The position numbers and the translations under genes were made by a program. Shown piece by piece: positions 1 through 64,000 of a stretch of 64,000 bases of DNA; within the stretch, counting starts at the first letter, position 1, and each line of letters begins with the position of its first letter. The stretch is from Deltaproteobacteria bacterium GWA2_45_12. Lineage in GTDB: Bacteria; UBA10199. The DNA lies in assembly GCA_001797365.1 (NCBI GenBank), contig MGPH01000011.1, forward strand, positions 20,402-84,401. The letters run 5' to 3'. The notes beneath the pieces are model-generated. The model did no database searches and was not told where the DNA came from. It saw only the letters and a program-made list of their open reading frames with translations.

Positions 1-40
1 TAATTGGGCCAGAGTAATGGGCGCGGCAAGCGAGCCGCCC

Positions 41-721
41 CTACAATGAATTTAAATAATATTCCGCCAATTTCAAATCATCCGGTGTTGTCACCTTGAT
101 GTTTTTGGGATCGCCTTCGACAACAAACACATCCGTCCCCATCCCTTCAACCATCATGGCTTCATCGGTTGAATTCTGGCCTAGGTCCGGATGGGACTTA
201 TACAATGCCGAAAGGATTCTGCAAGAAAAACCCTGGGGGGTTTGAGTGAGCCTTAATTGATTTCTGGGGATGGTTTTTTTAACCTTGTCCCCATCCATTT
301 CTTTTACAGTGTCACTGATAGGAACCACCGGAACCACAGCCCATTTGACTTTGGTTGCCTCAACAATTTTTTTGATGAGATCTACCGAAACCAAGGGCCT
401 CACGGCATCGTGAACAAGAACAGTATCATCGTCTTGGGAATGTAAAAACTCAAAACCCTTTTTGACGGATTCGGCACGGGTGGCTCCACCGGTGATAAAA
501 ATACATGGGTCGGGAAACCCGACCCCTACGGTAGGGGCGGGGTCGCCCCGCCCTTGGGCAGGCAAACACACCACAATCTTCTCAAACAACCCTGTTTTCA
601 CAAATGCTTCCACCGACCATTGAAAAAGGGGTTTACCTTTTAATTCCAAAAATTGTTTGCGTGTTTGGCCGCCAAAACGGATTCCCAAACCTGCAGCGGG
701 GATGATGGCGTAATTGGACAT
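41..721 (-). CDS. ispD: 2-C-methyl-D-erythritol 4-phosphate cytidylyltransferase
   Basis: 226 aa. N-terminal IIPAAGLGIRFG nucleotide-binding motif and overall collinearity with E. coli IspD (VHDAVRP, TPQ motifs). The stop codon is supplied by the CTAC end of an adjacent REP. Confidence 0.85.
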   Translation of the reverse strand: MSNYAIIPAAGLGIRFGGQTRKQFLELKGKPLFQWSVEAFVKTGLFEKIVVCLPAQGRGDPAPTVGVGFPDPCIFITGGATRAESVKKGFEFLHSQDDDTVLVHDAVRPLVSVDLIKKIVEATKVKWAVVPVVPISDTVKEMDGDKVKKTIPRNQLRLTQTPQGFSCRILSALYKSHPDLGQNSTDEAMMVEGMGTDVFVVEGDPKNIKVTTPDDLKLAEYYLNSL

Positions 722-810
722 TGGTTATGTAGGGGCGAATCTTGCCTGCCCGCCTCTGGAGGGTATTCGCCCTTGTAGGGGCACGTTGAAGGGCGATCAC
801 AAGGATCGCC
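722..810. repeat. REP-type palindromic repeat cluster, family A (GTAGGGGCG...CGCCCCTAC)
   Basis: GTAGGGGCGAATCTTG.../...CAAGGATCGCCCCTAC. Related copies at 19-44, 1399-1490, 2950-3008, 12520-12580, 13560-13600, 14290-14350, 25830-25895, 28290-28320, 30090-30115, 31053-31079, 36590-36665 and 48745-48880. Confidence 0.85.
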
Positions 811-811
811 C

Positions 812-1396
812 CTACCTCAAAAAATTCCTCAAAATATCCTTCCCCACCTTTGTTAAAATGGATTCAGGATGAAACTGCACCCCTTCCACACGGTGCTGCT
901 TGTGGCGCACGGCCATAATTTCCCCTTCCTTGGTGGTGGCAGAAATTTCCAATACATCGGGCATCGATTCCGGACGAATCACCAAAGAATGATATCTCGT
1001 TGCCACAAAGGGATTTTCAATTCCTTCAAAAATGGTTTTATTGTCGTGTTTTATTTGCGACGTTTTTCCATGCATCACGCGCGCGGCACGGACAATTTCC
1101 CCTCCAAAAGCAGCGCCAATGGACTGATGCCCCAAACAAACCCCCAAAATGGGAATCATCCCGGTAAATTCTTTGATGAGCGGCACAGAAATACCCGCTT
1201 CTTTCGGGGTACATGGGCCGGGAGAAATGACGATCCATTTTGGATTCATTCCCCGGATATCAGCCAGAGTACATTCGTCATTTCTGAAAACACGAATCTC
1301 CTTTTCGGGGTTTTGTCCTGCATCCTGTAAAATTTCCCCAAAATACTGGACCAGGTTATAGGTAAACGAATCGTAATTATCGATGATTAATAACAT
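812..1396 (-). CDS. trpG: anthranilate synthase component II / glutamine amidotransferase (TrpG/PabA type)
   Basis: 194 aa class-I GATase. Motifs [21 protein letters not shown] catalytic Cys, HPES. Immediately downstream of trpE. Confidence 0.8.
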
Positions 1397-1445
1397 AATT
1401 GTACGGACGAACCTTGCCTGCCCGCCTCAGGAGGGTGTTCGCCCA

Positions 1446-2945
1446 TCAATATTGGCCCATCACGGGCGAACACAAGGTTCGCCCGTACACGTTTTCTAAA
1501 GCCTTTAAAACCCCCCGGGCCTTGTTCTGGCATTCCTTATACTCCAGGCGCGCATCCGAATTAAAAACAATACCGGCGCCCGCTTGAACATAAACTTTCT
1601 TTCCCTTGAAAAAAGCCGTGCGGATGGCAATGGCCGTGTCGCAATTTCCATTAAACCCGATATACCCAACACATCCCCCATAAACCCCACGACGCAAGCC
1701 CTCAAGCTCTTCGATAATTTCCATGGCCCTTATTTTAGGCGCCCCTGTCAGTGTCCCAGCAGGAAAGGTGGCACGGATAAGATCATAGGCATCCCTGCCT
1801 TTTTTTAGCATTCCTGAGACATGCGAAACCAAGTGCATCACATGCGAATACCGCTCCACAATTTCCAACTCATCCACGGTGACACTGCCTATTTCACACA
1901 CCCGTCCCAAATCATTGCGGCCAAGGTCAACCAGCATGATGTGCTCGGCACGTTCTTTGGGATCTTCTCTTAATTCTTCTTCGAGTTCGAGATCCTCTTT
2001 TTCGGTATATCCACGTCTGCGCGTACCTGCAATGGGCCGGAGTTCGGCTCTTTTTCCTTCAAGACGCACCATCACTTCAGGAGAAGCCCCTACCACGGCC
2101 AGATCATCAAAATGTAAAAAGTAAAGGTAAGGGGAAGGATTTAATCGCCTGAGTACGCGATAAAGTTCAAAAGGATCAATGTCCGTTTTAGCTTCGTACC
2201 TCGTAGACAACACCACCTGGAAAACATCTCCTGCCTTGATATACTCACGCGCTTTTTCAACCATGCCCATGAACTCTTTTTCGGTGTGCCTGACACGCGG
2301 GGTTTCCGGGGTTGTCTTCTTCTTTTTGGAAACAGAAGGGATGGGCTTTCTTAATTGGCGAACGAGGGTTTCAATCTTTACACAGGCTTTTTGATACAAG
2401 CCTTTAACAGAAGTCCCATCAAGATAAATATTCACCACAATTTTGATGGTCTGTTTAAAATTATCAAACATTAAAAGCGTATCTGCGATCACAAAAAAAG
2501 CTTCTTCCACGCCAAGGTCATCTAAACTTGCTTCTTTGATTTTTTCAAATGAACGGACAACATCATAACTCAAAAAACCCACCGCTCCCCCAAAAAAACG
2601 GGGCAAACCGGGAACTTCAACCGGTTTAAAAGGTTTCATCACCTCTTTGACTGCCGATAAGGGATCCCCAGAAATTGTTTGAACCGTCTTTTTCTTCCCC
2701 GATAAAAGAGTCAATTGGTCGTTACGAACCTTAAGAACCATTCGTGGATTAGTTCCCAGAAAACTGTACTGCCCCCATTTTTCTCCCCCTGTGGCACTTT
2801 CAAGCAAAAAATCATATTTTCCGGAACGAATTTTTAAAAAAGCAGACACAGGAGTATCAAGATCGGCCGGGATTTCGGCATACAAAGGGATGAGATTCCC
2901 TTTTTTGGCTAATGTTTGAAATTCTTGGAGTGTAAGAGAAAACAT
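1446..2945 (-). CDS. trpE: anthranilate synthase component I
   Basis: 499 aa chorismate-binding enzyme (LLESA..GG..GRYSF-like, GAGIV). Its last ~15 codons are encoded by a REP element at 1446-1490. Confidence 0.85.
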   Translation of the reverse strand: MFSLTLQEFQTLAKKGNLIPLYAEIPADLDTPVSAFLKIRSGKYDFLLESATGGEKWGQYSFLGTNPRMVLKVRNDQLTLLSGKKKTVQTISGDPLSAVKEVMKPFKPVEVPGLPRFFGGAVGFLSYDVVRSFEKIKEASLDDLGVEEAFFVIADTLLMFDNFKQTIKIVVNIYLDGTSVKGLYQKACVKIETLVRQLRKPIPSVSKKKKTTPETPRVRHTEKEFMGMVEKAREYIKAGDVFQVVLSTRYEAKTDIDPFELYRVLRRLNPSPYLYFLHFDDLAVVGASPEVMVRLEGKRAELRPIAGTRRRGYTEKEDLELEEELREDPKERAEHIMLVDLGRNDLGRVCEIGSVTVDELEIVERYSHVMHLVSHVSGMLKKGRDAYDLIRATFPAGTLTGAPKIRAMEIIEELEGLRRGVYGGCVGYIGFNGNCDTAIAIRTAFFKGKKVYVQAGAGIVFNSDARLEYKECQNKARGVLKALENVYGRTLCSPVMGQY

Positions 2946-3008
2946 AAAACCGTACCCGTACGGGCGAACCTTGCCTGCCCGCCTCAGGAGGGTGTTCGCC
3001 CCTTGTAT

Positions 3009-3947
3009 CTACATCCGTTTCAAATAAAATTCATTCGAGTACTGCACCTTGCCATCAATGGTTTCAAGTTTCCACCGAAATTTGCCGTAGGGAAGAACCA
3101 GCTCTGTGGGGTGCATCCAAACCGTATCAACCCTTTCTTGCATACGCCCCAAAGCTTTCATAGGAAGAGTATATTGGGATTGCACCAAACCCAAATTTTG
3201 CGACAGGCCATTTCTGACAACCAAATCGCCGGAGGGAAACCATTTCCCCCTAAAAAAATGTTCCAGCCCCATTTTTTCCCTCACGGAAATTTGTTCGGGA
3301 TTGGTGACAGTAAGGTTCTGAATCTGCCCATCAAAATAAAATAAATAATCCGTCTTCAAATCAAGGGAACATTCCTTATTAAACTCCCCAATATCAGTTC
3401 GATCCGTAAATTCATTTTCCTGCCAGGTATGCACACGCCCCACATCCACATGCACCATCAAAAGATCAGGATAATACCCTACCCCGCCCCGGCCAAGCCT
3501 GCGGACATAATTCACCAATTTTTTCTCGGTGATTTCATCCATGTGAATATCAGAGGCCATCCCCTTTGTGTGATAACTGTTTTTGGCAACATTACGGCCT
3601 TCCGCCCGAAGAGCCTCGTTAAATTCAGGACGCCGATACCCGCTGATAATTTCAAGCGTATCCACTCCAAAGTGATCTGCTAAATGGTCCAAAAGATGAA
3701 TCAAATCCAGGTTCATTCCTGCCACTTCTGCATTATCACGGGAACGTAAAAACTGGCTGACCCTTTTAACAGCCTCTGGATTGGGGACATGATCTTTCTC
3801 ATAGGCAATTTCTAAGGTTTCGTTTAAATGAAAGTTATAAAGCCTCAAGAACCCATCATGTTTTAATTCTGAAGCCTGAGCACTAAAAGACATGATTAAA
3901 ATCAAGAGGTTAATAAAAATGGCCCGGGTATTGACAATGTGCGTCAT
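3009..3947 (-). CDS. peptidase M15A / DUF882 (YcbK/MepK-like) protein with signal peptide and C-terminal extension
   Basis: SGYRRPEFN...HTKGMASDIHMD zinc-peptidase motifs typical of DUF882. Start placed at Met-8 of the listed ORF (MTHIVN..., a hydrophobic signal-like stretch). Confidence 0.6.
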   Translation of the reverse strand: MTHIVNTRAIFINLLILIMSFSAQASELKHDGFLRLYNFHLNETLEIAYEKDHVPNPEAVKRVSQFLRSRDNAEVAGMNLDLIHLLDHLADHFGVDTLEIISGYRRPEFNEALRAEGRNVAKNSYHTKGMASDIHMDEITEKKLVNYVRRLGRGGVGYYPDLLMVHVDVGRVHTWQENEFTDRTDIGEFNKECSLDLKTDYLFYFDGQIQNLTVTNPEQISVREKMGLEHFFRGKWFPSGDLVVRNGLSQNLGLVQSQYTLPMKALGRMQERVDTVWMHPTELVLPYGKFRWKLETIDGKVQYSNEFYLKRM

Positions 3948-4095
3948 ATCGATTATGAGCCTTACCACTTTCTCAAAGTTTTGACTCTTAAAGTGTGAAA
4001 GTACTCATTTTTGTAGCGCATTAAAATAAAAAAATGCCACTTCTCTATAAACAAAAAGCCCTTTATAATTTAACAATCCTTTCATTTCAATTTAT

Positions 4096-5982
4096 ATGAA
4101 TCCAACTCCTACAAATAAACATTTGGAAGAAAAAGATGAGGTCGTCATTCGTTTATGTGGCGACTCCGGTGACGGTATGCAAATAACCGGCAACCGTTTC
4201 ACTGAAACATCCGCCGTCCTGGGAAACGATTTAGCCACTTTCCCCGACTATCCTGCTGAAATCAGGGCTCCTGCAGGGAGCCTGTTCGGTGTTTCCGGCT
4301 TTCAAATCCACTTTTCCTCCAAAGAAATTCGTACCGCAGGGGATGCCCCCGATGTCTTGGTGGCCATGAATCCCGCCGCCCTCAAAACAAACTTAAAAGA
4401 TCTTAAAAAAAAGGGGATGCTCATCCTTAATTTGAATGCCTTCACTGAAGATAATTTAAAGCTGGCCAATTATTCGTCCAACCCACTCGAAGACGGCAGC
4501 TTGAACGATTACGAACTCTATAAAGTCCCCATGACCTTGCTTACTGAAGAAGCACTTAAAGACTCCGGCCTTACCAAAAAAGACATGGCTCGTTGCAAAA
4601 ATTTCTTTGCCCTGGGGCTTATGTATTGGCTCTATCAACGCCCCTTGGACATCACCCTGGATTGGATTGACAAAAAATTCAAATCAAAACCCGAAATCGT
4701 CGATGCCAATAAAAAAGTTCTGAAAAGTGGTTATTATTTTGGCGAAACCACAGAAATTTTTAAATGTTGCTATAAAGTCTCCAAAGCCAAACTCACTCCA
4801 GGCACTTATCGCAATATCACCGGGAACGAAGCCACAGCTCTTGGGTTTATTGCCGCTTCTCAACTGGCCAACAAACCCCTTATCTATTGTAGTTATCCCA
4901 TTACACCCGCTTCCGATATTTTACATGAACTCTCCCGTCATAAAAATTTTGATATCAAAACATGCCAGGCCGAAGATGAAATTGCCGCCATGGGCATGGC
5001 CTTGGGCGTTGCCTTTGCCGGGGGTTTGGGCCTTACCGGCACAAGTGGCCCGGGGCTTGCCTTAAAAAGTGAAGCCTTAAGTTTGGCCATTATGATGGAA
5101 CTTCCCCTTGTGGTCATTAATGTTCAACGGGGGGGGCCATCAACGGGGCTTCCAACCAAAACCGAACAAGCCGATCTGTTTCAGGCCCTTTATGGAAGAC
5201 ATGGCGAAGCTCCCTTGGCGGTTATTGCACCAGCAACACCGGCCGAATGTTTTAGCTTGGCCATCGAAGCCGTTCGTCTATCCATTCAATACATGACCCC
5301 CGTTATTTTCCTTTCCGATGGCTATCTGGCCAATGGTGCTGAACCCTGGAATATTCCTCCCCTGGCTTCCCTTAATCCCATTGTGATTAAACACCCCACT
5401 CAGGCAGACAAATTTCAACCCTACCTCCGCGAGCCGGAAACCCTCGCACGTCCTTGGGCCATTCCCGGTACTCCCGGCTTGGAACACAGAATCGGCGGCA
5501 TTGAAAAGCAGGATATCACCGGGAATATCAGTTATGATCCTGTCAATCACGAGCACATGGTGCACTTACGTGCCGAAAAAATTGGGCGTATCGCTCAAAG
5601 CATTCCTTTAGCCCAGGTTTTTGGAAAAGAATCCGGTGACGTTCTTGTCATCGGTTGGGGGGGGACCTTTGGGGCCATTACCACCGCAGTGGAAACTCTT
5701 CAAAGAGAGGGCCTATCTATTTCAAGCCTTCATTTGCGCTTTTTAAATCCTTTCCCCGCCAATCTCGGGGATGTTCTCTCAAGGTTTAAAAAAATCATCG
5801 TGGCCGAACTCAATACGGGACAGCTAGCCCAGGTATTACGTGGTCAATTCACCGTTGATATAAAATCACTTACCAAAATTCAGGGAAGACCGTTTAATGT
5901 GAAGGAAGTTGTCGACGGGATTCGTACCATTCTCAACGAAGGAAACAATCAATGGAAACTCAAAAAAGCAGTGTCCAACTAA
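4096..5982 (+). CDS. korA: 2-oxoglutarate/2-oxoacid:ferredoxin oxidoreductase alpha subunit (fused gamma-alpha)
   Basis: 628 aa. N-terminal POR gamma-like domain (CGDSGDGMQ), then pyruvate-flavodoxin oxidoreductase core domains. Followed by a TPP-binding beta subunit. Confidence 0.8.
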   Translation: MNPTPTNKHLEEKDEVVIRLCGDSGDGMQITGNRFTETSAVLGNDLATFPDYPAEIRAPAGSLFGVSGFQIHFSSKEIRTAGDAPDVLVAMNPAALKTNLKDLKKKGMLILNLNAFTEDNLKLANYSSNPLEDGSLNDYELYKVPMTLLTEEALKDSGLTKKDMARCKNFFALGLMYWLYQRPLDITLDWIDKKFKSKPEIVDANKKVLKSGYYFGETTEIFKCCYKVSKAKLTPGTYRNITGNEATALGFIAASQLANKPLIYCSYPITPASDILHELSRHKNFDIKTCQAEDEIAAMGMALGVAFAGGLGLTGTSGPGLALKSEALSLAIMMELPLVVINVQRGGPSTGLPTKTEQADLFQALYGRHGEAPLAVIAPATPAECFSLAIEAVRLSIQYMTPVIFLSDGYLANGAEPWNIPPLASLNPIVIKHPTQADKFQPYLREPETLARPWAIPGTPGLEHRIGGIEKQDITGNISYDPVNHEHMVHLRAEKIGRIAQSIPLAQVFGKESGDVLVIGWGGTFGAITTAVETLQREGLSISSLHLRFLNPFPANLGDVLSRFKKIIVAELNTGQLAQVLRGQFTVDIKSLTKIQGRPFNVKEVVDGIRTILNEGNNQWKLKKAVSN

Positions 5983-6974
5983 CCAAAAAAGATTTCACCT
6001 CTGATCAGGATGTGCGTTGGTGCCCCGGTTGCGGTGACTATGCCATCTTGGCTTTCATGCAACGCGTTCTACCAACCTTGGGTATTCCTCGCGAAAAGTT
6101 TGTGTTTGTTTCAGGCATTGGTTGTTCCAGCCGCTTTCCATATTATATGAACACCTATGGCATGCACACCATTCATGGTCGTGCCCCTGCCATTGCCACA
6201 GGCATCAAGGTGGCCAACCCCGATCTGCAGGTGTGGGTTGTCACAGGGGATGGGGATGGCCTTTCCATTGGTGGAAACCACCTCATTCATGCGCTCCGTC
6301 GGAATGTAGACTTGAAAATTCTCTTGTTTAACAACCGCATTTATGGGCTGACCAAAGGGCAATATTCCCCCACCTCCGAGCAGGGGAAAAAGACAAAGTC
6401 GACTCCCCATGGGTCGGTGGACTATCCCTTAAATCCCCTTTCCATTGCTTTGGCTTCAGAAGCCACTTTTGTTGCCCGTTCGGTTGATTCCAATGCAAAA
6501 CACTTAACTGAAGTTTTAACACGCATGGCCCATCACAAAGGAAGTGCGTTTGTTGAAATTCTTCAAAACTGTATTGTTTTTAATGATGGCGCTTTTGACG
6601 ATGCCACAAACCCTGAAGTCCGCGATGACAATGTCTTGATCCTTAAACACGGCAACCCAATGATCTTTGGAAAAACCAAAAACAAGGGCATCAAACAAAA
6701 TGGGATGAATTTGGAAGTGGTCACCCTTGGTGAAAACGGCATTACCGAAAAAGATCTTGTCGTGCATGATGAATTTTTACCCACTTCCTCGTTGGCCTAT
6801 GTTCTTGCCCAAATGGAAAGACCCACCGCCCCCATCCCCATGGGGATATTCCGGTCCATCCAAAAACCCACTTACGAGACAATGATCCATCAACAAGTCG
6901 AACGGGCCCATTCAAAAGGAAAGGGAAACCTGGAAAAACTTATCCATGGTGAAAATACGTGGGTGGTGAATTGA
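5952..6974 (+). CDS. korB: 2-oxoglutarate:ferredoxin oxidoreductase beta subunit (TPP-binding)
   Basis: 340 aa with WCPGCGDY and GDGD..IGGNH TPP-binding motifs. Overlaps korA by 31 nt, suggesting translational coupling. Confidence 0.8.
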   Translation: METQKSSVQLTKKDFTSDQDVRWCPGCGDYAILAFMQRVLPTLGIPREKFVFVSGIGCSSRFPYYMNTYGMHTIHGRAPAIATGIKVANPDLQVWVVTGDGDGLSIGGNHLIHALRRNVDLKILLFNNRIYGLTKGQYSPTSEQGKKTKSTPHGSVDYPLNPLSIALASEATFVARSVDSNAKHLTEVLTRMAHHKGSAFVEILQNCIVFNDGAFDDATNPEVRDDNVLILKHGNPMIFGKTKNKGIKQNGMNLEVVTLGENGITEKDLVVHDEFLPTSSLAYVLAQMERPTAPIPMGIFRSIQKPTYETMIHQQVERAHSKGKGNLEKLIHGENTWVVN

Positions 6975-7067
6975 TGGTCAAACTGTTCAAATACTTAATA
7001 ACCCTGATTGAACAAAAAATCAGGCGTCATAAAACACGCAGGGCCCATTTAAACTTGTATGGCAAAT

Positions 7068-7238
7068 TCAAGATGTCCGACTTTGATCCTTCCGCTTTTT
7101 GATCTCTCTGGATTTAAATTCGATGCATGCGTCCCATTCTACTCGAATGGGGGAAGTTATGTCCCCAACGATGGCTTTCTTTCGAAGTTCTTTAAGCCTT
7201 TTCTGGATATTTTTCTTTTTAGGTTGGTTTACTTTCAT
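7068..7238 (-). CDS. candidate small basic protein (56 aa, MKVNQPKKKNIQKRLKELRKK...), not in ORF track because <60 aa
   Basis: Read by eye on the minus strand of the korB-tyrS spacer. Lys/Arg-rich. No recognisable family. Confidence 0.2.
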   Translation of the reverse strand: MKVNQPKKKNIQKRLKELRKKAIVGDITSPIRVEWDACIEFKSREIKKRKDQSRTS

Positions 7239-7360
7239 GGTTCGATGTTTCCTACTACACCGTCATTCCCGCGAAAGCGGGAATCCACATTGCTCAAAGA
7301 ATGGATTCCCGCTAACTGAACCCCGCATGGCGGGGTCACGTGGCGGGAATGACAAACGGG

Positions 7361-8566
7361 TCATTTAAAAAAAACCCTCTTAAACTTCCTCTTCCCCACC
7401 TGCAAAAGATACTCGCCCTTGCATTCAAGCTTCATCATGGGATCGGAAATTTTCTTTTCGTTGACTGACACCCCCCCTTGGGTGACAAGGCGTCGCGCTT
7501 CGCTATTGCTTGGGGTAAGAGAAAGTTCCGTCAAAAGAGTCTGAAGCCCCCTGGGCTCAGAAGAGACGGGCAGAGTCACCTCTTCGATATCCGAAGGCAA
7601 CCCGTGCTTAGAAAAAACCTTGGCAAATTCCTCTTCCGCTTTATCAGCTTCGGACCGGCTATGAAAACGGGCCACGATCTCTTTGGCCAAATCGGTTTTT
7701 ACTTTTTTTGGATGAAGCCCCCCACTGGTTACAGCCTGTTTCATTCCCTGTATTTCCTGCAAAGACTTTGAGCTAAGCAACTCATAATAGCACCACATCA
7801 GATCATCGGTGATGGACATGACCTTGCCAAAAATATCTTTCGGCGATTCTTTGATGCCGATGTAATTGTTGTAGGACTTGCTCATCTTTTGCACACCGTC
7901 AGTGCCTACAAGAAGCGGCATGGTCAAAACGATTTGCGGGGATTGGCCGGATCTTTTCTGAATGGTACGGCCCATGAGAAGGTTAAATTTTTGGTCCGTC
8001 CCTCCCAATTCTACATCTGCCTTGAGTACCACCGAGTCATGGGCTTGAAAGAGCGGATAGTAAAATTCGAGAATGGAGATATCATGCCCCGCCTTGAATC
8101 TTTTTTTGAAATCATCCCGTTCCAGCATGCGAGCCACCGTTTGTTTGGAACCAAGCATGGTCAATTCCATGGAAGACATTTTGTCAAACCATTCACTGTT
8201 GAAACGCACCTCGGTTTTGGCCCGATCAAGAATCTTAAAAACCTGATCTTGATACGTTTTAGAATTCTTCTGAACTTCCTCTTTCGACAATCCGGGCCTT
8301 GTTTCAGAACGCCCCGTCGGATCCCCAATGGTTGCCGTAAAATCACCGATCAGAAAAACAACCTGATGCCCCAGCTCCTGAAATTGCCGCAGTTTATGCA
8401 AAAGCACCGTATGCCCCAAATGCAAATCGGGCGCTGTTGGATCAAAGCCCGCTTTTACACGCAAGGGCTTCCCCAGTTTAAGCTTTTCGATAAGCCCTTC
8501 TTCTTCAATAAGCTCAACGACTCCCCGTTTAATAACCTCTAATTGTTTTTCAACAGAAATGGACAT
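7361..8566 (-). CDS. tyrS: tyrosyl-tRNA synthetase
   Basis: Class I aaRS with HLGH and KMSKS motifs and a C-terminal S4-like domain. Start placed at MSISVEK (Met-8 of the listed ORF). Confidence 0.85.
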
Positions 8567-8766
8567 AATTTCTCTCCCAATATTCATCCCCCTTTTCCGC
8601 CGAAGGACGGATCAGTCCTTTGGCTGAAAAAAAGGGGGACAAAGGGGGATTTGTTCCCGTGCGTGCTTGCCTTCGAACCTTTAAATATAAACCGGAAACG
8701 GAGATGGGCCCAAATCCCCCCTACCCCCCTTTTTTAAAGGGGGAATGCATCCTCTAAAAAGCCTCT

Positions 8767-9318
8767 TCAAAAAACATATTCCTTCTTTTCAGTCATCACA
8801 TATTGCAATCGGCAATCCCACAAATCAATGGGGATGCTTGGGATCATTTGAAATTCATAAGCCAGGCCCATGGTGGCCCCTGTAAATGAAGTCAAAAAAC
8901 GGTCATAAAAACCCCGGCCATAACCCAGACGAAATCCTTGCGAACTAAACCCGATACCGGGAATGATCACCAAATCCAAACGGGTATTGGGAGGCAAAGT
9001 CACACAACCATGTTTGGGTTCCAAAACCCCCCACGCTCCTTTTTGTAAATCAGCAGGGTCATTAACTTCATAATATTGAACTCCTTGTTCCACACGGGGG
9101 AAATAGACATTTTTGGCTTCTTCCAGCGCCTTGGTAAACAGGAAACGCGTTTCGACCTCATTTTTAACAGGAGAATAAAGCCCCACGCGCTGGGCCTTTT
9201 TCCACAAGGGAAGCAATACAATTTTTTCCTGGATAGTCAAACTGAGGCTGTGAACCCGCTCAAGGCTTAAGGCCAGTCTTTCTTCGAGAATTTTCTTCCT
9301 GAGTTGGTCTTTGGTCAT
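8767..9318 (-). CDS. ygfA: 5-formyltetrahydrofolate cyclo-ligase
   Basis: 183 aa with MTHFS motif GYGRGFYDRFL. Classical position downstream of ssrS and zapA. Confidence 0.75.
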   Translation of the reverse strand: MTKDQLRKKILEERLALSLERVHSLSLTIQEKIVLLPLWKKAQRVGLYSPVKNEVETRFLFTKALEEAKNVYFPRVEQGVQYYEVNDPADLQKGAWGVLEPKHGCVTLPPNTRLDLVIIPGIGFSSQGFRLGYGRGFYDRFLTSFTGATMGLAYEFQMIPSIPIDLWDCRLQYVMTEKKEYVF

Positions 9319-9329
9319 GTCCTACTAGT

Positions 9330-9520
9330 GGCTAGAAAAAACCCCACCATAAGTCGTGAGAAGCTTATCTTGAACCTTAACTAATTAAGGTGGAACCCGT
9401 TATTACCTCTTTAGGCTTCCTCACAAGGAGGCATGCTCACCAAGGTAAGAGATGGACCCCGTTTTGTCATTGTAAGTTCAAAAAATAATGACGTTCACCA
9501 CGAACCAGGCAGGGTTTGTT
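9330..9520 (-). ncRNA. ssrS: putative 6S RNA (ssrS)
   Basis: ~190-nt non-coding gap between zapA stop (9527) and ygfA start (9318) on the same strand. This is the conserved zapA-ssrS-ygfA synteny. On the minus strand the gap ends in GGTGGGGTTTTTT. Secondary structure not verified. Confidence 0.45.
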
Positions 9521-9526
9521 AAAATT

Positions 9527-9814
9527 TTACCTCAACGAAGTTTCCACACGTCGAATCAAATCATCAATCGTCAAAGCCCACTGATTTAAATTATCAGCCT
9601 GTTTTTCTTTAAGACTGACAAAATCATCAGCAATATTTAAGGCAGCCAGAATGGCAACATTGGCTGTTGAGATAGCCTTGTTCTGAGAAACAATCTCATG
9701 CATTTTTCTGTTTACATAATCAGAAACCTTTTTCACATGCTTTTCAGTGGCTTCACTTTTGATGTTAAACTTTTGATTCAAAATGGTTAGATCGTAGGAT
9801 TTTTTTTCTGTCAT
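9527..9814 (-). CDS. zapA: cell division protein ZapA
   Basis: 95 aa from MTEKKSYDLTILNQKFNIKSEA (typical ZapA N-terminus), with a coiled-coil C-terminus. Synteny with ssrS/ygfA. Confidence 0.7.
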   Translation of the reverse strand: MTEKKSYDLTILNQKFNIKSEATEKHVKKVSDYVNRKMHEIVSQNKAISTANVAILAALNIADDFVSLKEKQADNLNQWALTIDDLIRRVETSLR

Positions 9815-9950
9815 GGGGAAATTCCTATAATTTTGCTTGTCCTTCAAGTCAAGAAAAATCACCAAAAATTAGGATGTTAACCAAAAAGCCTCAATTGGAA
9901 CATGACATTATTTTATTAATGTCAATTATCCAACTATCTCCAAATAAGAA

Positions 9951-10643
9951 CTAATCTTTTTCAATCAAGCGCCATCCACGCAAGGGAATCCCCGCTAATG
10001 CATAGGGGCCAAAGTGAGTGCAAATAATTGTTTTGGTGGTCAACCCCACTTTTTCACACATGCGTCTTATCTGGCGTTGGCGTGATTCAATCATGCTCCA
10101 CTCAAACCATGTTGAAAGGGGATTTTCTTGGGCAAATTTTATGGAAACAGGTTGGGTCCTGCGACCATCCAATTCAAACCCTTGTTGTAAGCGGGCAAGC
10201 TGGCGATCATTGGGTTTAGGAGTCACTTTCACATCAAAAACCCTTCTTATCTCCGCTTGGGGATTTTGATATTTTGCAACAAGGCTTGCATCATTGGTTA
10301 AAACCACCAACCCCTCGGCATCATAATCAAGCCTTCCCAGCGGCTTAAAAGAGGCAAATTTTTTGGGCAAAAAATCGTAAACAGCTGAGCGTTCAAGTTC
10401 ATCATTTGAAGACACCACACATTTTTTGGGTTTATGAAAAAGAATGATTTGGACTGTTTGGTGAAGATTGAGTTTTTCTCCTTTGACAGAAATCTTGGCT
10501 GTGGAGGAATCCACTTTTGTCCCGAGCACGGTTACTTTTTTACCGTTTACAAATACATGCCCCTGCTTCATCAGCATTTCGGCTTCACGACGAGAATACA
10601 GCCCTGTTTGACCAATCAGTTTTTGAAGACGTTCAAGAGGCAT
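9951..10643 (-). CDS. S4-domain rRNA pseudouridine synthase (RsuA/RluB family)
   Basis: S4 domain followed by the PLGRLDYDAEGLVVLTND catalytic Asp motif. The listed N-terminal extension is encoded by a REP, so the start is placed at MPLERLQ. Confidence 0.75.
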   Translation of the reverse strand: MPLERLQKLIGQTGLYSRREAEMLMKQGHVFVNGKKVTVLGTKVDSSTAKISVKGEKLNLHQTVQIILFHKPKKCVVSSNDELERSAVYDFLPKKFASFKPLGRLDYDAEGLVVLTNDASLVAKYQNPQAEIRRVFDVKVTPKPNDRQLARLQQGFELDGRRTQPVSIKFAQENPLSTWFEWSMIESRQRQIRRMCEKVGLTTKTIICTHFGPYALAGIPLRGWRLIEKD

Positions 10644-10710
10644 GAAAATAGTAAGATGGTTCGACCACCGCATAGCGGGGTCCCGTTTACGGGACGGGGC
10701 TCATGTCCAT

Positions 10711-10738
10711 GTAAGGGCAATTCATGAATTGCCCTTAC
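10711..10738. repeat. REP family B: perfect 28-bp palindrome GTAAGGGCAATTCATGAATTGCCCTTAC
   Basis: Identical or near-identical copies at 14697-14724, 37419-37446, 39707-39748 (1.5 copies), 57553-57580, and variant 32400-32427. All sit in short spacers between genes. Confidence 0.9.
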
Positions 10739-10757
10739 AAAAATAGGACACCCTGAG

Positions 10758-11624
10758 CTAAGTCGAAGGGTCACTCTCATCTTCAACAAAGATATCTTTT
10801 TCCAGATCACGGATGCTTTTGATGGAAGATTCAAGTTCATCAATAAGGGCACTTGATTCCAAATCAAGAGCTTCCATAGCCGTACTTTCGGCCGTAAAAT
10901 CATCTTCTATAGGAACCGATTTTTCTTCGGAAGAAGCTTGGGGCTCTATCGTTTCCAAATCTTTAAGTGTAGGCAAATCCGAGAGCGATTTAAGGCTGAA
11001 AATTTCCAAGAATGTTTTGGTGGTTCCATACATGATGGGCTTACCCAGTTCTTCACTGCGGCCCACAATGCGCACCAGATCACGATCGAGCAATGTCTTG
11101 ATCACACCGCCACTGTCGACGCCTCGAATCTCTTCAATCTTTTGGCGGGTGGCAGGTTGTTGGTAGGCCACAATGGCTAAAGTTTCCATGCTGGGATTGG
11201 ACAAGCGGGCTTTGGGAATCTTTTGGAGATTCTTTAAAAAAGAACCCACATGAGCCTTGGTACGAAATTGGAAACCTCCTGCCACTTCCACCAACTCAAA
11301 ACCACGATCGGCAGACATTTGGTATTCGCAGCTAAGCTCACTTAACGCATCCTTGATATCCCCAAGGGAAACTTCCATTTCCATCTGGCTTTGCGCTTCT
11401 TTTAACTGCGCCAAAGGATCCGCTTCTTCCCTTTCTTCCGCATTTTGTTCAATCCCTTCGGCCTCGGGGATTGCTTCACCAGAAGCCTTCTCCACGGAAT
11501 CTTCAATTTTTGCTGTTTCTTTGGGTTCTGTTTTAAGTAATTTTCTTAAATCAGAAGTCGAAAGAGGTTCCGGCGAGACAAAAAGAAGGGCTTCAATAAT
11601 TGATTTGATTTGGGTTTTTTCCAT
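10758..11624 (-). CDS. scpB: segregation and condensation protein B
   Basis: IEALLFVSPEPL winged-helix motif with an acidic C-terminal tail. Adjacent to scpA. Confidence 0.8.
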   Translation of the reverse strand: MEKTQIKSIIEALLFVSPEPLSTSDLRKLLKTEPKETAKIEDSVEKASGEAIPEAEGIEQNAEEREEADPLAQLKEAQSQMEMEVSLGDIKDALSELSCEYQMSADRGFELVEVAGGFQFRTKAHVGSFLKNLQKIPKARLSNPSMETLAIVAYQQPATRQKIEEIRGVDSGGVIKTLLDRDLVRIVGRSEELGKPIMYGTTKTFLEIFSLKSLSDLPTLKDLETIEPQASSEEKSVPIEDDFTAESTAMEALDLESSALIDELESSIKSIRDLEKDIFVEDESDPST

Positions 11625-11736
11625 AAATTATTTACTAAAGTCATGGTTCGACCACCGCGTAGCGGGGTCCCGTTTGCGGGACGGGGCTCACCATGTCCAT
11701 TATTTTTTAATGGACACCCTGAGCATAGTCGAAGGG

Positions 11737-12510
11737 TCACTCGCCATTTACAGCATCCATTACAGGAATCTCACTAACTTCCATTTTCCTGCGCACACGA
11801 ATAACGCCTCGTTCATCGGTCTGAAAAATCTGGACCATCCTGAGTCTACCCATTTCAAGCAAGGCCAAAAAAGTAACCACAATACTATGACGCGTTATTT
11901 CTCCTTCAAACATTTCTTCAAACAGGAGACTTTCAACATTCTGCAGTTTATCCACAATCTGATAAATACGATCGGTGATTGAAACCCGTTCAACCTCTAT
12001 TTGATGGACCGTATGTTTGGGAGCCCGTTTTAAAATTTCACCAAAGGCCTTTAATAAATGAAAGGGCTCAATTTCCACCCATTCCTGGTCTTCTTTGGTT
12101 TCATCAGGAAGTGCCATTTTGGGTCTTTTAAAAACATCGCGCAAAAGCATGGGACGCCCGCTTAACCATCCCGCCGCCCTCTTATATTTTTGATATTCCA
12201 AAAGACGGACCATCAAATCGGCCCGGGGATCGGGTTCTTCTGCTTTTTCTTCGTCATCTTGACGAACCAACAAACGTGACTTGATGTGTGTTAGCTCGGC
12301 GGCTATCAAAATAAACTCCCCCGCCACATCAATGTTGAGGTCTTGCATCAAGTCAAGATATCCCAAATATTCCTTAAGAATGAAAGCAATGGGGATATTG
12401 GCAATATCAAGATCGTTCTTTTTGATTAAATGCAAAAGCAGGTCCAGCGGCCCTTCAAAAAGATCGAGATTGATTCGGTAGTCCTGTGTGTTTTGTGTTT
12501 CGGTTGACAT
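11737..12510 (-). CDS. scpA: segregation and condensation protein A
   Basis: LDLFEGPLDLLLHLI motif characteristic of ScpA. The listed N-terminal 17 aa are REP-encoded, so the start is placed at MSTETQ. Confidence 0.8.
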   Translation of the reverse strand: MSTETQNTQDYRINLDLFEGPLDLLLHLIKKNDLDIANIPIAFILKEYLGYLDLMQDLNIDVAGEFILIAAELTHIKSRLLVRQDDEEKAEEPDPRADLMVRLLEYQKYKRAAGWLSGRPMLLRDVFKRPKMALPDETKEDQEWVEIEPFHLLKAFGEILKRAPKHTVHQIEVERVSITDRIYQIVDKLQNVESLLFEEMFEGEITRHSIVVTFLALLEMGRLRMVQIFQTDERGVIRVRRKMEVSEIPVMDAVNGE

Positions 12511-12572
12511 GTGTTGGTATGGGCGAATCTTGTATTCGCCCCTATACATCAGGGCGATCACGAGGATCGCCC

Positions 12573-13568
12573 CTACGATAATCCCATCGCCTCATTGGCT
12601 TCGGCTAATGTTTGCCCCGCCACCATGCGGGCCTTTTTAGCCCCTTCCGCCAAAATATCACCAATTATTTTTGGATCTTTTTTCAATTCATTTCTTTTCT
12701 CACGAAAAGGCTTAAAAGTTTCCGTCATATTTTTAATGAGAATTTTTTTGCAATCAATGCATCCTATTTTGGCTGTGCGACAATCAAGATTCACCTGTCC
12801 TATCTCCTCTTTTGAAGACACTTCCTTGTGATAAGCATAAATGGGACAAATATCGGGATTTCCAGGATCGGTGCGTCTTTGACGGGCAGGGTCGGTTATA
12901 TGTTTAAGCAGTTTGTCGTTGAATGTTTTTTCATCATCGGAAAGATAAATACAGTTCTGATAACTTTTTGACATTTTTCGCCCGTCGGTTCCAGGAACTT
13001 TGGGAACCGTTGTCAAAAAAGTTTCGGGTTCGGGAAATATATCTTTGTACAAATGATTGAACCGGCGCACCACCTCGCGTGAAAGCTCGATATGCGCCAC
13101 CTGGTCCTGACCCACAGGAACTTTGTGGGCCTTGTAAATGGCCACATCGGCCGTTTGCAAAAGAGGGTACCCTAAAAATCCATACGTGGATAAATCCTTC
13201 CCTGTCAACTGTTGTTGAATTTCTTTGTAACTAGGGACTCGTTCAAGCCATCCAAGTGGAGTGATCATCGAAAAAAGCAGATGCAATTCGGCATGCTCGG
13301 GCACCTTGGATTGAACAAATAAAACGCATTTCTCTGGAGAAACATCACACGCCAGCCAATCAAGCACCATTTCCTTAAGCGAGCTCTGGACAATATCCAC
13401 ATGGTCGTATTCCGTGGTCAAACTATGCCAGTCAGCCACAAAAAAATAACATTGATACTTGTTTTGCAGTACAACCCAATTGCGCAGCACCCCAAAATAA
13501 TGCCCCAAATGGAGCAAGCCCGTAGGGCGCATACCAGAGACGATAATTTGTTTTTGCATAATTTTCAT
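12573..13568 (-). CDS. trpS: tryptophanyl-tRNA synthetase
   Basis: GMRPTGLLHLGHY (HIGH-type) and KMSKS motifs. 331 aa. Confidence 0.85.
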   Translation of the reverse strand: MKIMQKQIIVSGMRPTGLLHLGHYFGVLRNWVVLQNKYQCYFFVADWHSLTTEYDHVDIVQSSLKEMVLDWLACDVSPEKCVLFVQSKVPEHAELHLLFSMITPLGWLERVPSYKEIQQQLTGKDLSTYGFLGYPLLQTADVAIYKAHKVPVGQDQVAHIELSREVVRRFNHLYKDIFPEPETFLTTVPKVPGTDGRKMSKSYQNCIYLSDDEKTFNDKLLKHITDPARQRRTDPGNPDICPIYAYHKEVSSKEEIGQVNLDCRTAKIGCIDCKKILIKNMTETFKPFREKRNELKKDPKIIGDILAEGAKKARMVAGQTLAEANEAMGLS

Positions 13569-13591
13569 GGGGGGCGCGCCAAGGGGCGCCC

Positions 13592-14242
13592 CTACAGCAA
13601 TATTCTCGCAACCATCTGCAAAGGAACGCCCACTAAAATACGGTAAAATCCCGTAAAAAACAACATCAACAAAATGAGAGTCCCATACTGACCCACAAAC
13701 GCATCAAACTTGGAAGCCCAAGGTTGGGGAAGCAATCCAAACATGACTTTGCCCCCGTCTAAAGGATGAATGGGAATCAAATTAAAAAAGAGCAATGCCA
13801 GGTTCAGATAAAAAATCTGGACAATGGCTCCGATAATGGTGAACCCGTTATAGTTTAATGGCAGCATCCATTCAGGCTTAAGAAAAGCAATGACATGTAA
13901 GACTCCTGCCAAGATCAGAGCCAACAAAAAATTGCTCAAAGGCCCCGCGGCGGCGATAAAAAGGCCGTCTTTTTTCCAATTTTTAAGGTTTCGATAGTCA
14001 ACCGGAACCGGCTTCCCCCATCCGATGATAAATCCGCCAAGAAAAAATCCCAAAGCCGGCAACACAACGGTGCCCAAAATATCAATATGGGGCAAGGGAT
14101 TTAAGGTAACGCGCCCCATGGCTTTGGCTGTGTTGTCTCCAAACTTGGAAGCCACCCATCCATGAGCCGCTTCATGAAAGCTGAGCGAAAAAAGAAACCC
14201 AGGAAAAAACAGGATAAAACTGATTAATTTTGATGTTTCCAT
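13592..14242 (-). CDS. peptidase M50 (site-2 protease family) membrane protein
   Basis: HEAAHGW (HExxH) within a polytopic hydrophobic protein. 216 aa. Confidence 0.65.
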   Translation of the reverse strand: METSKLISFILFFPGFLFSLSFHEAAHGWVASKFGDNTAKAMGRVTLNPLPHIDILGTVVLPALGFFLGGFIIGWGKPVPVDYRNLKNWKKDGLFIAAAGPLSNFLLALILAGVLHVIAFLKPEWMLPLNYNGFTIIGAIVQIFYLNLALLFFNLIPIHPLDGGKVMFGLLPQPWASKFDAFVGQYGTLILLMLFFTGFYRILVGVPLQMVARILL

Positions 14243-14357
14243 TTAAAGAAACGAAACGCTAACAAATGGGGTTTGTCTAGGCAATGGGATTATTGATTGG
14301 TCGTTCCGTAGGGGCGCCCCTTGGTGCGCCCTATCTACGCGTTAGCCAGCGGCATCC

Positions 14358-14681
14358 CTACATCACCGGATCCAACGCTCCCACAGGTTCAGGAGATTTA
14401 GAAGGAAGATAAACCAAAACGGGATCAATGGGTTCTATTGGTTTGGAATCCGTAGGGACAATCCTAGGATTGTCCCTACCCGCATCAGAATTATTTGTAG
14501 ATTCATTTGACACCGAAGGTTTGTAAGGCAAATCGTAAACCTGTTTGGAAGATGTGTCTTCAGTCTCACCTTCCAAAGAAGGCGGTGTTGTTTGCGGCCC
14601 CACGGGACCAAGGTCTTGGGCGTGAGCGACTCCATTTAAAAATAAAAGGAATGTTATAATTTTTAATATCGATTCATTCAT
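14358..14681 (-). CDS. small secreted hypothetical protein (REP-containing)
   Basis: Signal-peptide-like N-terminus MNESILKIITFLLFLNGVAHA. A family-C REP lies in frame inside it (encoding DNPRIVPT). Pro/Ser-rich. Confidence 0.35.
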   Translation of the reverse strand: MNESILKIITFLLFLNGVAHAQDLGPVGPQTTPPSLEGETEDTSSKQVYDLPYKPSVSNESTNNSDAGRDNPRIVPTDSKPIEPIDPVLVYLPSKSPEPVGALDPVM

Positions 14682-14720
14682 GACGGACCTGTCCCGGTAA
14701 GGGCAATTCATGAATTGCCC

Positions 14721-15818
14721 CTACGATTCCTGAAATATTTTCACATTCTCCAATTCCTTGGCCAAGCTTGGATCTTTCTCTTTTAGCTTGTTCCATTTAA
14801 CTTTGGCTTGAGCCCATTGCTTCTGGTCAAAATCAACAAGGATTTGATTATAGAGACCCCGAGCCTCTTCCGAATTAAGGGTGCTTACTTTCGCATAAGC
14901 ATTCTCCGCTTTTTCGTATTGCTTTAAATTACGATATAAATTGCCTTCGATCAGCCACAAATCACTTGAATCCCTTACCGCTCTTGCCTTATTTATCCAA
15001 AATAAGGCCCCGTTGGTATCATTGTTTTTGGCATAGACCATGGCTAGCTGCTTCATGAGCAATTCATTGTATCCCCCCATCTCCAAGGCTTTGCGGTAAG
15101 ACTCACTGGCTTCCACCAACAATCCCATTTTTTCATAACAAAAACCCAAATTATGCAGGACAAAAACATTCTCCTGTCCCATGGCACGCATTTTTTTATA
15201 AACTTCGATCGCTTGGGGATAATGGTGAAGATCGCGATACACGTTCCCCAAAAGCCCCAACACTTGCAGATTTGTGGGAGCATGCGCTATCCATTGGGCA
15301 AGATAATTCAAGGCCTGATCGTTCTTCCCTGCTTCCCTGGCCAAAATTGTTTTGGATTTAAGAGAATCAAGAGTTTCTTCAATTTTTATTTCAAAGCGGC
15401 GGCTTAATTCAGGTTGTGAAATAAGTTTTTTGGACCAGTCGGCATAATCACTTCTTAATCCTATCACATGAATCACTTCCCCTTGGGGGCCCTTGTTTTC
15501 AAAAACAACCCGATGGATAGTCAAAGCGGGAAACAAAATTCCTTCAGCCTCAAAAACCATTTTTCTTAAATCTTCTTCGGAAATCAAAGAGTCCTGCAAA
15601 ATTATTTTTGCTTCAAGCGGGAATAATTCAAAAACAAAGAGCCGGAACAATTTTGCTGCAAGATCCGTTTTTATTTTTTCATCGGATACCGTTTGAGGAG
15701 TTTCTTTTATCGGCTCTGCCTGTTTTTGATGTGTGTTTTGAGCTTCATCAAACCACCAATCTTGGAGACGGGCACACCCACAAAACCAAACAAAAAAAAG
15801 GATCCAAAACCATTTCAT
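14721..15818 (-). CDS. TPR-repeat lipoprotein
   Basis: Start at MKWFWILFFVWFCGCA (lipobox-like). Multiple TPR-like helices (AL.YL.QWIA, LG.VY..L..Y..A...Y). Confidence 0.6.
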   Translation of the reverse strand: MKWFWILFFVWFCGCARLQDWWFDEAQNTHQKQAEPIKETPQTVSDEKIKTDLAAKLFRLFVFELFPLEAKIILQDSLISEEDLRKMVFEAEGILFPALTIHRVVFENKGPQGEVIHVIGLRSDYADWSKKLISQPELSRRFEIKIEETLDSLKSKTILAREAGKNDQALNYLAQWIAHAPTNLQVLGLLGNVYRDLHHYPQAIEVYKKMRAMGQENVFVLHNLGFCYEKMGLLVEASESYRKALEMGGYNELLMKQLAMVYAKNNDTNGALFWINKARAVRDSSDLWLIEGNLYRNLKQYEKAENAYAKVSTLNSEEARGLYNQILVDFDQKQWAQAKVKWNKLKEKDPSLAKELENVKIFQES

Positions 15819-15987
15819 ATCTTTGTTTGTATACAGCACTTTTGCGTCCTTGCCAAATGGGGAGACAAACCCCCAATAAGTACCCCCCGAAGTCAAAAAA
15901 CCCCCAACCCCAGGCAAGCCAAGCTTCCTATAATAAAAAAATACTTAATAATTACATATATTTAGATTTGAATTCTCCCTAAGTTTT

Positions 15988-16003
15988 TGGCACTGGGTTT
16001 GCT
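15988..16003 (+). promoter_or_regulatory. sigma-54 (RpoN) -24/-12 promoter
   Basis: TGGCAC-TGGGT-TTGCT matches the TGGCAC-N5-TTGCW consensus. It lies ~50 nt upstream of the 16054 ATG, which has a strong RBS (AAAGGGGAA). Confidence 0.55.
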
Positions 16004-16053
16004 ATTAAACATAACGGACGCATGTATTTTTTTTAAAAAAAGGGGAATTTTTT

Positions 16054-18159
16054 ATGACGCAAGCCATCCACAATGATTCAAACAGAAACTCCGCCACTGA
16101 TTCCGACTACGCCCATACAGATTCTGCGCGTATCAAAAACCTGGGTACCGATGAAAAACGTGTGGCCCGAAGAGATGCCAGCCAGGATTTACGCACGGTA
16201 AACCGGGCCATCCGTGAATTAGAAAACAAGGATTCAGCCGACCAAGCCCGTCGTGAAGCGCTGGAAGAATTAAAAAAAGATATCGAGACTTTTCTTAACG
16301 AACTCACCGAAGCCACGCGTGCTGATCGGGAAAGTGAAAGTGGTGTGGACACATCGGAAGTGGACACAACCACCACCGAAGCTGAAGAAAAATATCCCGT
16401 GACTGTTGGCCCCAATGGGGAAATCGCCCAGGATTTTACCAATGGGGATGATATCCATGTAACAGCCGCTGATTCAACCGAAGACAGGACCTATATTTTA
16501 AATCCAGCCGATCCTGCCCCAGTGCCTGGAGAAGATCCCCAAGAAGCTCAAAAAACACTGGAGCAAAGACTTATTGATGATGGAGTAATTGATCCTGAAA
16601 CAAAGGAAGTGATTCAAGATGTAAATGGAGATGGCGTTCTTACCGAAGCTGACATCGAAGCATATAAAGCAAAAAACAGCCTTGATACAAATTCCAATCT
16701 CGAACAACGCCAAAAAATAACTTTTGATGGCGGTGGAAAAACCAAACTAAGTATTGCTTCCATTGATGAGGGAAATAAACAGCTAACGGTTCGAATTGAA
16801 AACCTTGAAACGGGAGTCATTACTTTTCAAACCATTGTCAATTATGACAAAGCTTCCATTATCTGGTCCAATGCCGAAGTGGATCGTGACGAATTATTGG
16901 CCCTTCCTGAAAATCTGAAAAAAATTATGTCCATTGATAACGGGGCGACCACCATTAGCGCCAATGTGGAAGAATCCGAAGGTGAAGGCAAAGAACTCGA
17001 TGTGACTCGTTCAAACGGCTACAAAGCAGCCACCTCTGATGCGGCCTTTGATGCAAGCCGAAACATGTGGACCATGGCCTCTCGTACAGATTTAAGACCC
17101 TATTGGAAGGAAGCCATTGAAATTTTCTACCAGTTTTACACAAACAATCCCAAGGGGGACTGGAAAAAAGAATTCACCGATAAAATACTGAAGAAATGGG
17201 ACGAAGCCGGTCTTTTGGGTGCCGATAGAAACAACCTTATCATTAGCATGGTGATGACCATGTTCCATTCCACTTCCAAGGAAGTGTTCAGCAGTTTTGC
17301 AGGACCCCTTGTTGAACTTTTTGAAAACCAACTCATGGCCGATTTTGAAGTAATTGATGGAAGAACCAACAAGGCTCAAAAGGACGCCCAAGGAAATATT
17401 GTCATGCGTCATTGGAAAGATCACGAGTCGGCAAGCTATAAAACCGTCATCCTGCTTCTGGAATATCAAACCGGTGGCGGGCAATTTGGGGGTGCCTTAG
17501 CCGCATACGAGCTATTCACCACCAATATTTTGGGCTCGGATGATCCGATCCATCCTGAATCTGAAATACAACGAGGTCGTTGGTGGGATACCCAAACCAA
17601 TAAAGCAGCCCTCGATAAATTTAAGAACTTGCTCAAGGAAAAAGGCAGCGAGATCCCTGACAGTATTAACAAGGTCAGTGCCATGGAAGACACCATGGCC
17701 AGTTCCGAAATGGTTGATTTTGACCAAAAAGACTACGAATCGGTTTACGAAAACCTTGACCTTTACGTCGCAAATTATTGCTGGGATAAAGATGATGTCG
17801 AAGACACAGTGGCCAGCGCCAACAATGAACAAATCGCAAAATTCCAGGAATACTATGAACCAAAAATAGATAGTCTCCTGCAGGCAATCATCACGGATGA
17901 ACCCATGCCCGCCGCCCATATTGTGGCCAAACTCGAAGCGGCCATGAGCGCTCTGGTTCAAACCGATGGAAAAACTTCTTTGGGCGTTCTGGCTGCCATG
18001 TTTTTAATTATTATGGATGGCTCAAAACCCCAAATACTGAACAGCCTAATGAAAGTCCCTGGCTTTAAGGAAGAAGTGAAAGGCTGGCTTGAGGGCTTTG
18101 ACAGTTCATATCAGTTCTACAACCCCGTCATGGAAATTTTAAACAGAAACTATCAATAA
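16054..18159 (+). CDS. large acidic hypothetical protein, paralog A1 (701 aa)
   Basis: No signal peptide or TM segment by eye. N-terminal coiled-coil/low-complexity region. Shares conserved blocks with the next ORF (IENLETGVITFQT vs FENIESGEVCFKT; KPQILNSLMKVPGF vs KPQFLNALLRIPSF). No recognised domains. Confidence 0.7.
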   Translation: MTQAIHNDSNRNSATDSDYAHTDSARIKNLGTDEKRVARRDASQDLRTVNRAIRELENKDSADQARREALEELKKDIETFLNELTEATRADRESESGVDTSEVDTTTTEAEEKYPVTVGPNGEIAQDFTNGDDIHVTAADSTEDRTYILNPADPAPVPGEDPQEAQKTLEQRLIDDGVIDPETKEVIQDVNGDGVLTEADIEAYKAKNSLDTNSNLEQRQKITFDGGGKTKLSIASIDEGNKQLTVRIENLETGVITFQTIVNYDKASIIWSNAEVDRDELLALPENLKKIMSIDNGATTISANVEESEGEGKELDVTRSNGYKAATSDAAFDASRNMWTMASRTDLRPYWKEAIEIFYQFYTNNPKGDWKKEFTDKILKKWDEAGLLGADRNNLIISMVMTMFHSTSKEVFSSFAGPLVELFENQLMADFEVIDGRTNKAQKDAQGNIVMRHWKDHESASYKTVILLLEYQTGGGQFGGALAAYELFTTNILGSDDPIHPESEIQRGRWWDTQTNKAALDKFKNLLKEKGSEIPDSINKVSAMEDTMASSEMVDFDQKDYESVYENLDLYVANYCWDKDDVEDTVASANNEQIAKFQEYYEPKIDSLLQAIITDEPMPAAHIVAKLEAAMSALVQTDGKTSLGVLAAMFLIIMDGSKPQILNSLMKVPGFKEEVKGWLEGFDSSYQFYNPVMEILNRNYQ

Positions 18160-18167
18160 AATAAATT

Positions 18168-20441
18168 ATGGGCATCGAAAATACATCCAACCGAAACGAA
18201 ACATTTAATGTCGACTATAAACAGGCCGACAGTATTGACCTGCAAGGAAAAACGCGTGAAGAATTACGTGCGGCCAAGCGTGAAGCCTTAAACGACAAAA
18301 AAGACCTTCAAAAATACAAGCGCGACTTGGAACGCTTGGAACACAATAGCGAAATTGAGCGCAAGATTGATGAAATTGAAAAAATAATTGCCGCCGATGA
18401 AGCCTTTTTGGAAGACTTGAATGCCGCCATTGACGGTTTGCGTAATGATAGTGAAAACTTGGGCGTTGACACAAGTACCGCCGAAAGCACCCCCGAAGCC
18501 CCACGCACCGATTATAAAGATGGATCCACAGCAAGCATTAACACCATGGGGGACCAAAATATCCAACTGCGCCCTTTTGCCACCAACCCCTTGCTGACAG
18601 AAAAATCGGATACAGATTATTTAAAAGAACGCGGCATTTTGGATGAAAACGGCCACCTCATGCCCGGCAAAACAGTCAAAGATTATGAAAATGCCCTTGA
18701 AACCCGCCGCTCGGATGAACAAACCCAGCTGCAAATGATCAATATTGCCTTCCCTCCAAAAAAATATACTGCTGAAGAACTGACTTTAGAAAATGCCGAA
18801 GCCGCCGTGAATGGGGACCGTCATTATATTGAGATGAGCTTGGCCAGTTATGATGCCGCAACGGGTGCCGTTACTTTTCGTTTTGAAAATATTGAATCGG
18901 GGGAAGTGTGTTTTAAAACTTTTGACAATCTCAAATATGCCTCCATCCTTGTAGACACCAATGCTGTAAAAATCAACAACAACCCCGGTGACCCTGAAGA
19001 AGTATGGAAAAAAGTGAGTGCCGGTGGAAAGCCGGTCATTGAAACAGCCTCTACGCTCACTTCCGATCAAAAACATGGTTTGTATGCCGGCTTTGATACG
19101 GCAACCAGTGATGCCAGTTTTGAAGAAGCTTTAAAACTGGGCATTAACGGCGGTCAAGACACCAGTGATGCAACAAAGGCCAAACTGAAGGATATCAGAA
19201 ACCAGGCTGTTGCCTTGATGATCGACTTTGCCAATGGAGATATTCCCGGCATCACCAACCTGGTTGACTTGTGGAATAAAAAGATAAAACCTTTAATGGA
19301 GGAAGCAGGACTTAATGCCTATGACCAAGGGCAGTTTGTCATTGTCTTATTTTACTCCATTTTCTTTAACAGCCCTTCTTACGCTCCCAAATTAAATGAA
19401 CTCGCTTCAATATTTGAAACCATCCTGACTGAAATACCGGCCAAAGAAGCAGACATCAACGCAAACGGATATCCTCTCCTTTTTGAAAACAGCCCTGAAA
19501 TAAAAACGGCCCTCCTGTTCATGAAAACGGGGCTTGGACAAACCGATTCTGATTTTGCTTATCTCTTTGGCCAATCGATGAAAGCCAAAGCCGATGCCCA
19601 AGGCACTGAATATGTGATGGGGCAATGGGAAAATCACGAAACCAATCTTTTAGCCATCAATGCTTATCTTAAAATCAAAAAAGAAAAGTTTTTGGAACAA
19701 CCCAGCGCCAATATGCAGGATGCCCTGACCATTGAAACCGCCATGATTAATGGCGGCGGAGACATCGGTTTGGCAGGAGACGAAAAACAGTACGCTCATG
19801 ATGCCTTAAGTTCCCAGCTAGACTACGCCCACGGAGAACTTAATGACCTCATGAGACAAATACTGGAACCCCTCCTTAAAAAAATCCTGGAAGGCAATTT
19901 AACAGCTTCCGAAATCACAAAATTAATCACAGAAGACTTGAAAAAAGTTCCTGACCTAACAACAGTGAAGGATCGCCGCGACAAAGGCCGGGAAGTGGAT
20001 TGTTCGGTAAATGGAGTGCGGAGGGCTGCTGCAGGAATCCTTTTGAAAGCCTTGTATGGCACCAAGCCCCAATTTTTGAATGCTTTGTTACGCATCCCCA
20101 GTTTTGTCCGTGATATTCAGGTAATATTAAGAACCGTTGAACCTTATGATAACGATTTACCCTTCGAACAAACTTTGGGTGGTAAAGTGGCTCCTGAAAT
20201 GATCAACATTATCCAGGCCCTTGTGCTGGAAAATAAACTGATTGAAGATTCACAAAGACGGGCCCGTACCGCCCTTGACCAAGAAGCCATGGACAAGGAA
20301 CGTGAGGAAGCTGCACGCCGCTCTCAGGAAAATATGGGCGGTTCCCAAACTCCTCCTCCTGAAGAAGCCCCACCCCCAGAACCACGTGGAGCCGAAGCCA
20401 TTGAAGGTGCCGAAGATGAGCGGGAAGCTGAAGGTCCTTGA
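18168..20441 (+). CDS. large acidic hypothetical protein, paralog A2 (757 aa)
   Basis: Paralog of A1. N-terminal coiled coil and a Glu/Pro-rich C-terminal tail. It starts 8 nt after the A1 stop. Confidence 0.7.
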   Translation: MGIENTSNRNETFNVDYKQADSIDLQGKTREELRAAKREALNDKKDLQKYKRDLERLEHNSEIERKIDEIEKIIAADEAFLEDLNAAIDGLRNDSENLGVDTSTAESTPEAPRTDYKDGSTASINTMGDQNIQLRPFATNPLLTEKSDTDYLKERGILDENGHLMPGKTVKDYENALETRRSDEQTQLQMINIAFPPKKYTAEELTLENAEAAVNGDRHYIEMSLASYDAATGAVTFRFENIESGEVCFKTFDNLKYASILVDTNAVKINNNPGDPEEVWKKVSAGGKPVIETASTLTSDQKHGLYAGFDTATSDASFEEALKLGINGGQDTSDATKAKLKDIRNQAVALMIDFANGDIPGITNLVDLWNKKIKPLMEEAGLNAYDQGQFVIVLFYSIFFNSPSYAPKLNELASIFETILTEIPAKEADINANGYPLLFENSPEIKTALLFMKTGLGQTDSDFAYLFGQSMKAKADAQGTEYVMGQWENHETNLLAINAYLKIKKEKFLEQPSANMQDALTIETAMINGGGDIGLAGDEKQYAHDALSSQLDYAHGELNDLMRQILEPLLKKILEGNLTASEITKLITEDLKKVPDLTTVKDRRDKGREVDCSVNGVRRAAAGILLKALYGTKPQFLNALLRIPSFVRDIQVILRTVEPYDNDLPFEQTLGGKVAPEMINIIQALVLENKLIEDSQRRARTALDQEAMDKEREEAARRSQENMGGSQTPPPEEAPPPEPRGAEAIEGAEDEREAEGP

Positions 20442-20517
20442 CCCGGTCATCAAGACATGAAAAAATATCTTTTGTGACAAGGAGATTAAAATTACCAATT
20501 AAAAACATGAGGTTGCA

Positions 20518-22599
20518 ATGAAAAGTTCCCTTTCTTCTTTATTCTCTCCTTTCATTATTTTTATCAGTCTTCTGACAGCGTGTGCTGAAGCTGTTGTTCC
20601 AACCCCTCCCCCCGCCCCTCCTACTTTAAATATTAGTGGGGAAGCTGTGAGTGACTACACTTTAAGTTTTGTAGCCCCTGATTTTAACGGAGAGGCCCCT
20701 TACTATAAACATACCGAAACCATCGTTTTAAGAAATATTGGGGAAGAAATCCTCACCATCAACAACATCACCATGGACGATTTTAGTGGAGCCAAATGCG
20801 AATTTTCTTTTAATCCTGATGTTAATGACGCTGATTCCGTCACACGATGTTCCAACCCACCCATTGACATGGGCCTACCTCAACATCTTGAAGCGGGACA
20901 ATCCATTGCGTTTGATGTGACCTACACCCAGGACAATTTCGGAAATTTCTCCACAAGCATTGTTATTGAAAGTAATGACCCTGATTTTCCTACTCAGACT
21001 ATTAATGTCACATCTGAAAATTCAGGGTTGGGACAGGCTGAAAGCCCCTTAAGAGCCGAAGAACCGGCACCCAGACAAGCCCACCCAAGAATGGTACTTA
21101 ATCACCATCAGCTTGACTTTGGACATGTTCTTGTAGGCAATCAAATTAACCAACTTGTTTGTATCTTCAACCGTGGGGAAGCTCCTTTAAATATACTAGG
21201 CATCAGATTTTTACCCGAAGGGGAAGGTGCCAACAATCAATATGAATTCCTCCATGTACATTGGATACCCTCTGTCATTCCAGCACCACAGGGATGGGGA
21301 TCTGGAAGATGTCCCATTGATATTCAATATCACCCCAATGTGGTAGGAAATCATAATACAGCCATCGAAATTGTCAGTGATGACCCCATCAATCCTTTGT
21401 TAAGACTTCCCATATTGGGAACCGGGGTCCGTGATAACCCGCAACCACCTCAACCTGCTCCTCAGATGTATGTTTATCCGAGACAAGTCTCTTTTGGAAA
21501 AATTGGCGTGGGTTGGACAAGAACTATTGAAATTACAATCCGCAATCAAGATGCTGGCGTTTTGAGTATACAAGAAATTAGCCTGGCACCAGCAGGTGAG
21601 GGAATTAACGAGCAATATGAACTCATCAATACCCCCGATGCCTGTCGTAATTTGGAAGAAGATAGCAGTGTTCGTTTCAGCATTCGATATCGGCCGCAAA
21701 TTGTTGGTGAGCACAATACTTCTCTTACCATTGTAAGTAATGACCCCTTGGGACAAAACTTTACCATCCCCGTTACAGGAAACGCGGACATTTGGCCGGA
21801 AATTTCTGTGAACACCCAACGCATCAATTTTGGCCATGTAACCCCTGGCAATGCAAGCGACCCTTATACTATTAGAATACGAAGTGACGGTCCCGGGCCC
21901 TTGACCTTACAAAATATAATCCTGACCGCCGAGGCACCAGCCCCCAACAACAACCAATATCAGCTTGATAATATTCCGCTGGAGTGGCCACTGATCCTTG
22001 CCCCTAGAACAGAGCTTGAATTAAACCTTACCTATCTTCCCCAGGTTTATGGAAGCCATAATACCTTCCTTGTCATTTCAAGTGATGATGAAAATGAAAG
22101 CACAATCAGAATCCCCATTTCGGGAAGTGCCAATGCCCGGGAAATTAGTGTTTCAACCGATCAAATTGACTTCGGCGAAGTAAACCAAGGGGCCAACTCA
22201 CCCATTCAAAACATTACCGTGCAAAATGAAGGGAATTTGCCACTCATCCTTCAGAATATCTCTCTTGCCCCGGCAGCTGATCCCATTAATAACCAGTACA
22301 CAATCCATAATATTCCTGCTGCATGGCCCGTTGTATTACCGGCTCACGGACAGCTCATCTTTGGCTTAAGCTATGATCCCGTCATCGTGGGAGAACATGT
22401 AACTTCCATTTCCATTTCAAGCAATGATATCGATGAGCCCATCATCAACATACCCGTCACAGGAACAAGTCGGATCCAAACCGGGCCATCCAAAGAAGAT
22501 CAGGAAAATGATGAACCTTCTAAAAAGCCACCCCCAGAAAAAACCAAACCTCCAAAAACGACTTACCCCCCAACAAACAAGGAAAAATCAAATGGATAA
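20518..22599 (+). CDS. lipoprotein with ~6 tandem Ig-like (ASH / choice-of-anchor-D / DUF1573-like) domains, paralog B1
   Basis: Signal/lipobox ISLLTAC, a PPPAPPTL linker, then repeated ~100-aa modules with the pattern FG.V..G......I.N.G..PL.I..I.L........QY.L.........L......Y.P...G.HNT.L.I.SND...P...IP.TG. Confidence 0.75.
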   Translation: MKSSLSSLFSPFIIFISLLTACAEAVVPTPPPAPPTLNISGEAVSDYTLSFVAPDFNGEAPYYKHTETIVLRNIGEEILTINNITMDDFSGAKCEFSFNPDVNDADSVTRCSNPPIDMGLPQHLEAGQSIAFDVTYTQDNFGNFSTSIVIESNDPDFPTQTINVTSENSGLGQAESPLRAEEPAPRQAHPRMVLNHHQLDFGHVLVGNQINQLVCIFNRGEAPLNILGIRFLPEGEGANNQYEFLHVHWIPSVIPAPQGWGSGRCPIDIQYHPNVVGNHNTAIEIVSDDPINPLLRLPILGTGVRDNPQPPQPAPQMYVYPRQVSFGKIGVGWTRTIEITIRNQDAGVLSIQEISLAPAGEGINEQYELINTPDACRNLEEDSSVRFSIRYRPQIVGEHNTSLTIVSNDPLGQNFTIPVTGNADIWPEISVNTQRINFGHVTPGNASDPYTIRIRSDGPGPLTLQNIILTAEAPAPNNNQYQLDNIPLEWPLILAPRTELELNLTYLPQVYGSHNTFLVISSDDENESTIRIPISGSANAREISVSTDQIDFGEVNQGANSPIQNITVQNEGNLPLILQNISLAPAADPINNQYTIHNIPAAWPVVLPAHGQLIFGLSYDPVIVGEHVTSISISSNDIDEPIINIPVTGTSRIQTGPSKEDQENDEPSKKPPPEKTKPPKTTYPPTNKEKSNG

Positions 22600-23542
22600 A
22601 AAACTTGAAAGAACCAAATTATTGTACACGAGCCTTTCTGCTCCCATGATTATCCTTCTCGGCTGTGCCTACGGTGTTTTACCCACCGGCTGTGCCGAAG
22701 CCGTTATACCCAATCCTCCTCCAGCGCCTCCTACTTTATCCATTCAGCCAAACAATCTGGTTTTCATAGCCCCTGATTTTAACGGAGAAGCTCCCTATTA
22801 CACACATACCGAATCCATTACTCTCAGAAATATTGGGGAAGAAGTCCTCACTATCACCAACATTACAATGGACGATTTAAGCGGAGCTACCTGCGGATTC
22901 TCTTTTGATGCCAATGTAAACAATGCCGATTCCCCCACGCGATGTTCAAACCCACCGCTCGACAGAAATTTTCCGATTGAACTTGAAGCCCAACAATCCA
23001 CTTCTCTTGATGTGACCTACACGCAAGACAATTACGGCAGCTTCAGTACAAGCATTGTTATCGAAAGTAATGACCCTGAGATCCGTACAAGCAGAATCAA
23101 TATTACATCCGAAAATTCAGGATTGGGACAGGCTGAAAATCCTTTAGTCCCAGCACCTGCCCCAGAAGCAGGGTCTCCCGAAATCACGGTATCTCCTTTA
23201 AGCATTGCCTTCGTATCCATACCAACAGGTCGTTCTGCCACGCGGATTGTTACCCTCCGTAACGAGGGAAACGGGCCGCTGCATATAAACAATATTGCGC
23301 TTGCGGCACCGGCGGCTCCTGCTGCCGATGGAAGCAATCAATATCAATTGGCGGGGCTTCCCCCATTTCCTTTTGAGCTTGCTGCCGGAGTGGGCATTGA
23401 ATATTCTTTTCAAATTAATTACCGACCCAATGCCGTGGGGAATCATCAAACCTCCATTGTCATTTCAAGTGATGATGTTGATGAAGCCACTGTCACAATT
23501 CCTGTCACGGGAAATGCAAGGATGAATACAGGGCCTCAGTAA
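22592..23542 (+). CDS. lipoprotein with tandem Ig-like domains, paralog B2
   Basis: Start ATG overlaps the B1 stop (ATGGATAA). Lipobox LLGCAYG. The first ~170 aa are ~75% identical to B1, indicating a recent duplication. Confidence 0.7.
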   Translation: MDKKLERTKLLYTSLSAPMIILLGCAYGVLPTGCAEAVIPNPPPAPPTLSIQPNNLVFIAPDFNGEAPYYTHTESITLRNIGEEVLTITNITMDDLSGATCGFSFDANVNNADSPTRCSNPPLDRNFPIELEAQQSTSLDVTYTQDNYGSFSTSIVIESNDPEIRTSRINITSENSGLGQAENPLVPAPAPEAGSPEITVSPLSIAFVSIPTGRSATRIVTLRNEGNGPLHINNIALAAPAAPAADGSNQYQLAGLPPFPFELAAGVGIEYSFQINYRPNAVGNHQTSIVISSDDVDEATVTIPVTGNARMNTGPQ

Positions 23543-23567
23543 TTTAAGGCCTGTAGGAAAAATCAAT

Positions 23568-23662
23568 GGTATGCACCCCAGGGCAAGCCCTGGACCCAAG
23601 ATTCTCCGCCTAAGGCGGAGGGTTTTGACCCAGCAAGGCTCGTCCCCGAAGCCAACGAGCGT
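23568..23662. repeat. ~98-bp dispersed composite element, family E
   Basis: GGTATGMACCCCAGGGCAAGCCCTGGACCCAAGATTCTCCGCCTAAGGCGGAGGGTTTTGACCCAGCAAGGCKCGTCCCCGAAGCCAACGAGCGTAGGGGA. Other copies at 35657-35758 (same orientation) and 30953-31050 (inverted). Over 90% identical. Contains two hairpins and a T-run. Confidence 0.9.
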
Positions 23663-23676
23663 AGGGGATAAAATTT

Positions 23677-25047
23677 ATGCCTAGAAAAAATAGCTTCTTA
23701 ATTTTTACAGGATTTTTTCTATTGGCTGTGGGAATAAGCCCCGTGGGGCAATCTCGTATTCCCATTCCATCCCAAAAGTTTCCTCAGCAAATTCAACTTA
23801 AAGATCCAGGCCCTGTGCAGGTTCATTTACCACCCGGCCCGCCACCCCCACCCCCCACCAGTTTGATGTTGGGGATATCAATGGATGGTTATGCAAGCCG
23901 TGACACCCCTATAAACGCCGGAATCCGCATCCCCAATATCAATTTTGGGGAAGTGCGCCTTACAAATAGACGCTATGTCAATCTTTACATTCAGAATTAT
24001 GGAGAAGCCCCACTCTTTTTGCAAAGAATCTCACTGAATCCTGCCAATGATCAATACAGATTGGTGTACATCAATAATCGATATGAAGAAATTTCTCTTC
24101 AAGAAATAAGCTGGCCGCTGGTTCTTGAAAACGGACATCGAAGAAGCAGCATTCGATTTCGTCTGAGCTACAATCCCCAAAACCTTGGTGAACATAATAC
24201 GGGAATTATCATACGAAGTAATGATAACGACTTTCCCTCTTTTACCATCCCTGTTACAGCCTCAGCCATAGCGGCTTTACCCGCCAATCTTGTTGTTTAT
24301 GATTCTTACCGTTACACCGTTGGCAGAGGGAGAAGACCCGTTGAAAATATTAATTTTAGGCGAGTTTCGTCAGGAAATACACATAACCAAAGAATTTATA
24401 TCTCTAACATAGGAGAAGCAACATTGAACGTGCAGAGCATTACCTTCGAAAACCCTGATGACGCCCAGTTTCAGCTTCATGTTGACGACATTTATAATCA
24501 TTTAGACGATGATAACAATAACCCCGTTGATGGTTTTGCCCTTCAAGGGCATGACAGGGATGTGGCTTTTATAGTCAGTTTTACCCCGGTAGCTGTCGGA
24601 AATTACAATACAAGCTTGAACATTGTCAGCGATAATCCCGACCAACCCCATTTTTCCATTCCGATTACCGCAGTTTCCGAGGTATGGTCCGTCATGGAAA
24701 TTTCTACAAACAGAATCAATTTTGGGAGTCGTGCTGTAAACACAGACAGCGACATTTTTACCGTCACCATCGGTAACACGGGTCCGGGACCCTTAAGTAT
24801 CTCCAACATTACCCTGGCCCCGCCAAACGCCGGGGCACGTGATTCCCGTGCCGAATACCAGCTCTATGATCTGCCCATTCAATGGCCACTGATTGTTGAG
24901 GCCCATAGTCAAACAACCTTTGGCCTTAGTTTCAACCCACGAACATGGGGTCGCCATGACACCGCCATTTCCATTACCAGTAATTCAGACAGGGAACCCA
25001 ATCGAATTATTCGTGTCACAGGCTGGGCAGAACAACAGAATCCTTAA
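23677..25047 (+). CDS. secreted protein with tandem Ig-like domains, paralog B3
   Basis: Signal peptide, a poly-Pro stretch (PPGPPPPPPT), then the same repeated module signature (NTGPGPLSISNITLAP...QYQL...G.HDTAISITSN). Good RBS (AGGGGA). Confidence 0.75.
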   Translation: MPRKNSFLIFTGFFLLAVGISPVGQSRIPIPSQKFPQQIQLKDPGPVQVHLPPGPPPPPPTSLMLGISMDGYASRDTPINAGIRIPNINFGEVRLTNRRYVNLYIQNYGEAPLFLQRISLNPANDQYRLVYINNRYEEISLQEISWPLVLENGHRRSSIRFRLSYNPQNLGEHNTGIIIRSNDNDFPSFTIPVTASAIAALPANLVVYDSYRYTVGRGRRPVENINFRRVSSGNTHNQRIYISNIGEATLNVQSITFENPDDAQFQLHVDDIYNHLDDDNNNPVDGFALQGHDRDVAFIVSFTPVAVGNYNTSLNIVSDNPDQPHFSIPITAVSEVWSVMEISTNRINFGSRAVNTDSDIFTVTIGNTGPGPLSISNITLAPPNAGARDSRAEYQLYDLPIQWPLIVEAHSQTTFGLSFNPRTWGRHDTAISITSNSDREPNRIIRVTGWAEQQNP

Positions 25048-25056
25048 AGGGATTGT

Positions 25057-25824
25057 TTAGTACATCACCTTCTTCAACACCAACCCATACGCCGGCGCGG
25101 TCATTCCGGCTTTTTTTCGGTCGCGGCTTTTGAGGATTTTTTGAATGTCTTTTTCGGTGAGTTTACCCCGGCCCACATCTACAAGAGTCCCCACCATGTT
25201 TCGCACCATGTGTTTTAAAAAGCCGGGGCCGGTGAAGGTGAGGGTGATGATGGCCCCACCCGTGCTGTATGGGCGAACACAAGGTTCGCCCGTACGGATC
25301 AAAATATTATCCACCCTCCTCACTGTCGTCTTTACATTGCTGTCAGAAGCACAAAAGGACTTGAAATCATGCCTGCCCACCAACACCTTGGCCGCACGCC
25401 TCATGGCAGGAATATTTAACGGATAAGGAACTCGCCAGGAATATTCGGTTAAAAAGGGGGAAGGGATGGATGAATTAAAAATGGTGTATTGATAAACTTT
25501 TTTCTTCACGGACCTTTGCGCATGAAAACTTGAAGGAACAATTTGAACTTTCAAAACAGAGATATCCGCGGGCAATGAGGAATTAAGCCCCATCAACAAA
25601 TTGATGGGCTTCATTGAAAAAGGCTCAACATCAAAATGGGCCACTTGGAAAAGCGCATGCACTCCGGCATCGGTACGGCCAGAAACATTGGTTATTATTT
25701 TTTTTTTGAAAATGGCGGAAAGTTTTTCTTCCAAAACAGATTGAACCGTGGGGCCCTGGGGTTGGACTTGCCAACCGAGATAGTTGGTTCCTTTGTATTG
25801 GAGGGTAAGTTTGATGCGTGGCAT
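25057..25824 (-). CDS. truA: tRNA pseudouridine(38-40) synthase
   Basis: KLTLQYKGTNYLGWQVQ and GRTDAGVHA catalytic Asp motif, plus HHMVRN-like FLKHMVRN. Contains an in-frame REP at 25266-25294. Confidence 0.8.
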   Translation of the reverse strand: MPRIKLTLQYKGTNYLGWQVQPQGPTVQSVLEEKLSAIFKKKIITNVSGRTDAGVHALFQVAHFDVEPFSMKPINLLMGLNSSLPADISVLKVQIVPSSFHAQRSVKKKVYQYTIFNSSIPSPFLTEYSWRVPYPLNIPAMRRAAKVLVGRHDFKSFCASDSNVKTTVRRVDNILIRTGEPCVRPYSTGGAIITLTFTGPGFLKHMVRNMVGTLVDVGRGKLTEKDIQKILKSRDRKKAGMTAPAYGLVLKKVMY

Positions 25825-25895
25825 GGGAGGTAGGGGCGCTGCTTGCTGCGCCCTTATTTATGGTACCGCCCCATAGGGCGCAGCAAGCGGCGCCC

Positions 25896-26909
25896 CTACG
25901 AAATCAATTTCTCCGCAATCTGCACGGCATTTAGTGCGGCGCCTTTCAAAATTTGGTCACCACAGACAAAAAGATTGATCCCGTTTTCAATCCATAAATC
26001 CTTGCGAATGCGGCCCACATAAACTTCGTCCTTGCCGGAAACGTCAACGGGCATGGGGAAATAATTTTCTTTGGGGGAATCCACCACCTTCACTCCCGGC
26101 ATTTTGGCCAGGGCCTGCCTTACTTTTTCAACGGAAACGGGTTTCCCCAATTCCAGATGAATGGCCTCGGCATGCGCCCTAAAAATGGGGACGCGCACGC
26201 AAGTTGGCGAGACAAGGATTTCCTTGTCATGAAAAATCTTGCGGGTTTCATGGACCACCTTCATTTCTTCCTGAGAATACCCTTCTTCGCCAACAGCAGA
26301 ATCATGGGAAAATAAGTTAAAGGCAATGGGATGTTTGAAAATAGCGCCCCTTGCAACGGGTTTTCCTTCCAGATAAGCACGGGTTTGGCTTTCCAACTCA
26401 TCAATGGCCTTGGCCCCGGCACCGGACACGGCCTGGTAGGTGGCAATGGTCATTCTTTTGATGGGGGCCAGGCAATGAATGGGCCATATCGCCATGGCCG
26501 CGATAATGGTGGTGCAGTTGGGGTTGGCAATAATCCCCTTATGCTTGGCTATATCTTCCGGATTGACTTCAGGCACCACCAAGGGAACATTGGGATCCAT
26601 ACGGTAGACACTTGAATTATCAACCACCACGGCTCCCGCCTTCACCGCAGATGGAGCAAATTCAAGGCTTCTGGCCCCTCCTGCAGAAAAAAGAGCGATA
26701 TCAATGTTTTTGAAAGAATCGTGGGTCAGCAGAGAAACGGGATATTCCTTCCCGCAGAATTTCATTTTTTTACCAACAGATTTTTTTGAAGCCAAAAGAC
26801 GTAATTCCCCGATGGGAAAATTTCTTTTGGCTAAAACACGTAAAAATTCTTCCCCCACCGCACCGGTCGCTCCGGCAATGGCAATGTTGTATTTGGATTT
26901 TTTTTGCAT
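25896..26909 (-). CDS. asd: aspartate-semialdehyde dehydrogenase
   Basis: NIAIAGATGAVG Rossmann N-terminus. 337 aa. Overall Asd architecture. Confidence 0.85.
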   Translation of the reverse strand: MQKKSKYNIAIAGATGAVGEEFLRVLAKRNFPIGELRLLASKKSVGKKMKFCGKEYPVSLLTHDSFKNIDIALFSAGGARSLEFAPSAVKAGAVVVDNSSVYRMDPNVPLVVPEVNPEDIAKHKGIIANPNCTTIIAAMAIWPIHCLAPIKRMTIATYQAVSGAGAKAIDELESQTRAYLEGKPVARGAIFKHPIAFNLFSHDSAVGEEGYSQEEMKVVHETRKIFHDKEILVSPTCVRVPIFRAHAEAIHLELGKPVSVEKVRQALAKMPGVKVVDSPKENYFPMPVDVSGKDEVYVGRIRKDLWIENGINLFVCGDQILKGAALNAVQIAEKLIS

Positions 26910-26938
26910 AATTCATCTACCCCCTCTAACTCCCCCTT

Positions 26939-27040
26939 ATCACCGCGTAGCGGGATTCCGTTTGCGGAACAAAGGGGGAGAGGCAACAAAAAATCTCCCC
27001 TCCTTTGTCCCGCGAAGCGGGATCCCGTTTGCGGGGTAAG
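26939..27040. repeat. REP family D cluster (CGGGGTCCCGTTTACGGGACGGGGCTCA type)
   Basis: Related units at 7262-7345, 10668-10700 and 11651-11690. Inverted GGGATCCCGTTTGCGGG arms. Confidence 0.75.
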
Positions 27041-27064
27041 GAGGGGTTAGGGGAGGTAGGGCCC

Positions 27065-28150
27065 CTACGTTATATTTTTGCAAATCACATCCCCCATCTC
27101 TTTGGTTCCCAACAATTTTGTTCCGGGGGTATAAATATCTCCTGTTCGATAGCCCTCATTTAAGACTTTCTTTACAGCCTCACGAATTTTGCCGCCGGCT
27201 TCCTTTTGTCCAAAGGAATATTCAAGCATCATGGCGGCCGATAAAATAGTGGCAATGGGGTTGGCCTTGTTCTGCCCGGCAATGTCGGGGGCCGAGCCAT
27301 GAATGGGTTCATACATCCCCTTGGAAGTTTCATTAAGTGAAGCGGAAGGAAGCATGCCAATGGAACCGGTAAGCATGGAAGCTTCATCACTTAAAATATC
27401 TCCAAACATGTTTTCAGTCAGGATCACATCAAACTGTTTGGGGTTGCGAATAAGTTGCATGGAACAATTATCTACATACATGTGTGAAAGTTCCACTTCA
27501 GGATAATCTTTATGCATTTGTGTGACCACTTTACGCCACAATTCGGTGCATTCAAGCACATTGGCTTTATCAATGGAACAAAGTTTTTTACGGCGCTTGG
27601 TGGCCAGCTCAAAAGCCACCTTGGCAATACGTTTGATTTCGCTGGTGGTGTAAACAAGAGTGTTGACCCCCTGCTCTTCACCATTGGGGAGCTTAGTCAC
27701 TCCGCGCGGTTTTCCAAAATAAGCACCGCCCGTCAGTTCACGCACGACCATCATGTCAATGCCTTCCACCACTTCACGCTTAAGTGTTGAAGCATCTAAA
27801 AGAGCATCAAAAATAACCGCGGGGCGCAAATTGGCAAACAGATTAAGCTCGGAGCGCAATCCCAACAATGCACGTTCCGGGCGAAGCGAATAATCAAGGG
27901 GTTCCCATTTAGGGCCCCCCACAGCCCCTAAAAGAACAGAGTCAGCCTGCTTGGCCAATTTTAAGGTAGCCGGGGGTAAAGGATGCCCTGTTTGGTCGTA
28001 AGCACAACCTCCCACAAGAGCCTCTTCAAAAGTAAATAAAAGGGAACTGGCCTTTTCAAGAACCTTTAAAACTTTCACGGCTTCCCGGGTGACTTCAACA
28101 CCAATTCCATCACCGGGAAGAACAGCAATTTTGTATGATTTGTTGGACAT
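27065..28150 (-). CDS. leuB: 3-isopropylmalate dehydrogenase
   Basis: Start at [17 protein letters not shown], with the isocitrate/isopropylmalate dehydrogenase signature. The track ORF (484 aa) is extended upstream through REPs and a small ORF, and is trimmed here to 362 aa. Confidence 0.85.
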
Positions 28151-28157
28151 AATTTCT

Positions 28158-28185
28158 GTAGGGACAATCCTAGGATTGTCCCTAC
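28158..28185. repeat. REP family C: palindrome GTAGGGACAATCCTAGGATTGTCCCTAC
   Basis: Copies at 14452-14479 (inside a small CDS) and 28519-28546 (variant). Confidence 0.9.
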
Positions 28186-28229
28186 GTACGGGCGTATCGT
28201 CATAGCGTACGGGCGGGGTAACCCCGCCC

Positions 28230-28514
28230 CTACGTTTTTTTAAAAAACGCCTCCAATTTTTTCCTGGCTTCAGAGACAGGATCCTGTTGTAGGGGCGCTG
28301 CTTGCTGCGCCCCCACGAAATATTCGCAAAAATTGAATTTTTCTTTATCCACCACACGATCAGCCTGGGGTTCACGGCATTCATTGTAGGCCGCACGATC
28401 ATAAAAACCGCAATTAAGACAAATGTGGGCATCCCGCCCACAATGGTCACACACGTCGCGGAAGCCGGGTTTTTCCGAAATCGTGTCTTCTTTTTTGCAG
28501 AAAAAACAAAACAT
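28230..28514 (-). CDS. small Cys-rich (zinc-ribbon-like) hypothetical protein
   Basis: 94 aa with CFFC..x..CDHC..x..CLNC..x..C pattern. Flanked by family-C REPs and contains a family-A REP in frame. Could be REP-generated noise. Confidence 0.3.
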
Positions 28515-28552
28515 ACCAACGTAGGGACAACCCTAGGGTTGTCCCTACAAAT

Positions 28553-30088
28553 TCAAACCCCTCTCCCATCTTTTTTTGTCTGATAATATTCCAGCCGATT
28601 TACAGCCACCAGAAAGGCCATGGCTGAGGCCACGATGATATCGGTGTGGGCCCCACTGCCCCTGACTGTTTTATCTCCTTCTGAAAGAGTCACCACCACT
28701 TCCCCTTGGGCATCGGTTTCACCGGTAATGGCCGTGACCACATATTTTTCCAAATTACCCTTAAACCCTGTAAGCGTGCGAATGGCCTTAAAAACGGAAT
28801 CCACAGGTCCACTGCCGCTTTCAACAACTTCCTTGGGCTTGCCATCAACAAACAAACTGACTTTGGCCTCGGGTTTTTCTTTGTTGCCGCTTTTGACCGA
28901 AAGAGAATCAAGAACATACTTCTGGTCTTTGAGTTCCACCTGGCCTTCAACCAGGGCAAAAATATCTTCGTCATAAACATTCTTTTTTCTGTCAGACAAA
29001 TCTTTAAACGCCTTGAAAGCAGCTTCAAGAGCGGCTCCCTCAAGGGGAATGCCCAAAGCTACCAACCGGTCGCGAAAGGCATGCCTTCCCGAATGTTTCC
29101 CCAACACAAGCTTGTTGCGCGGAATACCCACCGATTCAGGCCGCATGATTTCATAAGTCTGCTGAAATTTAAGAACGCCATCCTGATGGATACCCGATTC
29201 ATGAGCAAAGGCATTATCCCCCACAATGGCTTTATTGGGCTGCACACTAATGCCCGTAATAAACGACAACAATTTGGAAGAGGGATAAATCTGCTCCGTC
29301 TTGATGTTCGTCTTAAAGGGGAGGCTGTCCTGACGCACGTTCAAGGTCATCACAATTTCTTCCATGGAAGCATTACCGGCCCGTTCCCCAATCCCATTGA
29401 CGGTGCATTCCACCTGTCGGGCCCCGGCCTGAATGGCGGCCAGTGAATTAGCAACGGCCAAGCCAAGGTCATTATGGCAATGCACACTGATGCACACACC
29501 CTTGGGCATTTTAAGAACCGACTTCAAATAAGAAATAAGATCATAAAATTCGGAAGGAATGGTGTATCCCACCGTATCCGGCACATTTAAGGTTAACGCA
29601 CCATGGTCAATGGCCACCTGAAACATTTGGGCTAAATAAGCACGGTCGCTGCGGGTAGCGTCCATGGCTGAAAACTCGACATCGTTACAAAGTTTCTTGG
29701 CCAATTTGACGGCCATTTCCACATCATGCAACACTTCTTCCCGTGTTTTCTTCAGCTGATATTGCAAATGGATGTCCGAACTGGAAATGAAGGTGTGTAT
29801 TCTCTTTTTTTCAGCAGGCTCTAAAGCTTGGGCACAACGCTCGATATCCATTTTGTTGGCTCGTGCCAACCCGGCAATCATGGGGCCTTTTACTTCCAGG
29901 GCAATCCGGTTCACCGATTCAAAGTCCCCTTGGGAAACAATGGGGAAACCACCTTCAATAATGTCAATATTCAATTTGGCCAGCTGATGGGCCATGCGCA
30001 GCTTTTCATCGCCGTTCATGCTGCAGCCAGGTGACTGCTCGCCATCACGCAATGTCGTATCAAAAATTTTGACTATTTCTGGTTTCAT
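28553..30088 (-). CDS. leuA: 2-isopropylmalate synthase
   Basis: IFDTTLRDGEQSPG N-terminal HMGL-like motif. 511 aa with a LeuA dimerisation C-terminus. Confidence 0.85.
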   Translation of the reverse strand: MKPEIVKIFDTTLRDGEQSPGCSMNGDEKLRMAHQLAKLNIDIIEGGFPIVSQGDFESVNRIALEVKGPMIAGLARANKMDIERCAQALEPAEKKRIHTFISSSDIHLQYQLKKTREEVLHDVEMAVKLAKKLCNDVEFSAMDATRSDRAYLAQMFQVAIDHGALTLNVPDTVGYTIPSEFYDLISYLKSVLKMPKGVCISVHCHNDLGLAVANSLAAIQAGARQVECTVNGIGERAGNASMEEIVMTLNVRQDSLPFKTNIKTEQIYPSSKLLSFITGISVQPNKAIVGDNAFAHESGIHQDGVLKFQQTYEIMRPESVGIPRNKLVLGKHSGRHAFRDRLVALGIPLEGAALEAAFKAFKDLSDRKKNVYDEDIFALVEGQVELKDQKYVLDSLSVKSGNKEKPEAKVSLFVDGKPKEVVESGSGPVDSVFKAIRTLTGFKGNLEKYVVTAITGETDAQGEVVVTLSEGDKTVRGSGAHTDIIVASAMAFLVAVNRLEYYQTKKDGRGV

Positions 30089-30115
30089 AAATTACGGGCG
30101 CGGCAAGCGGCGCCC

Positions 30116-30943
30116 CTACTCTTTATCCACCACCTTCAATAACTGCCCCTTGTTTTTTTCCTTGTCTGCAATGACCAATTCATGGGGATCCGCCTGAAAA
30201 AAATGTTTCATAAAATCGGCAAATGAACGGATTTTTTTAACCCCTAAAAACATTCCTTTAAGGAGACCAAAAGAAACATAGAGCATCGAAAGTGTAAACA
30301 AGGTGACCTGGGGTTCAACGGCAATGACAAACAAAACCAATACCACCAACACCATCACAAAAAAATGCGCCCGCCTGTTAAATTCCAAAACTTTCAACCC
30401 CCGATAGGGGATATTGCTGACCATAAGCAACCCCACAAGGACTGTCAGCCCCAAAATAAAATAACCAGGAGGGGGCACGTCCCCATTCATGTACTGGTTA
30501 AACACAACGGCTGTCACAATGGTACTGGCCGCTCCCGGGCTTGGCAGCCCCTGGAAATGTTTTTTTTCAACACTGGTTGACTGCACATTAAACCGGGCCA
30601 GACGAAGGGCCCCACAAGCAAAATAGACAAAACAGGCCACCCAACCCACCTTATAAAATTCGTACAAGGACCATTTGTAAGCAAGTAAAGCCGGAGCCAG
30701 GGCAAACGAGGTCAAATCAACCAGGGAATCATATTCCAAACCAAAACCACTCTGGGTTTTGGTCATGCGGGCCACACGACCATCAAGCAAATCAAACACA
30801 CCCGCCAGCATAAGCACCCAGGCTGCTGTGACATAGTCACCATTGATGGTGCGAATAATGGCAAAAAAACCGCAAAACATGTTCGCGGTGGTAATAATGT
30901 TGGGCAATAAATAAATACCCTTTTTGATGCCTTGTCGTTGCAT
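30116..30943 (-). CDS. pssA: CDP-diacylglycerol--serine O-phosphatidyltransferase (CDP-alcohol phosphatidyltransferase family)
   Basis: LPNIITTANMFCGFFAI and D.LDG..AR motif. Adjacent to psd. Confidence 0.8.
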   Translation of the reverse strand: MQRQGIKKGIYLLPNIITTANMFCGFFAIIRTINGDYVTAAWVLMLAGVFDLLDGRVARMTKTQSGFGLEYDSLVDLTSFALAPALLAYKWSLYEFYKVGWVACFVYFACGALRLARFNVQSTSVEKKHFQGLPSPGAASTIVTAVVFNQYMNGDVPPPGYFILGLTVLVGLLMVSNIPYRGLKVLEFNRRAHFFVMVLVVLVLFVIAVEPQVTLFTLSMLYVSFGLLKGMFLGVKKIRSFADFMKHFFQADPHELVIADKEKNKGQLLKVVDKE

Positions 30944-31080
30944 AATTTTTTATCCCCTACGCTCGTTGGCTTCGGGGACGCGCCTTGCCGGGTCAAAACC
31001 CTCCGCCTTAGGCGGAGAATCTTCCAGGGCTTGCCCTGGGGTTCATACCGTTGATGGGCGCGGCAAGCGGCGCCCCTACA

Positions 31081-31725
31081 CTATTTTGATGCCAAAACCG
31101 TTTCCCCTGCTTTCACATTCTGTCCGATCGAAACTTTAACTTCGTAATGCATGGGAAAATAAACATCCATGCGGGATCCAAAACGGATCAACCCATAAAT
31201 AGCCCCGCCCTTTAAAACATCCCCTTCCTTGGCATAACAAACAATACGCCGGGCCAGCCACCCTGCAATCTGGATAAACAAAATTCTTTCACCCCCCTCA
31301 TTTCTCACAACCACGGCATTTTGCTCATTATCAAGGGAGGCTTTTTGGGCGTAAGCCGGGAAAAATTTCCCCTTGTTGTAACTTACTTTTTCCACCAACC
31401 CGGAAACAGGGGCCCGATTAACATGTACATTTGCGGGCGACATAAAAATACACACTCGTTTAACCCTGTCTTTTAAAAACCGGTCTTCTTGTACGGTATC
31501 AATGGAAAGTACTTTACCATCAGCCGGAACAACAAGGATACCATGCTCTTCCGGGCAAGCCCTTTTCGGGTTTCTGAAAAAAGAAACAACAAAAAGAGTT
31601 AATGCCAAAAAAAGAACAAACAAAATCGGATGAATCAACCACCCGACAAGGACCAAGCCAAATCCCAAGGCAATAAAAGGAAAGCCTTCACGGGCAATTA
31701 TATCTTTGTTGGTGGTTTGAAGCAT
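31081..31725 (-). CDS. psd: phosphatidylserine decarboxylase proenzyme (short form)
   Basis: 214 aa ending with an FGSRMD self-cleavage-type motif. Upstream of pssA. Confidence 0.8.
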   Translation of the reverse strand: MLQTTNKDIIAREGFPFIALGFGLVLVGWLIHPILFVLFLALTLFVVSFFRNPKRACPEEHGILVVPADGKVLSIDTVQEDRFLKDRVKRVCIFMSPANVHVNRAPVSGLVEKVSYNKGKFFPAYAQKASLDNEQNAVVVRNEGGERILFIQIAGWLARRIVCYAKEGDVLKGGAIYGLIRFGSRMDVYFPMHYEVKVSIGQNVKAGETVLASK

Positions 31726-31808
31726 TTATTTATTAAAGCGGAATACAGGAGTCAGTATTCAGTAGCCAGTAGTCAGAATTAAAAAAATTTCTCCTGACTC
31801 CTGACTTC

Positions 31809-32297
31809 TCAAAACTCCTCTTCCTTCCCCCTTGGGATACAAATATTCCCCGTTTGTGCAAAATCGAGAATGCCGTAGGGTTTGAGCAGATTAAGGGTCG
31901 ATCCTATTTTTTCTTCATCGCCCCTCACTTCAACGACGCAGTAGGTTTCTTCTACATCCAAAACTTCGCCCCCAATCGTTTCAACGGCTTTAATGACTTC
32001 ATTGCGGTTTGTTTCATTCAGTTTTACTTTGACCAATGCCAAAATCCGGTTGATGGCCCGCTCTGAAGTCATGTCACGCACTTTAATCACATTGACCAGC
32101 TTGCTTAACTGCTTGTTAATCTGGTCAATGACGGCATCATTACCGGAAGTCACAATGGTCATACGCGAAACATGGGGGTCGAGTGTTTCAGCCACCGTTA
32201 AACTTTGAATATTATACCCGCGACCTGAAAAAAGACCGGCAATGCGGGTAAGAACGCCAAATTCGTTTTCAACTAAAGCAGAAATTGTATGTTTCAT
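31809..32297 (-). CDS. ilvH: acetolactate synthase small (regulatory, ACT-domain) subunit
   Basis: HTISALVENEFGVLTRIAGLFSGRGYNI ACT motif typical of IlvH/IlvN. No large subunit gene adjacent. Confidence 0.75.
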   Translation of the reverse strand: MKHTISALVENEFGVLTRIAGLFSGRGYNIQSLTVAETLDPHVSRMTIVTSGNDAVIDQINKQLSKLVNVIKVRDMTSERAINRILALVKVKLNETNRNEVIKAVETIGGEVLDVEETYCVVEVRGDEEKIGSTLNLLKPYGILDFAQTGNICIPRGKEEEF

Positions 32298-32437
32298 AAA
32301 AAGTTATGAGTTATGGGTTATGCGTTATGAGACCAACTATTAAGAAAAAAGTCATATCCCATCTTAAGGTCCGCAATCAAGGGTGTTTTAAGTTTTGTTG
32401 TAAGGGCGGTTCATGAACCGCCCTTACAAAATAAGTT

Positions 32438-33097
32438 CTAATTCTTATTTATCCCCAGATCAGGATCAAGGAGGTAGGAAATTTTAAGTTCATCAACAAC
32501 GCTTGGCTGAAAACGCCCTGTGAACGCCAATTCCCCCAAATGACGAGCTAAAGGAATAATATCCGCTCCCACGGGGACAGTTTTTGCCCCGGCCATCAAT
32601 TCCAGCCCCGGACCAAAAGCGCTAACTATTCGATAATAATTGATTTTTTCTGAAAATTTCTCGGCACTTAATACAAAGGGGCCTTCAAGAAGGTTCACCC
32701 CTTCCTGAGTGGCGTTGTAAAAAGCCGCATAAAGCTGCCCCCTGCCGGCAAGTAAAGTAGGAGCCAGGATACCTCCTTTTTCTCTTAAACCGTGGACCAT
32801 GCTTTCTAAAGAAGACAATCCAAAAACAGTAAAAGAGGCCCCTGCACTTAATCCCATGATGGTGGCCAAACCGATGCGCAAACTCGTAAAAGAACCGGGA
32901 CCTGTCGATAAGGCCACGTGCGTCAGCGAGCCCAGGGTAAGGTTGTTTCTGGAAAGAATCTGACTTATTTCAGGAAGAATTTTTTCAGCCAGAGTGATTG
33001 TGGAAGGAAGAACAATTTTTTCTTCCAGCAATACCTTGTTTTCAAACAGGGCCAAACTCAAAACCTTGGTGGAACATTCAACAGCCAAAAGAATCAT
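32438..33097 (-). CDS. tsaB: tRNA threonylcarbamoyladenosine biosynthesis protein TsaB
   Basis: Start at MILLAVECSTKVLSLAL (YeaZ-type N-terminus). About 220 aa. Confidence 0.7.
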   Translation of the reverse strand: MILLAVECSTKVLSLALFENKVLLEEKIVLPSTITLAEKILPEISQILSRNNLTLGSLTHVALSTGPGSFTSLRIGLATIMGLSAGASFTVFGLSSLESMVHGLREKGGILAPTLLAGRGQLYAAFYNATQEGVNLLEGPFVLSAEKFSEKINYYRIVSAFGPGLELMAGAKTVPVGADIIPLARHLGELAFTGRFQPSVVDELKISYLLDPDLGINKN

Positions 33098-33102
33098 AAA
33101 AA

Positions 33103-34494
33103 CTACCTCAAAACACCGCGCACCCATTCCCAAATTTGGGTCAACCCCCATACACGGTCAATATCATTGGCTGTAACCACAAGCATAAGCCCCACCAAAA
33201 AAACCATGCCCAAAATCGCCGCTGCATGGCGTATGCGGTAGGAAAGCGGTTTGCCTCGAAGTACTTCTATCCCCAAAAATAAAACATGCCCCCCATCCAC
33301 CACGGGAATGGGCAAAAGATTTAAAATACCCAGCTGCATGCTTAAGAAGGACAAAAAATACAGAAAATCGCTCAATCCCTGCCTCCCGGCAGCTGCGCTG
33401 GCTTGGGCTATTTGAATGGGCCCGCCCAAGGCTTTGTAAGACAATTGAAAACTAAAAAGCCTTTTTAAAACATCATAGGTCATCCCCAACAATTTTAAAT
33501 TTTCCTGAGTCCCCTCTTTAAAGGCTTCAAAAAAACCATACCGTTTTTTCACCACAGAAGAAGGATCAAAATATTTGGTGATGCCAATCACCCAGGCTTT
33601 CATACCTTCATGATATTGGGGTGTAATTTCGGCCTTTAAGGCTTGCCCCTCTCGCATGTAATCAACAAGCATTTTTTTACCTTCGCTTGAACGAATGATC
33701 GCCGTCAGTTCTTCCCAGGAATTAATGGGCTTGTTATCGATGGCCTGGATTTGATCTTTTTCCTTTAACCCCGCCTGAAAAGCCGGTCCATTGGCAGAGA
33801 CCATGCCCAAAACAGGTTCATTATTGACAAAAAAGAGGGGCTCAAAGCCGGCATAGCCCACTGTTTCCTTCATGTAAGGAGAAGTGGTTGTTTCAAGCAG
33901 TAAACTGAAATTTTGCCCCTGGCGCTCGACGAGAACCTGGGCTTTTTCCTGCGGATGTAACAACACCCATTGAAAAACCGAATCCCATTCAGAGAATTTT
34001 TTCCCATCAATTTCCAAAATAAGATCCCCTTTTTTAAATCCCGCTTTTTCACCCGGAGAATTTTCTTTAACCCCTAAAATAACGGGAGGTTTTTCAAGAA
34101 TAGCAGGAACTGTCTTCCCCAACATAAAAACAACGGGCATGATCAGCACGCAAAAAACAAGATTCATCACGGGCCCACCCAAAACAACTCCCAAACGCTG
34201 TAGCACCGTTTTTGAGGCATAAGCATCAGGCGATTTTCTGATGGCTTCAGCTTTTTTGGGATCTCCCTCGGATTCTTCATCGGGATCCTGGCCATGAATC
34301 CGGACAAAACCCCCAAAAGGCAAAAGCGAAAATAGGTATTCAGTTTGTTTGCTTTTGTAAGAAAAAAGCTTGGGCCCAAACCCGATTGAAAATTGATCCA
34401 CCCGGATACCCGCCCTGCGAGCCATGATAAAATGGCCCCATTCGTGGACCACCACCAAAATACCCAAGGCAACAATAAAATAAATAATTGTCAT
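33103..34494 (-). CDS. rseP: RIP zinc metalloprotease RseP (M50 with PDZ)
   Basis: HEWGHF HExxH near the N-terminus, PDZ region, and C-terminal LDGG motif. Conserved position after dxr. Confidence 0.8.
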   Translation of the reverse strand: MTIIYFIVALGILVVVHEWGHFIMARRAGIRVDQFSIGFGPKLFSYKSKQTEYLFSLLPFGGFVRIHGQDPDEESEGDPKKAEAIRKSPDAYASKTVLQRLGVVLGGPVMNLVFCVLIMPVVFMLGKTVPAILEKPPVILGVKENSPGEKAGFKKGDLILEIDGKKFSEWDSVFQWVLLHPQEKAQVLVERQGQNFSLLLETTTSPYMKETVGYAGFEPLFFVNNEPVLGMVSANGPAFQAGLKEKDQIQAIDNKPINSWEELTAIIRSSEGKKMLVDYMREGQALKAEITPQYHEGMKAWVIGITKYFDPSSVVKKRYGFFEAFKEGTQENLKLLGMTYDVLKRLFSFQLSYKALGGPIQIAQASAAAGRQGLSDFLYFLSFLSMQLGILNLLPIPVVDGGHVLFLGIEVLRGKPLSYRIRHAAAILGMVFLVGLMLVVTANDIDRVWGLTQIWEWVRGVLR

Positions 34495-35654
34495 AATTTT
34501 GTACCAAAAATCAAATTCTCACAATATTCCCTGGCCCAACGGTCTGCTTCCAAAAGGACTTCCAAAGAGGCCACTTCTTGGGGAATATGCGCATCAAGAA
34601 CCAAGCTTATCAGCCGTATCATCTCCAGAAAAGCTATTTTCTTTTTTAAAAAAGCCGCAACAACAATTTCGTTGGCTGCATTCAAAACTGCGGGATAGGT
34701 CTTTCCTTTCTTGGCCACCTCAAACGCAAGTTTAAGGGAAGGAAATTTTTCCATGTCAGGCTTTAAAAAAGTCAATTGCCCCAAGCTTGCCAAATCAAGG
34801 GGAGCCACCCCTGTTTGGAAGCGTTCCGGAAAACTTAAGGCATACGCAATGGGGACACGCATGTCCGGTAAACCCATGTGGGCCATGACCGAGCCGTCTT
34901 GGTAGGAAACCATTGAATGAATAATGCTTTGCGGATGCACACACACATCAATTTTATCCAGGGGCATATCAAACAACCATCGGGCTTCCATCACCTCTAG
35001 CCCCTTGTTCATCATGCTGGCCGAGTCAATCGTGATTTTGGCTCCCATACTCCAATTGGGATGTTTAAGCGCTTCCTCCACTGTAATTTTCGAAAAATCT
35101 TCACGGGGTTTATTTAAAAAAGGACCCCCCGACGCCGTTAAAACAAGTTTTTGGACATCTTCCTTTTTTCCTGCCTGCAAACATTGAAACAGGGCTGAAT
35201 GCTCACTATCAACCGGGAAAATAGTCCCACCGTATTTCTTTTTTTCACGGCTCATCAGTTCACCGGCAATGACCATGCTTTCTTTATTGGCTAAGGCCAC
35301 TGTCTTTGAAGCTTGGAGCGCCGCCAAGGTGGGCAAAAGCCCCGCAGCCCCGACAATAGCCGAAACCACGGTATGAACCTCGGGCAAAGTGGCAATGCTG
35401 ACCACCCCATCCGAACCAAATAAAATTTCCGGAGATTTTGGGCCCAAAATTTTCTTTAATTTGTAAACTTCAGCTTCTGATTTAACAGAAACAACACGAG
35501 GGGAAAAAGCGTTGATCTGTCGCGCCAACACTTCAATATTGGAACCTGCCGCCAATCCAACAACCTGAAATTTGTCAGGATGCCTGGCCACAAAATCGAG
35601 TGTAGAAACACCGACTGAACCCGTGGAACCCAAAATTGAAATTTTTTTAATCAT
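34491..35654 (-). CDS. dxr: 1-deoxy-D-xylulose 5-phosphate reductoisomerase
   Basis: Start at MIKKISILGSTGSVG. 388 aa. The listed 56-aa N-terminal extension is encoded by a 98-bp repeat. Confidence 0.85.
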   Translation of the reverse strand: MIKKISILGSTGSVGVSTLDFVARHPDKFQVVGLAAGSNIEVLARQINAFSPRVVSVKSEAEVYKLKKILGPKSPEILFGSDGVVSIATLPEVHTVVSAIVGAAGLLPTLAALQASKTVALANKESMVIAGELMSREKKKYGGTIFPVDSEHSALFQCLQAGKKEDVQKLVLTASGGPFLNKPREDFSKITVEEALKHPNWSMGAKITIDSASMMNKGLEVMEARWLFDMPLDKIDVCVHPQSIIHSMVSYQDGSVMAHMGLPDMRVPIAYALSFPERFQTGVAPLDLASLGQLTFLKPDMEKFPSLKLAFEVAKKGKTYPAVLNAANEIVVAAFLKKKIAFLEMIRLISLVLDAHIPQEVASLEVLLEADRWAREYCENLIFGTKL

Positions 35655-35778
35655 CAATGGTATGAACCCCAGGGCAAGCCCTGGACCCAAGATTCTCCGC
35701 CTAAGGCGGAGGGTTTTGACCCAGCAAGGCGCGTCCCCGAAGCCAACGAGCGTAGGGGATGAATTCTCTGGAGATTTT

Positions 35779-36576
35779 TCAACCAAAATATCTGGCAAAA
35801 TAATAGACAGCAGGAGCCGCAAACAAAAGGGCGTCCAAACGGTCGAGAATACCTCCGTGGCCGGGAATAAGATTGCCTGAATCTTTCACACCAAAACCTC
35901 TTTTTAAGAAGGACTCACTTAAATCTCCCACGGGTCCTATAATGCCCACAAGCAGCGCCACCAGCACAAGTAAAGAAAGTGGGTACCCTGGATAGAAAAA
36001 AGCTCTCACAATGAACGCCGCCACTATCGAAGCAACAAGCCCTCCCACAAAACCTTCCACTGTTTTTCCAGGAGAAAGAAGGGGTGCCAATTTGTGTCTT
36101 CCCCATTGATGCCCTGCTATATAAGCTCCGGTGTCACTGGCAAAGGTGCAAGCCAGCAGTAAAAAAATCCAGAAAAGATAATGAGGAAGCCCTAGAGCCC
36201 ACCCTACATGAGTAAAAAGGAGAACAATGTAGAAAAAGCCGATAAAATGATATCCCAAACCAACAACGCGTTTTTCAAAAGGATCCTTCCCACCAAACTG
36301 AAGAATAAAAAGAGAACCTAGCGATGCGGCCAAAACCCGAAGCACATCCTCGGCAGAATAAGCCAAGAAAACAAAGTAGCCGGTGGCAATAAAAACGATA
36401 CCGATAAGCACCCAATGTTTTAAAAATTTTCTTCGGGAACCTGCAATTAAAAGAAACTCATCCATGGCCACAGCCGCCACCAGCACCACAATGCCTTTGA
36501 TAAGAAAAGGGGAACCCCACAAAAGGAGGCAAACAAGAAAAAAAGCAAGGATGATTCCTGAAATCCAACGTAGCAT
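35779..36576 (-). CDS. cdsA: phosphatidate cytidylyltransferase
   Basis: Polytopic protein with C-terminal KR..G.KDSG.L.PGHGG..DR.D signature. The listed N-terminal 15 aa are REP-derived, so the start is placed at MLRWIS. Confidence 0.75.
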   Translation of the reverse strand: MLRWISGIILAFFLVCLLLWGSPFLIKGIVVLVAAVAMDEFLLIAGSRRKFLKHWVLIGIVFIATGYFVFLAYSAEDVLRVLAASLGSLFILQFGGKDPFEKRVVGLGYHFIGFFYIVLLFTHVGWALGLPHYLFWIFLLLACTFASDTGAYIAGHQWGRHKLAPLLSPGKTVEGFVGGLVASIVAAFIVRAFFYPGYPLSLLVLVALLVGIIGPVGDLSESFLKRGFGVKDSGNLIPGHGGILDRLDALLFAAPAVYYFARYFG

Positions 36577-36661
36577 TGATTCTCCCGTAGGGGCAGCTCG
36601 CTTGGCTAGCGCCCTTCTCATTGGATGTTTCCCATTTACAGGCGCTAGCCAAGCGGCGCCC

Positions 36662-37402
36662 CTACATTAATTGTTCACTGGTCTTCCCATACCGTCTCTC
36701 CCGTTTTTGATATTCTGCAATCGCAGCCATGAAATGATGCTGATCAAAATCGGGCCACAAGCATTCCTCAAAAATAAACTCGGCATAGGCTCCCTGCCAC
36801 AACAAGAAATTGCTGATACGGGACTCTCCACTGGTACGAATGATAAGATCGGGGTCGGGCATTAAGGCTGTGTCTAAAAAAGAAGCCAAAATCTCTTCAT
36901 TGACACTACTTGTCTCCAAACCGGCACTAAACATGGCACGCACAGCTCTTATGATTTCATCGCGTGAGCCATAACTTAAAGCCAGGGTGAGCATCATTTT
37001 TTCCCCGTGGGCTGTTTCCTTCTTCACCATGGCAATGGTCTCTTGCACATCCTGGGGCAGTTTTAAAATATCCCCAATGGTATTAAAGCGAATCCCCTTG
37101 TCGAGCATTTTCTGTTTTTTCTCAAGGAGGAAAGCTTTAAGCAACCCCATCAAAGCGTGGACCTCTTCAGGGGGACGCTGCCAATTTTCCTTGGAAAAAG
37201 CATAAAGGGTCAGATAACCAATGCCCACATCGTGGGCAACTTCAATAATATCCTCCGACACCTTCACCCCACGCGCATGCCCTTCAACCCGGTGCAAGCC
37301 CCGGGCCTTGGCCCAACGCCCATTGCCGTCCATGATGATGGCGATATGTTTAGGAAGATTGACTCGAGTCAATGGGGACATAAGATTGACGAAAGAATCC
37401 AA
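36662..37402 (-). CDS. uppS: undecaprenyl diphosphate synthase
   Basis: HIAIIMDGNGRWA motif. Alternative start at Met-8 (37381). Confidence 0.85.
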   Translation of the reverse strand: MDSFVNLMSPLTRVNLPKHIAIIMDGNGRWAKARGLHRVEGHARGVKVSEDIIEVAHDVGIGYLTLYAFSKENWQRPPEEVHALMGLLKAFLLEKKQKMLDKGIRFNTIGDILKLPQDVQETIAMVKKETAHGEKMMLTLALSYGSRDEIIRAVRAMFSAGLETSSVNEEILASFLDTALMPDPDLIIRTSGESRISNFLLWQGAYAEFIFEECLWPDFDQHHFMAAIAEYQKRERRYGKTSEQLM

Positions 37403-37493
37403 AAGTTATCCTGTTTTTGTAAGGGCAATTCATGAATTGCCCTTACTGGATATGGTGAATGCAAAAGGGACACCTTGACGACACGTCAAGCCA

Positions 37494-38051
37494 TTAAACT
37501 TGGAGGATTTCTTTTTCTTTGTTGGCTACCACAGCATCTATTTTAGCCACAAAATCATCTGTCAATTTTTGAATTTGAGTGGAAAGTTTTTTGGAATCAT
37601 CCTCCGTCATTTTTCCTTCTTTTTCGAGTTTTTTGGCAACATCTAAGGCCTCACGACGCGACTGGCGGATGGCCACACGGGATTCCTCCCCATGGCTCTT
37701 GAGCATTTTTACGAAATCACGGCGACGCTCTTCTGTAAGGGTAGGGATGGGCAAACGAATCGCCTTACCATCATTGACGGGGTTTAACCCTATATTGGCT
37801 TTTTCAATGGCTTTTTCAATGGCGGGAATAATGTTGGATTCCCAAGGAGTCACCATGATCATGCGTGGCTCCGGAACTCCCAAAGTGGCCACCTGGTTTA
37901 GAGGTAAATACTGGCCATAATACTCAACCCGAATATCATCCAACAAATTCAAGGAAGCCCGACCGGTACGCATTTTGGACACTTCCCGCTGAAAAGCTTC
38001 CAGTGCTTTTTCCATGTGACCTTGGGCATCTTTAAAAATCTTGTCGCTCAT
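37494..38051 (-). CDS. frr: ribosome recycling factor
   Basis: 185 aa with canonical Frr sequence (RTGRASLNLLD..V.YYG). Conserved pyrH-frr order. Confidence 0.9.
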   Translation of the reverse strand: MSDKIFKDAQGHMEKALEAFQREVSKMRTGRASLNLLDDIRVEYYGQYLPLNQVATLGVPEPRMIMVTPWESNIIPAIEKAIEKANIGLNPVNDGKAIRLPIPTLTEERRRDFVKMLKSHGEESRVAIRQSRREALDVAKKLEKEGKMTEDDSKKLSTQIQKLTDDFVAKIDAVVANKEKEILQV

Positions 38052-38059
38052 AAAAAATT

Positions 38060-39689
<1,630 letters not shown>

Positions 39690-39768
39690 GGTAATTTTGC
39701 CTTTGCGTAAGGGCAATTCATGAATTGCCCTTACTGAATTGCCCTTACATAAGGACATTCTCAATCCC

Positions 39769-40635
39769 TCACGAAGCATCCGCAGTGGGTTCTACAGTTG
39801 CTGAAAAACTATCAACCTGAGCTCCGCCCTCAAAAGAATCTTTTTTGGCGACATAGGCCTTGCCGGTTCCTTCAACCACCGTTGAACGGCGACGCTTGCC
39901 CTCCGGCTTTTTGGAATCGGTATCGTTACCGGCCTTCAAAGCCATGGCTTCACGTTTTTCCAGGCCACTCAAACACGCATCAGCTGCTTTGGTAATAAAC
40001 ACCTGAATACTGCGCTGAGCATCATCATTGGCGGGAATAACATGGTCAATGGGGTCGGGATTGCAATTGGTATCCGTGATGGCAATGACAGAAATCCCCA
40101 GAATATTGGCTTCATGAACGGGAATTTTTTCTACATGGGGGTCAACAACAAAAATGGCTCCGGGTAAACCGTTCATTTTTTTGATACCGCTTAAAACTTC
40201 CTGCAGTTTTGCTATTTCACGGTCAAAACCCAAACGTTCTTTTTTGGTGTATCCCGTGAAATCATTTTTTTCACGACGTGTTTCCAGTTCAATAAGACGT
40301 TCAACACTGTGACGAATGGTGGAAAAATTGGTCAACATGCCACCCAGCCAGCGTTTGGTCACAAAGGGCATTTTGGCACGAATGGCTTCCTGTTCAACAA
40401 TGCCCTGAGCTTGGGCTTTGGTTCCGACAAACAAGACATCCCGGCCTTCAGAAACAATTTTTTCAAGGGCATTGAATGCTTTTTGAGCCAGCCCTTGGGT
40501 TTGCTGCAAATCAATAATATGGATCCCCGAACGCACACCATAAATATAAGGTTTCATTTTGGGGTTCCAACGACGTGTTTGATGCCCAAAATGGCAACCG
40601 GCATCCAACATTTCTTCAATCAAGATATCAGACAT
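39769..40635 (-). CDS. rpsB: 30S ribosomal protein S2
   Basis: MLDAGCHFGHQTRRWNPKM canonical S2 N-terminus with an acidic/basic C-terminal extension. Confidence 0.9.
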   Translation of the reverse strand: MSDILIEEMLDAGCHFGHQTRRWNPKMKPYIYGVRSGIHIIDLQQTQGLAQKAFNALEKIVSEGRDVLFVGTKAQAQGIVEQEAIRAKMPFVTKRWLGGMLTNFSTIRHSVERLIELETRREKNDFTGYTKKERLGFDREIAKLQEVLSGIKKMNGLPGAIFVVDPHVEKIPVHEANILGISVIAITDTNCNPDPIDHVIPANDDAQRSIQVFITKAADACLSGLEKREAMALKAGNDTDSKKPEGKRRRSTVVEGTGKAYVAKKDSFEGGAQVDSFSATVEPTADAS

Positions 40636-40854
40636 GCTTTCTCCTTTTTAAATCTGAATAAAAAAATAAAAAGCCCCTTTTCCAGGGCCGCCTTTGTTAA
40701 AGGGCGGTTTTGATAACATAGCGGTTTATGGATGACAATACCTAAAATTTTTATTTATTTCGGCAGTTTATGGGTATACACGCCCTTTCTCAGACACGGA
40801 TCCCCCCATAAATTTATCTTGTTTTCAAAGACCTCTAAGAGATACAAATAAACG

Positions 40855-41622
40855 ATGAAGAATTTTATTCCTTTTTGGTTTCTATTTTTCATTCTTTTTT
40901 CTGCATGGGCTCAGTCTCCAAAAGAGTTTACCACCATGGGAGGATTCGATTTTGATGAATACCAAAAAACCTCCTTTTCCAACCCGGCTTGGGATCCCTT
41001 TGTTCGTGAAGGGTTTGAAGCTTTTGACAAAAATGATTTGCCCACGGCCCTTGAATTTTTACGCAAGGCCACCAACATTGGGTGCCAGTCCCCTTTGGTC
41101 TATGTAAAACTGGCCTTGGCCTATGAAGTACAAGGTGGTTATTATTCGGCCGCCCAATATTATGAGCTGGCTTCTTCACAAATAAAATCAATCCATCCCG
41201 GACATCGTTATGCTGAAAGTTTTGATGAAAACTACGGACGAGCCCTTTATATGATGGGGCAAATGGATATGGCCGTCCCCTTACTTGAAAAAGCCGCGCT
41301 CAAAAACAATACAAGCCCGTGGGTTCTGCAGCTTTTGGGACAACATGCCTTGACACGCGGAGATATCCAAAAAGCGTCTTTCTATTATGAAAAATTACTG
41401 GCTACGGGAGGAGGGCAAATTACCTACCCCGAACAGCTCGATTTATACCTTCAACTGGCCCGAAGTTTCGCCAATGGTAAAAACACGGACAAAGCGATTG
41501 CCTATTATGAATCCGTTTTAAAATTAGATCCCCAAAATCAGGAAGCCGCCCAATTCATAAGCAGCCACAAAAATACGGGAAACATGGATAAGGTTTTTGA
41601 GATGATGGAAAAAGGGAAATAG
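40855..41622 (+). CDS. secreted TPR-repeat protein
   Basis: Signal peptide MKNFIPFWFLFFILFSAWA, followed by TPR-like helices. Confidence 0.6.
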   Translation: MKNFIPFWFLFFILFSAWAQSPKEFTTMGGFDFDEYQKTSFSNPAWDPFVREGFEAFDKNDLPTALEFLRKATNIGCQSPLVYVKLALAYEVQGGYYSAAQYYELASSQIKSIHPGHRYAESFDENYGRALYMMGQMDMAVPLLEKAALKNNTSPWVLQLLGQHALTRGDIQKASFYYEKLLATGGGQITYPEQLDLYLQLARSFANGKNTDKAIAYYESVLKLDPQNQEAAQFISSHKNTGNMDKVFEMMEKGK

Positions 41623-41623
41623 A

Positions 41624-42589
41624 CTACCTTCCTCCGAAACAAATATCCGCCATGAGTTTGTCAACATAGAACCGGTGATTCACCGGGCTGCTTTTAAGCG
41701 AACGATCGGTGATAAGCAGCCGCTGGTAAATTTCCTTGAGCTGGGAAGAAGAATATTGACGGGCCTGAACAAGATAATCTTTCACAAAAAAGGGATGGAC
41801 TCCCAACTGCGAGGCCGCTTCCTGTTCACTTGATTTTTTTCTTAAAGCTTCCTGCGCCAAAAGCAAAAGTTTAAAGTGACGCGCCATCATCGAAACAAGC
41901 CGAACCAAGGGTTCCCCTTGAATTAAAATATTTTCCAGTAAACTCTGGGCCTGGGCCCATTTTTTGGCCCCAATTTGCCCCACGAGATCAAAAATGCTTT
42001 TGCTTAAAAATTGCCCCACCACCGCTTCAACATCACTAGCTTGCACTTCTTTCCGGCTTCCCAAATAAGTTTTAAGTGTTTCAAGGGCTGAAACCTGGGC
42101 CATGAGATGGTTTCCTAAAATATCAACTAAGGCCTGAAGGGCCGGTGGCGTCAGGGCCAGGTCCATCCCTTTGGCTTCCTGGAAAAGCCACCCAGACATT
42201 TGTCGGGGATAAGGAGCTTTAAGCTCTTCAATAAAACCGGCTTTGACCGCTTTTTGCCAAACCTTGATTCGTTTGTCGATTTTGGAAACATGAAGTACCA
42301 AACACGTGGAAGGCGATGGGAATTGCATGTAAGACAACAAAAGATCCAGATCGTTTTTCTTTAAATCATCGCCATCGGAAACCCACACAAAACGGTAACC
42401 AGCCATCATCGGCAATTGAGCGCAGGCAAGAAGGACGTCATGAAGCAAATGATCTTTAAGTGAAAAAGAATTCTCGTTCCATTCATCTTTTTGACTTCCA
42501 AGAATCTGCTCTTTTAATTGGCCCCGTCTTTTTTGAACCAGATAGGCGTCGTCAGAGACAAGGATGGTGATGAGGGGGATAGAAGACAT
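41624..42589 (-). CDS. holA: DNA polymerase III delta subunit
   Basis: 321 aa. Location downstream of leuS (leuS-(lptE)-holA synteny), and a clamp-loader delta-like N-terminus. Confidence 0.6.
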   Translation of the reverse strand: MSSIPLITILVSDDAYLVQKRRGQLKEQILGSQKDEWNENSFSLKDHLLHDVLLACAQLPMMAGYRFVWVSDGDDLKKNDLDLLLSYMQFPSPSTCLVLHVSKIDKRIKVWQKAVKAGFIEELKAPYPRQMSGWLFQEAKGMDLALTPPALQALVDILGNHLMAQVSALETLKTYLGSRKEVQASDVEAVVGQFLSKSIFDLVGQIGAKKWAQAQSLLENILIQGEPLVRLVSMMARHFKLLLLAQEALRKKSSEQEAASQLGVHPFFVKDYLVQARQYSSSQLKEIYQRLLITDRSLKSSPVNHRFYVDKLMADICFGGR

Positions 42590-42697
42590 AATATGTCAAA
42601 ATTTGACCCATCACCTCGACTCCGCTCGGTGACCACTCGACGGTCCCTGAGCGGAGCCTGTGATGAGCCTAGCCGAATCATCGAAGGGCCAAGTACG

Positions 42698-45142
42698 TTA
42701 CACCACAAAACTAACCAATTTTCCGGGGACAAAAATTTCTTTGCGAATGGGTTTACCTTCCAAATAGGTTTTAATCTTGTCATTTTTTTTGACCAAGGTG
42801 ATCACTTCTTCCTGACTGGCCTCGGGGGAAACCATGACCTGAGCCCGCACTTTTCCATTTACCTGAACCACTATCACAATTTCTTTCTTGTTCAATTCAG
42901 CTTCCAAAAAAGAAGGCCACGACATGGATAAAAGGTCCTGATTTGGCGACAAAGAGTTCCCCAATTCCGCAGCAAAATGGGGGACAAAAGGAAACAAAAG
43001 GACAACAAGAGTTTTGAGTGCTTCTTTAAAAGAAGGGGACAGGCCGGATTCAGGAGCCACCTTGTGCAGATAATTCACAAATTCCATAATCGCCGCAATG
43101 GCGGTGTTAAAATGAAAATTTTCAATGTCTTCAGTCACTTTTTTAATGGTTTTGTGAATCCAAAAATTCATTTCCGGATGGGGACTATTTCCGGCCCAAC
43201 GATTGGAAACCGTTTCATAGCACAGGGCCCATACACGATTTAAAAACCGGTAGGCCCCTTCAACCCCAAGATCGGACCAGTCCAAATCGCGCTCCGGAGG
43301 CGAAGCAAACAAGGTAAACAAACGCGCCGTATCGGCTCCGTATTTTTCGATGAGATAATTGGGATCGACCACATTGCCTTTGGACTTGCTCATTTTGGCC
43401 CCATCTTTAATCACCATGCCTTGAGTCAGTAAGCGGCTAAAAGGTTCGCTTAAACGGTGGTAGCCCAAGTCACGCAATACACGTGTGAAAAAACGGGAAT
43501 ATAAAAGATGCAACACGGCGTGCTCAATGCCCCCAATGTATTGGTCGACCGGACTCCAGTAACAGACAAGGTCTTCGGCAAAGGGAGCCTGATTATTGAT
43601 GGGATCGGTGTACCGCAGAAAATACCAGGAAGATTCAACGAAGGTGTCCATGGTATCGGTTTCACGACGGGCCGGCGCCCCACATTTGGGGCATATTGTT
43701 TTTAAAAAAGATTCATGCCGGGCCAGGGGAGAACCGGCCATTCCCGTGAATTCAACATCTTCAGGCAAAACAATCGGCAGATCTTCAACACGTGCCGGAA
43801 CCACACCGCACACCTGGCAATGCACCGCTGGAATGGGAGTACCCCAATAACGCTGGCGAGAAATACCCCAGTCACGCAATTTGTAATGAATGGTTTTTTG
43901 CCCTATTCTTTTTCGTTCCAAAAAATCGGTAATGGCAAGCCTGGCCACCGAACTCTTCATGCCGTTAAACTGGCCCGAGTTGATTAAAATACCCTCTTCT
44001 TCAAAGGCCTGATCCATGCCCCGCGGATCTAGTAACTTTCCGGGAGGATGGATGACCACATTGATGGGCAGATTGTATTTTCTGGCAAATTCAAAATCGC
44101 GCTGGTCATGGGCGGGCACGGCCATCACGGCCCCCGTTCCATAGCCCATCACGACAAAATTGGCCGCATAAATGGGAATTTTTCTGTGCGTGACCGGATT
44201 GATGCAATAGGCCCCCGTAAAAACGCCTTCTTTTTCCTGCTCTGCACTGTATTTTTCTTCCACCTTTTTCTGGGCCATGCGGCTAATAAATTCTTTGACT
44301 TTGGATTCTTGGGGTTTGCCTTCAATTAACTGGGAAAGCCAGGGGTGTTCAGGAGCCATGGAAACAAAAGTGGTTCCAAAAAGAGTATCGGGACGGGTGG
44401 TGAAAATGGTTAGTTTAAGGTCCGTCCCGTCAATGGGAAAATCAATGCTGGCGCCCTCGGAACGGCCAATCCATTCGCGTTGCATGGTAAGCACGCGTTC
44501 GGGCCATCCATTTTTGAGTTCATCCAAACCCTTTAGGAGTTCATCGGCATAGGCTGTAATTTTAAAAAACCATTGCTCCAAGGGTTTTAAGACGACCACC
44601 TGGTCGCATCGCCAGCATTTGCCACCTACGACTTGTTCATTAGCCAATACCGTGGCACAAGTTTCACACCAGTTTACTTGCGATTCTTTGCGATAAACCA
44701 ACCCCTTTTCCCACATTTGCAAAAAGAAAAGCTGTTCCCAGCGATAATAGCCGGGCTTGCTCGTATTGACCTCACGGGCCCAGTCATAGGAAAATCCCAT
44801 ACGTTTAAGCTGTTCACGCATCGTGGCCACGTTTTCATCCGTCCAGCGTGCAGGGTGGCTTTTGTTTTTGATGGCGGCGTTTTCAGCCGGCATCCCAAAA
44901 GCATCCCACCCCATGGGGTGAAGCACATTAAAGCCCTTCATTTTTTTGTAGCGAGCCACAACATCCCCAATGGTGTAATTGCGCACATGCCCCATATGAA
45001 TGCGACCAGAGGGATAAGGAAACATTTCGAGCAGATAATATTTTTCTTTGGAGGAATCTTTAGTGACGGTAAAAATCTGTTTTTCTTCCCAGTGTTTTTG
45101 CCACCGGGGTTCAAGTTCTTGTGGATTGTATTTTTCTTGCAT
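42698..45142 (-). CDS. leuS: leucyl-tRNA synthetase
   Basis: 814 aa. [10 protein letters not shown] (HIGH) and KMSKS motifs, with a CP1 editing domain. Confidence 0.9.
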
Positions 45143-45208
45143 GGGAATGGGTTTCTAGCACAAGGTTTTTTTATGTGACAATGAAAAAGATGAGACTGGG
45201 GCTAAGTA

Positions 45209-45673
45209 TCAAGCCGCCTTTTTGAAAACAACATCAACGGGGCAATCGAGCATCGAAAGAAGTTTCACCATCTGATCGATGGTTTTTCCATAAAAGGTCT
45301 GGTCCAGCAATCGATACAAGTGCGTTGGCGATGTGCCAAGCCTTCTGGCAAGTTCCCTTTTGCTGATTTTTTTGGAGTGTAGCGCTTTTTGCGCTTTCAC
45401 GGTCAATTTGTAGAGGAGCATGTTTTTTAAATAATCCGTATCACCGTTGTATTCCAAGACTTGGTCCATCAAAATCGTCTGTTCACCTCCTTTTTCAAAG
45501 GTATAGGTGAACCCTTCCCTCCCCAATTCTTGATCGACAAAGACGCTTTTAATTTTATTGGCGAAGGTGGGCTTAACCAAAAGCCTTGAATACGGGTATT
45601 CAAACTTACCTTCCTTGGTTTCAATTTCGAAACTTTTTTTACGGTTATTGTAATGCACTTTTTTGATCTTCAT
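45209..45673 (-). CDS. DUF2442-like protein with C-terminal XRE-type HTH (putative antitoxin/regulator)
   Basis: 154 aa with a C-terminal ISKRELARRLGTSPTHLYRLL helix-turn-helix. 4-nt overlap (ATGA) with the upstream DUF4160 gene. Confidence 0.55.
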   Translation of the reverse strand: MKIKKVHYNNRKKSFEIETKEGKFEYPYSRLLVKPTFANKIKSVFVDQELGREGFTYTFEKGGEQTILMDQVLEYNGDTDYLKNMLLYKLTVKAQKALHSKKISKRELARRLGTSPTHLYRLLDQTFYGKTIDQMVKLLSMLDCPVDVVFKKAA

Positions 45674-45861
45674 AATCTTCCTTCTTTTTTCAATATCCTT
45701 ATGAGCTTAAGGATTCTCTTCGTGATTTTTCCTTGAATGGCCTTGCCTTCATCAAGATCCCATTTCAAAACCTGTTTTTCATCCTTATAAACATGAACAT
45801 GATGTCCATGATCGCCGATCCAATCAACAAAAAGATAATTACCCTTCCTGACCTTCCCCAT
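45670..45861 (-). CDS. DUF4160-family small protein (putative toxin-like partner)
   Basis: 63 aa with DHGHHVHVYKDEKQ, matching the DUF4160 ppHvHv core. This family typically pairs with DUF2442. Confidence 0.55.
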   Translation of the reverse strand: MGKVRKGNYLFVDWIGDHGHHVHVYKDEKQVLKWDLDEGKAIQGKITKRILKLIRILKKEGRL

Positions 45862-45867
45862 TTTTTT

Positions 45868-45893
45868 AAATAGTACCTTTTTAGGTACTATTT
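45868..45893. promoter_or_regulatory. perfect inverted repeat AAATAGTACC-N6-GGTACTATTT immediately upstream of the DUF4160/DUF2442-HTH pair
   Basis: 10-bp arms with a 6-bp spacer, 7 nt upstream of the 45861 start codon. Operator-like. Confidence 0.4.
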
Positions 45894-46055
45894 CTCAACA
45901 AGTTATTTTTAAAACTTCACGCAAACATTCGATAAGCAAAGAAGATGCCAAAGCAGATTTAAAGATAAGCTATTGAAAAATATGGTGGAGAAGGAACAGT
46001 GCGAGATTTTACTTCAAGACAATCGTCCGAAAATAGGACGGTGGGGGAGCTTGGA

Positions 46056-47561
46056 TTATATCCCCTCAGCCGTATCGTATTCCTTGTGTTCCTTGCCGTC
46101 GAAGGCGTAGATTTTGAAACGATCGGAAGCGCGGGTTTCAATGAGGACGGGACGTTTCCAGAGGACATGGAGATTTTTTAAAACCTCCTTGGCGTAGGGT
46201 TCATCTAGCTCAACCCCCTCGTATTTGTGCTTGAGCATGAGCTCAGTACGATTGGAATGGTTGGCATCGACTACTTCAATCATGGGTTGGCCAAAATTGG
46301 TAAGTTGAGAAAGGAGTTTCGCCTTGATTATTTTAAAGTCTCGGGAGGAAATTTCGTGCCTGGCATTTTGTTTGTTGTAGTCGAAGGCAAAAAGTTTGTA
46401 CTGTTCACAGAATTCTTGGGTTAAAAAAGTGTCCAAAAAAGTAACATCATTGTAGATTTTTCTTACTTCAAAAATTTTCTGCCGCCCCAACCCCAAATTT
46501 TTGTTCCAGCGCGCTTTTTCAACCATGTTGTCACACTCGTCATATTCCTTCCCGAATTTCCCCTTGTTCCATCGGTCTTCAATATCACGAAAAAGCTCAA
46601 TCCCGATTTTATAAGGGTTTAACCGGCCCGGCTGCATGGAAACCGTGCCTGAATGATGGTCGGCAAAATCAATCACCTCGGCATCGGTCAGCGCCTTGCC
46701 CGTCATGATTTTGCTGTGCCAGTAGCTGGCCCAACCTTCGTTCATGATCTTGGTCTGGGCCTGGGGGGCAAAGTAATAGGCTTCATCACGAATAATGGCC
46801 AACACATCCTGTTGCCAACGTTCCAAGGGGCCAAATTGCAGCAAAAACAACATGACATCCCGGTAAGGTTCCAGGGGAATTTTTTCGTTTTTCTTCGATT
46901 TTTCGAGAAAATTTTTCTTTTGTTCATCCAGAAAATCTTTCGGGTTTACAAATTTATCAAGGTACTGATGTTCGGTGTGAAGCCTTGTAATGGGGATTTC
47001 GGGGTCTTCCTCCTCACCATCCTCGTTTAAAACCGGCGGTTTTGGAGTCTCGAAACGCTTGATCAGCGGGGAATAAATATCGATGAGATTGTCGATAGAA
47101 AGGCATACGTCAATGAATGACTCAACCCGCTCATACCCGTATTTATTGACATAGCGCTGTATCTTCGTCTTATGGTTGGCCATGATGTCCACCATGTGCC
47201 GGTTGGTATGTGCAAAAAAGATGTTGTTCTTGAAAAAATCGCAATGCCCAAACACATGGGCCATCACCATTTTTTGGTCGACAACGGAGTTACTGTATAA
47301 AAGATAGGCGTAGCAAGGGTCGTTGTTAATGACCATTTCATAAATTTTGGAAAGCCCATAAGCATAACTTTTGGAAAGTTGCTCGTATTCCATGCCAAAA
47401 CGCCAATGGGGATAACGATTGGGAAACCCCCCATAGGCAGCGACTTCATTCATTTGCTTGAAGTCGAGCATCTCGAAAATGGTTTCAAAAAAATCCAAAC
47501 CACATTCGCGGGCATATCCCTCAATACGTACACGCCAATTTTCGAGTTCAGGTGATAACAT
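46056..47561 (-). CDS. SpoVR-family protein
   Basis: 501 aa. Third gene of the conserved prkA-yeaH(DUF444)-spoVR/ycgB triad. Confidence 0.8.
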   Translation of the reverse strand: MLSPELENWRVRIEGYARECGLDFFETIFEMLDFKQMNEVAAYGGFPNRYPHWRFGMEYEQLSKSYAYGLSKIYEMVINNDPCYAYLLYSNSVVDQKMVMAHVFGHCDFFKNNIFFAHTNRHMVDIMANHKTKIQRYVNKYGYERVESFIDVCLSIDNLIDIYSPLIKRFETPKPPVLNEDGEEEDPEIPITRLHTEHQYLDKFVNPKDFLDEQKKNFLEKSKKNEKIPLEPYRDVMLFLLQFGPLERWQQDVLAIIRDEAYYFAPQAQTKIMNEGWASYWHSKIMTGKALTDAEVIDFADHHSGTVSMQPGRLNPYKIGIELFRDIEDRWNKGKFGKEYDECDNMVEKARWNKNLGLGRQKIFEVRKIYNDVTFLDTFLTQEFCEQYKLFAFDYNKQNARHEISSRDFKIIKAKLLSQLTNFGQPMIEVVDANHSNRTELMLKHKYEGVELDEPYAKEVLKNLHVLWKRPVLIETRASDRFKIYAFDGKEHKEYDTAEGI

Positions 47562-47623
47562 AGGTGTTCAATGTAGGGGCAGGTCTATGACCTGCCCGAA
47601 TTATGAGCGGTATAAACCCGCCC

Positions 47624-48739
47624 TTACTTCCCCTTCCCCAAAAAAGTTTTGATCGAATCGATGATCTTGTCCTTGCCTTCTATCTTTGAGAGGATGAGGT
47701 TGTCATTGGGTTCACCAAAACGATCTTTTAAATCTTTATAAAATTGCCCGCTGCCATATTCGCTTTCCACCTGGCCATAGCAAAACATGTTTGCCATCGG
47801 GAAAAAATCCTTCTCCAACATGTCAAGACATTCAAGAGTGTCGCTTCCCGACCAGTTGTCCCCATCGGAGAAATGGAACAGATAAATATTCCATTCAGCC
47901 GGATCGTAATGATCATAAATAATCTTGCGGGCTAATTTATAGGCCGATGAAATGATGGTGCCCCCCGATTCACGCGTGTGATAGAAAGTGTCGGCATCCA
48001 CCTCACGGGCGACGGCATCATGAATAATGTAGCGGGTTTCCAGCCCCTGGTAATGGTGCTTAAGCCAGGTATCAATCCAGAATGATTCAATGCGCACAAT
48101 TTCCTTTTGTTCCTGCCCCATGGAACCGGAAACATCCATCATGTAAAGAATGATGGCGCGGCTTGTGGGTTCGCGCACAATCTTGAAACTGCGATACCGC
48201 TTGTCTTCCCCGTAAGGGATGATGATGGGTTTGGCCAGATTGTACTGGCCTGAAATAATCTGTCTTTTGAGGGCCTGTTTGTAGGTACGTTTGAAATGCC
48301 GCAGTGATTCAGGGCCTGCCGTCCTTACTCCCCGATAAGCATATTTGGAGGAAATAATCTTTTCGGAATCCTTGGGTAAAATCTTGGGGAGTTCCAATTC
48401 TTCACCCAGCAACTCGGCAATTTCATCCATGCTCACATCCACTTCCAGAATATGTTGCCCGGGTTGGTCCCCTCCTTGATGTCCCGTTCCTGCTTCATCT
48501 CCATCCCCTGTAGAAACAGGGGTTCCTACATCGCCTGCCCCATTACCCACACCACCACGCTGTTTGTCTGAAAATTTGAAATGGGGGATGTCAATTTGAG
48601 GGAGCGGAATGCTGATAAGCTTTTTACCCTGCTTGCCGATCAGCTCGCCACTAGTAATGAACTTGCGAAGTTCTTTCTTTATTTTGCCGCGAACAATCTG
48701 CTTGAAACGGCTATGGTCTTGTTCGATTTTGAGGATCAA
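47624..48739 (-). CDS. yeaH: DUF444 / YeaH-like vWA-domain protein
   Basis: 371 aa. vWA-like MIDAS region (DVSGSM). Sits between prkA and spoVR. Confidence 0.75.
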
Positions 48740-48884
48740 AGGTGCTTCACAACAGCAATGCCCCTGTAGTAGGGGCGATCCTTGTGATCGCCCTCGATCC
48801 TTATGATCGCCCTAACGTAGGGACACGGCATGCCGTGCCTCTACACGGGGGCGAATACAAGATTCGCCCCTACATGATTTCAAA

Positions 48885-50963
48885 TCAATGTTTCTCCCGA
48901 ATATCCCCCCTGGCAAAAATGGAGGCAACATAGTTAAGCACATCGGTGGCACAAATATCGCAATACCCGTAATTCTTGGTTAAGCGGGCCTTGACCACGT
49001 CAATTTTTTCCTGGGTATCTTTATCAACCACTGAACTGACAAGGCTTGTCAGTTTAATGGTGTCTTTTTGATCTTCAAAAAGTTTCAATTCGAGTGCTTT
49101 GTGCAAACGCTCATTGGTGCGGTAATCAAATTTTTTCCCTTCCAGTGAAAGGGCTCCGATGTAGTTCATAATTTCCCGACGAAAATCGTCCTTTCGCGAT
49201 TCAGGAATATCGATTTTTTCTTCAATGGCGCGCATCAGGCGTTCATCGGGCTCTTCATCCTGCCCCGTATATTTGTTACGCACCCTTTCTTTTTGGGTAT
49301 AGGCCTTGATGTTGTCGACATAATTGGAACACAGCCTTGAAATGGCGTCTTCATCGGCTGCAATAGCACGCTGAACCTCGTTTTTAACGATGTCCTCATA
49401 TTCTTCCTTCACCACCGTCAGCAATTCAATATAGCGTTTCTTCTGTTCATCACTGTTAATCAGCGAATGATGCCTTAACCCTGATTCCAGCTCGTTAATC
49501 ACCATGAAAGGATTGACACACCCTTCTCCCAATTCACTGACCAGCGCATTTGAAATTTTATCCTGAACATAGCGCGGTGAAATGCCTTCCATTCCCTCAC
49601 GTTTGGCTTCTTTACGCAGCTCCTTGACATTGTCTTCGGTAAAACCAGGAAGGGTTTTGCCTTGGTATAATTTCAGTTTTTGCATCAGGGTGAGATTGGC
49701 TTTTTTGGGTTCTTCCAGACGGGTGAGCACCGCCCACATGGAGGCCATTTCAATGGTGTGAGGGGCAATGTGCTTCCCTTTAATTTTGTCGACACTGTAG
49801 TCCTTGTAGTAAATTTTCTGTTCTTCCCCGAGTTTGGTGATGTAGGGCACATCAATTTTAACGGTACGATCCCGAAGGGCTTCCATGTATTCGTTGTTTT
49901 GTAGGCGACGGTATTCGGGTTCGTTTGTGTGTCCGATAATCACCTCGTCAATATCGGTTTGTGCAAATTTTTTGGGTTTGATTTTATGTTCCTGGCTGGC
50001 CCCCAACAAATCGTACAAAAAGGCCACATCCAGTTTAAGCACTTCAATAAATTCAATGATGCCGCGGTTGGCCACATTGAATTCGCCATCAAAATTGAAA
50101 GCACGAGGATCCGATTCTGAACCGTATTCGGCAATCTTCCGATAATTGATATCCCCCGTGAGTTCGGTTGAATCCTGGTTTTTCTCGTCTTTGGGTTGGA
50201 ATGTTCCAATACCAATTCGATCCTGTTCGGAAAGATGGAGTCTTTTGACTTCAATATGCTTAATAAGCTTATCCCAATCCCCTTCGTAAAGATCAAAAAG
50301 GGAGTTATAGATAAAACGGCAGGCAGGGCAAAGCTGGCCTTCGATGACAATTCTTTCATCCAGTCCAAGATGCTTGTTGGCTTCCATCAACAATTTTTTT
50401 CGGGCGGCCATAGGAACAAGGCGCAGGGGATCTTCGTGCATGGGGCAGGGAAGACGGTCCGCACTTCCAAAAATGTTTGCCAAACCCTTGTTGTTTTCAT
50501 CCCCCTTCATCCACGTAAAAGTATAAAGAGCGCCCTCCGGTGTACGCGAATAAGTTTCCAATCCCTTTTTTAAGAGGCGCGCAATCGTCGATTTTGAACT
50601 GCCCACCGGTCCGTGCAACAAAAGCACACGCTTTTCCGTCCCATAGTGCTTGGAGGCCGCCTTAAAAACATTCACCAATTTCATCAAATGAATATCCAGA
50701 CCAAAAATGGCATCACGCCCCTGTTCATAGGGATCTTCAAAAAACTTGAAATGAACGATCTTTTTTTTGTGTTCCTTGTATTCTTCGGTGCCGTGGGAAA
50801 GGATCATGTCGTAAACACGCTGGAACGCATTACGTGACACTTTGGGATTTTTTCGGAATATCTCCAGATATTCCTGAAAACTTCCCTTCCAGTTTAGTTC
50901 CTTGAAGTTTTTTATTTCGTCAGAATCTTTGATCCATTTGACTAAGTCTTCGGTACCCATCAT
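48885..50963 (-). CDS. prkA: PrkA-family serine protein kinase (AAA-like)
   Basis: 692 aa. Walker [13 protein letters not shown] and a PrkA C-terminal domain. Confidence 0.85.
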
Positions 50964-51168
50964 GGTATCCTCCCCTTTTAAAATTTATTGGATGTTTTAA
51001 GGCTCGTGAAGTTATGAAAGAGCTTGTTATTTAAAGGCCTTACCAATCTTTAACCTGCTTTAAGAATTGTAGCAGCTATCCTTAATGGCTGGCAACGTTT
51101 AAGTCTTAAAAAAATTATGTGAAATTTGACGCAACAGGCCAAGGCTGTGACGCAAGGAAATTTTTGGA

Positions 51169-51954
51169 TTATTCCTTTTTATTTTCGATAAGTTTTTCTT
51201 CTTTAGTGCCCAAAGTATAACGAATGACCGCCTTCACAAGCTTGTTGCGATTGGCTTTCCCCAAAAGGGTTTTGATGTCATTAAACACGCTGGCATCGTT
51301 GACAAGCGCCCCGAGTGTGCCCTCGCCCCGATTGATTTTCCCCAAAATTTCACCAAAATCCTTGCTGGCCACATTGAGGTTTTGGGAAAGCTCGTCAACA
51401 TCATCAACAATTTTTTCCCCTTTGGGGTCATAAATGATTTCATGGACCAGACCTTTCCCCGTTTCTATTTCTTTAAGAATGGAATTGACCCTTACTAAAG
51501 TTTCATCCCCTTTTTGAACCACTTTGCCAAAATCAACGGGTTTGAGTGTGGGAATAAATTCTCCTTCCTTAAGCGCCGGCTTTTCTGGATTCCCCATGGT
51601 AATAAGAACCACCTTGTCCCCCAACAACCCTTGAGTCACCGTGTTAGCCATTGAATCCTGGCGGATACGGTCCTGATATCTTTTACTGATCATTAATTTT
51701 AAAGTGATTTTATTAACAGCTGCGTCAGGATTGACTTCAATATTGGCCACCGAACCCACAATAATGCCGGCCAAAGAAACCTGGGCCCCCGACCTGATGC
51801 CGCTAATGTCTTCAAACTGGCAGTAGAGATAATATTGGGGATCAAAAAGTTTTTTTTCTCCCCCCAACATGAACATGATCACCATAAAAAGCAGAAGCCC
51901 CATCCCCACAAAGGCCCCTACCTGTAACTGAACCATTTCTCTTGACTGTTTCAT
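51169..51954 (-). CDS. mlaD: MCE-domain protein MlaD
   Basis: N-terminal TM segment followed by an MCE domain. Downstream of mlaF-mlaE. Confidence 0.75.
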   Translation of the reverse strand: MKQSREMVQLQVGAFVGMGLLLFMVIMFMLGGEKKLFDPQYYLYCQFEDISGIRSGAQVSLAGIIVGSVANIEVNPDAAVNKITLKLMISKRYQDRIRQDSMANTVTQGLLGDKVVLITMGNPEKPALKEGEFIPTLKPVDFGKVVQKGDETLVRVNSILKEIETGKGLVHEIIYDPKGEKIVDDVDELSQNLNVASKDFGEILGKINRGEGTLGALVNDASVFNDIKTLLGKANRNKLVKAVIRYTLGTKEEKLIENKKE

Positions 51955-52688
51955 TCGCCAATTTCCCCAAGAATAAAATTTTGAACCAAAGAATTTGTGG
52001 AATGTTTTACTTCCCCAACCGTCCCAATAAATTCAATTTTTTTATTATGCAACAAAGCCATGCGATTGGAAATCTTAAAAGCAAACTCCATGTCATGGCT
52101 TACCACAACCGAGGTCACTTTTAAAACCTCTTGCAAATGGGTGATAAGCTCGCCAATCCGGTTGGTATTGGCAGGGTCCAAACCCGCTGTGGGCTCATCA
52201 TACAAGACGACCTCGGGATCCGTTGCAATGGCCCGGGCCAATCCCACCCTTTTTTTCATCCCCCCCGACAATTCGGAGGGATACAAATCTTCAATTCCAT
52301 CCAACCCCACCAATTCCAACTTGATTTTAACAATTTGGGTTATTTTTTCTTCCGGATAATCAAAATGTTCCCTGATCGGATAGGCCACATTTTCATAAAC
52401 ACTTAAGGAATCAAACAGGGCGGCGCCCTGAAACAACATTCCAACCGAAGACCTCATCTTCATGAGTTCTTCGTCCTGCATCTGGGTGACATCTACCCCT
52501 TTAAAAAGCACATGCCCGGAATCCGGTTCCATCAAACCCAAAAGAAGTTTTAAGGTAAGACTTTTCCCCGTGCCACTCCCTCCGATAATGGTGAGAGTTT
52601 CACCGGGTTTGACTGATAGATTGAGATTTTTCAAAACCTCCTTTTTGCCAAACCTTTTTGAAACATCTTTAAATTCGATCAACGCCAT
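51951..52688 (-). CDS. mlaF: ABC transporter ATP-binding protein MlaF
   Basis: Walker A GGSGTGKS, signature LSGGMKKR, Walker B VVLYDEP. Confidence 0.8.
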   Translation of the reverse strand: MALIEFKDVSKRFGKKEVLKNLNLSVKPGETLTIIGGSGTGKSLTLKLLLGLMEPDSGHVLFKGVDVTQMQDEELMKMRSSVGMLFQGAALFDSLSVYENVAYPIREHFDYPEEKITQIVKIKLELVGLDGIEDLYPSELSGGMKKRVGLARAIATDPEVVLYDEPTAGLDPANTNRIGELITHLQEVLKVTSVVVSHDMEFAFKISNRMALLHNKKIEFIGTVGEVKHSTNSLVQNFILGEIGE

Positions 52689-52710
52689 GAATATTTCCCC
52701 GTGGCCTTCG

Positions 52711-53550
52711 TTATTCCTGCAAAATCAAAATAAGGAATTTGGTTAAAAAATAATCCGCAACAAACACGGCCAAAGCCGAAATAACCACGGAGCGTGTTGT
52801 TGATTGCCCCACTTCCTGGGTGCCTCGAGTCGTTGACAAACCCTGAAAGCAGGCAATACCCCCAATCAAAAAACCAAAAACAAATGTCTTGAGCAGCCCA
52901 TTGAAAAAATCATCGAAACCCACTGTCTTTAATACTTGATCCAAATAAAAACTGGGCCCCACCCCTGCCTCAAGAAACGAAACAATCATTCCTCCAAAAA
53001 TGCCCACAACATCGGCAATAATGGTGAGTAACGGGGTGATAAGGGTGGTCACCAAAATACGGGGCAAGACAAGCTTGATAATCGGGTTTGCCCCCATGGC
53101 CTGAATGGCCATCACCTGTTCTGAAACAGCCATCGATCCAAGCTCTGCCGCAATGCCGGACCCCACTCTTGCGGCAATCATGATGGCTGTAAGCACCGGC
53201 CCCAACTCACGTACAATGGCAATCCCCACCACCTGGCCGGTGTATAGCTCAATCCCAAATCTTCTTAACCCCACAATGAATTGCAACGCCAGCACCATAC
53301 CCGTAAAAAGGGCCACAATATTGGTCAGAGCCAGCGACTTGACTCCCAACTGACTCATCTGGTCTAACACCGACCGCCATTCAATCTTTCCCCTTAAGGC
53401 CAAGAGGCAGGCCTGGTAGGACAGCATGGCCACTCCACCGATGTAATTCATGTAGACCATCACCGTTTTCCCAATGCCCTGAAAAAAACGGGCGGCCCTT
53501 TTTTCAAAAAGGGCCGATGTCTCAGGGATAGAATGTGGGAGTTGATCCAT
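52711..53550 (-). CDS. mlaE: ABC transporter permease MlaE
   Basis: 279 aa polytopic permease of the MlaE/YrbE family. Confidence 0.8.
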   Translation of the reverse strand: MDQLPHSIPETSALFEKRAARFFQGIGKTVMVYMNYIGGVAMLSYQACLLALRGKIEWRSVLDQMSQLGVKSLALTNIVALFTGMVLALQFIVGLRRFGIELYTGQVVGIAIVRELGPVLTAIMIAARVGSGIAAELGSMAVSEQVMAIQAMGANPIIKLVLPRILVTTLITPLLTIIADVVGIFGGMIVSFLEAGVGPSFYLDQVLKTVGFDDFFNGLLKTFVFGFLIGGIACFQGLSTTRGTQEVGQSTTRSVVISALAVFVADYFLTKFLILILQE

Positions 53551-53562
53551 GGTTACCTGTTA

Positions 53563-54114
53563 TCACTTTTTACCGGGTGATTTAAGCGTGTGGAAATTTT
53601 TCCAGAATTTTGAGAAATCCACTTTGTCTTTTTCAAAATTTACGGGTTTGGATGTATGAACAAAATCATAGACACAGGAGTCTTTCTTAAGAACAACCGT
53701 TTCCAAGGCTAACGAGACCCCATCTAGTTTGGCACTGACACGTGTATAAAGCGCTTCCCGTTGGTCCAAACCGACAATTTTCTGTTCCAAATTTTTAAAC
53801 TCAGTAAACCCATAGAAAAGCTGGCTGGTTAATGCGGCAAGCGGGGCATCATCAAAAGCCCCATTGCAAAAAACATCCAATGAAATACTTGAGTTTGTCC
53901 GTGTATTTTGAAACAGCAGGGCCCGATATTTAAACCTTTGTTTCTGCCAGGGAGTTGGCAAAACACCCACCCTAAACAGGCCGTTTCCCTCTGTGTGAAC
54001 CAAACCATTGTTGTAGCGGGCAATACTTCCCAAGGAGTCCACTTTTCCAAAACAGGCAGGCAGCAAGAAAAAAACAAAAAAGCACTTTACCAACCTCCGC
54101 AAAATCGTCAGCAT
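53563..54114 (-). CDS. hypothetical lipoprotein
   Basis: Start placed at MLTILRRLVKCFFVFFLLPACFG (lipobox). The listed longer ORF would overlap the maf start. Confidence 0.4.
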   Translation of the reverse strand: MLTILRRLVKCFFVFFLLPACFGKVDSLGSIARYNNGLVHTEGNGLFRVGVLPTPWQKQRFKYRALLFQNTRTNSSISLDVFCNGAFDDAPLAALTSQLFYGFTEFKNLEQKIVGLDQREALYTRVSAKLDGVSLALETVVLKKDSCVYDFVHTSKPVNFEKDKVDFSKFWKNFHTLKSPGKK

Positions 54115-54142
54115 AGGTTTTAAAGGATAACTGAAACAGACC

Positions 54143-54781
54143 ATGCCCGACAATAAGATAATTGTGGAATCCCGAAGGCTTATATTGGCCTCGGCTTCGC
54201 CCCGCCGCAGCCAGCTTTTGGCAGAGGCTGGTTTCACCTTTGAAATCATCCCTTCAACCATAGATGAAAAATGGGACCCAAAGCTTTCACCAGAAGAGAA
54301 TGTGAAGAAAATCGCGCTGGAGAAGGCAACGGATGTGGCAAGAAAAACCCCTCGACCCTTCGATCACCGCGTAGCGGTGGTCGAACCATCTACCCTTATC
54401 TTAGCTGCCGACACCATCGTCGTTTTGGGAACTCGCATCCTCGAGAAACCCAGAGACAAAGCTGAAGCCAGCCAGTTTCTCAAACTGCTTTCAGGCCGGA
54501 CCCACAGCGTTTTAACAGGGTACACAATACTGGAAGGTTCTGGTACAATAGCGGCACATGGCGTGGAAGAATCCAAAGTGAGTTTTAAAATTTTAAATGA
54601 TGATCAAATAGGAAAATACATTCAAACCGGCGAGCCCATGGACAAGGCTGGGGCGTACGCGGCACAAGGCATCGGCAGCCAATTCATCGAAAAAATTGAA
54701 GGGTCTTTAAGTAATGTGATTGGGTTACCGATGGAAGTAGTGGCACCTATTTTGAAAACAGTTATGAGTTATGAGTTATGA
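54143..54781 (+). CDS. maf: Maf-like nucleoside triphosphate pyrophosphatase
   Basis: ILASASPRRSQLL N-terminal motif. 212 aa. The C-terminus MSYEL is encoded by a heptamer tandem repeat. Confidence 0.8.
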   Translation: MPDNKIIVESRRLILASASPRRSQLLAEAGFTFEIIPSTIDEKWDPKLSPEENVKKIALEKATDVARKTPRPFDHRVAVVEPSTLILAADTIVVLGTRILEKPRDKAEASQFLKLLSGRTHSVLTGYTILEGSGTIAAHGVEESKVSFKILNDDQIGKYIQTGEPMDKAGAYAAQGIGSQFIEKIEGSLSNVIGLPMEVVAPILKTVMSYEL

Positions 54782-54795
54782 GTTATGAGTTATGA
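54761..54795. repeat. tandem heptanucleotide repeat (GTTATGA)x5 spanning maf stop and next-gene start
   Basis: Five perfect direct copies read directly from the sequence. Encodes MSYEL-*-MSYEN across the gene junction. Confidence 0.9.
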
Positions 54796-55711
54796 GAATA
54801 TGAAAAAATTCATCAAGATAAAAGAATTCTTACGCAAGCTTTATCAAAAAAAAGGGATTCGGTTTGCCATTTATTCACTGATGATTCTGGGGATTCCCTT
54901 TGCCGGGGCCTATGCTCATTTTGTTGAACCCCGCCGCATTAGCATTACCAAACTTAGAATTCCCATCAAAAAACTTCCCAAACCGTTTCATCGGTTCAAG
55001 ATCATCCAGATTAGCGATCTTCATTTTGGCCCTACCAACAAATCCATTTCATTCCTTGAAAAATGCATCCGCAAAATGAATGAACTAAAACCCGATATTG
55101 TGGCCATGACGGGGGATTTTATGCAGTGGGATTCACACCACGCCAAACCCCTGGCCCAGATTCTTTCAAAAATAAAATCCACCTTCGGGCTGTTTGCCAT
55201 TTTGGGAAACCACGACTATGGCGTGTGCCACAAAGGGCATCCAGCCACAGACCCCGTCAATCACAAGGAAGTCATTGACGCCTTTGAGGCCCATAAAATT
55301 CAGGTGTTGCATAATAAAAAAATCATCCTGGAAAAAGATGGCCACAAAATAAATGTGGCGGGGCTGGGAGATTTTTGGACGGAACATTTCAAGCCGGCCG
55401 ATGTCTTGAAAAAGAAACACGAACAAGATCATCCCACCATTTTACTTTCACATAATCCGGACAGCATTGACGAACTGAAAGATTATTTTTTTGATTTGAT
55501 GCTTTCAGGCCATGTGCACGGGGGACAAATCAATTTTCCCTTCATCGGCCCGCTGACTGTTCCTGTAAAACACCGGCATTTGCGCCGCGGCTTGCACCAT
55601 GTGCACAACCGCTGGATTTACACCAACCGCGGCCTGGGCCACATCTTTAAAGCGCGGTTCAATTCCCTCCCTGAAATCACCTGCATGGAATTGGTGGAGA
55701 GTACGGGCTAA
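54785..55711 (+). CDS. calcineurin-like metallophosphoesterase (YkuE-like) membrane-anchored
   Basis: N-terminal TM segment, then DLHFG, GDF..W, GNHD, and GHVHGGQ phosphoesterase motifs. Confidence 0.7.
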
Positions 55712-56089
55712 AACCTTATGAGAGCTAACCACAGTGCGGAGACGGACAAAGGCTCTCACAATTTCAGTACTTAGCTTAATGGCTCGTGGGCTCCGAAGAA
55801 CCGCTGATAACATCGCGATACCTTGTTCGGTAAAAGCGTAAGGATGAGCGCGACGCAAACCTCCCCAACTTGAAGTCACAATCTGTGACTTCAAGATTTC
55901 AAACTCTTCATTAGTAAGTTGAAACATAAAGTCGGAAGGGAATCGTTCAATATTCCGTTTAACAGCTTGTACGAGTACTTTTGGCTCTACCTGATAGAGA
56001 TCCGCCAAATGCACACTCAACATAACTTTTTGTCCCCGAATGAGATAAATATGACTTTCAATTCGCTCGGATGGAATAACTTGGTTCAT
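55505..56089 (-). CDS. ORF6N/KilA-N-like DNA-binding domain protein (probably truncated)
   Basis: N-terminal 125 aa match the ORF6N pattern ([39 protein letters not shown]...L.SQ......[25 protein letters not shown]). The C-terminal 69 aa overlap the convergent phosphoesterase gene and look like read-through. Confidence 0.5.
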
Positions 56090-56669
56090 GAACTTATTCT
56101 ATGCAATTGTAAGGCCATTTTTTAGACTTGAATTTTAAGGAGAAAAATAGAGTGCTTTAAAAAAACCGTCCAATTTTCGGACTATGCACGACCGAAATTC
56201 AGATGGTGGATGTGAACTTTTGAGAAACCTAATTATTTAAGGAATCGGCCCACCCCAAATGAGGGTACCCGCTCTTAATCTTTCATTCATACGCTCTGTC
56301 GCTTGTCCCATGCGGGCCAAGTAGGGAGCTTCTCCTGCTTCAAAGATTCTATGTTCTTCGAGGAAAAGCGAAAAGCGAGCCCGTTCCCACAAGGGAACAA
56401 AACCTTCGTTTTCAACCTCATTCAAATTGCAAGACAAGCCCATACCCCTTACATAGCGGGCATACCTTAGACTCCAACATGATTTCCATTCTTCGCTGAA
56501 GGGTGGAAATTATCGGGGGAGGGGCTCTAGCCCCTCCCCCACCTCCTTTAAGAAAGGGAAAAATGAATCGCAGAATATCTACTTATCATCCAGCTTGTTT
56601 ATGTTAATAAAATCAACCGGTTAAGGTAATTATTTTAAAGCCTTTTTTAAGGCAACTTTTAGGGGGTTT

Positions 56670-57515
56670 ATGCCGAAAATACTTAACGTGAATTTAGGTG
56701 ATACCATTAATATCTTCCAATATTTGGATTATCGACTCTTTCTAAAAGATTGGTTTGATTTGATTAAAAAGAAAAGGCCCCATTTTTCTTACCGCAGCTT
56801 TTCAAGGCTGGCTGGTTTTCGTTCCCCCGGCATGCTTCAACGGGTTATCGATGGGGAACGAAATCTGGCCGATGAAAGTGTGACTAAATGCATTGGCGCC
56901 CTAAAGCTTAATTTTCAGGAGGCCGATTATTTTAAAAACCTGGTCAACTATTCCAGGGCTGAAAACAGCGAGGAGAAAAATTTCCATTATCAAAAACTTC
57001 TTCTTTCCCAAAAATACAATCTTCTCAAACCCGTCAAAGAGTCAAAATACAGTTTTTATTCGGCATGGTACCATCCCATTGTGCGGGAATTAGTCATCGC
57101 CAAGGATTTTGATGGAACCCCTGCCTGGATTGCCAAACGCATCAAACCCAACATCAGTGTGGCCGATGTTGAAAACTCACTTCACATTCTGGAGCGTTTG
57201 GGCTTTATTGCCAAAATCGGCAAGAACAAGTGGAAACAAACCTTTCCACTCACAACAACGGGCTCGGATGTCCAATCGCTTCTCATTCATGAATATCATC
57301 GCAACCTCTTGCTGATTACCCGGGAAGTGATGTCTAAAATTGATCTTGAAAAAAGGGATATCAGTACACTTGTTTTGGGAATTCAAAAAAGTGAGGTTTC
57401 CAAACTCAAGGAAAAAATCCGCGAGTTTAGGAAAGAAATATTAAAACTGGTGGCCAATGAAGCCCCCACCGAAGAAGTATATTTGATGAATATCCAACTT
57501 CTTCCAGTGACGTAG
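56670..57515 (+). CDS. TIGR02147/DUF4423-like protein (putative HTH regulator)
   Basis: 281 aa. Recalled family pattern: Y..FLKDWF...KKK.P.FSYR.F...AGF.SP..L..VI.G.RNL......K...ALKLN..EADYF.NLV. Confidence 0.55.
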   Translation: MPKILNVNLGDTINIFQYLDYRLFLKDWFDLIKKKRPHFSYRSFSRLAGFRSPGMLQRVIDGERNLADESVTKCIGALKLNFQEADYFKNLVNYSRAENSEEKNFHYQKLLLSQKYNLLKPVKESKYSFYSAWYHPIVRELVIAKDFDGTPAWIAKRIKPNISVADVENSLHILERLGFIAKIGKNKWKQTFPLTTTGSDVQSLLIHEYHRNLLLITREVMSKIDLEKRDISTLVLGIQKSEVSKLKEKIREFRKEILKLVANEAPTEEVYLMNIQLLPVT

Positions 57516-57618
57516 GGAAAAATTTGATGGTTTGACCAAGGCTCATCTCCATGTAAGGGCAATTCATGAATTGCCCTTACAAAAAGGACATACTTAAGCC
57601 AGGTCGAAGGTACCTTTT

Positions 57619-58347
57619 ATGAAAACAATTTTAAATATACTCAATGTGTTTTTCTTCCTGTTCATCCTTGCCTCGTGCGGTGGAGGAGGCGGCAGCAAAT
57701 CAAGGGCCAATTTTGGCGGCTCTGAAATCGGGAACGCCCTTGTCATCGGCCATGTTGCTGGCAATGATTGTGAAGTCGAAACCATCTTTGTCTGGGATGA
57801 AGTGGATCTTTTGGCTTTTAGCCCCGATGATAACTGCAACTTCAGCTTGGATGTCCCCGCAAACAAGGTTTATACGCTTGTCTTTAAATTTAAGGATGGA
57901 AGTGAATCTCCTTTACGTGTTCAAAATGACCAGAACATGCCCCAAACCTATTCCTTCTTTGTGGGAGATGAAGGCATTAGCATCAATTTGGGTGAAGTTG
58001 CCCGCGAAAATCAGGGGGGGCCCCAAGCCTTGATCATGCAATTCCTAGGTGGTGGTGTCGATCTTATCCCTGAAAACCAGCCGGCCAAACAAACCGATAT
58101 TGACAAAGATGGAACTGTTGACTTCTTTGATGCCGATGATGACGGCGATGGTCTTGAGGACAAGTCTGACAACTGCCCCTTCGTTTCAAACGCCGATCAA
58201 AAAGATTCTGATCATGATGGTCAGGGGGATGTTTGTGACAACAATCTGGATTTTTCTGAATGTGAGGTTGAAAACCCGCCCACCCATCAGGTCTGCGACC
58301 CAGACACCAACAAGTGCCTTGATTTTTGCGACTTGAAATATTTGTAA
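57619..58347 (+). CDS. lipoprotein with thrombospondin type-3 (Ca-binding) repeats
   Basis: Lipobox LFILASCGGGGG, followed by DKDGTVDFFDADDDGDGLEDKSDNCPFVSNADQKDSDHDGQGDVCDNN (D.D.DG..D..DNCP...N..Q.D.D pattern). Cys-rich C-terminus. Confidence 0.65.
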   Translation: MKTILNILNVFFFLFILASCGGGGGSKSRANFGGSEIGNALVIGHVAGNDCEVETIFVWDEVDLLAFSPDDNCNFSLDVPANKVYTLVFKFKDGSESPLRVQNDQNMPQTYSFFVGDEGISINLGEVARENQGGPQALIMQFLGGGVDLIPENQPAKQTDIDKDGTVDFFDADDDGDGLEDKSDNCPFVSNADQKDSDHDGQGDVCDNNLDFSECEVENPPTHQVCDPDTNKCLDFCDLKYL

Positions 58348-58428
58348 AAAAATAAAAAACAACTTTGGCAGGATTAAAACCGATAAATCCCCTGTAAGGG
58401 GACATGAGGGACATTCAGAAATAATGCC

Positions 58429-61400
58429 ATGCGTCAAAATAAAACTTTAATCCTTCATAGCTTTTTAATCTTGTTTCTCGTTTTTCCTTTCCTTGCTTCA
58501 TCGCAAACTCATCACCCTCATCCTCAAGAAAGAAAAACCATTTCGGATTCACGAAAAGATTCTGCACGACACAAAAAACCTGACAGGGCAAACAAAATCA
58601 CTCCATCCAAGGAACAAAAATATATTTCAAAACCAGAAAGAAGAGGAAAAGTTCCAAAACCAGGAAAAACCTTCACTCCCAAACCCGACAAACCACACAA
58701 ACCAAGATATCGTCCGGTTTGGTATACCCAAATCAAAAACAAACTTCTTGAACTTGCAAGAAAGCGTCATACCCCAAGAATCAAGGGGATAGAAAAAGTT
58801 TGGGTATCTCTCCCTTCTCAAGCAGATTTCACATGCCCCGTGGGCCCACCACAAATCGAATTCCAGGAAGGCTACACAACACCCGAGGAACAACAAAGAA
58901 TCACCTCTTTTTTAACAAGCGCTGAAGATTCATTGCGCCTGATAAACCCCAATATTCTCTGCAATTTCGATGGATGGGTGATTGAAGACATCCGGGCCAC
59001 ACGGGGAATCGCGGGTTATTATGACGGGCATTATGCTTATGTGGACAAAACCCTCCATGCTTGGGCCCATGAATTGAGCCACTACATATCGCATGACACG
59101 CCCATGGATCTTCCTGAATATCAGGAGGGAATTCGGGAAAGGGAAGAATGGAGGCAAGAAGCGCTAGCCAGGGGGGACGACCCTGAAATTGTCGATCTTA
59201 CTGTCGATATCAATACAAACCACTACTTGCTGGGAAAAGATTATCTTTGTTGGATCAACCCGGATAGACCCGAGGACTGCATTGCCATCGTTACTGAGTA
59301 TTATCGCGACCGACTCAACGAACAGTTTGCAGAAGCTCTTAGCAAGGTCATATCAAATCCTTTGGGAGGAATTCTTAAACATTCTGGTAACGAGTCCACC
59401 TGTCAAATGGCTCAATGGTTTGCCCGGATCCTTCTTAATGACCCCGAAAGCAATCTGGTAGCGCCCTTCACTTTTCAAATCGACGCTCCCCATGACCTGT
59501 ATGTATCTGGAGAAAACGTGAGTGTGGAAGAAGAGAATGCTTCGCAAAAACGCTTTCATCCGCTAAGCCAGGGCGCCTTTGCCTTAACCTCTAGGGAATC
59601 CTTGATTATCCACATCCCTCAAGAGGGTCTCCAGCCTTGGAGACAAGTGAGCCTTCCCCTTCCCCAAGATTTCAATTACGGAGCCGAAGCAATCCGAACA
59701 ACCAGTGACCCAACAACACTCTTCGCCTCCGATTACACGGGAATTTGGGCAGAAACATCTAAAAACTATTGGTACCGCAACGTTGCCGATTATGATGGGG
59801 ATTGGTTCCTCTTCCATCAAAAGTCAGCAGGAGATGGCGGAAGTTTTTTCCGTCGCCTTCGCGTCAATGCTGCAGAACCAACCTGGCAGGACATCGCCAC
59901 GGGATCGTTATTTGATGATGAAGGCTTTACGAGTTTCATCGATGGAAGGATCAGCTTTTTAACGCAAGAGGGGTATTGGATTCATTCCGGTGATTTTTCA
60001 AACCAGCCCATTGTATCGGAAAACAATCTCATCCCTTACCCGCAATTTATCCGGGAACAGATTCAAAACTCAAAAAAAATGGAGATCGTCCATGCAGAAG
60101 GCAGGAACAGAACTTATTTATGGATCGACGGCATTCCCAATTACCCACGGGGCTTCATTTCGCGCTTATTTGAAATGAGCATTAACAATGAGAATCATAT
60201 CTATTTCAGACAAGTCTTTGAAATTCCCACGACACACACGACATCCCGGCCTTTTTTATATGATGATGATTGGCATGTCTTTGAAATGATCGTGAATGGG
60301 CGCCAATATAGTTGGCCCCCTGACGAAGGGAACTATGAGTTCCCGACTTACGACCGGGTTCTTATCAAAATTAATCGTGACGGCTCTTTCACCCCCCATC
60401 CCCTGATTTATGATTCACACCTTGACCGGATGAAAGGTATGCTCCATTGCAATCAGTCCAGCCTCCATGTTTCGGGTGGAAGGGTGGTCTGCCAGAGACA
60501 ATGGGCTGGGCCAAGATCCATCTTTGGGGCCTTGGCGGCGTTTGAATTTGATGAGCCGGTGGGGGATTTTCCCGAAGTGAGTTTACAACCCATTATCGAA
60601 CTTCAGTCCTCCCAATTGGAGGGTGAGGGGCCAGGATATGTTTATGAATTGCAAGCCCAGATGTATGATCCCTATGAGCGGGTGATTCTCAACTCAGAGA
60701 TCGGGGAAGATGGGGAGATCATCGTTTCTTGGATATTTCCCGATGGGACAATCTTGGAGCAAAGGAGAAATAAAGATCACGCCAATCAACGTTATGATTA
60801 CGACTTAGGCACCATCCGGCACCGATTTTCAGAGCTAGGGGACAACCCTTTTAGGATCCGCGTTCAAGATGGAAATCGCACCCGGTCTTTTGAAATCCCC
60901 TATTTCATCAGCATTTCGGATTTCGACAACCACACGGAAATCCTTGAGGCTTCAGTCCCGCCCACGGTGCGCCAAGGAGAAGCTTTCAACATTGTCTTCA
61001 GCGCAGAAAACCGCCTCCGCATACCTCTCCAATTCGTCATTAGATTTGGCGGCAATGGCCAGGAAGTTCTGACGGAACTCATTCCTTATGAAACCTATTC
61101 TCGTGGAGTAGAAGTGACTCACACCTATGGCTACGGCATTTTTGTGGGAGAAAAAAGTATACGGATACAAACTGAAAACGTGCCCGTAGTTCCCTATGAT
61201 ATGGAAACGGAGTTGGTTTTTGCAAACGCTCCTCCTCAAATCTCACACTTGCGTTTTGTGGGGAATAATCTCGAACCCGGGCAGCCCATCCAGTTCTATG
61301 CCGATGTGACCGACCCCAACCAATTGCCTTCCTGGGATCCCAATTATGATGTCACTCCCCCCGATCCCCTTACCTACCAATGGATTTTCAGTGATGGAGT

Positions 61401-61581
61401 CATCGTTGATAACGTCCAAGAGGCCCAAATCATCCACACCTTCTATGAAGATGGCGGTGAAGGCCCCATGGAGGTAACCCTTGTCGTCACCGATAGCCAT
61501 GGCGCCGAAGTTCAAGCCAGCCTCGAGGTCACTCCCGCAAACAGGGCTCTTGGAATCAGGGTGGAAGAGATTCCATTTTAA
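58429..61581 (+). CDS. large secreted hypothetical protein (1050 aa) with Lys/Pro-rich N-terminal region, HExxH motif and C-terminal PKD-like domain
   Basis: Signal peptide MRQNKTLILHSFLILFLVFPFLASS, KP-rich repeats (PKPGKTFTPKPDKPHKPRYRP), and HELSHYISHD. The C-terminal YQWIFSDG...HTFYEDGGEGPMEVTLVVTDSHG fits the PKD signature. Confidence 0.65.
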   Translation: MRQNKTLILHSFLILFLVFPFLASSQTHHPHPQERKTISDSRKDSARHKKPDRANKITPSKEQKYISKPERRGKVPKPGKTFTPKPDKPHKPRYRPVWYTQIKNKLLELARKRHTPRIKGIEKVWVSLPSQADFTCPVGPPQIEFQEGYTTPEEQQRITSFLTSAEDSLRLINPNILCNFDGWVIEDIRATRGIAGYYDGHYAYVDKTLHAWAHELSHYISHDTPMDLPEYQEGIREREEWRQEALARGDDPEIVDLTVDINTNHYLLGKDYLCWINPDRPEDCIAIVTEYYRDRLNEQFAEALSKVISNPLGGILKHSGNESTCQMAQWFARILLNDPESNLVAPFTFQIDAPHDLYVSGENVSVEEENASQKRFHPLSQGAFALTSRESLIIHIPQEGLQPWRQVSLPLPQDFNYGAEAIRTTSDPTTLFASDYTGIWAETSKNYWYRNVADYDGDWFLFHQKSAGDGGSFFRRLRVNAAEPTWQDIATGSLFDDEGFTSFIDGRISFLTQEGYWIHSGDFSNQPIVSENNLIPYPQFIREQIQNSKKMEIVHAEGRNRTYLWIDGIPNYPRGFISRLFEMSINNENHIYFRQVFEIPTTHTTSRPFLYDDDWHVFEMIVNGRQYSWPPDEGNYEFPTYDRVLIKINRDGSFTPHPLIYDSHLDRMKGMLHCNQSSLHVSGGRVVCQRQWAGPRSIFGALAAFEFDEPVGDFPEVSLQPIIELQSSQLEGEGPGYVYELQAQMYDPYERVILNSEIGEDGEIIVSWIFPDGTILEQRRNKDHANQRYDYDLGTIRHRFSELGDNPFRIRVQDGNRTRSFEIPYFISISDFDNHTEILEASVPPTVRQGEAFNIVFSAENRLRIPLQFVIRFGGNGQEVLTELIPYETYSRGVEVTHTYGYGIFVGEKSIRIQTENVPVVPYDMETELVFANAPPQISHLRFVGNNLEPGQPIQFYADVTDPNQLPSWDPNYDVTPPDPLTYQWIFSDGVIVDNVQEAQIIHTFYEDGGEGPMEVTLVVTDSHGAEVQASLEVTPANRALGIRVEEIPF

Positions 61582-61632
61582 CAAATAATCGTGGTAAAAA
61601 TTTCCTGAACTTGATGCCACCGCCTTAACAAA

Positions 61633-63228
61633 TCAAACAACCGGTCCCGCTTTACGGATTTCTTCTGCCACTCCATCAGCGTATTGCTTGAAATTATCGT
61701 GGAACAACTGGGCCAAATGCTTGGCTTTGGCATCATAGGCCGCTTTGTCAGCCCATGTGTTTTTTGGATTTAAAATAGTGGGAGAAGAAATGCCCGGACA
61801 TTGGCTAGGCACTTCCAACCCGAAGAAGGGATCTTTCTGGAAGGAAACTTCCATAAGCTGCCCACTTAAGGCTGCCTTAATGATGGCGCGGGAATCGGCG
61901 ATGGACACGCGTTTGCCGACGCCATAAGGGCCGCCGCTCCAACCTGTATTGACCAACCAGCAATTGACTTTGTGCTTGGCAATTTTTTCACCCAATAATT
62001 TTGCATAGACTCCCGGATGAAGCGCCATGAAAGGGCCTCCAAAACAGGGGCTAAAGGTGGCCTGGGGTTCTTTAATGCCGCGTTCTGTCCCGGCCACTTT
62101 GGCCGTGTATCCTGAAAGAAAATGATACATGGCTTGCGCTGAAGTCAGGCGAGCTACAGGGGGAAGTACGCCAAAGGCATCACAGGTGAGCATGATCACA
62201 TTTTTAGGGTGCCCGCCGGTTCCACTTTCAACCGTGTTCGGAATGAAACCGATGGGATAAGAAGCCCGTGTATTTTCAGTGAGGGCCTCACTATCAAGAT
62301 CAATCTTGCGTGTGGCTTGGTCAAAGACAACGTTTTCGAGCACGGTGCCAAAACGCTGCGTGGTCGCATAAATTTCGGGTTCAGCGGATTTTGATAATTT
62401 GATCACCTTGGCATAACAACCGCCTTCAAAATTAAACACCCCATTGTCGCTCCATCCATGCTCGTCATCTCCGATCAGATTACGTTCGGGGTCGGCTGAC
62501 AAGGTTGTTTTCCCTGTGCCGGACAAACCAAAGAACACGGCGGCATCGCCACGAGGGCCAATATTGGCCGAGCAATGCATGGACATCACCCCTTTTTGGG
62601 GAAGCAAATAATTCAAAAGAGTGAAAATGGATTTTTTGGTTTCACCCGCATAATTGGTTCCCCCAATCAAAATGATTTTTTTGCCAAAATTGGGAAGGAT
62701 AAAAGCCTCGGAATTGGTGCCATCAACGGCTGGATCGGCCTTAAAATTGGGAACATTGATGAGAATATATTCCGGCTTGTGATTTTTGAGTTGGTCTTTG
62801 TCTTTTATAGGCACAAACATGTTTTGTGCAAAAAGACTGTGCCAGGCAAATTCAGTGATGACACGGATGGGCACACGAAACTGGGGGTCACAACCGGCAT
62901 AGCAGTCTTGAACAAAAACATCTTTCCCCTGCAGATACTGTAAAACCTTGGCATAAAGGGCATCAAATTGGGCAGGCTCGATGGATTTATTGACCTTCCC
63001 CCACCACACTTTGGAGGAGGGTTCTTTAACGATGAATTTGTCGTTGGGGGAACGTCCGGTGTATTTTCCGGTATGAACAATGAAAGGGCCATCAGCAGCA
63101 ATAAAGCCTTCGTTACGGCACACAGCTTCTTCATAAAGCCTGGGGGCGCTTAAATCCCAGTAAATCTTCCGGGTCCCTTTGATCCCATTATCTTCAAGAG
63201 AGAACTTTTTAGCTTGGTCTGTAGACAT
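61633..63228 (-). CDS. pckA: phosphoenolpyruvate carboxykinase (ATP)
   Basis: 531 aa. GLSGTGKTTLS kinase-1a motif and overall PckA collinearity. Confidence 0.9.
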   Translation of the reverse strand: MSTDQAKKFSLEDNGIKGTRKIYWDLSAPRLYEEAVCRNEGFIAADGPFIVHTGKYTGRSPNDKFIVKEPSSKVWWGKVNKSIEPAQFDALYAKVLQYLQGKDVFVQDCYAGCDPQFRVPIRVITEFAWHSLFAQNMFVPIKDKDQLKNHKPEYILINVPNFKADPAVDGTNSEAFILPNFGKKIILIGGTNYAGETKKSIFTLLNYLLPQKGVMSMHCSANIGPRGDAAVFFGLSGTGKTTLSADPERNLIGDDEHGWSDNGVFNFEGGCYAKVIKLSKSAEPEIYATTQRFGTVLENVVFDQATRKIDLDSEALTENTRASYPIGFIPNTVESGTGGHPKNVIMLTCDAFGVLPPVARLTSAQAMYHFLSGYTAKVAGTERGIKEPQATFSPCFGGPFMALHPGVYAKLLGEKIAKHKVNCWLVNTGWSGGPYGVGKRVSIADSRAIIKAALSGQLMEVSFQKDPFFGLEVPSQCPGISSPTILNPKNTWADKAAYDAKAKHLAQLFHDNFKQYADGVAEEIRKAGPVV

Positions 63229-63579
63229 GATGAAAACTCCTTATGAAATAATTTGAATTTAAAATAACCAACCCCTTTTACATTTAAAAGGGGCCCTTTT
63301 AAAATCAGCTAGCATGGCCAAAATCGCTTGAAAAGTGGTTTTTTAGACCTTTTCCAACTCGTTTCTTTACATGCTCCCATTAAAATTACTGGAAAATTAA
63401 AGATGGGTTCTATAAACAATGGGACTGATAGTTACAGGGAATAATTTTCATACCAAAAACTTAATAAGCGCCCGCGACTAAGCCCGGGTACCTGGTACTC
63501 CAGGTGGGCGATGAAGTGGTTCCAAGCCGAGAGGCGCAAACCATAGCGATAGCGGAGGGCAACCAAAAAAATTTAATAG

Positions 63580-63656
63580 GCGCCCGTAGCTCATTTGGAT
63601 AGAGCATCGCCCTTCTAAGGCGAGGGTAGCAGGTTCGAGTCCTGCCGGGCGCACCA
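63580..63656 (+). tRNA. tRNA-Arg (anticodon TCT), CCA encoded
   Basis: Manual cloverleaf: acceptor GCGCCCG/CGGGCGC, D-arm GCTC..GAGC, anticodon stem TCGCC/GGCGA with loop CTTCTAA (TCT), T-arm GCAGG-TTCGAGT-CCTGC, then discriminator A plus CCA. Confidence 0.8.
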
Positions 63657-64000
63657 ATTGGACGAAGAGGCCATTTCGGAGAGAATCCGGAATGGCTTTT
63701 TCATTTCATATCGCACACTTGGTGCGTCAAAAACTCGGTTCGAAAGTATCTTTTCTAGGAAGTCTCGCTTCTCCTCTGCAGTACGAGACATCCATAATGT
63801 TTTCGCGCTTGTAGCCAGTTCTAAAACTTTTTTCGCAGTAGTGAGATAAGCGCCATCAATGTCCCTTTGTGCTTGTGCCATGAGGAGAGTAAACCGTTCT
63901 CTCTCTTCCCGAATGCGTTGAATCTGGCGCTTGTAACCTTCCACATCAAGTAATTCATTGCGATGGTCGTCGTAAATTCGGTCTTCTGCATTTTCGAGAG
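63615..64000 (-). CDS. C-terminal part of a putative large serine recombinase (gene continues beyond window)
   Basis: In-frame read from the window edge. The coiled-coil region and W..RTAEEKRDFLEKILSNRVF-DAPSVRYEMKKPF resemble the conserved C-terminal tail of large serine recombinases. The last 14 codons overlap the 3' end of tRNA-Arg. Confidence 0.4.
   Translation of the reverse strand, partial: LENAEDRIYDDHRNELLDVEGYKRQIQRIREERERFTLLMAQAQRDIDGAYLTTAKKVLELATSAKTLWMSRTAEEKRDFLEKILSNRVFDAPSVRYEMKKPFRILSEMASSSNWCARQDSNLLPSP

What the first reader, a model, noticed from the sequence alone, without database searches (positions are those of the whole stretch)
56670..61581. TIGR02147-like regulator followed by a thrombospondin-type-3 lipoprotein and a 1050-aa secreted HExxH/PKD protein
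These are three co-directional non-housekeeping genes between an ORF6N remnant and pckA. The 1050-aa protein has a signal peptide, a Lys/Pro-rich spacer (KPxKP repeats), a central region with HELSH (a possible zincin active site), and a C-terminal PKD domain. The lipoprotein carries Ca-binding TSP3 repeats. Together with a paralog-family regulator this looks like a secreted hydrolase or adhesin module of unknown specificity.
Basis: partly seen in the sequence, partly recalled or inferred. Interest (0 to 1): 0.55.

Follow-up and report, generated by a model that had tools for sequence, protein, structure and literature searches.

The report
Exported zinc-protease-like orphan protein
The three genes are real, and the large one is an exported protein from a small, undescribed family that looks like a zinc protease joined to a beta-propeller; however, the three genes are not a conserved unit, so this is a modest novelty rather than a new system.

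Summary

Residues ~141-720 of the large protein match no Pfam, NCBIfam or PDB sequence. A full HMMER scan of 1.84 billion representatives found 17 distant relatives (26-35% identity, mostly 550-680 aa). Among the 15 aligned relatives that keep the motif, only ten columns are invariant. Five of them are the gluzincin signature: H214, E215, H218 (HExxH) and E298, A301 (ExxA).

A Cys at HExCH covaries with a Cys at ExxAxxC (10/10 versus 1/6). The AlphaFold2 model (pTM 0.81) orders its elements like a zincin: strand, backing helix, three strands, HExxH helix, glutamate helix. A beta-propeller follows.

It is most likely an exported zinc metallopeptidase of an undescribed family, substrate unknown. 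No relative has a DUF4423 or TSP3 neighbour, so the "module" reading is not supported. The hairpin between genes 1 and 2 is a genome-wide REP-like repeat, not a local operator. Interest is modest.

The parts
56670..57515 (+). Gene 1: TIGR02147-family protein (281 aa) with a C-terminal DUF4423 domain. Function unknown; DNA binding is only suspected.
   Evidence: The weak MarR/FabT-like match to residues 142-213 has E 0.44 and is not significant.
57552..57581 (.). Perfect 30-nt palindrome TGTAAGGGCAATTCATGAATTGCCCTTACA in the gene 1-gene 2 gap. It is one copy of a genome-wide REP-like repeat, with no T-run on either side.
   Evidence: Five copies occur in the window, plus one variant with compensatory changes in both arms.
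57619..58347 (+). Gene 2: predicted lipoprotein (242 aa, lipobox Cys20). It has an N-terminal beta-rich domain of unknown family, TSP type-3 Ca-binding repeats and a Cys-rich tail.
58087..58257 (+). Thrombospondin type-3 repeats (residues 157-213 of gene 2), with three DxDxDG motifs at residues 160, 171 and 196.
58429..61581 (+). Gene 3: 1050-aa exported multidomain protein (GenBank OGP10406.1 / HBF11809.1, annotated 'hypothetical protein').
58429..58503 (+). Sec-type signal peptide (residues 1-25). It has no lipobox Cys.
   Evidence: Sequence inspection.
58507..58818 (+). Basic Lys/Arg/Pro-rich linker (residues 27-130), predicted disordered. It takes the place of the hydrophobic anchor segment seen in relatives.
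58849..59436 (+). Zincin-like (gluzincin-type) domain, residues ~141-336. Order of elements: strand, backing helix 152-172, three strands, active-site helix 212-223, a lineage-specific ~28-aa insert, glutamate helix 296-305.
59068..59082 (+). HELSH (H214, E215, H218): proposed zinc ligands and catalytic base.
59320..59331 (+). EQFA (E298...A301): the ExxA motif, with E298 as proposed third zinc ligand.
   Evidence: The motif definition comes from PMC6414381.
59497..60552 (+). Beta-propeller domain (residues ~357-708), about 5-6 blades.
60601..61263 (+). Beta-rich, probably Ig-like region (residues ~725-945). It is absent from the 550-680-aa relatives and has no Pfam match.
61264..61530 (+). 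PKD domain (residues ~946-1034).

Best explanation
Gene 3 encodes a Sec-exported, zinc-dependent metallopeptidase of the gluzincin type. It belongs to a small family that is not in Pfam, NCBIfam or the PDB.

Proposed mechanism (inferred): H214 and H218 on the active-site helix and E298 on a following 'glutamate helix' hold the zinc, and E215 acts as the general base. The beta-propeller (~357-708) and the Ig-like/PKD tail (~725-1034) would bind substrate or a surface.

Most relatives carry an N-terminal hydrophobic or lipobox anchor. This protein instead has a cleavable signal peptide and a ~100-residue basic Lys/Pro-rich spacer, plus an extra Ig/PKD tail.

Genes 1 and 2 are neighbours and may share a transcript with gene 3, but they are not conserved partners of this family.

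Shown: motif conservation, Cys covariation, the order of predicted secondary-structure elements, the propeller fold, and the lack of conserved context. Inferred: zinc binding, peptidase activity, location and substrate.
For: 1. Relatives. Seventeen 50%-identity clusters match residues ~141-720 only, at E 9e-28 to 5e-4.

2. Invariant residues. In the 15-sequence N-domain alignment the only invariant residues are F145, R170, G182, H214, E215, H218, C274, C284, E298 and A301. That is HExxH plus ExxA plus a Cys pair. The gluzincin clan is defined by HExxH with a downstream ExxA that supplies the Glu ligand (PMC6414381).

3. Spacing. HExxH to ExxA is 52-62 residues in 13 of 15 relatives. In the four E. 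coli M48 proteases it is 59 (H130 to E189).

4. Covariation. Cys at position 4 of HExCH goes with Cys at ExxAxxC in 10/10 cases, against 1/6 when position 4 is Gly or Ser (Fisher p = 0.0014, uncorrected for phylogeny). This places the two helices in contact, as in gluzincins.

5. Structure model. AlphaFold2 with the family alignment gives pLDDT 75.3 and pTM 0.81, with pLDDT 87-96 over model residues 11-90. The order is strand, long helix, three strands, HExxH helix, further helices, ExxA helix, then about 23 strands.

6. Propeller. Foldseek matches beta-propellers: phytase, CyRPA, Seh1 and GH43, at E 5e-5 to 1e-3.

7. Sub-threshold hits. Many of the weak matches are metallopeptidases, though unrelated families appear in the same lists (DUF6446, an ECF sigma factor, a flavodoxin): YgjP-like E 0.047, metzin_BF0631 E 0.096, phrog_87 'metallo-protease' E 0.11 and phrog_4415 'peptidase' E 0.0056, and a BFVD IrrE-N-like fold at E 0.055.

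8. Shared tail. The same Ig/PKD tail (query 824-1047) occurs on P0022, which has a Reprolysin_5 M12 domain.

9. Extracytoplasmic features: a signal peptide and invariant Cys pairs.
Against: - No significant match to any known peptidase family by sequence or profile.
- hhalign against E. coli M48 proteases and SprT gives only ~5% probability and aligns little beyond HExxH.
- The alignment is shallow (16 sequences, Neff ~4). Parts of the model between the two motif helices have pLDDT 43-63.
- One relative (P0026) has lost HExxH, so non-catalytic members exist.
- There is no biochemical, expression or localisation data.
Confidence: 0.6

Rival explanations
1. One reading: the three genes form one regulated module. 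The TIGR02147 protein controls an operon whose lipoprotein and large protein act together as a secreted hydrolase or adhesin system.
For: - The genes are co-directional, with gaps of 103 and 81 nt.
- The simple scan found no canonical intrinsic terminator and no sigma-70-like promoter in either gap on the + strand.
- Two assemblies and a short ENA contig of the same population keep the same order.
Against: - None of the six contexts of relatives has a DUF4423 or TSP3 gene nearby.
- The lipoprotein upstream of the L006/L007 homologue is unrelated.
- The lipoprotein and the large protein have almost no close relatives in 5.8 billion proteins, so co-occurrence cannot be shown.
- The palindrome between genes 1 and 2 is a genome-wide repeat, not a local operator.
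- A DNA-binding role for TIGR02147 is unproven.
Confidence: 0.15
2. The zincin-like domain is not a peptidase. It is either a zinc hydrolase for a non-peptide substrate (glycan, lipid or cell-wall amide), or a non-catalytic binding scaffold, which would make the protein mainly an adhesin built from a propeller and Ig/PKD domains.
For: - Propeller, Ig-like and PKD domains are typical binding modules.
- One relative (P0026) has lost HExxH but keeps the rest.
- In L006 the homologue sits next to a GH113-like lipoprotein.
- No peptidase family is matched significantly.
Against: - HExxH and ExxA are invariant in 15 of 16 members at a mean column identity of ~26-35%. That pattern argues for selection on catalysis and metal binding rather than on a scaffold.
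- By established knowledge, the HExxH plus Glu arrangement is overwhelmingly a peptidase signature.
- The GH113 neighbour is seen in one lineage only.
Confidence: 0.2
3. HELSH is a chance motif, and the protein is a lineage-specific surface protein with no enzymatic site.
For: One HExxH is expected 0.085 times per protein of this size and composition, so the motif alone is weak evidence.
Against: - The motif is conserved in relatives of 22-35% identity.
- The ExxA and the covarying Cys pair are conserved with it.
- It lies on a confidently predicted helix.
Confidence: 0.03

Closest known systems
Gluzincin clan of zincin metallopeptidases, especially the M48/M56-like 'minigluzincin' type (HtpX, BepA, LoiP, YcaL; PDB 3C37-like lipoproteins)
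   Same: - HExxH on an active-site helix.
- A downstream ExxA, often ExxA[D/N], with invariant Glu and Ala.
- A spacing of 52-62 residues, against 59 in E. coli M48.
- A predicted order of strand, backing helix, strands, active-site helix, glutamate helix.
- An extracytoplasmic, envelope-anchored location in most members.
   Different: - No detectable sequence or profile homology (Pfam M48 silent; hhalign probability ~5%).
- An extra invariant Cys pair (C274/C284).
- A C-terminal beta-propeller that is not part of M48.
- This protein adds a ~28-residue insert between the two motif helices, a Lys/Pro-rich linker and an Ig/PKD tail.
Matrix metalloproteinases (M10A): zincin catalytic domain followed by a hemopexin beta-propeller
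   Same: The overall logic of a zinc protease domain followed by a beta-propeller, which would serve as a substrate- or partner-binding exosite.
   Different: - MMPs are metzincins (HExxHxxGxxH plus a Met-turn). Here the third-ligand position of that motif is not conserved.
- Hemopexin is a 4-bladed propeller, whereas the model resembles 5-7-bladed propellers.
- The hemopexin sequence match is not significant (E 1.5).
Secreted bacterial metalloproteases with PKD or Ig-like tails (for example the reprolysin-like M12 protein P0022, or M9 collagenases)
   Same: A C-terminal PKD/Ig tail. P0022 shares ~34% identity with residues 824-1047.
   Different: The catalytic domain is unrelated (M12/M9 against the family described here).
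TIGR02147 / DUF4423 family (gene 1) and thrombospondin type-3 repeat proteins such as MtsC-like bacterial TSP3 proteins (gene 2)
   Same: Gene 1 is a full-length member of TIGR02147. Gene 2 carries true TSP3 calcium-binding repeats.
   Different: Neither family has an established function in this kind of organism. Gene 2 falls far below the cut-offs of the named TSP3 equivalogs (43.8 bits against 350 for MtsC), so it shares only the repeat.

Membership tests
Gluzincin clan (zincin tribe) | HExxH motif (two His zinc ligands and the catalytic Glu) | tested here: met
   HELSH at 214-218. H, E and H are invariant in 15 of 16 aligned family members.
Gluzincin clan (zincin tribe) | Downstream ExxA motif supplying the third (Glu) ligand on a 'glutamate helix' (definition in PMC6414381) | tested here: met
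   E298 and A301 are invariant. The spacing is 52-62 residues in most members and 84 here because of an insert. In the model the motif lies in helix 296-305.
Gluzincin clan (zincin tribe) | Zincin fold: an N-terminal subdomain with a beta-sheet, backing helix and active-site helix, plus a C-terminal subdomain with the glutamate helix, superposable on solved zincins | tested here: inconclusive
Gluzincin clan (zincin tribe) | Zinc binding and peptidase activity | not testable with these tools
   Needs biochemistry.
Peptidase family M48 | Significant match to the M48 profile or to M48 members | tested here: not met
   No Pfam hit even at E <= 10. hhalign against LoiP gives 5.4% probability, and against an alignment of LoiP, YcaL, BepA and HtpX 5.0%.
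Metzincins (including MMP/M10) | Extended HExxHxxGxxH/D motif with a conserved third His/Asp ligand | tested here: not met
   The family consensus is HExxH[YH][IVF][SD]x, and the residue after it varies (D, H, R, F, E). No conserved ligand sits at motif position 11.
Metzincins (including MMP/M10) | Hemopexin-type propeller (for MMPs) | tested here: not met
   The hemopexin match has E 1.5. The Foldseek best matches are 5-7-bladed propellers.
TIGR02147 (gene 1) | Score above the NCBIfam cut-off over the full length | tested here: met
   271.9 bits against a cut-off of 50, covering model positions 2-270 of 272. DUF4423 scores 138.7 bits.
Transcription regulator (gene 1) | Recognisable DNA-binding domain | tested here: inconclusive
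   No HTH family in Pfam at E <= 10. The only hint is a MarR/FabT-like match at E 0.44.
Thrombospondin type-3 repeat (gene 2) | Match to the TSP_3 profile and to solved TSP3 repeats, with DxDxDG calcium-binding motifs | tested here: met
   31.1 bits against a cut-off of 25. E 1.9e-31 to COMP 3FBY. Three DxDxDG motifs.
Bacterial lipoprotein (gene 2) | Signal peptide ending in a lipobox [LVI][ASTVI][GAS]C | tested here: met
   The sequence ...FFLFILAS-C20 has LASC at 17-20, seen by inspection. No dedicated predictor was available.
PKD domain (gene 3 tail) | Score above the Pfam gathering threshold | tested here: met
   PKD_4 scores 30.1 bits against 27, or 37.1 bits for the tail alone. PKD scores 23.2 bits against 23.5 for the whole protein and 28.6 for the tail alone.
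Conserved three-gene module | Co-occurrence of the three gene families in other genomes | tested here: not met
   Six independent contexts of gene-3 relatives lack DUF4423 and TSP3 neighbours.

The most novel reading that the evidence does not exclude
Gene 3 and its ~17 distant relatives are the founding members of an undescribed gluzincin peptidase family, at the level of a MEROPS family, with a fixed architecture of envelope anchor, zincin domain and beta-propeller. A subgroup carries a short conserved cytoplasmic motif (YxDxFxD..IPWYER) ahead of the membrane segment. That would allow a signalling or regulated-proteolysis role rather than simple degradation.
Probability: 0.4. Interest if true: 0.45.

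Novelty: new variant of a known kind. Interest (0 to 1): 0.33.

Why it matters
If confirmed, this adds a new family to the gluzincin metallopeptidases, with a catalytic-domain-plus-propeller design comparable in layout to matrix metalloproteinases. It would also give a function to a set of 'hypothetical proteins' from uncultured groundwater and sediment 'Deltaproteobacteria'. It does not open a long-standing question. The substrate, location and biological role remain unknown, and the family is small and rare.

Tried and rejected
- Word-indexed homology search. The large protein and the lipoprotein returned only themselves or the TSP3 repeat. A search with the family alignment also returned only the query's own cluster, so this tool missed relatives that the full HMMER scan found.
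- PDB sequence and profile searches for the core found nothing significant. Hemopexin at E 1.5 was rejected as noise.
- Single-sequence AlphaFold2 was useless, with pLDDT 35.
- hhalign against E. coli LoiP, SprT and an M48 alignment gave ~5% probability, so M48 or SprT membership was rejected.
- Genome scans. The 16-sequence alignment had no usable conserved stretch. The 7-sequence alignment found two loci in GTDB genomes and none in JGI metagenome contigs.
- The palindrome between genes 1 and 2 as a local operator or terminator was rejected. It is a dispersed repeat and has no T-run.
- A search for paralogues of the three genes inside the window found none.
- Literature searches for TIGR02147/DUF4423 found only a proteomics table entry for Bdellovibrio Bd3700. 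Searches for the assembly accession found nothing.
Full report
**Observation**

The ORF list shows three co-directional ORFs at exactly the stated positions: 56670-57515 (281 aa), 57619-58347 (242 aa) and 58429-61581 (1050 aa). They lie between an ORF6N ORF (55505-56089, minus strand) and pckA (61633-63228, minus strand).

- Gene 1 is a full-length TIGR02147 protein (271.9 bits, cut-off 50) with DUF4423 at residues 119-280.
- Gene 2 starts with a lipoprotein signal (…FILAS-C20-GGGGGS). Residues 157-213 carry true thrombospondin type-3 repeats: Pfam 31.1 bits, E 1.9e-31 to COMP (3FBY), and three DxDxDG motifs.
- Gene 3 has a Sec-type signal peptide and a basic linker (residues 27-130: 19 K, 11 R and 14 P of 104). 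HELSH is at 214-218, and a PKD domain at ~946-1034.

The sequence is identical to 'Deltaproteobacteria bacterium GWA2_45_12' OGP10404-10407 and to HBF11807-11810 of GCA_003501025.1. All three genes are annotated 'hypothetical protein' there.

**Is HELSH more than chance?**

Alone it is not: 0.085 HExxH motifs are expected in a protein of this size and composition. The core of the protein (residues ~141-945) matches nothing in Pfam, NCBIfam or PDB sequences, even at E <= 10. The word-indexed search of 5.8 billion proteins returned only the protein itself.

The full HMMER scan of 1.84 billion representatives found 66 hits. Most are PKD-only. Seventeen clusters match residues ~141-720 at 26-35% identity, with E from 9e-28 to 5e-4. 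Most are 550-680 aa; P0060 is 332 aa and P0046 is a 122-aa fragment.

Fifteen of them were aligned with the query. In the N-domain alignment of the 15 sequences that keep the motif, only ten residues are invariant: F145, R170, G182, H214, E215, H218, C274, C284, E298 and A301. These are HExxH, an ExxA motif and a Cys pair.

HExxH with a downstream ExxA, whose Glu is the third zinc ligand on a 'glutamate helix', defines the gluzincin clan (PMC6414381). The spacing between the two motifs is 52-62 residues in 13 of 15 relatives. It is 84 here because of a ~28-residue insert. In the four E. coli M48 proteases it is 59.

One relative, P0026, has lost HExxH.

An independent signal also links the two motifs. 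Every one of the ten sequences with Cys at the fourth position (HExCH) also has Cys six residues after the ExxA Glu. Only one of the six with Gly or Ser there does (Fisher p = 0.0014, not corrected for phylogeny). This is what a disulfide between the active-site helix and the glutamate helix would produce.

**Structure**

Single-sequence AlphaFold2 failed, with pLDDT 35. With the 16-sequence alignment, residues 131-724 gave pLDDT 75.3 and pTM 0.81, with pLDDT 87-96 over residues 141-220.

In full-protein numbering the order of elements is:

- strand 143-145
- long helix 152-172
- strands 182-185, 196-198 and 202-205
- helix 212-223, carrying HELSH
- two lower-confidence helices (the insert)
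- helix 296-305, carrying E298 and A301
- two more helices
- about 23 strands from 357 to 708

The first part has the element order of a zincin: sheet, backing helix, active-site helix, glutamate helix. The second part is a beta-propeller. Foldseek against PDB returned phytase, CyRPA, Seh1 and GH43/62/74 propellers at E 5e-5 to 1e-3.

Many of the sub-threshold sequence hits are metallopeptidases: YgjP-like at E 0.047, metzin_BF0631 at 0.096, phrog_87 'metallo-protease' at 0.11 and phrog_4415 'peptidase' at 0.0056. The same lists also hold unrelated families, and the peptidase hits are probably driven by the HExxH motif.

hhalign against LoiP, SprT and an alignment of E. coli M48 proteases gave only ~5% probability. 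I therefore do not file the family under M48. The metzincin motif is not met either, because no third ligand is conserved after HExxH.

**Architecture of the family and of this member**

All relatives have a hydrophobic segment ahead of the domain, and it usually ends in [GAS]-C, which is lipobox-like. A subgroup (P0006, P0009, P0011, P0012, P0013) has a conserved short motif before that segment, Y(W/Y)DxFxD..(I/V)PWYER. The typical member is therefore envelope-anchored with the enzyme domain outside the cytoplasm. The invariant Cys pairs fit that location.

The window's protein differs in three ways: a cleavable signal peptide followed by a ~100-residue basic Lys/Pro-rich spacer, the insert between the motif helices, and ~330 extra C-terminal residues.

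That tail is beta-rich and ends in the PKD domain. Residues 824-1047 are ~34% identical to the tail of P0022, a 918-aa protein with a Reprolysin_5 (M12) domain. The tail therefore also occurs on an unrelated secreted metalloprotease.

**Are the three genes a module?**

I looked at six independent contexts of relatives:

- L006/L007, from two GTDB MAGs labelled 'uncultured Pseudomonadota'
- L008
- the P0014 contig
- L009
- L010-L012
- L013/L014, the first from an 894-kb contig

None has a DUF4423/TIGR02147 gene or a TSP3 protein nearby, and the neighbours differ in every case. L006/L007 do have a ~200-aa lipoprotein just upstream, but it is unrelated to gene 2. Downstream they have a GH113-like lipoprotein. 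The lipoprotein of gene 2 has no relatives apart from its TSP3 repeats.

Within the window, the gaps are 103 and 81 nt. The simple scan found no canonical terminator or sigma-70-like promoter in them on the + strand. Co-transcription is therefore possible but untested.

The striking 30-nt perfect palindrome in the first gap (57552-57581; hairpin fold z = -3.5) is not a local operator. The same 28-nt core occurs at 10711, 14697 (one mismatch), 37419 and 39707, and a variant at 32399 has compensatory changes in both arms. At least five of these six sites lie in short gaps between co-directional ORFs; the 39707 copy falls inside the called 38793-39779 ORF, whose start may be miscalled. It is a REP-like dispersed element.

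Calling gene 1 a 'regulator' rests on a non-significant MarR-like match at E 0.44. Pfam finds no HTH.

**Conclusion**

The best-supported reading (confidence ~0.6) is that gene 3 encodes an exported zinc metallopeptidase of the gluzincin type. It belongs to a small undescribed family built from a zincin domain and a beta-propeller, and here it is extended by a basic spacer and an Ig/PKD tail. Its substrate is unknown.

Motif conservation, Cys covariation, predicted topology and the propeller fold are shown. Zinc binding, catalysis, localisation and any link to genes 1 and 2 are inferred or unsupported.

This is a new variant of a well-known kind of enzyme in an uncultured groundwater bacterium. 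It deserves a family description, but it would not surprise a specialist.

Noticed in passing
window 10711-10738, 14697-14724, 37419-37446, 39707-39734, 57553-57580; variant at 32399-32428: A REP-like dispersed perfect palindrome, GTAAGGGCAATTCATGAATTGCCCTTAC. At least five of the six sites lie in short gaps between co-directional ORFs; the 39707 copy falls inside a called ORF whose start may be miscalled. The 32399 copy has compensatory changes in both arms (CGGTTC/GAACCG), which points to selection on the hairpin or on dyad symmetry. The repeat was not seen in loci from other genomes.
   Followed up: partly
window 55505-56089 (-) and 54785-55711 (+): The ORF6N ORF has an intact ORF6N domain (aa 13-97, E 9e-34). 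Its last ~69 codons run antisense through the 3' end of the LpxG/YaeI-like metallophosphoesterase gene. It is probably a truncated phage-derived remnant whose reading frame continues by chance.
   Followed up: partly
window 63580-63656, and beyond in L001/L002: tRNA-Arg(TCT) lies next to pckA. In the source contig it is followed by a prophage-like island (serine recombinase, IstB-like ATPase, YqaJ exonuclease, cI/S24 repressor pair). The gene content next to the tRNA differs between the NCBI and Logan assemblies.
   Followed up: no
window 56515-56540: A unique, very G+C-rich perfect hairpin (GGGGGAGGGGCT-CT-AGCCCCTCCCCC) lies 130 nt upstream of gene 1. It has no clear T-run, and its role is unknown.
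   Followed up: partly
L019 (ENA ERZ28563591 scaffold_410353) against window 57056-58079: A short contig from the Rifle data set is identical to the window up to ~57755 and then drops to ~90% identity. It carries a GAA-to-TAA change that ends the lipoprotein at residue 151, just before the TSP3 repeats, and it continues into unrelated sequence. This is either strain-level variation or a chimeric assembly at this locus.
   Followed up: partly
relatives P0006, P0009, P0011, P0012, P0013 (N-termini): A conserved short motif, Y(W/Y)DxFxD..(I/V)PWYER, lies ahead of the hydrophobic/lipobox segment. This suggests a cytoplasmic tail with a function of its own in the anchored members of the family.
   Followed up: no
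relative P0026: This family member has replaced HExxH with AAFAKH while keeping the rest of the domain and the propeller. It is a probable pseudo-enzyme.
   Followed up: no
window 9337-9518 (-): A 6S RNA gene (Rfam RF00013, 95.2 bits).
   Followed up: no
window 48885-53550 (-), also seen in L001: Upstream housekeeping context: a PrkA kinase with DUF444, and an MlaD/MlaE/ABC lipid-transport operon, followed by Maf and the metallophosphoesterase. G+C content across the three genes (0.40-0.49) is no different from these neighbours, so there is no compositional sign of recent transfer.
   Followed up: no

What the first reader, a model, noticed from the sequence alone, without database searches (positions are those of the whole stretch)
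63573..64000. tRNA-Arg(TCT) with a large-serine-recombinase-like gene overlapping its 3' end: probable boundary of an integrated element extending beyond the window
The minus-strand ORF running off the window edge ends 42 nt inside the tRNA. Its last ~100 aa look like the conserved C-terminal tail of large serine recombinases (a coiled coil followed by a W...EEKR...-containing tail). A recombinase abutting a tRNA 3' end is the classic signature of a prophage, ICE or genomic-island attachment site.
Basis: partly seen in the sequence, partly recalled or inferred. Interest (0 to 1): 0.55.

Follow-up and report, generated by a model that had tools for sequence, protein, structure and literature searches.

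The report
Serine-integrase island boundary at tRNA-Arg
The window ends just inside a small phage-derived island that a large serine integrase has inserted at the very 3' end of a tRNA-Arg gene; this integrase belongs to a large, apparently undescribed group whose own gene ends contain the attachment site and read into tRNA genes.

Summary
tRNA-Arg(TCT) lies at 63580-63656 (+). A minus-strand open frame runs off the window edge and stops at 63615-63617, 42 nt inside the tRNA.

Contigs 99.99-100% identical to the window extend it. They show an intact 510-aa large serine recombinase (LSR) with RVSDRRQ, Resolvase and Recombinase domains. Beyond it lie phage early genes: a 64-aa ORF, a DnaC-like loader, a replisome organiser, a YqaJ exonuclease, Cro-like and CI/S24 regulators. 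Defence cargo follows (YhcG, CBASS), then probable host genes about 9.5 kb from the tRNA. No structural genes were seen.

In relatives from metagenomes the LSR gene ends inside the 3' half of a tRNA gene (Arg, Glu, Asp or His). The conserved Trp codon TGG is the reverse complement of the tRNA's CCA.

Relatives found inside free phage genomes keep only 8-11 nt of a tRNA 3' end. After that they carry a T-loop-like motif 5 bp further out, the attP/attB offset described for serine integrases. These genes encode a different tail, often ending in -AA.

The far junction, an empty site and the exact crossover were not found.

The parts
63580..63656 (+). tRNA-Arg(TCT) gene, intact, with encoded CCA (63654-63656). 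This is the host target (attB side) of the element.
   Evidence: ARAGORN. Rfam RF00005, 69.9 bits. The first 74 nt are 100% identical to a tRNA-Arg(TCT) gene in L013 that is not next to an LSR and lacks the CCA.
63615..64000 (-). 3' end (last 128 codons) of a 510-aa large serine recombinase gene. The gene start lies outside the window, at window-equivalent position 65147.
   Evidence: Translation. Full gene in 100%-identical contigs: L009 6318-7850 and L055 10001-11533. P0158 is 100% identical with Resolvase and Recombinase domains.
63615..63653 (-). The last 12 codons plus the stop (CARQDSNLLPSP*) are a read-through of the tRNA's 3' half. DSN is the T-loop, and the stop TAG overlaps the anticodon.
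   Evidence: Sequence. The same register (W..DSN) occurs in relatives next to other tRNAs.
63647..63656 (.). Inferred core of the hybrid att site (crossover zone): GGGCGCACCA, the last 10 nt of the tRNA (TGGTGCGCCC on the LSR strand).
   Evidence: Free-phage (attP-state) relatives share only 8-11 nt with a tRNA 3' end, starting at or next to the TGG. 8 of 8 LSR-adjacent tRNAs encode CCA, against 1-2 of 9 non-adjacent ones. This is an inference, not a demonstration.
63657..63682 (.). Element-side arm (P arm) of the junction, inside LSR codons ...ILSEMASSSN. It carries an inverted T-loop-like motif, ATTTCGGA, at 63673-63680.
   Evidence: GAAAT is conserved at the same distance in the 15 related junction sequences tabulated. 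It forms a pseudo-dyad with the P' arm in free-phage relatives.
63629..63653 (.). Host-side arm (B' arm): acceptor 3' strand plus T-arm. The T-loop GGTTCGAGTC at 63632-63641 is the putative zinc-ribbon-domain motif.
   Evidence: The motif sits at nt 17-24 from TGG in tRNAs and at nt 22-29 in attP-state relatives, a 5-bp shift. This matches the rule in PMC3783163.
63664..63702 (+). Hairpin followed by TTTTT on the tRNA strand, embedded in LSR codons KKPFRILSEMAS. It is a possible element-supplied terminator for the tRNA.
   Evidence: Terminator-like site with 17 pairs. The hairpin and the T-run are conserved in 15 relatives, with compensatory changes at 3 of 7 consensus pairs, but the consensus energy is weak.
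63737..63746 (-). A further T-loop-like motif, CTTTCGAACC, within codons L-S-N of the LSR. It is conserved at the DNA level across the family; its role is unknown.

Best explanation
The window's right end is the integrase-proximal junction of a phage-derived integrative island, about 9.5 kb long and almost entirely outside the window. It is inserted at the 3' end of tRNA-Arg(TCT) by its own large serine recombinase (LSR).

Shown: the LSR gene is intact and canonical. It is followed by a temperate-phage regulatory, recombination and replication module, then by anti-phage defence cargo. The 15 distinct relatives whose 3' end was examined as DNA all have the gene ending inside the 3' half of a tRNA gene.

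[quoted passage not shown] The P arm is the codons ...SEMxxxxx. The core is the Trp codon TGG (the tRNA's CCA) plus about 7 nt that copy the acceptor-stem 3' strand. In the free element, the P' arm encodes a further 15-18 residues (..LVDDFRT..), usually ending in Ala-Ala. The bacterial site attB is the 3' end of a tRNA gene, and the T-loop (GTTCGAA) serves as the motif read by the zinc-ribbon domain. attP carries a mimic of that motif 5 bp further from the centre, as in characterised serine integrases.

Crossover within the last ~10 nt of the tRNA leaves the tRNA intact and gives it an encoded CCA. A hairpin plus T-run inside the integrase codons may act as a replacement terminator. The crossover also swaps the integrase's C-terminal tail for a read-through of the tRNA.

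The island itself looks like a satellite or a cut-down prophage that carries CBASS and YhcG-type defence genes.
For: Extension of the window:
- L008 and L009 are 100% identical to the window over 12,000 and 6,442 nt. L055 is 99.993% identical to L009.
- The LSR is 510 aa with RVSDRRQ. P0158 is 100% identical and carries Resolvase and Recombinase domains.
- Full-length homologues carry Resolvase, Recombinase and Zn_ribbon_recom, and match PHROG 95 'integrase'.

Neighbouring genes:
- CI-like HTH+S24 repressor, Cro-like regulator, YqaJ/RecE-like exonuclease, replisome organiser and DnaC-like loader.
- CBASS cyclase plus 2TM effector, and a YhcG/PDC-S02 protein.
- Then VKOR/DsbA-like and P-type ATPase genes.

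Family pattern:
- The LSR 3' end overlaps tRNA-Arg (TCT, TCG, ACG, CCG, CCT), tRNA-Glu (TTC, CTC), tRNA-Asp and tRNA-His.
- 791 representative protein clusters match the C-terminal fragment.
- At least 97 of the tails examined are tRNA read-throughs.

Free-phage (attP) state:
- LSRs with the alternative tail sit inside phage genomes, with phage genes on both sides and no tRNA.
- Their DNA shares 8-11 nt with an Arg, Glu or His tRNA 3' end, and has TT(T/C)AGAA at nt 22-28. The tRNA T-loop is at nt 17-23.
- The 5-bp rule for attP versus attB is in PMC3783163.

CCA: it is encoded in 8 of 8 LSR-adjacent tRNAs but in only 1-2 of 9 others from the same contigs.
Against: - The far junction (attR) was not found in the 10 kb beyond the integrase. 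There is no P'-type motif and no copy of the tRNA end.
- No genome with an empty site was available. The nearest other PckA is only 76% identical and is not syntenic on the tRNA side.
- No single LSR lineage was seen in both states. The closest pair across the two tail classes is 74% identical.
- The exact crossover is ambiguous: dyad symmetry and LI-integrase geometry differ by about 3 bp.
- A 98%-identical relative (L002) has an IS630 element inserted in the gene and a nonsense codon. Copies at this locus can therefore decay, and the window's element may no longer be mobile.
- Base composition does not mark the island.
Confidence: 0.8

Rival explanations
1. This is a grounded remnant. The island did enter at the tRNA through its serine integrase, but it has lost its far attachment site and is now an immobile, domesticated defence island. 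The intact integrase gene is a leftover.
For: No attR-like sequence lies within 10 kb. Only 8 nt separate the last cargo gene from the first host-like gene. No structural genes are present. A 98% relative has IS630 and a nonsense codon in the same gene. L001 and L050-L052 are 5'-truncated LSR remnants.
Against: The 510-codon LSR frame is intact, with all catalytic motifs. The regulatory and replication module is also uninterrupted. Three independent assemblies give the same sequence. The P' arm of this particular subfamily is unknown, so failure to recognise it is weak evidence.
Confidence: 0.35
2. The element carries a long 3' part of the tRNA, as tyrosine-integrase islands do, and crosses over in the T-loop or anticodon loop. 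On this reading, the LSRs with the alternative '..DDFRT..AA' tail are a separate lineage that does not target tRNAs, not the free-phage state.
For: At apparently related host flanks the LSR-adjacent tRNA differs in its anticodon and T arms: L009 Arg-TCT versus L016 Arg-TCG, and L020 versus L012. L024 has an LSR end followed by a tRNA-like sequence only up to the T-loop. No lineage was seen in both states.
Against: No displaced tRNA 3' fragment exists in any locus with up to 10 kb of upstream sequence. The three attP-state genes examined each begin their tail with 8-11 nt of a specific tRNA end (Arg, Glu, His) and then show the motif shifted by 5 bp. 'W+2 residue' prefixes are shared between the two tail classes, and the classes are interleaved by sequence similarity. 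The window's tRNA body is identical to a free tRNA-Arg(TCT) gene elsewhere, up to the discriminator base.
Confidence: 0.12
3. The overlap is incidental. The recombinase is a host or transposon-type serine recombinase that happens to lie beside a tRNA.
For: The window fragment alone matches no family.
Against: The overlap recurs in the same reading register in the 15 related junctions, with nine different tRNA species. Phage genes are adjacent.
Confidence: 0.02

Closest known systems
Phage large serine integrases (Listeria A118/LI, phiC31, Bxb1, TP901-1, SPbeta)
   Same: The domain order is the same: Resolvase with a catalytic Ser, then Recombinase, Zn ribbon and coiled coil. The att sites are short, with little attP/attB identity. 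A distal half-site motif lies 5 bp further out in attP than in attB (PMC3783163). A small ORF next to int could be the directionality factor.
   Different: Identity to any deposited phage integrase is at most 27%. The target is the 3' end of tRNA genes rather than a protein-coding or intergenic site. attP lies inside the integrase's own coding sequence, so the protein's C-terminal tail changes on integration.
tRNA-targeting tyrosine-integrase islands and prophages (P4-like and others; Islander/TIGER islands)
   Same: The integrase gene abuts the 3' end of a tRNA gene. The tRNA is kept intact. The island carries defence and other cargo.
   Different: The enzyme family and chemistry are different. 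Tyrosine-integrase islands leave a direct repeat of tens of nucleotides of the tRNA's 3' part. Here at most ~10 nt are shared and no repeat is found.
Integration-dependent immunity of mycobacteriophage BPs and Clusters G, I, N and P
   Same: attP lies inside an ORF, so integration changes that protein's C-terminus. The virally encoded form ends in an ssrA-like tag (PMC4557955). Here the free-phage tails end in -AA in 14 of 30 cases, against 2 of 236 for the other proteins.
   Different: In BPs the split gene is the repressor and the integrase is a tyrosine recombinase. Here the altered protein is the serine integrase itself. Proteolysis is untested.
SSV1-type archaeal integrases
   Same: attP lies within the integrase gene and the target is a tRNA gene (PMC8371274, listed; details from general knowledge).
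   Different: They are tyrosine recombinases from archaea. Their gene is split into two large parts, whereas here only the last ~15 codons are exchanged.
Phage satellites and small integrative defence islands (PICI-like elements, tycheposons)
   Same: The size is ~10 kb. The content is an integrase, a CI/Cro-type switch, a replication module and defence cargo, sited next to a tRNA (bioRxiv 10.1101/2020.12.28.424599).
   Different: No packaging or capsid-redirecting genes were recognised. Most described elements use tyrosine integrases (910 of 937 in the tycheposon study).

Membership tests
Large serine recombinase / serine integrase | N-terminal resolvase catalytic domain with the nucleophilic serine | tested here: met
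   RVSDRRQ at residues 8-14 of the 510-aa protein. PF00239 is recorded for the gene product. Homologues score 1.5e-14 to 5.7e-10.
Large serine recombinase / serine integrase | Recombinase domain (PF07508) following the catalytic domain | tested here: met
   Recorded for the gene product. Above the Pfam cut-off in all five homologues scanned.
Large serine recombinase / serine integrase | Zinc-ribbon domain with Cys motifs | tested here: inconclusive
   C-E-C-G-C...YYRC is present. PF13408 is above its cut-off only in the L001 homologue (29.0 vs 25.3 bits). L006 scores 25.2 bits and the others 18-19 bits.
Large serine recombinase / serine integrase | attP and attB with a distal motif shifted 5 bp inward in attB | tested here: met
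   Three free-phage relatives have TT(T/C)AGAA at nt 22-28. The tRNA T-loop motif is at nt 17-23. The rule is from PMC3783163. This was tested on relatives, not on the window's own attP, which is unknown.
Large serine recombinase / serine integrase | Catalyses attP x attB integration; needs a directionality factor for excision | not testable with these tools
   A 64-aa ORF directly upstream of the gene is a candidate directionality factor only by its position.
Integrated mobile element (genomic island or prophage) | Two hybrid junctions (attL and attR) bounding the element | tested here: not met
   Only the integrase-proximal junction is identified. No second junction was recognised in 10 kb.
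Integrated mobile element (genomic island or prophage) | Absence from related genomes (empty site) | tested here: inconclusive
   No close relative lacking the element was available. Related elements with different cargo sit at other tRNAs.
Complete temperate prophage | Structural, packaging and lysis genes | tested here: not met
   None lie between the tRNA and the first host-like genes ~9.5 kb away.
Integration-dependent control (BPs-like) | attP inside an ORF, so that integration alters the protein's C-terminus | tested here: met
   Two tail states occur across the family. The alternative tail occurs only in free-phage contexts. The link between the two states is inferred, not seen in one lineage.
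Integration-dependent control (BPs-like) | C-terminal degradation tag on the virally encoded form | tested here: inconclusive
   14 of 30 alternative tails end in -AA, against 2 of 236 other proteins. There is no functional test.

The most novel reading that the evidence does not exclude
In this integrase clade, integration rewrites the enzyme itself. The free phage would make an integrase with a conserved 15-18-residue tail that usually ends in Ala-Ala, resembling an ssrA-type degradation tag. The prophage would make one whose tail is a translated piece of tRNA. Integrase stability or activity, and hence the balance between integration and excision, would then depend on whether the element is integrated. 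This would be a serine-integrase counterpart of the integration-dependent switch of mycobacteriophage BPs. The same clade would also offer integrases whose landing sites are tRNA 3' ends and T-loops, which exist in every genome.
Probability: 0.3. Interest if true: 0.75.

Novelty: new variant of a known kind. Interest (0 to 1): 0.6.

Why it matters
Serine integrases are the main tools for inserting large DNA into genomes, and their use is limited by the need for a matching landing site. This clade has about 800 clusters at 50% identity and is seen mostly in uncultured Bdellovibrionota- and Myxococcota-like bacteria. It appears to read the acceptor/T-arm end of tRNA genes, and different members are tuned to Arg, Glu, Asp or His tRNAs. 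That gives a natural series of specificity variants on a target present in every cell.

The arrangement also shows how a serine integrase can use a tRNA gene without damaging it. It crosses over in the last few bases, may supply a CCA and possibly a terminator, and has its own coding sequence double as the attachment site.

For genome annotation there are two practical points. Such genes are easily missed: the NCBI record for this contig has no gene call at this position. And islands of this type leave no long direct repeat for boundary-finding software.

Tried and rejected
- Pfam and NCBIfam on the 127-aa window fragment gave nothing significant.
- A search of the whole window for a second copy of the tRNA's 3' end found none.
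- Direct-repeat and blastn-short searches for tRNA fragments in 12 related loci gave only chance-level matches of 9-13 nt. The 13-nt match in L006 has no flanking similarity.
- Scans for the far end of the element found nothing: an exact pattern in viral contigs and in metagenome contigs.
- IMG/VR viral contigs held no close relative. Deposited phages reach at most 27% identity.
- The empty-site search through PckA homologues failed. The nearest is 76% identical and its locus is not syntenic on the tRNA side.
- Motif scans for an attR in L055 and L013 recovered the positive controls in two of the three free-phage loci tested (L053, L059; not L060) but found nothing in the islands.
- A peptide scan for a '..DDFRT..' tail at the presumed far end found none. 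Instead a similar motif turned up just upstream of the integrase gene. I first took it for a junction. I rejected that reading because the motif is also present in a free-phage genome (L059).
- I first thought the short homologues P0004, P0006 and P0007 were free-phage forms of close relatives. They are 5'-truncated remnants.
- Base composition does not mark the island.
- The literature searches found no description of serine integrases targeting tRNA 3' ends. Key papers (for example Mageeney 2020) are not in the library, so prior description cannot be excluded.

Full report
**1. The observation**

The window holds a single tRNA gene, tRNA-Arg(TCT), at 63580-63656 on the + strand (ARAGORN; Rfam tRNA 69.9 bits). 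On the minus strand a frame is open from the window edge to a TAG at 63615-63617.

Read directly from the sequence:
- The stop codon overlaps the anticodon (63614-63616).
- The Trp codon at 63654-63656 is the reverse complement of the tRNA's encoded CCA.
- The residues after it (CARQDSNLLPSP) are simply the tRNA's 3' half translated backwards.

The 127-aa fragment alone matches no Pfam or NCBIfam family.

**2. What the ORF is**

A word-index search found only eight short relatives. A look-up of the neighbouring PckA protein returned two contigs: NCBI GCA_003501025.1 DNQF01000003.1 (L008) and Logan SRR6482819_61 (L009). They are 100% identical to the window over 12,000 and 6,442 nt and run 7.4 kb past its end. 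A third contig, ENA k141_685751 (L055), is 99.993% identical and runs 10 kb past the start of the gene.

In these contigs the ORF is an intact 510-aa protein:
- It starts MDAVIINRVSDRRQ, the serine-recombinase catalytic motif.
- It has a CxC...YYRC zinc-ribbon segment and a long helical region.
- Resolvase and Recombinase domains are on record for it.
- Five full-length homologues add Zn_ribbon_recom, at or below the Pfam cut-off.
- The homologous segment matches PHROG 95 'integrase'.

It is therefore a large serine recombinase (LSR). The NCBI record has no gene call here and calls a 103-aa antisense ORF instead. The organism is an uncultured 'Deltaproteobacteria bacterium' MAG, according to the name carried by its PckA.

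**3. What lies beyond the window**

Going away from the tRNA, in L055 coordinates:

| Position in L055 | Strand | Gene or product |
|---|---|---|
| 10001-11533 | + | LSR |
| 9796-9990 | + | 64-aa ORF |
| 8994-9803 | + | DnaC-like helicase loader |
| 8204-9052 | + | replisome organiser |
| 7887-8207 | + | 106-aa ORF |
| 7055-7876 | + | PHROG 3657 protein (273 aa) |
| 6187-7116 | + | YqaJ/RecE-like exonuclease |
| 5834-6067 | + | Cro-like HTH protein |
| 5094-5735 | - | CI-like HTH + S24 peptidase repressor (divergent from Cro) |
| 3996-5060 | - | YhcG/DUF1016 nuclease (PADLOC PDC-S02) |
| 3516-3995 | - | 159-aa protein starting MCG |
| 2605-3519 and 2026-2595 | - | CBASS pair: SMODS cyclase and SLATT 2TM effector |
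| 833-2017 and 1-843 | + | VKOR/DsbA-like protein and P-type ATPase, probably host |

The VKOR gene converges on the 2TM effector gene, and their stop codons are only 8 nt apart. No capsid, tail, terminase or lysis gene is present.

Related islands in L013 and L003 share the core from the MCG protein to the LSR, but carry other cargo in the distal slot. In L013 the cargo is an Alw26I-type restriction-modification system.

The element is therefore a ~9.5-kb phage-derived island or satellite with a defence-cargo slot. It is not a full prophage. Its far boundary rests only on gene content.

**4. The tRNA overlap is a family trait**

Scans of species-representative genomes and of metagenome contigs gave 20 loci that encode relatives of 32-84% identity. 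Fifteen distinct junctions were tabulated, 19 counting near-duplicate contigs and one cut by a contig end. In each, the gene ends inside the 3' half of a convergent tRNA gene, always in the same register (W, then ..DSN.. from the T-loop).

The tRNAs are Arg-TCT, Arg-TCG, Arg-ACG, Arg-CCG, Arg-CCT, Glu-TTC, Glu-CTC, Asp-GTC and His-GTG.

An exhaustive HMMER search with the window fragment found 791 representative clusters at E<=1e-3, and 199 at E<=1e-10. Of the C-terminal tails examined:
- at least 84 are tRNA read-throughs of the ..DSN.. type;
- 13 end in WGG*, which is the read-through of tRNA-His;
- about 30 have a different, conserved tail, W..(L/V)(D/E)(D/E)FRT......, typically 15-18 residues long.

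**5. The alternative tail marks the un-integrated state (inferred)**

Three LSRs with this tail were looked up: P0061, P0176 and P0188. Each sits inside a phage genome with phage genes on both sides and no tRNA. The flanking genes include a terminase in one, a CI/Cro pair and many small ORFs in another, and an endolysin with baseplate and sheath genes in the third.

The DNA after the Trp codon begins with 8-11 nt identical to a specific tRNA 3' end, then diverges. Each carries TT(T/C)AGAA at nt 22-28 counted from the T of TGG. In the tRNAs the T-loop ATTCGAA lies at nt 17-23.

| Locus | Shared start | Matching tRNA |
|---|---|---|
| L053 | TGGCGCGCCC | Arg |
| L060 | TGGCGTCCCCA | Glu |
| L059 | (A)GGGGTGG | His |

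A distal motif placed 5 bp further out in attP than in attB is exactly what Rutherford et al. described for serine integrases. In their work the zinc-ribbon-domain motif is at positions 16-24 in attP and 11-19 in attB (PMC3783163).

In GC-rich L053 the motif is written with AT-rich codons (TTT AGA ACC). This argues that the constraint acts on the DNA and not on the peptide.

The two tail classes share 'W+2 residue' prefixes and are interleaved by similarity. For example, P0176 (alternative tail) is 74% identical to P0175 (tRNA-His read-through).

I conclude that attP is embedded in the 3' end of the integrase gene, and that integration replaces the last ~15 codons with tRNA sequence. This is a strong inference, but no single lineage was seen in both states.

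**6. Where the crossover is**

The shared block limits it to the last ~10 nt of the tRNA (window 63647-63656). Two arguments disagree by about 3 bp:
- The pseudo-dyad between the P arm and the P' arm centres on the TGG. The P-arm motif TCCGAAAT lies at -24..-17 (window 63673-63680).
- Two observations place the centre inside the acceptor-stem strand (63647-63653). First, 8 of 8 LSR-adjacent tRNA genes encode CCA, against only 1-2 of 9 other tRNA genes on the same contigs. Among those others is a tRNA-Arg(TCT) gene in L013 that is identical to the window's tRNA up to the discriminator base but lacks the CCA. Second, the LI-integrase geometry points to the same place.

Either way the element supplies at most a few bases of the tRNA, plus the CCA. 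That explains why no long direct repeat exists anywhere.

**7. Further features**

- A 17-pair hairpin followed by TTTTT on the tRNA strand (63664-63702) lies inside the conserved codons KKPF...EM. The hairpin and the T-run are conserved in 15 relatives, with compensatory changes at 3 of 7 consensus pairs, although the consensus energy is weak. It may replace the tRNA's displaced terminator.
- The alternative tails end in -AA in 14 of 30 cases, against 2 of 236 other proteins in the set. This recalls the ssrA-like tags of the BPs system (PMC4557955). Function is untested.

**8. What remains open**

- The far junction was not recognised.
- No empty site was available.
- A 98%-identical relative has an IS630 element in the zinc-ribbon region, a nonsense codon and a degenerate 5' flank. 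Other loci hold truncated remnants. The window's copy, although intact, may therefore be immobile.
- At host flanks that look related, the adjacent tRNA is Arg-TCT in one genome and Arg-TCG in another. I cannot fully explain this with a crossover at the 3' end. It is the main point in favour of the rival in which more of the tRNA is element-borne.

**9. Comparison and verdict**

The enzyme is a member of the large serine recombinases. It is distant from every characterised one (at most 27% identity). What differs is:
- the target, a tRNA 3' end;
- the placement of attP inside the integrase ORF;
- the resulting tail swap.

Analogies exist in other enzyme families: the BPs repressor gene, and SSV1-type integrases. 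The searched literature holds no description of this arrangement for serine integrases, but the library is incomplete.

I rate it a new variant of a known kind, of moderate to good interest.

Noticed in passing
window 63465-63579: A ~115-nt block directly upstream of the tRNA is about 90% identical to the corresponding flank in L016, much more conserved than the integrase gene. It begins TTAATAAGCGCCCG, like the start of the tRNA itself. There is no Rfam match, and the predicted fold is not significant (z -1.7). It may be an unknown small RNA, a leader, or a relic.
   Followed up: partly
L055 9895-9925 (window-equivalent about 65220-65250, outside the window); also L013, L003, L011, L012, L004, L005, L015, L059: A nearly invariant DNA segment, GTGGACGTTTTT(C/A)GAACCCTTTT, lies 65-97 nt upstream of the integrase start, inside a small ORF (peptide ..LVDVFRTLLEW). 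It resembles the attP P' arm and the tRNA T-loop. It occurs in both integrated and free-phage loci, so it is not a junction. It could be an operator for the integrase, or part of a directionality-factor gene.
   Followed up: partly
L002 (ENA k141_3215895), 98% identical to window 63791-64000: In a close relative the integrase gene is interrupted by an IS630-family element (31-nt inverted repeats, TA duplication). It also has a GAA-to-TAA nonsense codon and a degenerate 5' flank, so it is a decayed copy of the same gene.
   Followed up: yes
L008 (NCBI DNQF01000003.1) 6247-7779: The public NCBI record has no gene call for the 510-aa integrase. It calls a 103-aa antisense ORF within it instead.
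   Followed up: no
L055 2026-5060 (outside the window) and L013 831-5344: The distal slot of the island carries defence genes. Here they are a CBASS cyclase with a 2TM effector and a YhcG/PDC-S02 nuclease. In the related island they are an Alw26I-type restriction enzyme and a fused methyltransferase.
   Followed up: yes
window 13581, 14322, 25844-25885, 28303: A GC-rich palindromic element, (T)GTAGGGGCGC...GCGCCCC, is repeated, and some copies are paired head to head. It looks like a REP-type repeat family of this genome.
   Followed up: no
window 56700-61600: The genes between pckA and the Metallophos-Maf-Mla cluster are absent from the syntenic locus of the nearest relatives (L056-L058). They encode a 1050-aa secreted protein, a TSP_3 protein, a DUF4423 protein and an ORF6N protein. 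This may be a second variable region.
   Followed up: no
window 63737-63746 and the same place in 15 related loci: The codons L-S-N of the integrase are written CTTTCGAACC, another T-loop-like motif. It is conserved at the DNA level even where the peptide varies (TTGAGAAC, TTTGGAAC). Its significance is unknown.
   Followed up: partly
L024 660-760: An integrase 3' end is followed by a tRNA-like 3' end only as far as the T-loop (TGGCGCGCCCGGTGTGATTCGAAC), then by unrelated sequence. No tRNA is called. It could be a pseudo-site, a decayed tRNA or a rearrangement.
   Followed up: no
L021 1-80: The contig starts with an inverted duplicate of the following ~70 nt, most likely an assembly artefact.
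   Followed up: no
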